Shown here piece after piece: positions 1-36,402 of a DNA stretch of 36,402 bases. Numbering within the stretch: position 1 is the stretch's first letter; each line of letters starts with the position of its first letter. This DNA comes from Candidatus Omnitrophota bacterium. Its GTDB lineage: Bacteria > Omnitrophota > Gorgyraeia > DAOVKU01. The notes below the pieces were generated by a model. It was not told where the DNA came from, searched no databases, and saw nothing but the letters and a program-made list of their open reading frames with translations. The stretch spans positions 1-36,402 of the forward strand of contig DAOVKU010000003.1 in NCBI GenBank assembly GCA_030631665.1, written 5' to 3'. The translations under genes were made by a program, and so were the position numbers.

Positions 1-738
1 ACCTTCGGCGGCATAAGGATCTCTTTTAAGAATAGGGGCGCCGGGTCCGAAATTCGCGAGTTCCGGAACGGGTTCTACATATCGCTCTCTCGCATATTCA
101 AACATCTCCTGAAAAGCCTGTTGGTTATCGCTTTTTTCGAGGTCGTAATAACCCCAATTATCGATTATCGCAATATTCATTTTAAGATGTGCCATAATAT
201 CTATATATTCTTTCAATCGTTTCAAGTCCGCCGCGCATATATGCACGCCTCTATATTTAAAACGCGGGTAATCTACTATTTTTACCGCCGGAAGGATTAT
301 CTTATCCTCTTCCTCTTTAAGTAATTGTAGAAAAGTCTGGATGCCGTAAAATGCCCCTGCCGCTTTAGTCCCGTTTATTACAATGTGGTCTTCAAAAACC
401 TCCAACGTGTAAGCTTCTTCACCTAAACCGGCCAGTTCCTTGTCGGATAAACCTAATACTATGCATTTCGAGGTCTTAGAGAAAGCGGACTTCTGCATTC
501 CCATCGCAAAATTAAATTTGCTTTGCAATTCTTCATTTAAATATCTAGCCACAAAAAACATTTCTTCTTCTTTAGTATCGAATAAAATTTTCCAATCGCT
601 TTTGATTTCGATCTCATAATTCTTATTGATAACACTTTGGGGAGCGGGAATTACATTAACAGTATCAGATACCCCGTAGCGCGGAATCCATACAATTAAT
701 AAACAGAGACTTAATAAAAAAATTGTATTTTTAATCAC
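1..738 (-). CDS. Secreted glycoside hydrolase family 20-like (beta-N-acetylhexosaminidase-like) protein, N-terminal part; runs off the left edge
   Basis: Not in the ORF track; translated by hand. The GTG at 738 overlaps the GT9 stop (GTGA) and the frame is open to base 1. It reads MIKNTIFLLSLCLLIVWIP (signal-like)...VIPAPQSV...EEAYTLEV...GAFYGIQTFLQL...IVDYPRFKYRGVH...MAHLKMN...VEPVPEL, matching GH20 domain 2 and the start of the catalytic barrel. Confidence 0.85.
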   Translation of the reverse strand, partial: MIKNTIFLLSLCLLIVWIPRYGVSDTVNVIPAPQSVINKNYEIEIKSDWKILFDTKEEEMFFVARYLNEELQSKFNFAMGMQKSAFSKTSKCIVLGLSDKELAGLGEEAYTLEVFEDHIVINGTKAAGAFYGIQTFLQLLKEEEDKIILPAVKIVDYPRFKYRGVHICAADLKRLKEYIDIMAHLKMNIAIIDNWGYYDLEKSDNQQAFQEMFEYARERYVEPVPELANFGPGAPILKRDPYAAEG

Positions 739-1844
739 TTATTCATCCGTTTTTTTAAAATTGCCTCCGCCGCATTTAGCACGTCCTCTACGACAATAGA
801 AGAAAGGCAGCGATAATCGTTGGTCTTGCATCTAAACCTCTTTCCGGACCAGCTATTCTTTAACTTTGTCTCCTCTAATGTATCCCTAAAGAACGGATAA
901 TAACAGGGGCAGCATTTAAACGATTTTTGTAAAACAATATGGCTTTCTCCCCACGGCCTATGAATCCTCGGATCAGCCGAACCGAAGATGCTTACTGTAG
1001 GTGTTTTTAGGGTTGCTGCTATATGCATTGGGCCAGAATTATTACAAATCAGAATGTCCGCTTTCTGTATCAAGGCGGCTGTCTGCTTAAGCGAGGCCAT
1101 TCCGACAGTGGTTATCGGTTTATGTTTCATTATATGAAGTATCACCTCTTCGCTTGCCTTGTCGCCGGTCCCACCTATCAAAATAACCTTTGCATTAAAT
1201 CTTTCGATCAAATCATCAGCTACTTTAGCGAACCTCTCTAGGGGCCAATTTCTGTAGGCGGCTGTAAAACGCCCCCCACCTGCATGAATAGCAACTATCG
1301 GCTCTTTTTTTTCGATTTTGTTGTTCTTTAAAAAGTCCGAAGAAAATTTTAAGTCTTCCTCGGTTAAATTTAAAATCAACCTTGTATCTGCTCTCAGCGG
1401 ATCTACGTTCAGAAGTTCCAAGAAATCCAAGTTCATTAAAACAGCATGTTTTACCTCTTTTATAGTCATCTGTCGCGTAAAGAGCCAGCGATAGTTATTA
1501 AAAAGACTAAACTCCTGACCAAAGCGTTCTTTCGCGCCGCTGAGATATCCCAGAAAAGCCGAACGCAACCCACTTGGATAAGCACAAATCGACAAATCGA
1601 AGCGTTCCCTCCACAACCTAAATAACATTAGCAGAATATCGTTTATCTTCGTTGGCTCAAATGAAATAATGACATCTACGTGCGGATTCCTTGAAAGGAC
1701 GGCGACATTAGCTTTAAAAGTCAGGACTGTCAGCTTAGAATCCTTGAAATTAGCCTTCAGGTTGGCCAATAAGGGCGTAGTCAAGAGCAGATCGCCAAGG
1801 CCTTGTAGGGAAATTACCAAAATATTTCTGAATTTTTCAGCCAT
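735..1844 (-). CDS. Glycosyltransferase family 9 (heptosyltransferase-like)
   Basis: ILVISLQGLGDLLLTTP, RNWPLERF, NNSGPMHIAA motifs and a C-terminal Cys cluster. Start moved to ATG 1844 (MAEKFRN), which overlaps the upstream stop. Confidence 0.9.
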   Translation of the reverse strand: MAEKFRNILVISLQGLGDLLLTTPLLANLKANFKDSKLTVLTFKANVAVLSRNPHVDVIISFEPTKINDILLMLFRLWRERFDLSICAYPSGLRSAFLGYLSGAKERFGQEFSLFNNYRWLFTRQMTIKEVKHAVLMNLDFLELLNVDPLRADTRLILNLTEEDLKFSSDFLKNNKIEKKEPIVAIHAGGGRFTAAYRNWPLERFAKVADDLIERFNAKVILIGGTGDKASEEVILHIMKHKPITTVGMASLKQTAALIQKADILICNNSGPMHIAATLKTPTVSIFGSADPRIHRPWGESHIVLQKSFKCCPCYYPFFRDTLEETKLKNSWSGKRFRCKTNDYRCLSSIVVEDVLNAAEAILKKRMNK

Positions 1845-2658
1845 CTTGAAATCTTTTATTTTTAAAATACAGGACGCTATTTGTAGCATCCTCTAATACT
1901 AAATCGAAATCGCGATCCATAAGAAACAGGGTGGAATTTTCTTTTGCTTTTCTATTGTGATATTCCAATACTATCCGCTTCGTAATTGACAACATTTTTG
2001 CTTCGGCCCCGCTCAGAACCTCATATTCTTCCCCTTCAACATCTATTTTTACGAGATCTATTTTTCCAATGCTCCTTTCGGCAATAAAGCTATCCAGGGT
2101 CACACAATCGACTTCGATAGATTTTTGCGCATTTACGTTTAATTCTTCTTCGTGCATAACCTTGCCCTCGCCGGTCATGGCGGCGGGAACCAAAAATCCC
2201 ATCTTCCCGTTTTTAGAAGATACGGCCTTTTGCATGGCGATAACATTATTAACTTTGTTTTCTTCCAGATTTTTCAAAAGGCGTGCAAAAACGGTAGGAT
2301 TAGGCTCAAAAGCCCATATTTTGCCTTTCTGCCCTACTCTTTTCGAACTCTTTACCGCATAAAGGCCTATATTGCTTCCGATATCGAGCACGGTATCGCC
2401 TGGTCTAGGCACGAAACCCTCTGCTTTTTCGTTGATGTTTTTAGCATATATCTGCACGTAAGTGCCCAATTCGCCAGAAGAAGCACCAGCCCAAAATATC
2501 ACGTCTTTAAAAACCATTCTGAATTCCCTGCCTTTTAAGTCAATCAAGTGAAGCCTGTTAAAGATATTTAAAAAAAGATAAGACAAAAAACCAATTTTAC
2601 CTTTAAGGCCTTTCCCAGCGAAAAAAAGTATTATAGTATTCTCTAGGTGATTAAGCAT
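1837..2658 (-). CDS. FkbM family methyltransferase
   Basis: VLDIGSNIGLY, AFEPNP, IDLVKIDVEGEE and LEYH motifs. Confidence 0.92.
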   Translation of the reverse strand: MLNHLENTIILFFAGKGLKGKIGFLSYLFLNIFNRLHLIDLKGREFRMVFKDVIFWAGASSGELGTYVQIYAKNINEKAEGFVPRPGDTVLDIGSNIGLYAVKSSKRVGQKGKIWAFEPNPTVFARLLKNLEENKVNNVIAMQKAVSSKNGKMGFLVPAAMTGEGKVMHEEELNVNAQKSIEVDCVTLDSFIAERSIGKIDLVKIDVEGEEYEVLSGAEAKMLSITKRIVLEYHNRKAKENSTLFLMDRDFDLVLEDATNSVLYFKNKRFQDG

Positions 2659-3817
2659 TCGGTTGATTTTCCCTCAAAAGTTTAATATATAGCTCTTCGT
2701 ATCTCTTGGTAGTTGCGGTGATAGAAAAATTATTTTCGACGAATTTCCTAGCGTTCTCCGCTAGGGCATCTGAGTAATGCCTATCATTAACCAAATTCAA
2801 TATTGCCTTTTCTATCTCGGCTACATTCCTCGACTCAACTAATATCCCTGTCTTCCCGTGTTCAATAACTGTCGGGATTCCTCCGACATTACTGGCAACA
2901 ACGGGTTTTCCGGCAGCCATCGCCTCTAAAAGAGCTAATGGTAACCCCTCTGTCAGGGAAGGCATAACAAACACGTCTAAAACAGAGAAAATCTTATCTA
3001 CATCTTCTCGGTAACCGGTAAAGATAACCTTATCGCTTATATTCAATTCCTTAGCGTAATCGATAAGGTTATTCTTTACATCACCTTCACCGACGATGAC
3101 GAAACTAACATCGCGCTTCTTGACTTTTATTTTAGAAGCCGCTTCCAAAAGATAGGTAATGCCTTTCTCGCTGCTTAGACGCCCTACAGAGCCAATAACG
3201 AAGTCTTCCTTCTTAATACCGAGTTCCTTCCTCACCCCTTCCCTCTCCGCTTTCATATCAAAATGACTTACATCTATGCCGTTCTGAATAACCTCCAATT
3301 TTGAGGGATTAATTTTTCTCTTTACCAAATTGCCGTATATCTGCGACGAAACAGCTACTACCCTATCAAAAAATTTAAGGATGCTCGTGTCGATAAAATC
3401 ATAAAATTTAAGTTTAAGAGTATCCGGCCACCATCCATGGTATGTGCTTACTAACCTAACTTTTGTTAGTTTTGAAGTTAAAAAACCTATTACGTCTGCC
3501 TTGTAACCATGGCAATGAAGAATATCGATATTGTGCTCCCGCAATAGCTTCCTCAAGCGGAATACTGCGCATATACCAAACCGCCATTTTAGATAAATAA
3601 CCTCTGTAGCTATACCTGACTTTTTCGCTTCAACTATAAGCGGCGGCGGAGCATCTGCTCTTGGGTCTTTAAAACATATTAAAACACAATAGAATTTATC
3701 CTTATCCGCTTTCCGGACAAGCGCCAAAGCTACAGCCTCTCCGCCATAAATCTTATCGAGCCAGCCAGTCACTAAATGCATGACCCTTATTTTATTTTGC
3801 TGATTAACGTTTCCCAT
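2651..3817 (-). CDS. Glycosyltransferase family 4 (GT-B)
   Basis: GG loop, NGID, VGRLSSEKG, PSLTEGLPLALLEAMAAGKPVVASNVGG (EX7E). Confidence 0.93.
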   Translation of the reverse strand: MGNVNQQNKIRVMHLVTGWLDKIYGGEAVALALVRKADKDKFYCVLICFKDPRADAPPPLIVEAKKSGIATEVIYLKWRFGICAVFRLRKLLREHNIDILHCHGYKADVIGFLTSKLTKVRLVSTYHGWWPDTLKLKFYDFIDTSILKFFDRVVAVSSQIYGNLVKRKINPSKLEVIQNGIDVSHFDMKAEREGVRKELGIKKEDFVIGSVGRLSSEKGITYLLEAASKIKVKKRDVSFVIVGEGDVKNNLIDYAKELNISDKVIFTGYREDVDKIFSVLDVFVMPSLTEGLPLALLEAMAAGKPVVASNVGGIPTVIEHGKTGILVESRNVAEIEKAILNLVNDRHYSDALAENARKFVENNFSITATTKRYEELYIKLLRENQPNA

Positions 3818-3823
3818 TTTGCC

Positions 3824-4915
3824 TTATTTTACTTCCTGATTTAAATAGACCCTTGCGGCCTGAGAAAAAGTCAGATTAGCATTAAAATGGCAACAGTACT
3901 TGCATATATTAAACAACCTCTTTCTCAGCGAAACCCTAAGGTCGTCTGCCTTTTTACTATTCCATGCCTGCCTTACGCCTTCTTTTGAGGCGTTGCCTAA
4001 ACTATAATTCTTCAGCATCGCGCATGGATGAAGGTTACCGTATGGATCGATGTGAAGATCTGTGTTTATAACATAACATTTTTTTATCGGAAAATGTCCC
4101 TTCGTCAATGGCGCCGCCGGAAGGCAGCGTAACGTCCTTATAGAGAAATTACATATCTTCCTTTTTAATATCTGGTTAATCTTATCGCGCATGATTTGCG
4201 CGCCTTTTTCATCAAGAAGGTAAGAGTTGGATTGCGGAATAAATTGCCTGCTTCCGATGTTCACATTATTAAAAACCTCTTTAGCAACGATCTTTTCGCT
4301 TGTCTCAGTGATATACTGAAAATTTACGTCGTCGATATCTAATTCCTCATATAAATCGGCTATCTCATTAAGGTATTCCACGTTTAAAGAGCATACGGTA
4401 GCGTGTATTGCTATTTTAGGCAGGGCACTTCGCTTTTCGCTTCGCGCTGTAATAAGATTTCTAATGCCGGCTGTTGCTTTTTCGTAAACGCCGCTAACCC
4501 CTCTTATCTTATCGTGTATCTCCTTCGGGCCATCTATTGAAACAGTGACTCTGTCTAATCCGCTTTCAACCAAACGTTTTGCTCTTTCTGGGTCTATTAG
4601 TACCCCATTAGTCAAAAGCAAGCACCTCATTCCCTTTTTCTTAATATGTGCTATAATTTCGAATATATCTTTTCTGATTAAGGGCTCGGCTCCCACCAGC
4701 GTTGCATAACTTACACCAATTTCTTTGAGTTCGTCTATTATTCTGACCCATTCATTTACAGATAATTCATCCATTTTTTCTCTTGCTAATCCTTTTCTAA
4801 AACCACAAAATTTGCAAGAAAGATTGCATTTGTACGTAACTTCTAAATGAGCAAAGACGGGCTTCTTTAAATAATAATTTATCTCCCTGCAAATAGCCCT
4901 TTTGAGTTTATCCAT
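3824..4915 (-). CDS. Radical SAM protein with SPASM/twitch domain
   Basis: CNLSCKFC (CX3CX2C), GAEPL, TNG, SIDG..HDKIRG; C-terminal C...IDPYGNLHPC...CKYCC. Confidence 0.92.
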   Translation of the reverse strand: MDKLKRAICREINYYLKKPVFAHLEVTYKCNLSCKFCGFRKGLAREKMDELSVNEWVRIIDELKEIGVSYATLVGAEPLIRKDIFEIIAHIKKKGMRCLLLTNGVLIDPERAKRLVESGLDRVTVSIDGPKEIHDKIRGVSGVYEKATAGIRNLITARSEKRSALPKIAIHATVCSLNVEYLNEIADLYEELDIDDVNFQYITETSEKIVAKEVFNNVNIGSRQFIPQSNSYLLDEKGAQIMRDKINQILKRKICNFSIRTLRCLPAAPLTKGHFPIKKCYVINTDLHIDPYGNLHPCAMLKNYSLGNASKEGVRQAWNSKKADDLRVSLRKRLFNICKYCCHFNANLTFSQAARVYLNQEVK

Positions 4916-5382
4916 TTTGTAAGTCCCCCCTTCTTTATTGAAAATAATCGTTTTGTCACGACGGCTAACGGCAAACTCTCACTTAATGATGGTAAAACAA
5001 ATATATCCATGGCAGCAATAAAATCATGAACATCATGCCTGAAACCGGTAAAAATTACTCTTTTTTTAATTTTTAACTTGTTAGTCATTTCAATAAGCTT
5101 TTTTTGAAGCGGACCGCCGCCAGCAATCAATAAGACCACACTAAGAATATCTTTAATTGCCGCTAAAAGATATTTATATCCTTTTTCTTTACTAAGTCGG
5201 TCGGCTGTTCCCACTATTAGAGGAAGGCCTGATTTTCTAACTTTCTTGAAGCTAACAAGCCAGGATACAAATTTATTTTTATCTAAATATTTAAATAAAT
5301 TTAAAATTACTAAATCTCCACCGAAAGGACTTTCCAGGCGGCTACTGATTAAATGGGCTATTCTTATTTTTTCTACTATCAT
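4879..5382 (-). pseudogene. Internally deleted GT4 glycosyltransferase remnant, a paralog of 2651..3817
   Basis: The N-terminus aligns with the neighbouring GT4 up to PLIV, then jumps to GTADRLSKEKG. It lacks about 145 aa, the LLEAMAAGKP segment and the C-terminus. Confidence 0.8.
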
Positions 5383-5400
5383 TTTATCGTCCTTGGGTTT

Positions 5401-6783
5401 CTACGATTCGTCAGAAAATTTTTTCATAACGACAGCCAATGGCAAAATAATCCACAACATTGTTAAAAAAGCCTGTGTCAAAAAAACAGCACAAACTAAA
5501 TAACCAAGAAGCCCCAATCTTAAACTAAGAGCTAAGTCTGACAATAAAAAGTCCTTTTTTTTCTGAAAATTACTTCCTGCTTTTTTTAAATCCTGCCAGC
5601 TAAAAAACAAAAGCAAAAGAAAAAATATCAATCCAAAAATTCCTGTTTCAGCACCTATTTGCAAGTAAGCATTATGTGAAAATCGAGCAACGCGTGTTTT
5701 AATATCCGAAGCCGTAAAGGCTCTTTCTACATACTCATATTGAAATACGTTTAGACCTATACCTCTAAAGGGATGGTCTTTCATCATTTGCAAACCCACT
5801 TTCCAAATTTCAAGTCGACTATTAATAGATGGGTCGCTCAAATCAAAAACACTTTTGGCTCGAGCCCAATATTGCACAGGAATAAAAGGAACTATGCCTA
5901 ATAAAAATACCGATAATAGAACTACCGCAAGTATTTTCCTTTTATGCTTAAAACCAAACCACAAAACAGAACTAGCCAATACAAAAATTAAAGCAACCAT
6001 GCCTCCTCGAGAATATGTAAAGACTACATTTAATATGAGTAAAACAAAAATTAATATCAATAGTGTTCTAGTAATGACATTGCGGTAATTAAAAAACAAT
6101 GCAAATACTAAAGGTATTAAAATTACTAAATGCATAGCATAATCATTGGGATCAAAGGCTGTTCCTCTAATTCTTATAACACCTTCTCCGTAATCCACAC
6201 CGATTCCATGAGCATATTGATATATGCCTATCAGGCAAGCAGCTAGTCCTAAAATTACCAGTCCCCAAATTAATATTAAAAATTTTTTCTTAGTTTTGAC
6301 TAAGTTAACAACCAAAAAATAGAGAATTAAAAGCTTGATAAACTCTAAAAAACCGTAAAAAGAATAATCAAAATATCGAAGAGTGGAAATAAAAAGAGTT
6401 GTTCCAAAAAGGAAAATAATTATATTCTGTTTAGTTTTTACTATTTTAAAATCGCGATAAACAATAATATGAAACAGCCATATGAACAAAACTCCAAAGG
6501 CTAAATTTCTTGATAAATGAAGTGGCCCTAAAACATCCGCAAAAAACTCTACCGGATGAAGCAAGGAACCAATCAAAAAAGCTAAAAGTCCAAAATAAGG
6601 GTCAAAAAAGATAGCAACTAAAAACGCGAAAGAAAAAAAAGCTAAAAGCGCAAAATACCAAGGAATAAAAAGCACCGATAAACCTAACAAAAATGCCATT
6701 CCAATAATTGCAATTTTAATCAGTATTGGTAGTTCTATAATAGGGCGTTCTTCTAAATATGATTTATCTTTCTCTCTAATCAT
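5401..6783 (-). CDS. O-antigen ligase/polymerase (Wzy_C) family membrane protein
   Basis: Many TM segments; GTAFDPNDYA, TYSRGG, SRLEIW, HPFRGIG, HNAYLQIGAETG motifs. Confidence 0.88.
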   Translation of the reverse strand: MIREKDKSYLEERPIIELPILIKIAIIGMAFLLGLSVLFIPWYFALLAFFSFAFLVAIFFDPYFGLLAFLIGSLLHPVEFFADVLGPLHLSRNLAFGVLFIWLFHIIVYRDFKIVKTKQNIIIFLFGTTLFISTLRYFDYSFYGFLEFIKLLILYFLVVNLVKTKKKFLILIWGLVILGLAACLIGIYQYAHGIGVDYGEGVIRIRGTAFDPNDYAMHLVILIPLVFALFFNYRNVITRTLLILIFVLLILNVVFTYSRGGMVALIFVLASSVLWFGFKHKRKILAVVLLSVFLLGIVPFIPVQYWARAKSVFDLSDPSINSRLEIWKVGLQMMKDHPFRGIGLNVFQYEYVERAFTASDIKTRVARFSHNAYLQIGAETGIFGLIFFLLLLFFSWQDLKKAGSNFQKKKDFLLSDLALSLRLGLLGYLVCAVFLTQAFLTMLWIILPLAVVMKKFSDES

Positions 6784-7958
6784 TCTTTTTTAAACTTTTC
6801 CTGGCTTTCAATATGATTTATTAACGTTCTGAATAAATTTCCCCAAGAATAATCTCTAACTACTTCTAATCGTTTCTCTCTCAAGCTTAACTGATTCTCA
6901 CCTAGTGCTTCATCTATTAAATTAATAAAATCTTCTTTGCTGTGTGCAAACATGATTATTCCCTCGAATTGTCTTATGGCTGGCATATCTACAGAAACAA
7001 CCGGTTTGCCTGCTGCTAAATACTCATATACTTTCAAAGGATTAACCCTTTTTGCTAACTCATTCAGTCTGAAAGGATTCAGACAAACATCTAAACCTTT
7101 CAGATAATTAGGCAGCACGCGAAGGTTTTTTCGTCCCAAAAAATATATATTCTTTGGCTCCTTTAATAAAGCCAATTTGTTCTGTGTCATAATAGGGCCT
7201 ATCAAAACTAATGACCACTCAGGTTTAGATTTAGCAATATAGAGAATTAAATCCAAATCAATCCAATCAGCAATTCCGCCTATATAACCAATTCTTGGCT
7301 GAGGTATTGCCTGAAGTTCGCTGGGTATGGCAGTTTCCTCTTCACCTGCCTTACTAAAATGTTTTATATCTACTCCGTTAGGAATAATAAAAATATTTTT
7401 ATTTAAATGCTTTTTATCGTCATATAACTCCTTAGTTGTCACAAAGACCATATCTACTTTTTTAATTAGCCTTATCTCCATTCTTCTTATCAATCGTTTG
7501 TTTACATTGGGATAGGCCGAATGCTCATCCACGCAATCATAAATTGCCAGTTTTTCAGAGAAGGCACCTATCAACTTATCTGAAGAAGGAGTGTATGTCC
7601 AAAAGATTGGGTTATTTAGAGTCAGTTTTCTCTGCGCGCTTTTAATTTCCTGTCTCAAAATTAATTGATTCCATAAAGAAATTATCTCAAAACGCCCAAA
7701 TGGAATTTTAACCGCAGGTGTCAAAATATATAAATTTTCTGAAACTTTCTTCAGTTTACTGAATGGATTTGATTTTGCTCTATTTAATGCTTCGCTAACT
7801 TTAGCATAAACAGACCTGCCACGAGCAAAACAAATAGGTTCGACATAGAGTACTTTGTTGCCCTCTTTCGCCAGCATATTCATAAAACGCTGTTTTCTGG
7901 TCCAAAGGTCATCCCAGCACATTGTAGATACACAAATTATATTTTCATTTTTTAACAT
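6780..7958 (-). CDS. Glycosyltransferase (GT-B, TuaH-like)
   Basis: WDDLWTRKQ, YDCVDEH, PNGVD, NPLKVYEYLAAGKPVVS. Confidence 0.88.
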   Translation of the reverse strand: MLKNENIICVSTMCWDDLWTRKQRFMNMLAKEGNKVLYVEPICFARGRSVYAKVSEALNRAKSNPFSKLKKVSENLYILTPAVKIPFGRFEIISLWNQLILRQEIKSAQRKLTLNNPIFWTYTPSSDKLIGAFSEKLAIYDCVDEHSAYPNVNKRLIRRMEIRLIKKVDMVFVTTKELYDDKKHLNKNIFIIPNGVDIKHFSKAGEEETAIPSELQAIPQPRIGYIGGIADWIDLDLILYIAKSKPEWSLVLIGPIMTQNKLALLKEPKNIYFLGRKNLRVLPNYLKGLDVCLNPFRLNELAKRVNPLKVYEYLAAGKPVVSVDMPAIRQFEGIIMFAHSKEDFINLIDEALGENQLSLREKRLEVVRDYSWGNLFRTLINHIESQEKFKKE

Positions 7959-8090
7959 ATCAATTCTCTTTAGTTAAATTAGTTAAAATTTCTCTTAAAG
8001 ACAAATTTTGTACCTCGCATTCATAATAATTTTATTATCAATTTTATAAATATGGTGCGTTTTGTCCCAATAATTGCCTCCATTAATTTA

Positions 8091-9401
8091 TCATTTAGTC
8101 TGTAATTTTGACATTATTCTAAAATATACATCAGTATAAATTTTAAAATCACTCTTTTTTATCAATAGTGTATCAATTAAACTACTTCCTGAAATCTTCA
8201 AAAATGCCCTAAGGATTATGCCTGCTCCTACAAAATAGGCAATGCTAGAAGCAAAAGCTGCTCCACTAATACCCCATTTAGGAATAAGAAATAAATTTAG
8301 CATTATATTTATAACCAAGGATGCAAGTGCAGCATAAGTATTAATAATTGGCTTGCCCCTACCAATTATGTCGCTGGCCAATACCTTAGGGATACTAAAA
8401 ATCACTATACCTGGCAATAATATACATAGAGGCTTAACAGACGGGAGATATGCTCGTCCATATAAAGAAAAAATAAAAAATCTACTTAAAATAAAAAGAA
8501 CCAAGGCCATTCCTGTAGTAATAAAAAAAGTATGCCTACATATTACTGGAGTTAATTTATTAGCCTCTTTTGCGTCTAATGAAGATATCTTGGGCAACAA
8601 AACTATGGCCATTGTGCTCGAAATATGCCAAAGCATCTCGGCACCCACTACAGCAATAGAATAATATCCCAAATACATTGCTCCTAAAAAGTACATGACT
8701 AAAAACATATCTAACCGATAATTAAGGAATTGCGCAATATTACCAAGATGTCCTTTAATCCCAAAAACAAGTGAGTCTTTTAATAATTTAAAATTAAGGC
8801 TCATTTTTATTCTTATTAATTTATTAACCCAGAAAATAGAAATAAAACTTGTTAAAACTGCAGCTAATACATATGATAAAACAGCGCCAAATACACCTTG
8901 TCGTAAAATAATTAATGCTATTATGAGAAATCCGAGCAAAAAAGTAGTTTGTAGAATATCTAACAAATTATATCTTTTTATATTATTTTTACCTAATAAT
9001 ATATATTTAAAATATATTACAAGCAAACTGAATGGTATCGCGCAATGGGCAATAAATATATTTATAAAATTTATTTCTTTTAAAAAAAGAGGGTGAGTAT
9101 ACTTAATAAATATTAAAGCAAAAGTTGAAAGAAGAGTTCCTAAAAAGAAAGCTAAAATTAATGAATTTGAAGTAATATTAGATAATTTATATTTCCCTTT
9201 GCCGATAAAATATACATTTGCTGTCCCTACACCTAGGTTTCCCAAGTTTATTATTAAAAGAGGAATTAAAATAATAAATGAATATTCACCTTTACCTACT
9301 GGACCTAGTATTCGCGCTGTAATTATGCTTATAAAAACACTTATAATAAATAGTGCTATGCGTGCTGATAATGTTATAATGCTACTTTTAATTAGGCCCA
9401 A
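8091..9401 (-). CDS. wzx: Wzx-type oligosaccharide flippase
   Basis: ARILGPVGKGEY, NYRLD, GYYSIA, LIPKWGISGAAFAS; about 12 TM segments; TTG start after AGGAG. Confidence 0.9.
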   Translation of the reverse strand: MGLIKSSIITLSARIALFIISVFISIITARILGPVGKGEYSFIILIPLLIINLGNLGVGTANVYFIGKGKYKLSNITSNSLILAFFLGTLLSTFALIFIKYTHPLFLKEINFINIFIAHCAIPFSLLVIYFKYILLGKNNIKRYNLLDILQTTFLLGFLIIALIILRQGVFGAVLSYVLAAVLTSFISIFWVNKLIRIKMSLNFKLLKDSLVFGIKGHLGNIAQFLNYRLDMFLVMYFLGAMYLGYYSIAVVGAEMLWHISSTMAIVLLPKISSLDAKEANKLTPVICRHTFFITTGMALVLFILSRFFIFSLYGRAYLPSVKPLCILLPGIVIFSIPKVLASDIIGRGKPIINTYAALASLVINIMLNLFLIPKWGISGAAFASSIAYFVGAGIILRAFLKISGSSLIDTLLIKKSDFKIYTDVYFRIMSKLQTK

Positions 9402-9427
9402 TTATATGCTCCTATATATTTTAATAT

Positions 9428-10249
9428 TTATTTCTCACAGACAGCTAGTAAATCTAAAGAATTTCTTATATTTATCTTTGATACAGTGAAATCTTCCAAA
9501 TCAACATTAGAGAGAGGTGTTGATATGCCTATTATTTTTGAAATGCCTCTAGTTATCAACATTCTTATTTCTTTAGGAATTAAATTTTTAACTTGATAAA
9601 TAGTTAATTTTCTAAGCCTACGGATAAAGCTACGATATTTAAATCTAGACAATTCTTTCTTTTTTATTCTTGCGTTACCCTGGATACCATATAACTCAAC
9701 TGTATTAAAATATATTTGCAGTAATTTATGCAATTCTTTTACAGAAAATTCTTGGATATGAAATGGATTAAAGGGGACATCACCAAGAACTAGACGCGTT
9801 TCTTTGTTTGGTGTAGATATAATACAAAATCCACCAGGTTTTAATACCCGCTGGATTTCGGCTAAACATTTATTATAATCTCTTATATGTTCAATAGCCT
9901 GAAAAAAACAGACTACATCAAAAAAATTATTTGGAAAAGATAAATTTATCGCATCCATCTTCATAAATTCTATGTTATTTTTCTTATAATTAGACTTCGC
10001 ATGTTCTATTGTTTCCCCAGAAAAATCTATGCCAATAATTTTTTTCGCATACTTAGATAAATAATTTGAACCGTATCCTTCACCACATCCTATATCTAAG
10101 ACAACTTTATTTAAGACAAAGGATTTACTAAAATTATATGCTACTAACTGACGATAATAAGACTCTTGATATTTTTTAAGTCCTGGAACTACCCTTTCAT
10201 CGCCCCATTTGCTTGCTAATTGTTCTTTATAGTTATTTATTCTTTTCAT
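9428..10249 (-). CDS. Class I SAM-dependent methyltransferase
   Basis: VLDIGCGEGYG, FDVV, IEH, RVLKPGG, STPN, NPFH. Confidence 0.92.
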   Translation of the reverse strand: MKRINNYKEQLASKWGDERVVPGLKKYQESYYRQLVAYNFSKSFVLNKVVLDIGCGEGYGSNYLSKYAKKIIGIDFSGETIEHAKSNYKKNNIEFMKMDAINLSFPNNFFDVVCFFQAIEHIRDYNKCLAEIQRVLKPGGFCIISTPNKETRLVLGDVPFNPFHIQEFSVKELHKLLQIYFNTVELYGIQGNARIKKKELSRFKYRSFIRRLRKLTIYQVKNLIPKEIRMLITRGISKIIGISTPLSNVDLEDFTVSKINIRNSLDLLAVCEK

Positions 10250-11340
10250 TTATAACGTTCCTTTTTATTTAATAATGCCTTATATAAGCTTTCCATTTTC
10301 CCTGCATTCTTATTCCAATCATAACTTTGAATTACAAATTCCCTGCCTTTCTTTCCCATTTCCAATCGCCTCTCTTCATTTTGCAATAAAACCATCAACG
10401 CATCAGCTATTGCTTGCGGGTTTTTGGGTTCGATCAATATCCCTGTTTCTCCATCCCAAACCGCTTCTGATACTCCTCCGACTCTAGATGCCACCACAGG
10501 GATTTCCATGGCTTGAGCCTCAATAGCTGCAACGCCAAAAGATTCTGATTCTGATATAGATGGCATTACAAAAATATCTATTTGAGAAAGATAAGTAGGC
10601 ACTTGGGAATATGGAACTTCTTCTTGAAATGTTACAATATTCTCAATTTTTAATTTTTTAACCAGTTCAATTAAATAATCTCTTTGATAACCACTTCCCA
10701 CAATTAACACTTTTATATTTTTGTATTGATTATATACTTGGGGAATAGCCTTAATTAAATACTCGACCCCATATTTTGGCAGTAGATGTTTTATCATGCC
10801 AATTGTAATTCTTTTAGATTTAATTTTAGATTGAGGGCTAAATTGATTTATATCTACCCCAAATGGAACAATTTCAATTTTTCTCCAATCTAAGTTAGCA
10901 TATTTCGCAGTAGCTTTAGCTAAAAATTTAGTTGTGGAAGTAACTATAGTCGCTTTTTTTAATATAAATTTTTTACTAAACTGCTGCCTAAATGACTCAA
11001 CACTCTCATTTAAAAAACCAAGAATGTCACTTCCCCAAGTCGATACTATAAAAGGTTTAAAATCGCATAAAATTGGAGCTAACCCAAATGGTTCTAAGTA
11101 ATGCATGTGAATTATATCGGGCCTTATTCTTCTAATAAAACCCTTGAACCATATAATATTCTTTATAGTATTAAAATAAGGAATTTTTAACTTTAATATA
11201 TTGAGTTGATGAATAGTTGCGCCATTGATTTTCGCTTGTCCATTTGAAATTATATGTATTTCGTGTCCTTTTTTTGCAAAATACTCTATCCATCTTTGCG
11301 TATGAATATATCTTGCATCCGAAAGAAAACAAATTCTCAT
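10246..11340 (-). CDS. Glycosyltransferase family 4
   Basis: HTQRW, WGSDI, PFGVD, ESFGVAAIEAQAMEIPVVASRVGG. Confidence 0.92.
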   Translation of the reverse strand: MRICFLSDARYIHTQRWIEYFAKKGHEIHIISNGQAKINGATIHQLNILKLKIPYFNTIKNIIWFKGFIRRIRPDIIHMHYLEPFGLAPILCDFKPFIVSTWGSDILGFLNESVESFRQQFSKKFILKKATIVTSTTKFLAKATAKYANLDWRKIEIVPFGVDINQFSPQSKIKSKRITIGMIKHLLPKYGVEYLIKAIPQVYNQYKNIKVLIVGSGYQRDYLIELVKKLKIENIVTFQEEVPYSQVPTYLSQIDIFVMPSISESESFGVAAIEAQAMEIPVVASRVGGVSEAVWDGETGILIEPKNPQAIADALMVLLQNEERRLEMGKKGREFVIQSYDWNKNAGKMESLYKALLNKKERYK

Positions 11341-11353
11341 ACTTTTCGCCTTT

Positions 11354-12451
11354 CTAACGCAAATCTTTACTTAATAAAATATTTGCGATTCTTTCTGCTG
11401 CCTTGCCATCCCAAAATTTAGGAATTTTGCCTTTTTTTTCTTTGCCCTTGATTATTTTTAAGCTCTCTTTAATAATTTTTTCTTTATTACTTCCGACTAT
11501 TATATTAGTGCCTTCTGTTACTGTTATGGGCCTTTCGGTTGTTTCGCGAAGAGTAATGCAGGGAATTTTTAGTATTGTTGTCTCTTCTTGAATTCCTCCG
11601 GAATCTGTTAAAACAAATTTTGATTCAGACATCAATTTTAAAAAATCTAGATATCCTAATGCGTCTACTATTTTAAAATTCTTCATTTTTCTAATTTTAT
11701 TATTCAAGCCAAATTCTTCTATTCTTTTCTTAGTCCGCGGGTGAATCGGAAAAACAATTTTTATTTTTTTCTGTATTTCCCCAAAAGCATCTAAAATTCT
11801 AACAAAAACTTTTTTATCATCTACATTGCTCGGCCTATGCAGTGTTAAAGCAGCGTAATCTTTAGGTTGTAAGTTTAGTTTTTTAAGTATGCCAGAATGA
11901 GAAGCTTTCTTAATATGTTTTAGAAGGGTGTCTATCATAACATTGCCGACAAAATGGATTTTATCCTTTGAGATGCCTTCTTTTAGTAAATTCTTATTAG
12001 CATCATGGCAAGTGGTAAATAAATAATCTGAAATGGAATCAGTCAAAATTCTATTTATTTCTTCAGGCATGGTGCGGTCAAAACTTCTCAAACCCGCTTC
12101 AATATGAGCAACAGGTATAAAAAATTTAACTGCTGTCAAAGTACAGGCAATTGTAGAATTAACATCACCTACTACAACGACCAAATCCGGCTTTTCTTTA
12201 AGTAATACTTTTTCAAACTTAACCATAATTTTAGCCGTCTGAACAGCATGAGAAGCTGACCCTACGCCTAAATAAATATCAGGAGGTGGCAATTTTAAAT
12301 CGTCAAAAAATAATTTGGACATTTCTTTATCATAATGCTGCCCTGTATGAACAAGAATAGGGGTAAGCTTAGAACGTTTCTTCATCTCATCAATGATAGG
12401 CGCTATTTTCATAAAATTTGGTCTTGCACCTACAACATTTAATATTTTCAT
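11354..12451 (-). CDS. wecB: UDP-N-acetylglucosamine 2-epimerase (non-hydrolysing)
   Basis: VVGARPNFMK, HTGQHYD, HIEAGLRS, MPEEINR, TDSGGIQEE, TERP. Start set at ATG 12451 (MKILNVV). Confidence 0.96.
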   Translation of the reverse strand: MKILNVVGARPNFMKIAPIIDEMKKRSKLTPILVHTGQHYDKEMSKLFFDDLKLPPPDIYLGVGSASHAVQTAKIMVKFEKVLLKEKPDLVVVVGDVNSTIACTLTAVKFFIPVAHIEAGLRSFDRTMPEEINRILTDSISDYLFTTCHDANKNLLKEGISKDKIHFVGNVMIDTLLKHIKKASHSGILKKLNLQPKDYAALTLHRPSNVDDKKVFVRILDAFGEIQKKIKIVFPIHPRTKKRIEEFGLNNKIRKMKNFKIVDALGYLDFLKLMSESKFVLTDSGGIQEETTILKIPCITLRETTERPITVTEGTNIIVGSNKEKIIKESLKIIKGKEKKGKIPKFWDGKAAERIANILLSKDLR

Positions 12452-12519
12452 ATTCTTTTTCTCCAAAATTAAAAAATCAAAACCCACTTAGAAAATTTTA
12501 AAGTTGTAACATTAGACTG

Positions 12520-13077
12520 TTATTTTTTAATAGCTCCTAAATAAAGCTTCATAATCTGTGGGCGATTTAAAGCTCTCGATAATTCACGGATTTTCGGCGT
12601 TAGGTATCTGCGATTAATTAATTTCTTTTGCATAGACAATATCTTCTTTACATCTTCTATATCTTTTGGCCTTTCAGATATTATTTTATGAACTATTAAG
12701 TCTTCTAGTGAACAAATATTTACTTTTGTCTTTGCCACTTTTCGAATAACAGCGCGCCTAATAGCTCTTTCTTCGTAAGGCAAGGTAGCAAAAATAATAT
12801 CTATGGTTAAATTTTCTGCTTCGACAGGCAAAACTCTCGTTTTACTAATAAATTTTTCCGGTTCAGAAACTAAAACGTGAAATTTGCCTTTTATTTTATT
12901 AACAAATTCTGGCACATTCTCATCTTTGATTTTCACCGTAACATCGATATCTAAGGTAGTTCTCGGCTCTCCCCAAAAAAGATTTGCTATCCCTCCTATA
13001 ATCATATAAGGAATTTTTTGTTTTTTTAAAAATTCGGCTATATCAATTATAGTTTTCTCTAATTGGGTAATAGACAT
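12520..13077 (-). CDS. Nucleotidyltransferase (Pol-beta fold; DUF6036/AbiEii-like)
   Basis: YMIIGGIA...PRTTLDIDV and EDLIVHK...RPKDIED. Likely start ATG 13077 (TAATG overlap, GGAG upstream); the ORF track starts it at 13092. Confidence 0.8.
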   Translation of the reverse strand: MSITQLEKTIIDIAEFLKKQKIPYMIIGGIANLFWGEPRTTLDIDVTVKIKDENVPEFVNKIKGKFHVLVSEPEKFISKTRVLPVEAENLTIDIIFATLPYEERAIRRAVIRKVAKTKVNICSLEDLIVHKIISERPKDIEDVKKILSMQKKLINRRYLTPKIRELSRALNRPQIMKLYLGAIKK

Positions 13078-13310
13078 TATTTTTTTCTCCATAAAGAAAA
13101 ATTCTTATGCAGCTGCGTAACTCCCTTTCCATAATCTTTTTGAGACAATAATCTTCCTTTTGTCTTAGAATATTTTTTTAGGTAGAAATCAACTACCTCG
13201 CCAATAAGCCGAATATTTGATTTATTTTTGCGAATAGGCTTTTGGCTATTTTCCCAAATAGCAAACTCTTTCCAGAATTGTCTGCGCTTATCCCATTCTT
13301 TTTCAGTCAT
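13077..13310 (-). CDS. Small basic hypothetical protein, translationally coupled to the nucleotidyltransferase
   Basis: 77 aa, AAGGAG RBS, stop overlaps the next start. Confidence 0.7.
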   Translation of the reverse strand: MTEKEWDKRRQFWKEFAIWENSQKPIRKNKSNIRLIGEVVDFYLKKYSKTKGRLLSQKDYGKGVTQLHKNFSLWRKK

Positions 13311-13334
13311 TGGTTATCTTTCTCCTTTTGAATT

Positions 13335-13364
13335 AAAAAACCAAAACCCGCGGGAGGATTTTGG
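13335..13364 (-). terminator. Intrinsic terminator after the secretin-PCP-kinase genes
   Basis: Minus strand CCAAAATCC-tcccgc-GGGTTTTGG followed by TTTTTT. Confidence 0.6.
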
Positions 13365-13397
13365 CATATACTAGTACACTGATACTCCTATGCACAA

Positions 13398-14213
13398 TTA
13401 TAAGTGCTTATGGATATATTCGGGTATATGGTATTGAATATTAGTTAAAGTGATACCTAATAGCTTAGCACCAACTGCTTTTAAAAGGGATTCTGTTCTG
13501 CTAATTACTTCCCTGCGGGTTCGCTCTGCTTTGACTACCAGCAACACTCCATCGCATACCTTGCTTATTATCCTGGGGTCCGCGTAGGGGATAACTGCCG
13601 GGGTATCTAAAATTATATAATCAAAACGCTTTTTTAAATTATCGAGGGTTTCTTTGAGTTTTGGAGAACTTAATAATTCAGTAGGGCTTGCTTCTACTTC
13701 ACCGGCGCAGATACAAAATAGATTATGTATGCCTGTTTCAATAATTACTTCATCTGTTGTGGCAGTTCCGGCTAATACATCACTAAGGCCCTTTTGCGTG
13801 CTTAGGCCTAAATATGAATCGAGGGCCGGCCTTCTGAGATTACAATCTATAATTAAAACTTTTCTACCTAAATTCTGAGATAAAACTATAGCCAAGTTAA
13901 GAGCGGTTATGGTCTTGCCTTCATGTAAAGAAGAACTGGTGATAACCAGAGTCTTTAAGGCGGCTGCCTCCGGCAAAGATAAGAGCTGTGTCATCAGATT
14001 GCGATACTGGTCTGCTACACGAGAGCGGGGGTCTGCGTAGGCCACAAGCCGGGCGTCAATTCCTTCCCTGGCCGCTTCAGGCCTTTTGGGCACAGTAGGC
14101 GCGACGTATTCGGTAACAGGAGGAAGAGATGGCGGTGCAGCTTTTTTGGAATTCTTATCGCGCTCCTCATGCGCTTTTCTTAGGGCTTCTGAGAGTTTGT
14201 TTTTTTCGTCCAT
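13398..14213 (-). CDS. CpsD/CapB-type bacterial tyrosine kinase (split Wzc cytoplasmic part)
   Basis: Walker A SSLHEGKT, A' LIIDCNLRRP, Walker B IILDTP; N-terminal KLSEALRKA as in PEP-CTERM-locus kinases. Confidence 0.9.
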   Translation of the reverse strand: MDEKNKLSEALRKAHEERDKNSKKAAPPSLPPVTEYVAPTVPKRPEAAREGIDARLVAYADPRSRVADQYRNLMTQLLSLPEAAALKTLVITSSSLHEGKTITALNLAIVLSQNLGRKVLIIDCNLRRPALDSYLGLSTQKGLSDVLAGTATTDEVIIETGIHNLFCICAGEVEASPTELLSSPKLKETLDNLKKRFDYIILDTPAVIPYADPRIISKVCDGVLLVVKAERTRREVISRTESLLKAVGAKLLGITLTNIQYHIPEYIHKHL

Positions 14214-15818
14214 TTATTGTTTTTCCATCGTTTGCTGGCGAATAAGTTTTTCTTTAATTTTTTGTTCCTGGGTGTTGGAATAAATAGCGGCAAATATTAT
14301 TAAAATTATCAAAAATATTATAAAAATCCATGTCAATCTGGCGTTGCGCACCTTTTGTCGGCGAATTTCCTGGGCGCTGACTATCCTGGAAATAGAACCG
14401 AGAACAGGTAAGTCAATGTATTGCTTAACATCTTCCACTCCTCTAAAAGAATGGTCTGCAAACTCAGCTAAGAAAACACAACCAAAGCCCGACAAAATGC
14501 CTATAACAAAAGCTACAATGGAGGTAAGCAGTCTCTTTGGCTTTGATGGTTTTAGGGGCAGGCGGCCTTCTTCTAAAATTTCATAACGGGTGCCTTTATC
14601 TTTTAACTCTACGGCTGTCAGCCGTGATTCCTCAACTTTCATTTTAAGCATTTCATAAATATTCTGGTTTACACGCACATCTCGGGTTAATTCAGCATAC
14701 ACGCGTTCCTGCTCAGGCAAACTTCCTATTTTAGCTTCATACTCATCCACCAGTCCTTGAAGGCGCTTTCTTCTAGCTTCTAATTCATCAACTTTCTGCC
14801 TGGCATCTTTCTGCCTTTGCTCCAGTCTTTGATAAAACAAAGGAGCGGTTAAGGCTGTGTCGGCATCTATAACTTTTTTGCTCTCGAGGCGAAGCTTTTC
14901 TCTTACCTCCTCAATTTTGGCTATAATAAGAGAAATTTCCGGGTCTTCCGGGTCTTCAACCATTTTGGTATCAAGTTCCGCCTGAAGATTTGAAAGCTCA
15001 ACGGTTAATCTGTTTACATCCGGATTAAGGACTATTAAATCATGTGAAATTATAACCGGTTCATGTCCGGATAATTGCCTGTTTATCCTGCTAAGTTCTT
15101 CTCTGGCCTCTTTAAGAGCCAGCTCTATGGAAGTATGAGAAGTCTGATAGCTGATTAAAAACTGCGTATTCATATCAAGGGCCATGCCGGGTAATTGAAG
15201 GGCTTGTTTTTCTCTAAATTCATAAAGCGTTCTTTCTGCTTTTTCAAGCTGTTTTTTATAAACCTTGGCCTGTTCCTCCGCAAACTTCACGCCTATTAAG
15301 GCCGAGTCGGTCTTTTTCTGTAAGTTTTCTTTAATAAAAAGGTTGATTAAAGTATTAACTATCTTCTGTGCCATTACAGGATCTTTGTCTTCATAGGAAA
15401 TTTGAAAAACATCAGACGCCCTCATAACAACTCCGGTTCTTTTTCTAATGCCCATGATAAGTTTTTCATAAGCTGCCTGGTCGGTAATACCCTTGCTAAT
15501 CCCAAGGGTGTTGACCAAATTGATTAATTGAGGGTAAGATAAGATTTGTTCGGTGAGTGTCCTTAATTTTTCGACCAGAGTGTCTTCTTTAGGCTGTAAT
15601 ATTAATCTTTCCTGATAGGGAATAAGCGGGTTAATAATTTTTTCTTCTTCAACTAAAATTAAAATTGATGATTCATAGTATCTGGTAAGAAAAGAACTGC
15701 CTATGGTAGCAGTGGTAAAAACAACTAAAAAGGGAATAAGAAAAAACCATTTGCGATGAAAGATTATGCGCAAATAGTCTTTTAAGGATGCTTGTATCTG
15801 GTCGGTGGAAATGGCCAT
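14214..15818 (-). CDS. Polysaccharide co-polymerase / chain-length determinant (Wzc periplasmic part, PEP-CTERM-locus type)
   Basis: LKDYLRIIFHRKW plus TM, long coiled coil, RLPLKPSKPKR plus TM, DLPVLGSI, extra C-terminal TM. Confidence 0.88.
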   Translation of the reverse strand: MAISTDQIQASLKDYLRIIFHRKWFFLIPFLVVFTTATIGSSFLTRYYESSILILVEEEKIINPLIPYQERLILQPKEDTLVEKLRTLTEQILSYPQLINLVNTLGISKGITDQAAYEKLIMGIRKRTGVVMRASDVFQISYEDKDPVMAQKIVNTLINLFIKENLQKKTDSALIGVKFAEEQAKVYKKQLEKAERTLYEFREKQALQLPGMALDMNTQFLISYQTSHTSIELALKEAREELSRINRQLSGHEPVIISHDLIVLNPDVNRLTVELSNLQAELDTKMVEDPEDPEISLIIAKIEEVREKLRLESKKVIDADTALTAPLFYQRLEQRQKDARQKVDELEARRKRLQGLVDEYEAKIGSLPEQERVYAELTRDVRVNQNIYEMLKMKVEESRLTAVELKDKGTRYEILEEGRLPLKPSKPKRLLTSIVAFVIGILSGFGCVFLAEFADHSFRGVEDVKQYIDLPVLGSISRIVSAQEIRRQKVRNARLTWIFIIFLIILIIFAAIYSNTQEQKIKEKLIRQQTMEKQ

Positions 15819-15825
15819 AGTTTAA

Positions 15826-17373
15826 TCAAAAACTCTCCTGCTCAAAATCAGGCATCAACGGCTCTCGCAAAAGGCCGGTTGCCATTCGCTTCTCCGTGCC
15901 TGTCCTATCCGTAAAGGTGTGCCATTCCCCTTGAGAAACAATCTGGCGGTTTCTATCGGTTAAAATATGGGGGGTAATAAAAACAATTAATTCCTGCTTA
16001 ATAGTTTCCTCTTCCTTGCTTCTGAACAATAAACCTAAAAGCGGTATATCTCCCAGGAAAGGAATTTTTCTCAAAACCGTCTCTTGTTTATTTTTAATCA
16101 AACCACCCAGGACAATGGTCTCGCCGTCTCTAACCATCATAGTGGTGTCGGCTTGAGTGGTATCAATCGCAACCGCATTATCAACGTCGGGCAGGCGCCT
16201 GGCCTTGCTTACTTCCGGATGAATGACCATGGTTATATAACCATTTTCACCGATTTGCGGAGTAACTATTAGCTTAATGCCTACATCTATATATTCGGTT
16301 GATTCAGTGACGAAACCGGTTACCGGATCTTCGCTGGTTATAATATAGGGCTCACTGGAACCAACTAAGATATTGGCTTCTTCATTATCCAAAACACAAA
16401 TGCGGGGGGCAGATAAAACCTCTGCGTCGCCGCTTGTCTCAAGGGCTTCAAGTATTATGTTATACTCATCGGAAGTTAAAGTGCCGATATTGAGTATAGT
16501 GCCCTTAGCTAAATCTACACTCAAATCTTCCTTTAAATCCATGCCTACGCGTTGAGGACTTCTGGTTGTGTTGTCATATTCCCATCTTATGCCCAGCTGG
16601 AGAGTTTTATCTAAGTTCACTTCCATCAATCTGGCTTCTATTAAAACCTGCTTATGCTGAACATCCCAGCCGCTTATTAATTCATCTGCATCTTTAAGAA
16701 CTACAGGTGTGGCCTTAACTACTACGCTGTTTGTTCTCTCATCAACAAAAACCTGTCCTTTTTCCGGGGGAATAAGCCGTGTCAATCTTTCCATCAAGTC
16801 AGAGGCCCGGGCAAATTCAAGCTTATACTTTTTAAGTACTGTTTTTTGATCCAGTAACTTAAGGGCTCTTTCCATTTCCTTTATCTTTGTCGGTGTATCG
16901 GTGATAATGACCTGATTGCTTTTGGGGCTCAGTTCAATTTTGCCTCTGGAGGTTTTCATTGAAAGCAATGCCCGGCGTAAATCCATCACATCTGTATGGT
17001 CGAGTGTAAAAACTTTTGTTATCAAATTGGCAAATCGCTCTTCCTGCTGGGCGTCAGCGTATGTATAAATAGTTATGATGTCGCCGTCTTTGGAATACAT
17101 GTAATTGTTGATTTTAAGAATTGAGTCCAGGGCTCTTTCTAAGGAAACATTATCAAGTTTTACGGAGACAGTACCGCTGACATTCTGGGAAGTAACGATA
17201 TTAAGGCCGCTCTGGGAAGCAATCATCTTAAGAACCTGGTCTATGGGGGCATTTTCTACATCAATGGAGACAAGGGACTCCTGTGAAAAAGATAGCTTAT
17301 TGGACTCAAACGCCAGCAAAGCCGCTATTATTAAAAAAGACAAAAATAACTTTTTAGGGAAACTTTTACGCAA
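15826..17373 (-). CDS. Outer-membrane secretin (GspD/PilQ family)
   Basis: Signal peptide; N0-like VSIDVENAPIDQVLKMIA; two N3-like repeats (e.g. DERTNSVVV); secretin core QVLIEARLMEV...LSAPRI...GIKLIVTPQI...DGETIVLGGLI...KIPFLGDIPLLGLLFRS...ELIVFITPHI. TTG start with AAGGAG. Confidence 0.95.
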   Translation of the reverse strand: MRKSFPKKLFLSFLIIAALLAFESNKLSFSQESLVSIDVENAPIDQVLKMIASQSGLNIVTSQNVSGTVSVKLDNVSLERALDSILKINNYMYSKDGDIITIYTYADAQQEERFANLITKVFTLDHTDVMDLRRALLSMKTSRGKIELSPKSNQVIITDTPTKIKEMERALKLLDQKTVLKKYKLEFARASDLMERLTRLIPPEKGQVFVDERTNSVVVKATPVVLKDADELISGWDVQHKQVLIEARLMEVNLDKTLQLGIRWEYDNTTRSPQRVGMDLKEDLSVDLAKGTILNIGTLTSDEYNIILEALETSGDAEVLSAPRICVLDNEEANILVGSSEPYIITSEDPVTGFVTESTEYIDVGIKLIVTPQIGENGYITMVIHPEVSKARRLPDVDNAVAIDTTQADTTMMVRDGETIVLGGLIKNKQETVLRKIPFLGDIPLLGLLFRSKEEETIKQELIVFITPHILTDRNRQIVSQGEWHTFTDRTGTEKRMATGLLREPLMPDFEQESF

Positions 17374-17388
17374 ACTTTTCTCCTTTTA

Positions 17389-17436
17389 ATGAGTACATCA
17401 CTTAGCGAATGCAATGAAGCTAAGTTATGTCTTCAT
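17389..17436. repeat. Imperfect inverted repeat in the secretin 5' leader
   Basis: atga-gt-acat-c-acttagc / gctaagt-t-atgt-ct-tcat around a 12-nt loop. Confidence 0.6.
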
Positions 17437-17465
17437 TTGATGTTCTAAAAATTTCTATTACTAAA

Positions 17466-17494
17466 TTTATACCATATAAACAAAGGTTTGTCAA
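17466..17494 (-). promoter_or_regulatory. Sigma70-like promoter for the secretin/EPS operon
   Basis: TTGACA-17 bp (ending TGG)-TATAAA on the minus strand. Confidence 0.7.
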
Positions 17495-17529
17495 CTTCAA
17501 TAGAGCGACGGAAACAGTTCACAGCCACA

Positions 17530-17551
17530 TTCTGCCTGCCAGCAGGCAGAA
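17530..17551. repeat. Short perfect palindrome (REP-like) downstream of the DGC gene
   Basis: ttctgcctgc-ca-gcaggcagaa. Confidence 0.65.
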
Positions 17552-17592
17552 GTCGGCAGTCCACAGAAAAATAAAAAACTGCTGTGGGGTTA

Positions 17593-19590
17593 TTAGGCCT
17601 GGCAGGTTGCGTTTTTGCCCTCTTCTTTAGCTTGATAAAGGGCTGTGTCTACTTTTTTGAGCAATTCTGATTTAGATGTGGCCGAGGTAGGATAATTTGC
17701 TACACCTAAACTAACGGTTAATTTTATAGGTTCGTCTGTTGAAGAAGAAAAATCATAATTTTTCACCACACGCCTCATTCTTTCAGCAAGATAAAAGGTT
17801 CCGTCTTTATCTGTTTCAGGTAAAAGAATCATAAATTCTTCTCCGCCGCATCTGGCTACAACATCGACATTGCGGCAGATTTCCTTTAAAATTGAACTCA
17901 ACTCTTTCAAGACAATATCTCCCTGCGGGTGACCATGGGTATCGTTTATTTTCTTAAAGCCGTCTATATCCAGCATTATAAACCCTAAAGGTTCCTGATA
18001 TCTTTCGGCTCTTTTTAATTCTTTATCAATTTGCTCTTTTAGGTAACGATAACCGTACAGACCGGTTAAACCATCTCTATTTGAAAGTTCTTTTATTCTT
18101 TTGTGGAGAGCGGCGTTGTTAATGGCCGGGATAGAACGCTGAGCAACAATGGAAAATAGCTTAAGGTCTTCTTCCGCGAAAGCATCCTTTTTTGAATGGC
18201 TCATAGCCAACAAGCCCATAACCTTATCCGCATTATGGAGCAGTTCCGCCTGAAAAGAGCTTACTATGTCTTCTTCTTTAAAGCCTTCGGTGACAATGGC
18301 CGGACCGTCGAAACGGTTAAGGGTAACCTTATCTTTTGAAAGCATCTTATGAGTAAGTTTATTGAATGAGTCAATAATCTTTAATTTAAACTTTTTGACT
18401 TCGGCCTCCGTGGCCGGATATTTAATGCTTATAATAAGTTCTCCCTGAGATTTCTCGTCAACTAATAAAAGGCCGCAGAAATGAAAATCAACTAATTGTT
18501 CAACTATTTCGATAACGGCATTTATGGTCTGGCGATAGTTAAGATCGGCGGTTACAATTTTGTTTACCTCATCGGAAATAGTGGTTTCATAAAGTTCTTT
18601 GTCAAGAAATTGGTTTGCTTCTATTAAAATTTTATTTGCTCCCTCTAATTTTTTCAGCCGCTTCTCGGTCCCATCAAGCCTTGCGCAAAGTTTGGAGCTT
18701 TGAAAGCCAAAAGAAATTTGATTGACTAAAATCATAAGCAGGTTTAAATCGTCTGTGTTGTAGGCCTCTTTGTTAATCTTGTTGTTGATGTTGATAACAC
18801 CCATGGTATCCGCAAATTTCACGGGTACCGAGAGAAAAGACTTGGTGTAATATTTATCGTTGTTTTCTTTATAAAAACGGCCATCCTTTTCTATGTCACA
18901 GACAAGTAAAGGATAATTCTGCTGAGCCACCCATCCGGAGATACCCTCCCCAAATCTAATTTTTGTATCTAAAACTATATTCTCATTTAATCCGGTAGCG
19001 GCTTTGATAATAAGAACATTTGAATCTTTATCTGCTAACATCAAAGAGCCGAGTTCAGATTTAAGTATAACTGTCATTGCTTCAATTAGCTGCTGAAAAA
19101 TTTTCTGAACAACAAGAGAATTTAAATCCGAACTTTCCTGATAAGCCCGGGTTAAATTATTTATAATTTCATTAAATTTTTTAGTTTTATCTAAAAAACT
19201 GCTAAAATTTATATTCTTTGAAAAATGAGAGATCAAGTCTTTTAATTGCTCGCCTATATTCTCTTTCTCAAGCGGCTTTAAGAGATAATCATCTGCGCCG
19301 GCCTTTATGCTCCAGAATTTCAATCTATCTTTTGGTTTGTCTGTAAGAATAATGATGGGAATATCGCGATATTCTTCTTTATTTTTCAAGAGTTTACAAA
19401 TCTGATAATCACTGATATCGCCTATGGCCGGATTTAGAAAAATCAGCTGAGGTTTGACCTTATAGACAGTTTCCAACCCTTCCAGGCCGCTTGAAACAGA
19501 AATGGTTTCAAAACCCAACCCTTCCAGGCCTTTGTTTAGAAGATTAACGGTATCAATATCGTTTTCGAAAATTACAGCTTTACTCTTCAT
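17593..19590 (-). CDS. Diguanylate cyclase: degenerate REC + GAF + GAF + GGDEF
   Basis: REC-like N-terminus (GADDYLLKP); GAF (GEGISGWVA, SFLSVP); DGLTGL, DIDGFKKINDTHGH, RNVD I-site, GGEEF, ALYQAKEEGKN. Confidence 0.93.
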   Translation of the reverse strand: MKSKAVIFENDIDTVNLLNKGLEGLGFETISVSSGLEGLETVYKVKPQLIFLNPAIGDISDYQICKLLKNKEEYRDIPIIILTDKPKDRLKFWSIKAGADDYLLKPLEKENIGEQLKDLISHFSKNINFSSFLDKTKKFNEIINNLTRAYQESSDLNSLVVQKIFQQLIEAMTVILKSELGSLMLADKDSNVLIIKAATGLNENIVLDTKIRFGEGISGWVAQQNYPLLVCDIEKDGRFYKENNDKYYTKSFLSVPVKFADTMGVININNKINKEAYNTDDLNLLMILVNQISFGFQSSKLCARLDGTEKRLKKLEGANKILIEANQFLDKELYETTISDEVNKIVTADLNYRQTINAVIEIVEQLVDFHFCGLLLVDEKSQGELIISIKYPATEAEVKKFKLKIIDSFNKLTHKMLSKDKVTLNRFDGPAIVTEGFKEEDIVSSFQAELLHNADKVMGLLAMSHSKKDAFAEEDLKLFSIVAQRSIPAINNAALHKRIKELSNRDGLTGLYGYRYLKEQIDKELKRAERYQEPLGFIMLDIDGFKKINDTHGHPQGDIVLKELSSILKEICRNVDVVARCGGEEFMILLPETDKDGTFYLAERMRRVVKNYDFSSSTDEPIKLTVSLGVANYPTSATSKSELLKKVDTALYQAKEEGKNATCQA

Positions 19591-19696
19591 AATAGAAAAG
19601 GAGCCCCTTCTGTTTAACGGCTCCCCCTAATAAATAAATGTATCCAGACAACTTAGTTAATAACCTCTTTTTTTTATCTAAAATCGCCTCAGATTT

Positions 19697-19725
19697 AGTA
19701 TACCTCCAAAATGGAAACTTTTCAA
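19697..19725 (-). promoter_or_regulatory. Sigma70-like promoter for the DGC (proximal)
   Basis: TTGAAA-17 bp-TATACT on the minus strand. Confidence 0.5.
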
Positions 19726-19755
19726 GCATTTAATTAAATTAAAGAGATTTATAAA

Positions 19756-19783
19756 ATTTTACCATATTTTCGAATATTGTCAA
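19756..19783 (-). promoter_or_regulatory. Sigma70-like promoter for the DGC (distal)
   Basis: TTGACA-16 bp (ending TGG)-TAAAAT on the minus strand. Confidence 0.6.
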
Positions 19784-19842
19784 GGGATTAAATTGCTTTT
19801 TTTAAGAAATATTTTGCTTTACTTTAAATAAAAGAGCGCCCT

Positions 19843-19927
19843 TTAGTCGAAGACTACCCTGCGGGTTACCAGAATATACTTTTAGTCAAAGACTACTCTT
19901 CGAGTTAGTCGAAGACTGCTTTTCGAA
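19843..19927. repeat. Three degenerate 23-bp direct repeats, each with an internal AGTC-(G/A)AA-GACT hairpin
   Basis: ttagtcgaagactaccctgcggg (19843), ttagtcaaagactactcttcgag (19882), ttagtcgaagactgcttttcgaa (19905). Confidence 0.8.
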
Positions 19928-19937
19928 TTAGCTCATC

Positions 19938-20531
19938 TTATCTTAATTTTTGTCTATTTGTAAAGGCAATATCATCAATATAGATAATGCCTTCTTTTTC
20001 GGTGGCTATGATATCATCAAAGATGATAACAAGCTCGGATATGTTGCTAAAATCACTTATGCCTTTAAAATCTTTAAAAGGCACGACGATTTTTGTCCAG
20101 TTATCGCTGACACCGGTAACTATAAACCTGCCGATATCACCTTGTTCATTCTTTAATTCAATCTTGAACCTGGTCGTATAACCTGCGTCAGGATCACCTT
20201 TCACCCAGAAAACAAGCGCATTATAACTAGAAAGGTCATTGCCTTCCAGCTTTGTCCAGAAACCGTTATAAGCCGGATTGGGGGAATCTACATCATATTC
20301 CAGCTTAAGTGAAGCGCCTTTTTTGCCATGCTTTACTTCGGTATCAAACGTCTCAAGGCACCCTTGAGTTGTATCAGCAGGGTCTTTGTCCCAAGCACCC
20401 ATTCCCCCGCCAAAATCATTTATACGGTCGCTGTCAAAATCCGTCAATTTCAAAGTAACGGCTTCGGCGCTAAAAGCAAAAACCAAAACGACCGTCAAAA
20501 CAAGTAATAACTTTAATGCGTATCTATCCAT
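19938..20531 (-). CDS. Secreted carbohydrate-binding module protein (CBM11-like)
   Basis: Signal peptide ending AEA; SLKLEYDV...YNGFWTKL...DLSSYNALVFWVKGD...WTKIVVPFKDF...GIIYIDDIAF beta-sandwich pattern; GGAGG RBS. Confidence 0.75.
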   Translation of the reverse strand: MDRYALKLLLVLTVVLVFAFSAEAVTLKLTDFDSDRINDFGGGMGAWDKDPADTTQGCLETFDTEVKHGKKGASLKLEYDVDSPNPAYNGFWTKLEGNDLSSYNALVFWVKGDPDAGYTTRFKIELKNEQGDIGRFIVTGVSDNWTKIVVPFKDFKGISDFSNISELVIIFDDIIATEKEGIIYIDDIAFTNRQKLR

Positions 20532-20553
20532 TCTTCACCTCCTGTGTAATAAT

Positions 20554-20582
20554 ACTTTAACAATAACTAAAATGTTTGTCAA
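20554..20582 (-). promoter_or_regulatory. Sigma70-like promoter for the CBM gene
   Basis: TTGACA-17 bp (ending TGT)-TAAAGT. Confidence 0.6.
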
Positions 20583-20629
20583 TATTTAATAGGAGAAAAT
20601 TTAAAATCTCGTTTAAAAGATAAAAATGC

Positions 20630-20657
20630 AAAGGGACGCCTTTAAAGGCGTCCCTTT
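20630..20657. terminator. Perfect 28-bp palindrome; terminator of the PEP-CTERM gene
   Basis: aaagggacgccttt|aaaggcgtcccttt, 7 bp after the stop codon. Confidence 0.8.
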
Positions 20658-20664
20658 ATATATC

Positions 20665-21303
20665 TCAACTTCTTTTTCTTTTGATGAAAGCCATTAGGCC
20701 CACTAAGCCGGAACCTAAAAGAAGCAGTGTGCTCGGTTCAGGAACGGGAACTGAATCCGCATAAGCATCATCGAAATAAGCTGCTCCCGTGAAAGGACCC
20801 TCGCCCCATGTCTCAAGAAGGACGGTATACTTAACATAATTCGTCCCTGTTGGTGCAACAGCACTATACTGAAGAGCCTCCCAACCACTTGTGGCCGCAG
20901 ACATTGAAGTCTTTACTGCTGAGCCAATGGTAACATCAGGCGCACTTTCAAATGCTATTTCCAAAGTGGCCAAGGCGTTACCTAACGCTATCGGTATATT
21001 TACCGGCTGATAGGCATATACTGTATCATTGGCTGCAAAAGGTTGTCTCTGGCCCCATCCGCCCCATCCAGAACCTGTGGCCTGTGTCTTTCCGGAATAT
21101 GAACCACTTTTTACAATAGTTGATTCTTTGCTGCCGGTTATATCCGGGTCGCTAAACATGTGCCACCAGTCTGCCGGAACCTCTTCTCCGCCGTACATTA
21201 CCCAAGTTTCAAACCCTGCATTGCTAAGCAGGTTTGCCTGGGCTATGGATGGCAGAGCCATAACTGCTGCTAAAGCTACTGCGCATAGAAGTTTTGCTTT
21301 CAT
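20665..21303 (-). CDS. PEP-CTERM sorting-signal surface protein with a CBM4/9-like beta-sandwich
   Basis: Signal peptide ending AQA; NLLSNAGFE start; C-terminal VPEPSTLLLLGSGLVGLMAFIKRKRS. Confidence 0.93.
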   Translation of the reverse strand: MKAKLLCAVALAAVMALPSIAQANLLSNAGFETWVMYGGEEVPADWWHMFSDPDITGSKESTIVKSGSYSGKTQATGSGWGGWGQRQPFAANDTVYAYQPVNIPIALGNALATLEIAFESAPDVTIGSAVKTSMSAATSGWEALQYSAVAPTGTNYVKYTVLLETWGEGPFTGAAYFDDAYADSVPVPEPSTLLLLGSGLVGLMAFIKRKRS

Positions 21304-21342
21304 TGTTCCTCTTCACCCCCTTTAGATTTTAAAGAACAAATT

Positions 21343-21395
21343 TTGTAATCGGTTACAATTCTATGTATTAAAAAAGCTTTTGTAAGCGTTTACAA
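21343..21395. promoter_or_regulatory. Two LacI/CcpA-family operator-like palindromes
   Basis: TTGTAATCGGTTACAA (21343-21358) and TTGTAAGCGTTTACAA (21380-21395). Confidence 0.7.
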
Positions 21396-21421
21396 TATAC
21401 CACACAAAAACTAAATGTCAA
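21394..21421 (-). promoter_or_regulatory. Sigma70-like promoter for the PEP-CTERM gene
   Basis: TTGACA-16 bp (ending TGG)-TATATT; the -10 abuts the distal operator. Confidence 0.65.
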
Positions 21422-21460
21422 GAGTAAACTTTTGCTTTTTTAAGGGACTTCCTTGCGAAG

Positions 21461-22963
21461 TTAATCTTCTTTTCGCCAAGTGGTTTTACCTTTGGCATCT
21501 TCAAGAACAACACCAACTTCCTTAAGCTGTTGGCGTATTTTATCGGAGAGCTCGTAATCTTCTTTGGAGCGGGCATAATCGCGCAATTCAATTAATATCT
21601 TCATTAATTTATCAACAGTTTCCATATCTTCCCCTTCTTCTTTTTGGGGCCTGAAAAGGCCCAGAATTCTTCCCAATTCAATTAAGGTAAATTTAAAGCT
21701 TTTAAGGGTCAGTTTCTTGCGCTGGAGGGGGATACTTTTATTCTCTATAAATTTATTGGCAAGGTTAACTATGTCAAAAAGGATGCTTAAGGCCGCAGGG
21801 GTATTAAAATCATCGTCCATTGCCTCTTTAAACTTTTCTCTTAAGGCGTGCAATTCGTTGATAAAAACTTTTATAGCCTCTACCAGTTGCTGCTCTTTGG
21901 GCGTTCTCTGAATGGGGGTAATCCCGGTTTTTGTTATGTCGTCTATTTTCTTAAAGAGAATATAAAAACGCTGACGCGAACTACGGGCAGAATCCATCTT
22001 TTCAAATGTAAAATCTATAGGTGAGGAGTAATGACTGCTCAGGAAAAAAATCTTTAACACTTCAGGGTGATAACGAGCCAGAATATCCTTAATAGAAATA
22101 AAATTACCCACTGATTTTGCCATTTTCTCTCTGTCTATGGTCAAAAGGCCGTTGTGAATCCAGTATTTTGCAAAAGGACGACCGGTGGCAGCTTCGCTCT
22201 GGGCAATTTCATTTTCGTGGTGGGGAAATATCAGGTCCCTTCCGCCGGCGTGGATATCGAAAGACTGCCCTAAATATTTCATGCTCATCACAGAACATTC
22301 TATATGCCATCCCGGCCTGCCCGCTGACCATGGAGAAGGCCAGGCTGGTTCGTTCTCTTTTGATTTCTTCCACAACGCAAAATCAAGAGAGTTCTTTTTA
22401 TTTTGCTCGCTTTCCTTTCTTACGCCTGTCAATATTTGTTCGGTGCTCTGGTTTGATAATTTTCCGTAATCTTTAAACTTTTTAACACTAAAATATACAT
22501 CGCCGCCGGCCTCATAGGCAAAACCTTTGTCTATCAAAATCTTTATCAGAGATATCATATCATTGATGTGGTCGGTGGCCCTGGGTTCAACATTCGCTCT
22601 ATCAATGCCGAGCGCCTGCATATCTTCATAAAATCTTCCGGTGTAACGGGCAGCTACTTCTTCGGCTTTCTTTTTAATAATTTCTCTGGATAAAGTTTTG
22701 TTTTTTTCTTTAGAAATCTCTTCTTTGGCTTTATTTATTATTTTGTCATCAATATCGGTGATATTGCGCACATAGGTCACCTTATAGCCGCTAAAAATAA
22801 GATATTTTCTTATAAAATCAAAAGCAAATGATGCCCTGGCATGACCTATATGGCATTCATCATAAACAGTAACACCACAGGCATACATTGTTACCTCTTC
22901 CTCACTTAAGGGGATGAAGTCTTCTTTTTTATTGGTAAGAGAATTATAGATTTTAAGGGGCAT
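21461..22963 (-). CDS. cysS: Cysteine--tRNA ligase
   Basis: MYACGVTVYDECHIGH, GRPGWHIECS, DIHAGGRDLIFPHHENE, KMAKS. Confidence 0.98.
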   Translation of the reverse strand: MPLKIYNSLTNKKEDFIPLSEEEVTMYACGVTVYDECHIGHARASFAFDFIRKYLIFSGYKVTYVRNITDIDDKIINKAKEEISKEKNKTLSREIIKKKAEEVAARYTGRFYEDMQALGIDRANVEPRATDHINDMISLIKILIDKGFAYEAGGDVYFSVKKFKDYGKLSNQSTEQILTGVRKESEQNKKNSLDFALWKKSKENEPAWPSPWSAGRPGWHIECSVMSMKYLGQSFDIHAGGRDLIFPHHENEIAQSEAATGRPFAKYWIHNGLLTIDREKMAKSVGNFISIKDILARYHPEVLKIFFLSSHYSSPIDFTFEKMDSARSSRQRFYILFKKIDDITKTGITPIQRTPKEQQLVEAIKVFINELHALREKFKEAMDDDFNTPAALSILFDIVNLANKFIENKSIPLQRKKLTLKSFKFTLIELGRILGLFRPQKEEGEDMETVDKLMKILIELRDYARSKEDYELSDKIRQQLKEVGVVLEDAKGKTTWRKED

Positions 22964-22995
22964 GTTCGATGCTCACGTCGAAAAATATTTGTAAT

Positions 22996-23679
22996 TTATT
23001 TTTGCTTTTCTTCTAATTTCTTAATTTTTCTCTCTAAATCCTCAATGCTTCCCATCAGGGGGTCAAGAATATGGCTATGCTCTAAACTTAATTCAATCTT
23101 TCTGCCATCCTGCTTGGTTGTTCTCCCGGGAACGCCTACCACAGTAGAATTAGAGGGAACGTCTTTTATAATTACCGCGTTTGAACCGATATAGGAATTA
23201 TTACCGATAGTTATATTACCCAGTATCTTGGCTCCTGCGCCTACAACGATATTATTGCCAAGAGTAGGGTGTCTTTTACCCTTCTCTTTGCCTGTGCCGC
23301 CGAGGGTAACGCCCTGATAAAGAGTAACGTTATTACCGATTACGCTGGTTTCTCCGATAACCACACCCATGCCATGGTCAACAAAAAGCCCTTTGCCGAT
23401 TTCAGCGCCTGGATGAATCTCGATGCCGGTAATAAAACGCGTGAACTGAGAAATAAAACGAGGCAGAAAAGAAAGCCCTTGTTTTTTTAGGGCGTGGGTG
23501 ATTCTATACGAGATTATAGCATGCAGGCCGGAATAAGTTAAAAGGACTTCATAAAAACTTATTGCCGCAGGATCTTTTTCAAAAACAGCTTTTACTTCTT
23601 CTTTAAAAAGAATACTGACAGCTACAAAATAAAAAATTAATAAGATTAAAATGCCTAACAGCATATAAAGTATAATCAT
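22996..23679 (-). CDS. cysE: Serine O-acetyltransferase with an N-terminal hydrophobic extension
   Basis: [40 protein letters not shown]. Confidence 0.95.
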
Positions 23680-23718
23680 AATATCATTTAAGGGGATAGC
23701 CCTTTATTACTATCCTAA

Positions 23719-23788
23719 ATGTGCGAGGCTTAACCTCGCACAGTTATAATCTTCGTGTGCAAGTTATGTGCGAGGCTTAACCTCGCAC
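23719..23788. repeat. Two identical 23-bp palindromic (REP-like) repeats
   Basis: atgtgcgaggcttaacctcgcac at 23719-23741 and 23766-23788. Confidence 0.85.
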
Positions 23789-23792
23789 GCTC

Positions 23793-24278
23793 CTAATTGC
23801 TAACTACTTTTTCAATTGATGCTATTGCGAAAGCAGCCATAGCTTCGCCTTTGCCTATAGCGCCACATCCCTCCGAGGTAGTGGCTTTAACATTAACCTG
23901 ATTCTCTTTTAATTCCAAAATAGCAGCTATAGAGTTTCTAATTTTAACTTTAAAAGGCCCCAATTTCGGCTCTTCGGCTATTAAGGTTGAATCAATATTA
24001 ATAATATAAAATTTTTCTTTTGCTAAAAGCTTCTTGACCTCTTTCAATAACTTCACACTGCTTATATCTTTAAAAGAAGGGTCTGTGTCGGGAAAATGCA
24101 TGCCGATATCTCCAAGCGCAGCTGCGCCCAAAAGGGCATCACAAACAGCATGCAAAAGAACATCGGCATCTGAATAACCAACCAGCCCTTTTATATATGG
24201 AATTTCAACTCCGCCCAGGATCAATTTATCTTTTTCCCGGCTTAAACGATGAATGTCATAACCAATGCCAATTCTCAT
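23793..24278 (-). CDS. ispF: 2-C-methyl-D-erythritol 2,4-cyclodiphosphate synthase
   Basis: MRIGIGYDIH, SDADVLLHA, GDIGMHFPDTD, VNVKATT. Confidence 0.97.
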   Translation of the reverse strand: MRIGIGYDIHRLSREKDKLILGGVEIPYIKGLVGYSDADVLLHAVCDALLGAAALGDIGMHFPDTDPSFKDISSVKLLKEVKKLLAKEKFYIINIDSTLIAEEPKLGPFKVKIRNSIAAILELKENQVNVKATTSEGCGAIGKGEAMAAFAIASIEKVVSN

Positions 24279-24318
24279 TTTTTTATTATCGCGATTTATC
24301 TTTTCCGAATCCTGAATC

Positions 24319-24981
24319 TTATTTTATTAGTCTTCTGGCTAATTTAAGGTCGTCTTTTGTGGTAATCTTTATATTAGAGGCCTCGCCGGTGATAACTTTT
24401 ACCTTTTTTCCCAAAATTTCAAGCAGAAATGCGTCATCTGTTATATTGAAACATTTCTTTTTATCAAAAGCTTTCTTTAAAATATCTACTTTAAACCCCT
24501 GTGGGGTTTGGGCCAGGAAAAGATTTTGCCTATCTATGGTCTTCTCGACAAAATTACCCTTTACTTTTTTGACCGTAGAAGTAACTTCTATAACCGGAAT
24601 AGCCGCGCCATGTTTTTGAGTTTCATAAATTATGCGCCCAATAAGCGCGGAGCTTACAAAAGGCCTGGCTGCATCATGAATTAAAACTATTTTATCTTGC
24701 GGCGCAAGCGAAGCTATACCTTTTTTTACTGAATGGCTTCTCTTTTTGCCTCCGGAAACTATGCTTCTTACTTTCTTGAAATTGCGCAGTAACTTTTTAA
24801 CTTTTTTTAAATCATCCTTATGCGCAACAACGATTATGTTTTTTATGCCGGTATTCTTTTCAAAATTATAAACGGAGGTTTCTAATATAGAACGCCTGCG
24901 CAATTTAAGAAAAGGCTTTTTCTCCCCGGCCTTTAACCTTTCACTTAAACCGGCAGCTACAATTATAGCGCTTACGCTCAT
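24319..24981 (-). CDS. ispD: 2-C-methyl-D-erythritol 4-phosphate cytidylyltransferase
   Basis: IVAAG.S.R, LIHDAARP, AQTPQGF, TDDA, NIKITTKDDL. Confidence 0.96.
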   Translation of the reverse strand: MSVSAIIVAAGLSERLKAGEKKPFLKLRRRSILETSVYNFEKNTGIKNIIVVAHKDDLKKVKKLLRNFKKVRSIVSGGKKRSHSVKKGIASLAPQDKIVLIHDAARPFVSSALIGRIIYETQKHGAAIPVIEVTSTVKKVKGNFVEKTIDRQNLFLAQTPQGFKVDILKKAFDKKKCFNITDDAFLLEILGKKVKVITGEASNIKITTKDDLKLARRLIK

Positions 24982-25004
24982 CTTTTAATCAAATGGCCTT
25001 AAAT

Positions 25005-25049
25005 CCAGATTTTGCCTGCACCTTTCGCAGGTGTGCAGGCAAAATTTGG
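25005..25049. repeat. Strong intergenic hairpin (terminator or REP-like) between the PIN/TRAM gene and ispD
   Basis: ccagattttgcctgcac ... gtgcaggcaaaatttgg; 17-bp stem with one mismatch. Confidence 0.75.
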
Positions 25050-25050
25050 G

Positions 25051-26100
25051 TTAAAATTTATTATTTAATCTTCGCTGATTATTATAACTTTTACTTTTTT
25101 TGTTCTGATTTATTTCAGCAAAAATCATTTTGCCGGCTGCTGTCTGAAGAACACTGCTTACAGACACAGTAATGACCTTACCGATAAGATGCTTAGCGTG
25201 ATCAACCACTACCATCGTGCCGTCATCAAGATAACCAATGGCCTGATTAAATTCCTTGCCGTCTTTAAGAAGTTTAATAGTCATGGTCTCGCCCGGCAAT
25301 ACCACCGGCTTCAGAGCATTGGCCAATTCATTGATATTCAAAATTGTAACACCCTGTAGTTCGGCTATTTTATTCAAATTATAATCATTGGTGATAATTT
25401 TACCGTCTAACACCTTGGCCATTTTTACCAACTTGGTGTCAACTTCTTTGATTTCAGGAAAATCCTGTTCGTTAATTTTAATATCGATATTGGAGTTTTT
25501 CTGAATCTTGTTTAAGATATCAAGGCCTCTTCTGCCTCGATTTCTCTTTAAAGGATCAGCGCTATCAGCCACCTGCTGTAATTCCATCAAGACAAAACGC
25601 GGCACAACAAACTTACCTTCGAGAAACTTTGTTTTGCATATATCCGCTATGCGGCCATCAATAATAACGCTGGTGTCGATGATGATAATTTCCTCTCTTT
25701 TATCTTGTCTGGCCAGTTTAACATAGGGAATTACCAGGTTAAATTCATCCTTTCCTCCCAGAGCAATAAGCATTCCAAGATAAACAAATATGAGCGTTAT
25801 AATCATAGTGACGGAAGTTTTTGTTATTTCATCCATAAATATAAAACCGCATGATAAATTTATCACCACCCTTGCCATAATCAAACCAAATATAAAACCA
25901 AATACAGCTGAGGATAATCCCTTAATGGACACTCGCCTGGTGGCAACCTCAAGCAGAATTATGCCTAAAGCCGCAGCTACTCCTATGCCGGCGCTCATAA
26001 AAGAAAAAGCAGAGCCCTGGCCTTTAATCAAAGAGCCTATCTGATAACCGGTGGCTGCTGAAGCTACTACAAAAAAAATTCTTATAAACATAATAGTCAA
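25051..26100 (-). CDS. Membrane PIN/TRAM domain protein (YacL family)
   Basis: Four TM segments, DTSVIIDGRI, TNDYNLNK, GYLDDGTMVVV, LQTAAGKMIFA. Confidence 0.95.
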   Translation of the reverse strand: MTIMFIRIFFVVASAATGYQIGSLIKGQGSAFSFMSAGIGVAAALGIILLEVATRRVSIKGLSSAVFGFIFGLIMARVVINLSCGFIFMDEITKTSVTMIITLIFVYLGMLIALGGKDEFNLVIPYVKLARQDKREEIIIIDTSVIIDGRIADICKTKFLEGKFVVPRFVLMELQQVADSADPLKRNRGRRGLDILNKIQKNSNIDIKINEQDFPEIKEVDTKLVKMAKVLDGKIITNDYNLNKIAELQGVTILNINELANALKPVVLPGETMTIKLLKDGKEFNQAIGYLDDGTMVVVDHAKHLIGKVITVSVSSVLQTAAGKMIFAEINQNKKSKSYNNQRRLNNKF

Positions 26101-26115
26101 TTTTTTCTCACCTCC

Positions 26116-26231
26116 TCAATGAGACCACAATTTATGAAGTGTTAGCGCACATAAATTGTATGGTCGAATTGATCCCGTCGAATGCTCTAAAATTATCGCA
26201 GAGAATTTTAGGGCAGTTTATGAGCCGGGAT
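26116..26231. repeat. Two adjacent long imperfect hairpins in the radA-PIN/TRAM intergenic region
   Basis: tcaat..gacc-acaatttatg / cataaattgt-at-ggtc..attga; then atcccg..tgctctaaaatt / aattttagggca..cgggat. Confidence 0.65.
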
Positions 26232-26295
26232 ATATATTATTATAGTAATCTTATATAAATAAACTTCAAAATTACAAATTAACTTTTAGTATCCG

Positions 26296-27675
26296 TTATC
26301 CAAAAACTACTTTAAGGGCTTCCTTAATATGGCCAACTCCAAGAAGCTGTAGATTGCCCTTAAAATCCAGGTTTTTTAAGTTGCTCCGCGGCAAAACACA
26401 TCTTTTAAAGCCTAACTTTTGGGATTCTATGATACGCAGTCTAATCCCGCTAACAGCTCTAACTTCTCCGCCCAACCCAACTTCACCTAACACCACATCA
26501 TCTTTAGAAATAGGGGCATCTTTGTAACTGGAAGCTGCACTCATAATAACACCTAAATCGGTAGCGGGTTCATTTATTTTTATTCCTCCGGCTACGTTGA
26601 CAAAAACATCTCTATTACTAAGTTTAAAATTTGCCCTTTTTTCTAAAACAGCCAGGAGCAAAGAGACTTTATTATAATCAAGACCTGTGGTTCTTCGTGC
26701 CGGATTCCCAAAAACAGAAGAGCCAACCAAGGCTTGAATCTCTACCAGAAGAGGCCTGGAGCCCTCAAGACAGGGAACCACTACAGAGCCGGGGCTATCC
26801 TGAGGCCTTTCCGACAAAAGAAGTTCAGAAGGATTAATGACTTCTTTTAAACCCTTTGAAGTCATTTCAAAAACCCCGATTTCGTTAGTAGGCCCAAATC
26901 TATTTTTAACTGCGCGCAAAAGCCTAAAAGAGGTGTGCCTTGCCCCTTCAAAATAAAGAACGGTGTCAACAGTATGCTCCAGAACTCGCGGCCCCGCAAT
27001 GGCACCTTCCTTGGTTACATGTCCGATTAAAAAAATAGAAATACCCGTAGATTTTGCCAGATAGGTCAACTGCCCGGCACACTCTTTTACCTGAGAAATG
27101 CTGCCGGGAACTGAACCCAACTCCGGCCTATAAACAATCTGTATGGAATCCATAATAACTACCCTGGGCAAAAATTTCCTTATATGTTCTAAAATCACCG
27201 ATAAATTTGTTTCGTTGACAATATAAAGTTCGTCAGAGCTTATACCTAACCTCTGAGCCCGCATCTTGGTCTGATGAACGGATTCCTCTCCGCAAACATA
27301 AAGAACAGGCCCATTCTTAAGACTCAAATTGTGACTCATTTGAAGAAGAAGGGTAGATTTACCGATGCCGGGTTCACCACCTACCAAAACTACCGAACCC
27401 GCTACAATGCCTCCGCCTAAAATTCTATCCAGTTCAGATATTCCTGTGATAAATCTCTCTTTTTCCTTAACATCTACTTTGCTTATCTGCATTGGGCTGC
27501 TCGCAGATTGAGGCGCAATGGCCTGCCTTGAATTAGAAGCCATGGGGGGCGCCACCACCTCTTCTACAAAACTATTCCATTGTTGACATTCGGGACATTT
27601 GCCGGCCCATTTCGGAGAACGAAAACCGCATTCCTGACAAACATATATAGTTTTTACTTTCATTCCGCTCTTCAT
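26296..27675 (-). CDS. radA: DNA repair protein RadA/Sms
   Basis: C4 zinc finger, GEPGIGKSTLL, KNRFG, Lon-like C-terminus. Confidence 0.98.
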   Translation of the reverse strand: MKSGMKVKTIYVCQECGFRSPKWAGKCPECQQWNSFVEEVVAPPMASNSRQAIAPQSASSPMQISKVDVKEKERFITGISELDRILGGGIVAGSVVLVGGEPGIGKSTLLLQMSHNLSLKNGPVLYVCGEESVHQTKMRAQRLGISSDELYIVNETNLSVILEHIRKFLPRVVIMDSIQIVYRPELGSVPGSISQVKECAGQLTYLAKSTGISIFLIGHVTKEGAIAGPRVLEHTVDTVLYFEGARHTSFRLLRAVKNRFGPTNEIGVFEMTSKGLKEVINPSELLLSERPQDSPGSVVVPCLEGSRPLLVEIQALVGSSVFGNPARRTTGLDYNKVSLLLAVLEKRANFKLSNRDVFVNVAGGIKINEPATDLGVIMSAASSYKDAPISKDDVVLGEVGLGGEVRAVSGIRLRIIESQKLGFKRCVLPRSNLKNLDFKGNLQLLGVGHIKEALKVVFG

Positions 27676-27695
27676 TTTTTTTTAATTTTGTTCCT

Positions 27696-28484
27696 TTAAA
27701 AAAACAGGCTTTCTTTTTTATCTCGCTTCTTTTTGTCGGTTTCCTTTTCTTTATCTTTGGCGGTATCTTTCTTTTTCTCTTTTGTCTTAAAGAAAAGTTT
27801 CCAGGGATGTTTCTTTATATCTTCTACCAGCGCTTCCGTGTCGCGGTAAATTTTATCGTCGTTTATCAGTTTACCGATAGTTCCCTCGCCCTCATCTATC
27901 TTTGTCAAAATAGAATTGGCTTTTTTACTAATTCCTTCAAGATTCTTAATGCTTCCTCTCAAAGAATCTTGAATGTCCGGTTCGCCTATAACAGCATTAA
28001 TTGAATTGATTGTTTCGACCAGGTCTTTGGCTACCTTGTTTATAGATTCAGCTGCATCTTCGATAGAAAAAGGATCCTCACCAAAAAGTGTATCTCCGTC
28101 TTTTAGGGCCGGATTAGCAATAGAGCCGGGGGTAAACTCTAAACATTTCTCGCCCAGAATGCCAAGTGTTTTTATTTTGGCAAAAGAATTTTCTCTTAAG
28201 ATAGTTTTGCCGCGTATCCAAACATCTACATCAACCTGAGTTTTCTTTAAATTTTTATTATAAAAAATCTCCATCTTTTTAATTTCTCCGATCTCCACGC
28301 CGGAAAGATTAACCGGAGCACCGACATCTATACCGCTTACGTAATTAAAAATAACGTGTATATTATAGCCCGGCTTGAAAAATTTGAAATTTTCTATCTT
28401 AAAAATCATAATCGTTAAAACGACCAAACCCATAATAACAAAAGTGCCAACCTTCAATTCAAAATTAATTTTACCGGGACTCAT
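27696..28484 (-). CDS. mlaD: MCE/MlaD family protein
   Basis: N-terminal TM, GAPVNLSGVEIG, GILGEK, GEGTIGKLI, HPWKL. Confidence 0.9.
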   Translation of the reverse strand: MSPGKINFELKVGTFVIMGLVVLTIMIFKIENFKFFKPGYNIHVIFNYVSGIDVGAPVNLSGVEIGEIKKMEIFYNKNLKKTQVDVDVWIRGKTILRENSFAKIKTLGILGEKCLEFTPGSIANPALKDGDTLFGEDPFSIEDAAESINKVAKDLVETINSINAVIGEPDIQDSLRGSIKNLEGISKKANSILTKIDEGEGTIGKLINDDKIYRDTEALVEDIKKHPWKLFFKTKEKKKDTAKDKEKETDKKKRDKKESLFF

Positions 28485-28509
28485 TTTTTAATCCCCCTTT
28501 TTTAAAAAC

Positions 28510-28603
28510 CAGAAATCAGATATTAGAAAACAGAAGACAGATAACAAACGATAGAAAAACAAAAGTTTTTTTCTGGCTTTCTGCTTCTGACCTCTGCCCT
28601 CTG
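28510..28603. repeat. Inverted 7-bp-periodic array (CAGA-nnn repeats facing TCTG-nnn repeats)
   Basis: CAGA/TAGA/CAAA at 28510, 28517, 28524, 28531, 28538, 28545, 28552; TCTG at 28572, 28580, 28586, 28593, 28600. Confidence 0.8.
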
Positions 28604-29380
28604 TTACAAAAAGTTTCTTTTTATTTCTTCGCCTTCTGTTATGGGGCCAACTGCTTCCCCATGAATAAACTGCTGTACTACTTTGTTAGAGCTTCTTTTT
28701 ATTTCATCAGGCGTACCGACTTCAATAATTTTACCTTTATATAACATGGCTATTCTATCTGCTATTTTGTAGGCACTAACCATATCATGTGTTACAGCTA
28801 TTGAAGTTATCTGCAATTTATCGTGTAAATGAATTATTAAATCATTTATGGCATCAGCCATTATGGGGTCAAGGCCGGTGGTCGGTTCATCATAAAGAAC
28901 GATAGCCAGGCTTGGAGAACAAATAGCTCTAGCTAAACCCACTCTTTTTTGCATGCCCCCTGAAATCTCGGAGGGCTTAAGGTTTTCGATGCCGTGAAGA
29001 CCGACCAATTCAAGGCTGGTTTTGACCTTCCCGGCACTTTCTGCCTCCGAAAGTTTTGTGTGTTCAGTTAACAAAAAACCGACATTTTCTCCGACCGTCA
29101 TAGAGTCAAAAAGCGCGGAGCCCTGAAAAAGCATGCTCATCTTCATTCTAAGCTTATTTAAGCTTTCCTCGTTGAGGACGGCGATGTTTTTTTCATCCTC
29201 AATAATTACCTGGCCTGAATCAGGCTTAAGAAGACCAATAATGTGTTTTAGTAGAACGCTTTTCCCACAGCCGGAACGGCCAATAACAACCATGGTTTCG
29301 CCCTTTCTAACACTCAAATTTAATTCGTCTAATACCTTAAGACCGCCAAAACTCTTGCTTAAATTTATTATTTCAATCAT
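28604..29380 (-). CDS. mlaF: ABC transporter ATP-binding protein, MlaF family
   Basis: GRSGCGKS, FQGSALFDS, ISGGMQKR, YDEPTTGLDP, VTHD. Confidence 0.93.
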   Translation of the reverse strand: MIEIINLSKSFGGLKVLDELNLSVRKGETMVVIGRSGCGKSVLLKHIIGLLKPDSGQVIIEDEKNIAVLNEESLNKLRMKMSMLFQGSALFDSMTVGENVGFLLTEHTKLSEAESAGKVKTSLELVGLHGIENLKPSEISGGMQKRVGLARAICSPSLAIVLYDEPTTGLDPIMADAINDLIIHLHDKLQITSIAVTHDMVSAYKIADRIAMLYKGKIIEVGTPDEIKRSSNKVVQQFIHGEAVGPITEGEEIKRNFL

Positions 29381-29382
29381 TT

Positions 29383-30186
29383 TTACCCAAAAGCAAAATA
29401 GAAAAGTGTCGTGAAAAGACAGTCACCGGCTATTATCAAAATAAAAGAAACAACTACGGCCGAAGTTGTCGATTTTCCAACGCCTTCGGCCCCGCCTTCC
29501 GTAGTTAAACCTTGGTAGCAACCTATAATGGCAATAACAATAGCAAAAAAGACGGATTTAATTAAACCGGTAAAAATATCTTTTAATACCAAATAATCAA
29601 AACTCATCTTCAAATACATAACAGAGCCCACTTTGAGTTTCCATACCCCAACTATATATCCTCCCAGCATGCCTATGGCATCTGAATAAACTGTCAGAAG
29701 AGGCAGCATAATTATCAGCGCCACCAGGCGCGGGGTAACAAGATATTTAATAGGATTAGTAGCCAGGGTTTGAAGGGCATCTATCTGTTCGGTAACTTTC
29801 ATCGTTCCCAGTTCTGCTGAAATAGACGCTCCCACTCTACCGGCAATAATCAAGGCTGTCAAAACAGGGCCCAATTCTCTGGTCATGGAAAGTGCTACCA
29901 GTCTCGCCGCATACATCTCGCCTGAAATCGCCCGAAGCGCATAAGCGCTCTGAAGAGCTAAAACGATACCGGTAAATAAAGATATCAGGAAAACGATTGA
30001 GAAGCTATTTACTCCAATAAAGTTTGCCTGTTGAAAAATAGATCCCATTTTGAAGGGGGGCTTGAAAGCAAAATAAAAAGCCTTTCCCGTCAGAACCGAA
30101 ACCTCGCCCACATAATGAATAGCGGAAGTTACTCTCTTCCCGACTTTTTTAAGAAACCTATCTATTTTTTTGTTTAATTTAAGCAT
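29383..30186 (-). CDS. mlaE: ABC transporter permease, MlaE family
   Basis: RELGPVLTA, GRVGASISAELGTMKVTEQIDAL, GGAEGVG. Confidence 0.95.
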   Translation of the reverse strand: MLKLNKKIDRFLKKVGKRVTSAIHYVGEVSVLTGKAFYFAFKPPFKMGSIFQQANFIGVNSFSIVFLISLFTGIVLALQSAYALRAISGEMYAARLVALSMTRELGPVLTALIIAGRVGASISAELGTMKVTEQIDALQTLATNPIKYLVTPRLVALIIMLPLLTVYSDAIGMLGGYIVGVWKLKVGSVMYLKMSFDYLVLKDIFTGLIKSVFFAIVIAIIGCYQGLTTEGGAEGVGKSTTSAVVVSFILIIAGDCLFTTLFYFAFG

Positions 30187-31905
30187 TTAAAACTTTGTTC
30201 CGTGCTTTAAGCCGAAAAATTCCTTATCTTTTTCAAAACGCATCAACAAAAAACGGTTTCCGTGTAATTTATACTCCAATTCCATGGCCGCCTCTTCTTC
30301 GGTTAAATTCTGTGTTTCTTTATTGACAAAAGTCTCGAAACCAATTTTTAAGTTTTCGCTAAATGCTCTTTTCATGGTAAACCCTGATTGATCGCTGCGA
30401 CGGCTGATATCCCATCCGTCGAGAATAATGGTCTTTTCATCACTCAAGACTTTGATGTCATTAAAAAATTCCGCAGGTTCAGCTTTTCTTAAATCAATCT
30501 TGCCGTCCAAAATAAAAAAGCCGCCTTCCTCTCTATAAATTCTGGAATCGTGTAAAGTTAAAATAGGATATTTGTCTTTAAGATTTACATTGGCACTTGC
30601 AAATTTTACACCCAGAAGACTCCCTTTTTTGCTCTCAAGAGTAACTTTAATCGTTGGATTAAATAAATTGCCTTCTACGTAAATTTTCCCACTCACCTTC
30701 CCTTCCAATAAAGGAGGCTCTCCGTTAGCTTGGTTAGATGAAGGTAAAAAGCGCGCCGAATCCATTTCCTTAATTTTCCAGACTAAGTTAATCTCAGGCG
30801 GATGTTTACTAAAATCAATTGTGCCGCTGGCAAAATGTTCCAAGCCCCACCTGGCCCAGATAATATTTAAAAGACTGTCTTTATAATCACAAAAAACTTC
30901 TAACTCATCAAGGGGCTGCTGATCTATTATAGTTCCATGAGTTGAAACTTTACATGTAAAGCGCCTCTTCTCTTCCTCATCCTTAAACAATTTCCCCCTG
31001 GCCCGAAGAAGACTAATTATGTCCCGACCCAAGAGATTAAAATGATTGAAATTTAAGCTCAATAAAAATGGTCTCGGGGCCGTTTCATTTAAAGAAACAT
31101 TATCGGTTAAAGCAAAATCAACAGTCAGTGATTTTTTTTCTTGCCCGGGGCAAAAGATTTTAGCGGTAAATTTATCGGTTTTAAAATCGTAAGAACCTTC
31201 GGCCAAATAAAATTGATTGAAGCTGGCATCTTTAATTTTAATCTTTTCATCTGAAATATTCAATAAACTTTTAAAATCGATTTTTTTCTCATCCAATACA
31301 AACACTTGACCCTCAAGTTCCAATTCCCTTAAAGGGCCTTCTATGTTAAAAGTTGTTTTGGTAACTCCTTTTGTGTATGTAAATTCTAAGTCTAACTTGG
31401 GAATACCTTCTTCGGTTATTTTCCCTGCTAAAGATAGTTTATCCGCCTTATGCCCGGCTATTAAATTAATTTGCTTTATCTGTCTTTTATCAACTATAAC
31501 CTTTCCCCCTATTTGAGTAAGCATTGGCGTGTGTGAATTGAAATATAATCTGCCATCGCTGAGCACAAGCACCAACTCTTTATAGCCAAAAACTTGAGCC
31601 AGAAACAAATCCCAGATGCGGTAATTGGGCAGAACAGCATTAGCCTGAAAAGAGGCAAGGCGGCAACCGTTTTTTTTGCGTAAAATATGAATATTTTCAA
31701 AAGTCAGGGGGCTTATAATCCCTCCGCCAATTTTTTCAATCCCAACCTCTATATTAAAATCCCTGGCTATTCTTTTCTGGACATAAACCTTAAAATTATT
31801 TAAAAGAAGCGGCCCCACTACTGTCAATAGACAAATAATTAAAGCTATTAATGAGGTAATAAAAATTAACCGCAAACGACGCTTTTTTAAAAAAATGTAT
31901 CTCAT
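30187..31905 (-). CDS. Inner-membrane-anchored beta-rich protein, probably AsmA/TamB-like
   Basis: Basic N-terminus plus a single TM, then a long run of amphipathic beta strands (e.g. GKVSGKIYVEGNLFNP), ending in Phe. The family assignment is inferred. Confidence 0.55.
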   Translation of the reverse strand: MRYIFLKKRRLRLIFITSLIALIICLLTVVGPLLLNNFKVYVQKRIARDFNIEVGIEKIGGGIISPLTFENIHILRKKNGCRLASFQANAVLPNYRIWDLFLAQVFGYKELVLVLSDGRLYFNSHTPMLTQIGGKVIVDKRQIKQINLIAGHKADKLSLAGKITEEGIPKLDLEFTYTKGVTKTTFNIEGPLRELELEGQVFVLDEKKIDFKSLLNISDEKIKIKDASFNQFYLAEGSYDFKTDKFTAKIFCPGQEKKSLTVDFALTDNVSLNETAPRPFLLSLNFNHFNLLGRDIISLLRARGKLFKDEEEKRRFTCKVSTHGTIIDQQPLDELEVFCDYKDSLLNIIWARWGLEHFASGTIDFSKHPPEINLVWKIKEMDSARFLPSSNQANGEPPLLEGKVSGKIYVEGNLFNPTIKVTLESKKGSLLGVKFASANVNLKDKYPILTLHDSRIYREEGGFFILDGKIDLRKAEPAEFFNDIKVLSDEKTIILDGWDISRRSDQSGFTMKRAFSENLKIGFETFVNKETQNLTEEEAAMELEYKLHGNRFLLMRFEKDKEFFGLKHGTKF

Positions 31906-31961
31906 TTTCGATTCTCGATATTTGCAAAACTAGCATTTAGAATTTAACTCTTTAGTAAAAA

Positions 31962-34421
31962 CTATTTAGTTTTAAAAGTAAGCCTGTCTTTTTCTCTGAT
32001 AACTTTTATTTTCTGCCCTTTCTTAAGTTCTCCCTCTAGTACCTGCTGCGCCAAAGGGTTTTCAATATAACGAGTAATGGTTCTCTTAAGAGGCCTGGCT
32101 CCATAAATGAAATTAAAACCTTTTTCAATTAAGAACTCTTTCGCCTCTGGACTCAATTCAATAATTATTTCCAGTTCTTTAAGTCTCGTTTTGACTTCGG
32201 CAATTTCTATATCTACTATCTTTTGCAATTGTGCTTTGGTAAAAGGATGGAAGACAATAATATCGTCGATTCGATTCAAAAATTCAGGTTTAAATGTCTT
32301 CTTAACCTGATCCAGCAATTTATCTTTCATTTCTTTAAAGCTCGATTTTTCCTTTTCGGATTTAAAACCTATTGAACCTTGCTTGCGGAGCAATTCTGCG
32401 CCGATATTTGAAGTCATAACTAGAATCGTATTTTTAAAATCAACCTTTCTTCCGAAGCTGTCTGTCAACCGGCCTTCTTCTAAAACTTGAAGCAGAATAT
32501 TAAAAACATCCGGGTGTGCCTTTTCTATCTCATCCAGTAAAACTACCGAATACGGCCTTCGCCTGACCCTCTCGGTCAACTGCCCGCCCTCCTCATAACC
32601 GACATAGCCGGGAGGAGCACCAACTAACCTGCTAACATTAAAACGTTCCATGTATTCTGACATATCAAGTTGAATAATGGCTTCTTCGTCTCCGAACATA
32701 AATTCAGCCAGTGCTCGAGCCAAAAGAGTCTTCCCCACGCCTGTGGGACCAAGAAAAACAAATGAACCAATTGGGCGACGAGGATTCTTTAAGCCCGCCC
32801 TTGAACGCCTGATAGCATTGGCGATAACTGAAATGGCTTCGTCCTGTCCAACCACGCGTTTATGAAGACCTTCTTCTGCGTGTATTAAACGTTCTGTTTC
32901 CTTCTGCTCCAGCCTTGAAAGTGGAATGCCTGTCCATTTAGAGACAATGTGGGCGATGTCTTCGGCTGTAACTACTTTCTCGCTATCCATCTTTTTCTTG
33001 CTCCAGGCCCTTCTGGCCTCTTCCATTTCCCTGCGCGCTTCTCTTTCCTGGTCTCTTAAGTTGGCTGCTTTCTCAAAATCTTGCGCCACTACTGCCTCTT
33101 CTTTTTGTTTTCTTAGAGCCTTTGCTTTCTTCTCAAGTTCTTTTAAAATGGGCGGGCTGATCATTGATTGCAGTTTAACTCTCGAACCTGCTTCATCCAT
33201 TAAATCTATAGCCTTATCAGGTAAGAATCGGCCGGTTATATATCTATCGGAAAGTCTGGCGGCGGCTTCCAGAGCCTCATCCTTTATTTTTACTTTATGA
33301 TGAGTTTCATATCGTTCTCTCAGGCCTTTTAAAATTTCCATAGTCTGTTCCACTGTAGGAGGATTGACAATTATAGTTTGAAAGCGCCGCTCAAGGGCAG
33401 CATCTTTCTCAATGTTCTTCCTATATTCATTCAATGTCGTGGCGCCTATACATTGAACTTCTCCTCGCGATAAAGCCGGTTTTAAAATATTGGACGCATC
33501 TATGGCACCTTCAGCTCCCCCAGCTCCGACCAACGTATGAATTTCATCAATAAAAACAATTATATTTTCTGCTTGCTTGATTTCATCCAGGATGGCTTTT
33601 ATTCTTTCTTCAAACTGCCCGCGATATTTCGTGCCGGCTACCATCAAAGCCAGGTCAATGGCAATTATTCTTTTATCAGTTAATATCTCAGGTATATCCA
33701 TTTTGATTATTTTCTGCGCTAGCCCTTCTACAATAGCTGTCTTACCCACGCCGGCTTCCCCTAAAAGAACGGGGTTATTTTTTGTTCTACGGCCCAAAAT
33801 TTGAATAAGCCGCTCAATCTCCGGCTCTCTGCCAATGACCGGGTCTAATTTACCATCTTTGGCCAATTTTGTAAGGTCTCTACCAAAGGCATCTACAGCC
33901 GGCGTTTTTGATTTTTGCGCCGGAGGCGCATTTGTGTTGCCGCCGGGAGTAGTTCCCCACTGTGAAAATGAAAAACCAGGAGTGGCAGAACCCAAAAGGC
34001 CCATTATCTCCGCTCGAACTTTGTTTAAATCCAGGCCAAGATTAACAAGAACCTGGCTGGCAATGCCTTCGCCTTCTCTAAGCAGTCCCAAAAGGAGATG
34101 CTCTGTTCCAATATAATTGTGTTCCAGACTACGCGCTTCGTCCATAGCCAGTTCTATAACTTTTTTAGACCTTGGCGTAAAAGGCATATCACTAACCATT
34201 TTAGTTGCAGGACCTGTTTTTACCAATTTTTCCACTTCAAGCCGAATTTTACGCAGGCCCAAATTCATATTTTGCAAAACCACCGCAGCTACGCCTTGTC
34301 CTTCTTTTACCAAACCAAGTAAAATGTGTTCCGTGCCAATATAATCGTGATTAAGACGTTTGGCCTCTTCCTTGGCAAGTATAATTACTTTTCTAGCTCT
34401 TTCTGTGAAACGCTCAAACAT
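31962..34421 (-). CDS. clpC: ATP-dependent Clp protease ATP-binding subunit ClpC
   Basis: [12 protein letters not shown], duplicated Clp-N, GEAGVGKT and GPTGVGKT Walker A motifs, UVR/M-domain [11 protein letters not shown]. Confidence 0.98.
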
Positions 34422-34444
34422 TAACTAATAACCTCCTTAAATCA

Positions 34445-34516
34445 CAGAAGTCAGAAAACAGAAATCAGAAAAAACCTTTTATTTTTTATCTTCTGTCCTC
34501 TGTTATCTGTATTCTG
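34445..34516. repeat. Inverted 7-bp-periodic array (4x CAGA, 4x TCTG)
   Basis: CAGA at 34445, 34452, 34459, 34466; TCTG at 34492, 34499, 34506, 34513. Confidence 0.8.
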
Positions 34517-34521
34517 GTGTT

Positions 34522-35571
34522 CTATTTTAATCTTTTCCTTATCAGCTGCGCTCTTTTCATGTCCCTCTCCTCCGGCGTTAGCGCCCTTCCTTCTATTTTC
34601 TGCAGATGAGCCGGTTGAACTAAAACAAACAACTCATTAACCAAAGAACGGTTGATGCTTTTTACAAGCTCGAGGTCAACTCCTAATTTAAGCGTAGATA
34701 ATAAACTTATGGCTTCGCCGGAAGAGATAATGCGCGCATTCTTTAGTATACCATAAGCCCTGCAAATTTTATCTTCAACTTCCAATAAATTGTTTTTAAG
34801 TAATCTTATTCTTGAATCTCTTTCGTGATCGATAACCTGCTTTATAATGCGTTTTATATCATTGATTATATCCGTTTCGCTTCTTCCTAAAGTTATTTGA
34901 TTTGAAATCTGGAAAAAATTACCTGCGGCCTCGGTACCTTCCCCATAAAGGCCTCTGGCAGCAAAACTCAATTTGGTAATTGTCTCCAAAATCTTTTCTA
35001 TTCTTTTATTTATAACCAGGGTTGGTAAATGCAGCATAGCCGAAGCCCGCATACCAGTACCGGTATTGGTCGGACAAGCAGTCAAAAAACCCAGTTTGGA
35101 CGAATAAGCAAATCCGAGATTAGAGCTTAATTCATCATCTATTCTGTCAATAAGACGCCAACTCTCTGAGAAATCAAATCCAGGCTGGATTATCTGAAGA
35201 CGCAAGTGGTCCTCTTCATTAATCATGATAGAAAATACTTCTTTATCAGAAATGCATACTGCTCTTGGCCCTTTTTTGGCCGCTAATTCCCGGCTTATCA
35301 GTTGCCTTTCAAGCAAGAACTGTATATCAATGTTACTTAGTTCATCCAATTTCAAAAATAAAGATTTTTTAAAGCAACTACTCTTATCAATAGCTTTTTT
35401 TATCTTTTCTAAGACAGCCCGTTGATTCTTTTTATCGGCCCAATCAGTAAAAGGAAATTTCTTTAAATTTCTGGCCAATCTTATTCTGCTCGACATAACA
35501 ATGTCTGAATTGGCACCAGTTCCTTTAAGCCACTGCCCTGTATTTTTAAGTAGATCGTTTAATTTTGTCAT
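34522..35571 (-). CDS. mcsB: Protein arginine kinase
   Basis: SSRIRLARN, MINEEDHLR, LTACPTNTGTGMRAS, FQISNQITLG. Confidence 0.97.
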   Translation of the reverse strand: MTKLNDLLKNTGQWLKGTGANSDIVMSSRIRLARNLKKFPFTDWADKKNQRAVLEKIKKAIDKSSCFKKSLFLKLDELSNIDIQFLLERQLISRELAAKKGPRAVCISDKEVFSIMINEEDHLRLQIIQPGFDFSESWRLIDRIDDELSSNLGFAYSSKLGFLTACPTNTGTGMRASAMLHLPTLVINKRIEKILETITKLSFAARGLYGEGTEAAGNFFQISNQITLGRSETDIINDIKRIIKQVIDHERDSRIRLLKNNLLEVEDKICRAYGILKNARIISSGEAISLLSTLKLGVDLELVKSINRSLVNELFVLVQPAHLQKIEGRALTPEERDMKRAQLIRKRLK

Positions 35572-36064
35572 TCCTTTTTCTCTTCTGTAGTTCTTTTATT
35601 TTATCTCTTAATTTCACAGCTTCTTCAAATTCCTCTTTTTCTATGACCACATTTAATCTATGTTGAATTTGTTGAATTTCGCTTTGTTCTTTCAGGCGCC
35701 CTGAAATCTTTTTCGGCGATTTCCCAAAATGATGCACTGAGCCGTGAATCTTCTCTAAAAGCGGGAGGAGAGGCTTTCTGAACGTTTCGTAACACTGCGC
35801 ACACCCAAAGCGACCTGTCTTTTTGAAATCCTTAAATGTCATACCGCAACCGGGACAACTCTTAAGTGTTTTTTCTCTTTCTCCAACTTCTATGCCGAGA
35901 TCTATCAGGCCGGTTAATAAGTCAGCTATGCCGAATGATTGTGCGTCTACCATTCCTTTTTTCTTAGCACAATTCTCACAAAGGTGTACTTCAGTAGTTT
36001 TGCCGTTTACTATTTCAGTAACATGAACGGTTGCTCGTTTCTTCCCGCAAATTTCACAGAGCAT
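35546..36064 (-). CDS. mcsA: McsA, activator of McsB
   Basis: Four CxxC motifs and a C-terminal UVR domain (EEFEEAVKLRD). Confidence 0.95.
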   Translation of the reverse strand: MLCEICGKKRATVHVTEIVNGKTTEVHLCENCAKKKGMVDAQSFGIADLLTGLIDLGIEVGEREKTLKSCPGCGMTFKDFKKTGRFGCAQCYETFRKPLLPLLEKIHGSVHHFGKSPKKISGRLKEQSEIQQIQHRLNVVIEKEEFEEAVKLRDKIKELQKRKRNDKIKRST

Positions 36065-36401
36065 ATCTTACGCCTTCTTTTTTAGTGATTTCTCTAAAGG
36101 CCGAAATCAATTCTTTTGTAATTTTCCCCGGCTTGCCGTTGCCGATAATCCGCCCGTCAATTTTAACAACCGGTATAATCTCTGCAGCCGTACCTGTCAA
36201 AAAACACTCATTCGCGTTAAATAACTCGTGTCTTGTCAAGGTTGTCCTTTGGACTTCAATGCCCAGCTTCCGCCCCAGTTCAATTACTACGCCCCGGGTG
36301 ATGCCGCGCAAGGCCCCGTGATAAATAGGCGGTGTCTTTAAAATGCCCTTTCTTACAATAAAAATATTATCACCGCTGCATTCGGCTACATATCCATAAT
36401 T
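36054..36401 (-). CDS. ilvE: Branched-chain amino acid aminotransferase, C-terminal part (starts beyond the right edge)
   Basis: Frame is open to the edge: GYVAECSGDNIFIV...GALRGITR...ECFLTGTAAEIIPV (class IV aminotransferase). Confidence 0.9.
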   Translation of the reverse strand, partial: NYGYVAECSGDNIFIVRKGILKTPPIYHGALRGITRGVVIELGRKLGIEVQRTTLTRHELFNANECFLTGTAAEIIPVVKIDGRIIGNGKPGKITKELISAFREITKKEGVRYAL

Positions 36402-36402
36402 A

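Follow-up and report, generated by a model that had tools for sequence, protein, structure and literature searches.

Three adjacent genes on the minus strand were found in the window, by which we mean the whole stretch of 36,402 nucleotides that was analysed. The first encodes a secretin of 515 residues (15826..17373), with a TTG start behind AAAGGAG. It is followed by a polysaccharide co-polymerase (PCP; 14214..15818, 534 residues) and a BY-kinase-type P-loop ATPase (13398..14213, 271 residues). The coordinates of the reading frames leave a gap of 7 bp (15819-15825) between the secretin and PCP genes and of 0 bp between the PCP and BY-kinase genes. On the same strand, 5' of the secretin gene, lies a promoter-like site (17466..17494; TTGACA, 17 nt, TATAAA). 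This site is only a consensus match read from the sequence, and the automated promoter scan omitted it (17494-17466) because its rule accepts a second hexamer only with T at position 6. A terminator-like hairpin with a T-run (13340..13365, minus strand; 10 pairs, four of them G-C; tail TTTTTTAATTC) starts just past the BY-kinase stop codon and ends the unit. The three genes form a tight unit between these two signals.

The initial annotation had described this three-gene unit, with the same gaps and the same promoter and hairpin ends, and the description held, the two signals being recognized by sequence likeness. It had also stated that no OPX, T2SS, T4P, Tad or T3SS gene lies in the window. 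This claim held as well, since profile scans of all long ORFs of the window found none. Its description of the secretin as "lone" held in part: it is true within the window but not for the whole genome, in which four further secretin matches lie on other contigs and one OPX gene lies on contig C54.

Directly upstream of the secretin gene is a response-regulator-GAF-GGDEF diguanylate cyclase (17593..19590, minus strand; GGDEF 159.9 bits). Pfam and NCBIfam profiles also identified, upstream of the trio on the minus strand, a CBM11-like protein (19938-20531) and a PEP-CTERM protein (20665-21303), homologues of which occupy the same position in loci L042, L047 and L052. The same profile scans assigned the minus strand of 1..12487 to the remainder of a Wzx/Wzy locus: a UDP-GlcNAc 2-epimerase, a GT4, a methyltransferase, a Wzx flippase (Polysacc_synt, 8091-9401), a GT, a Wzy/O-antigen-ligase-like protein (Wzy_C, 5401-6783), a GT fragment, a radical-SAM/SPASM protein, a GT4, an FkbM methyltransferase, a GT9 and a GH20 truncated by the contig end. 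Flippase, Wzy_C protein and several GTs of the Wzx/Wzy pathway are thus found; the initiating transferase is not within the window, where the contig ends, and is present in the locus of another genome, G087 (PF00953). Profile annotation of the loci showed no further outer-membrane candidate. The unnamed protein of 286 residues is a polytopic membrane protein. The trio stands at the head of a Wzx/Wzy locus of the exosortase/PEP-CTERM kind, which also has c-di-GMP components.

The secretin has the parts of the GspD/PilQ family, namely a signal peptide, N0/STN, two ring-building Secretin_N domains, a secretin beta-domain and a C-terminal helix. The Pfam scores were 161.6 bits for Secretin (PF00263; cut-off 27.5), 76.2 for Secretin_N (two stretches) and 50.9 for STN/N0, and the profile of the protein matched solved PilQ/GspD chains (best E 1.7e-59). 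The monomer model (mean pLDDT 68.0) contains N0, a pair of ring domains of the alpha/beta type and a core rich in beta-strands. By its domain set the protein is a member of the secretin superfamily; its assembly into a gated 12-16-mer ring in the outer membrane is inferred by analogy with that family. It scored 275.0 bits against the GspD equivalog TIGR02517, under the cut-off of 351.35, and 285.8 against the PilQ subfamily model TIGR02515, barely above the cut-off of 284.35. No GspC, GspE, GspF or pseudopilin gene was found among all long ORFs of the window, and no pilMNOP context was found in the window either; a pilM/pilO cluster with its own secretin sits on contig C41. The protein is 51% identical to the T2SS-context secretin of its own genome on contig C90, with the same N0-N1-N3-secretin architecture, and 43-52% identical to the T2SS-context secretins of its class.

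The PCP is of the PCP-2b type, a Wzz/GNVR protein whose helical periplasmic domain is flanked by two membrane helices and whose kinase is a separate gene. Its Pfam scores were 44.7 for GNVR and 26.3 for Wzz, and the nearest NCBIfam model was TIGR03007, the XrtA-system chain-length determinant (264.6, below the equivalog cut-off of 278.85). The model of the PCP (mean pLDDT 76.5) shows helices at 24-42 and 429-454 and long helical hairpins at 147-408. In a Foldseek search of this model the best matches were Wzc and Wza-Wzc entries (best E 1.7e-10), and the sequence profile matched PslE and Wzc. The BY-kinase scored 44.4 with AAA_31 (Pfam) and 156.2 with TIGR01007 (cut-off 108.05). It has a GKT P-loop and only two Tyr in its last 12 residues.

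A secretin ortholog followed directly by a PCP ortholog was found in 37 of the 401 sampled genomes of the Omnitrophota class to which the window belongs, in seven families of several orders. The count was obtained by cross-matching secretin and PCP coordinates, and three cases cut by contig ends were settled from inspection of the locus. The order secretin, PCP, kinase was seen in all 20 class loci inspected, likewise in locus L041 of genome G002, and in most cases 3-12 bp separate the secretin stop codon from the start of the PCP gene. A GTDB-wide scan (185,579 species) gave 36 loci, all in MAGs titled Omnitrophota or PVC, in agreement with the PVC/Omnitrophota guess of the initial annotation. 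The secretin was upstream in 33/33 testable loci, and an OPX match was found in none of the 36. The GGDEF cyclase stands beside the secretin in five of the seven families and in 22 of the 36 GTDB-wide loci, and is absent in family f22. Over 20 sequences, 44-70% identical to those of the window, the alignment columns of the secretin are on average 59% identical and those of the PCP 57%, with all domains conserved. Since the adjacency is conserved in 37 genomes of seven families, it is far beyond chance. Comparative genomics shows that the trio is ancient and specific. It is worth noting that the trio genomes are MAGs, 69-100% complete, and that absences of genes are therefore provisional; the counts of trio genomes also include kin and are not independent samples.

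In a phylogenetic tree, the PCP-linked secretins formed one clade (22/22, SH-aLRT 100), nested in a 38-row clade that they share with T2SS-context secretins. The PCP-linked clade has a single origin. A GspC-like gene lies upstream of 15 of the 16 T2SS-context paralogues, and no GspC match was found in any of the PCP-linked loci scanned, either in the class or GTDB-wide. The trio genomes contain 4-8 secretin matches each. In the genome of the window each machine found has a secretin of its own, in pilM-pilO-secretin on C41 and in GspE/F/L-N/C/D on C90.

The slot at the head of the module was compared with that of other PCPs. Among the seven nearest PCPs of the class outside the clade (27-30% identity), six have an OPX gene directly upstream. 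The remaining one (G389) adjoins neither an OPX nor a secretin gene, and a PCP lacking an adjacent outer-membrane gene is therefore possible. In addition to the secretin trio, a canonical OPX-PCP-kinase trio is encoded on C54 in the genome of the window. The 37 trio genomes contain 40 OPX ORFs, all within 26 genomes, and 40 GNVR (PCP) matches off the trio, all of them in OPX-bearing genomes. An off-trio PCP lies within 5 kb of 26 of the 40 OPX genes, and none of the 40 (PF02563) lies within 20 kb of a trio. The other 11 genomes have neither an OPX nor another PCP match, and five of these are at least 90% complete. In these five genomes, all seven SLBB matches above the cut-off were proteins of the RnfC/NuoF type. 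The trio is thus independent of OPX, with the reservation that absences in MAGs are provisional.

An exosortase/PEP-CTERM system (exosortase, EpsI and clients) is present in the genome of the window, as shown by profile matches. On contig C93 the genome of the window encodes an exosortase (TIGR02602, 176.5 against a cut-off of 105.55), EpsI and two PEP-CTERM proteins. An exosortase match was found in 31 of the 37 trio genomes versus 11 of 36 non-trio relatives. In 12 genomes the exosortase lies 13-23 kb downstream of the trio on the same contig and strand, and the G087 locus ends with a TPR lipoprotein, exosortase, EpsI and a PEP-CTERM protein. A PilZ protein is present in the exosortase module. 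No secretin was found in the readable DNA upstream of the exosortase regions of the non-trio relatives (up to 20 kb; 12 stretches in 10 of the 11 genomes).

On balance, we lean towards the interpretation that the secretin is the outer-membrane conduit partnering the PCP, in the slot of OPX/Wza. This preference is a modest one and is based on comparative genomics only; binding, use of the channel and cargo are inferred. In an exopolysaccharide locus that is Wzx/Wzy-dependent and associated with exosortase/PEP-CTERM genes, a paralogue of the lineage's own GspD-like, T2SS-type secretin would have been recruited once into the leading position of the PCP and BY-kinase module, where the OPX/Wza exporter is usually encoded. 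Vertical descent would have carried this arrangement through several orders of a single Omnitrophota class. In this scheme Wzx would flip the repeat units and Wzy would polymerise them. The oligomeric PCP, governed by the separate BY-kinase, would build a periplasmic cage, and the N0-N1-N3 rings of the secretin would reach this cage, replacing the periplasmic domains of Wza. The polymer would then exit via the gated secretin pore. Expression or activity would probably be coupled to c-di-GMP, given the GGDEF cyclase encoded upstream of the secretin gene and the PilZ protein of the exosortase module. The contact between PCP and secretin, the passage of polysaccharide and the regulation are all inferences.

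The initial annotation had proposed that the secretin may be the channel of the PCP, an idea that would be refuted by loss of the adjacency, by an OPX elsewhere paired with the PCP of the trio, or by membership of the secretin in a GspD/PilQ clade whose machinery lacks a secretin. The adjacency is conserved, both in the class and GTDB-wide; the genome has an OPX, but beside its own PCP and kinase; the clade is GspD-adjacent, but the machinery retains its own secretin. On all three points the outcome favours the idea, which is supported by comparative-genomic evidence alone.

Several points limit this interpretation. An OPX is carried somewhere by 26 of the 37 trio genomes, which counts against the conduit reading. 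Compared with its OPX-linked relatives, the PCP showed no architectural change, differing only in a five-residue insert at 75-79 and at the C-terminal end, and the fixed residues specific to the clade of PCP-linked secretins are few (five columns in the full-length alignment). Neither protein therefore shows a visible adaptation to a new partner. Rings of 12-16 subunits are known for secretins (PMC12475490), and the solved PCP chains matched by the PCP of the window number eight per entry, so that a symmetry mismatch would need to be tolerated. Since the locus doubles as an exosortase/PEP-CTERM locus and other systems with C-terminal sorting tags cross the outer membrane through the T2SS (PMC11980579), the cargo could be protein. 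Polysaccharide, PEP-CTERM protein or both remain possible as cargo, and none has been demonstrated.

There is another possible interpretation, which we consider unlikely. The secretin may be the exit for exosortase-processed PEP-CTERM proteins, perhaps glycosylated by the O-ligase-like enzyme, while the PCP and kinase take polysaccharide only to the periplasm or act in regulation. It is supported by the PEP-CTERM genes flanking the unit, by the enrichment of exosortases in trio genomes and their position downstream of the trio, and by the end of the G087 locus. Folded proteins are the normal cargo of secretins, and by analogy GlyGly-CTERM and MYXO-CTERM clients require the T2SS for crossing the outer membrane (PMC11980579). 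However, the fixed and translationally close neighbour of the secretin is the PCP, with the exosortase 13-23 kb off, and the OPX/PCP census suggests a PCP-specific partnership. The locus lacks pseudopilin, GspE/F and GspC genes for driving protein secretion, and the exosortases of non-trio relatives occur without an upstream secretin in the stretches read. The export of glycosylated PEP-CTERM proteins, which the initial annotation had offered as its alternative, is nevertheless not excluded.

Less probable still is that the secretin serves as an alternative gate for T2SS- or T4P-like machines encoded elsewhere and shares with the biofilm polysaccharide genes no more than regulation through c-di-GMP, without contacting the PCP. 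Its likeness to the C90 secretin in identity and architecture, the PilQ cut-off just exceeded, the upstream GGDEF regulator and the several secretins per trio genome would fit this view. The machines on C41 and C90, however, own their secretins, and the GspC-like neighbour of the paralogues is missing at the PCP-linked loci. Co-regulation alone fails to explain the 3-12-bp junction with the PCP across several orders, or the OPX census. That the adjacency is historical baggage without functional coupling, or that the secretin is decaying, has nothing in its favour except the lack of experimental data and can be practically dismissed, given the intact frames, the column identities and a gene order conserved at every testable locus.

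The conduit reading was compared with known systems. Like Wza-Wzc (OPX-PCP-2a, E. coli group 1 capsule) and the OPX, PCP-2b and BY-kinase modules, the trio opens a Wzx/Wzy locus with genes for an outer-membrane protein, a PCP and a BY-kinase in that order, and its PCP resembles Wzc/Wza-Wzc by fold and PslE/Wzc by profile; unlike them, it has a secretin (PF00263) instead of an OPX (PF02563/SLBB) as the outer-membrane protein. A Wza-like exporter model exists for XrtA/PEP-CTERM loci. The PCP, kinase, O-ligase-like protein and exosortase of trio loci score best with XrtA-system models (TIGR03007 chain-length determinant, TIGR03018 kinase, TIGR03109 exosortase A), and PEP-CTERM proteins, EpsI and the TPR lipoprotein are also common to both. 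However, the scores are all just under the equivalog cut-offs (264.6 vs 278.85, 167 vs 230.65 and 193 vs 208), the last being that of the exosortase of the window's own genome, and in the trio the secretin fills the exporter position. GspD (T2SS) and PilQ (T4P) share N0/STN, Secretin_N rings and the secretin domain with the secretin of the window, which, unlike them, has no GspC/PilP-type neighbour, pseudopilin, ATPase or platform genes in its locus and belongs to a clade of its own defined by PCP linkage.

PilQ/GspD secretins are reported to be needed for secretion of exopolymer slime, and were proposed as exopolymer gates, or slime nozzles, in filamentous cyanobacteria and Myxococcus; the authors ask if known EPS systems have a secretin as their outer-membrane component (PMC12475490). 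Those nozzles use the general PilQ/GspD of the cell with unknown inner partners (the hps locus and pseudopilins were speculated; PMC12475490), whereas the trio secretin is a dedicated paralogue hard-wired to a PCP and a BY-kinase that belong to a Wzx/Wzy locus. In Myxococcus, composite OPX/beta-barrel translocons likewise depart from the Wza model at the outer-membrane step of Wzx/Wzy pathways, but retain an OPX protein plus a porin (bioRxiv 10.1101/2022.02.11.480155); the trio involves no OPX.

A bolder reading, which we regard as improbable, is that the secretin-PCP trans-envelope conduit is a further outer-membrane step for lipid-linked (Wzx/Wzy) pathways, with a pore (5-8 nm in secretins; PMC12475490) used because the product, polysaccharide bearing PEP-CTERM proteins attached by the exosortase, exceeds a bare glycan in bulk. 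If so, an exosortase system, whose exit through the outer membrane is unknown, would have it in this same channel. If the conduit reading itself is true, the secretin would provide an undescribed route for polysaccharide out of the cell in uncultured Omnitrophota.

Every long ORF in the window is encoded on the minus strand. The secretin gene (15826-17373; 515 aa) has a TTG start with AAAGGAG ahead of it; the polysaccharide co-polymerase (PCP) gene (14214-15818; 534 aa) begins 7 bp 3' of it, and the gene for a BY-kinase-type ATPase (13398-14213; 271 aa) follows with no gap. A promoter-like site, TTGACA-17-TATAAA (17494-17466, minus strand), was read from the sequence ahead of the secretin, and a terminator-like hairpin (13365-13340, minus strand) lies 3' of the kinase. 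The tight trio described in the initial annotation, with 7-bp and 0-bp gaps, a promoter and a terminator-like hairpin, was thereby upheld on ORF, motif and hairpin reading. The three proteins were identified beyond doubt by their Pfam and NCBIfam matches. The secretin carries the Secretin domain (161.6 bits), Secretin_N in two stretches and STN/N0 (Pfam). The PCP carries Wzz and GNVR domains, and its top model was the XrtA-system chain-length determinant TIGR03007, with a score (264.6) just below the cut-off (278.85). The kinase matched TIGR01007 at 156.2, above the cut-off of 108.05. In the structure model of the PCP (mean pLDDT 76.5) the fold matches were Wzc and Wza-Wzc entries, and the secretin model (mean pLDDT 68.0) showed N0, two ring domains, a beta-core and a C-terminal helix. 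Rfam gave no match at gathering score over the window and none at E <=1 over 17300-17700; there is therefore no known riboswitch ahead of the secretin.

The secretin is preceded on its 5' side by a response-regulator-GAF-GGDEF cyclase, a CBM11-like protein, a PEP-CTERM protein and then housekeeping genes. On the 3' side of the trio, a small nucleotidyltransferase pair is followed by a Wzx/Wzy locus that extends to the contig end and contains an epimerase, glycosyltransferases, methyltransferases, Wzx, a Wzy/O-ligase-like protein, a radical-SAM protein, GT9 and GH20. The claim that the window holds no gene for OPX (the Wza-type outer-membrane polysaccharide exporter, PF02563), T2SS, T4P, Tad or T3SS was confirmed in the ORF scan. 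Three side features were observed. A 77-aa ORF (13077-13310, minus strand) overlaps the start of a DUF6036/AbiEii-like nucleotidyltransferase (12520-13092, minus strand), and this pair (12520-13310), wedged between the trio terminator and the epimerase, may possibly be an inserted toxin-antitoxin-type pair, judging from sequence alone. A 167-aa ORF (4879-5382, minus strand), which overlaps the start of the radical-SAM/SPASM gene, matched only part of Glycos_transf_1 (profile positions 7-110 of 172) and is likely a truncated glycosyltransferase. A 572-aa ORF (30187-31905, minus strand) adjoining MlaD/E/F-like genes had no family match; its sole match was TamB, below threshold.

The conservation of the gene order was analyzed in a sample of 401 genomes from the class to which the window belongs. 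The secretin query matched 47 genomes (E <=1e-95) and the PCP query 46 (E <=1e-40). Trios were counted by matching the secretin and PCP coordinates, and three cases cut by contig ends were resolved from locus data. A secretin ortholog (46-91% identity) followed directly by a PCP ortholog (44-90%) was found in 37/401 genomes from 7 families. Since the taxonomic order of the window holds only 3 genomes, the unit covers several orders. The adjacency, whose conservation the initial annotation had proposed to check, was kept: the arrangement secretin, PCP, kinase was found in 20/20 loci and, in addition, in locus L041 of genome G002. The distance from the secretin stop to the PCP start was mostly 3-12 bp. 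A GGDEF gene lies 5' of the secretin in 5/7 families and is absent in one family of the class, f22. A GTDB-wide pattern scan with the PCP alignment (one genome per species, 185,579 species) returned 36 loci, all titled Omnitrophota, Omnitrophica, PVC group, "uncultured Planctomycetia" or "uncultured bacterium". The secretin was 5' of the PCP in 33/33 testable loci; in the remaining 3 the PCP starts the contig. No OPX match was found in these loci (0/36). In a phylum-level sample, 14/401 genomes matched at E <=1e-60, and all belong to the same class as the window.

The nearest PCPs outside the secretin-linked clade (27-30% identity, same class) have OPX directly 5' in 6/7 loci. The seventh, in G389, has neither OPX nor a secretin beside it; this is a PCP-kinase pair (contig G389:C7, locus L069, 7005-8615) with an unidentified gene on its 5' side. 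In one OPX-linked relative (contig G051:C4, locus L073, 4581-6689), the PCP and the kinase are fused into one 702-aa protein, the PCP-2a form; the two are always split in the secretin-linked clade. The 37 trio genomes contain 40 OPX ORFs, distributed over 26 genomes, and 40 PCP-type matches (PF13807) outside the trio, none of them in a genome without OPX. An off-trio PCP lies within <=5 kb of 26 of the 40 OPX genes, and no OPX gene lies within 20 kb of the trio (0/40). The other 11 trio genomes (G002, G028, G088, G119, G159, G215, G247, G262, G276, G304 and G369; 78-97% complete) are free of OPX and have no other PCP match. In this census OPX follows the other PCPs, the secretin-linked PCP standing apart. 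On the proposed test for anticorrelation with OPX, these counts show no OPX near the trio and none in these 11 genomes; 26 genomes have OPX elsewhere. A hidden OPX was also sought among SLBB matches in five OPX-free genomes (>=90% complete); all 7 matches above the cut-off were of RnfC/NuoF type.

The genome of the window (1.53 Mb in 128 contigs, 93% complete) gave five secretin matches, including that of the window, which is a striking number for a 1.5-Mb genome. One lies inside a pilM-pilO-secretin cluster on contig C41 and another inside a GspE/F/K/L-N/C/D-like cluster on C90; the machines found in this genome therefore have their own secretins. Two short tandem secretins (458 and 428 aa) are on contig C19 (locus L009, 2050-4747, minus strand), and similar tandem pairs occur on G119:C3, G159:C7, G028:C27 and G215:C110. 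The only OPX of the genome heads a canonical OPX-PCP-kinase trio on contig C54, and the genome thus holds both versions of the module. A phylogeny of secretins, another proposed check, was built from 65 secretins (IQ-TREE quick). The PCP-linked secretins formed one clade (22/22, SH-aLRT 100), nested among T2SS-type secretins in a 38-row clade (SH-aLRT 100) shared with 43-52%-identical paralogues. A GspC-like gene is directly 5' in 15/16 of those paralogues, with GspL/N, E and F nearby in several. The simplest history, inferred from the sequences alone, would be that a T2SS-type secretin was duplicated once and then captured into the PCP module.

Exosortase matches were found in 31/37 trio genomes vs 11/36 relatives without the trio, with the caveat that related genomes do not count as independent. 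Six trio genomes had no match; in two of these, G020 and G231, the contig ends just after the PCP and truncates the locus. Twelve genomes carry the exosortase on the same strand, 13-23 kb 3' of the trio. In the genome of the window, contig C93 carries an exosortase, EpsI, a PilZ protein, an AraC regulator, a TPR lipoprotein and two PEP-CTERM genes. The locus of G087 is contiguous: GGDEF, secretin, PCP, kinase, methyltransferase, Wzx, GT4 and an O-ligase/Wzy-like protein are followed by GT4, GT4, a GH20-like protein, epimerase, GT2 and a WecA-like transferase, and then by AraC, a PilZ-like protein (weak match), an unnamed protein, a TPR protein, an XrtA-like exosortase, EpsI and a PEP-CTERM protein. 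This is an exosortase/PEP-CTERM EPS locus with a secretin in the exporter position. It showed no further candidate for an outer-membrane component. The C93 counterpart of the unnamed protein is a polytopic membrane protein, and an unnamed 286-aa protein next to the exosortase was dismissed as an outer-membrane rival because it has the sequence of such a protein. Whether OPX-PCP heads the exosortase loci of relatives without the trio was checked in 12 stretches of 1.2-19.9 kb 5' of the exosortase (10/11 such genomes; several cut by contig ends), which had no secretin, OPX, PCP or kinase match >45 bits.

A TPR protein with YbgF/BamD-like repeats lies directly before the exosortase on C93 (locus L127, 9102-9962, plus strand) and in G087 (L125, 15410-16258, plus strand), and the C93 copy has a lipoprotein signal (…FSAGC). 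The pilotins of T4P are TPR lipoproteins, which makes this protein a candidate for a factor that assembles the secretin. The exosortase module also holds a PilZ-domain protein, with the AraC regulator (L127, 7715-8173; L125, 14067-14534; both plus strand); PilZ is above the Pfam cut-off only in the C93 copy (32.0 bits vs 21.6 in G087). Since a GGDEF gene also lies next to the secretin, c-di-GMP control might act at both ends of the locus, which remains a tentative inference.

Signs of a fit between secretin and PCP were sought in both proteins. When PCP-linked secretins were compared with T2SS-context ones domain by domain, the identities gave only 5 clade-discriminating columns; within the PCP-linked clade N0 is slightly less and N1 slightly more conserved, a difference too weak for use. 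Secretin-linked and OPX-linked PCPs differ in indels only by a 5-residue insert and at the C-terminal end. No partner-specific adaptation was therefore visible by these two comparisons. The proposed complex modelling, with PCP residues 46-430 and secretin residues 26-250 (20-row alignment each), gave no answer (score 0.00, mark 0.32) and counts neither for nor against binding.

Exit of Wzx/Wzy polysaccharides across the outer membrane is generally taken to require an OPX protein, a beta-barrel being optional, and secretins are textbook conduits of proteins, pili, phage and DNA. We consider, with moderate confidence, that the secretin takes the place of OPX as the outer-membrane conduit working with the PCP; contact, passage and cargo have not been shown. 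This inference of the initial annotation remains the best reading, and its alternative, export of PEP-CTERM proteins, is kept as a rival. That alternative is possible, its cargo likewise not shown: the locus type favours it, and other sorting-tag systems depend on T2SS (PMC11980579). It leaves unexplained, however, the PCP as the immediate "fused" neighbour. The view that the secretin merely shares its regulation with the locus and is a spare gate for T2SS/T4P is unlikely; the lack of GspC and the OPX census both weaken it. An adjacency without functional meaning is contradicted by the conservation and is very improbable.

A 2025 study reported that secretins are necessary for exopolymer slime secretion, and asked whether a known EPS system relies on a secretin for its outer-membrane part and which inner partners feed the secretin (PMC12475490). 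Secretins as exopolymer gates are thus already reported; no description of a PCP/BY-kinase module whose OPX slot is taken by a secretin gene was found in the literature searched (subscription journals and supplements not covered). Because this cover was partial, we could not exclude the possibility of an earlier description. Two preprints apply "secretin" loosely to Wza or a porin; these are not true secretin genes in the OPX slot. With the secretin read as the partner of the PCP, the conserved secretin-PCP-kinase operon offers a concrete, testable answer to the question of the 2025 study: a PCP linked to its own dedicated secretin paralogue, in genomes possibly without any OPX. It also points to a candidate route by which exosortase/PEP-CTERM systems could reach the outside, and it illustrates how gene displacement put a protein-secretion part to new use in small-genome Omnitrophota.
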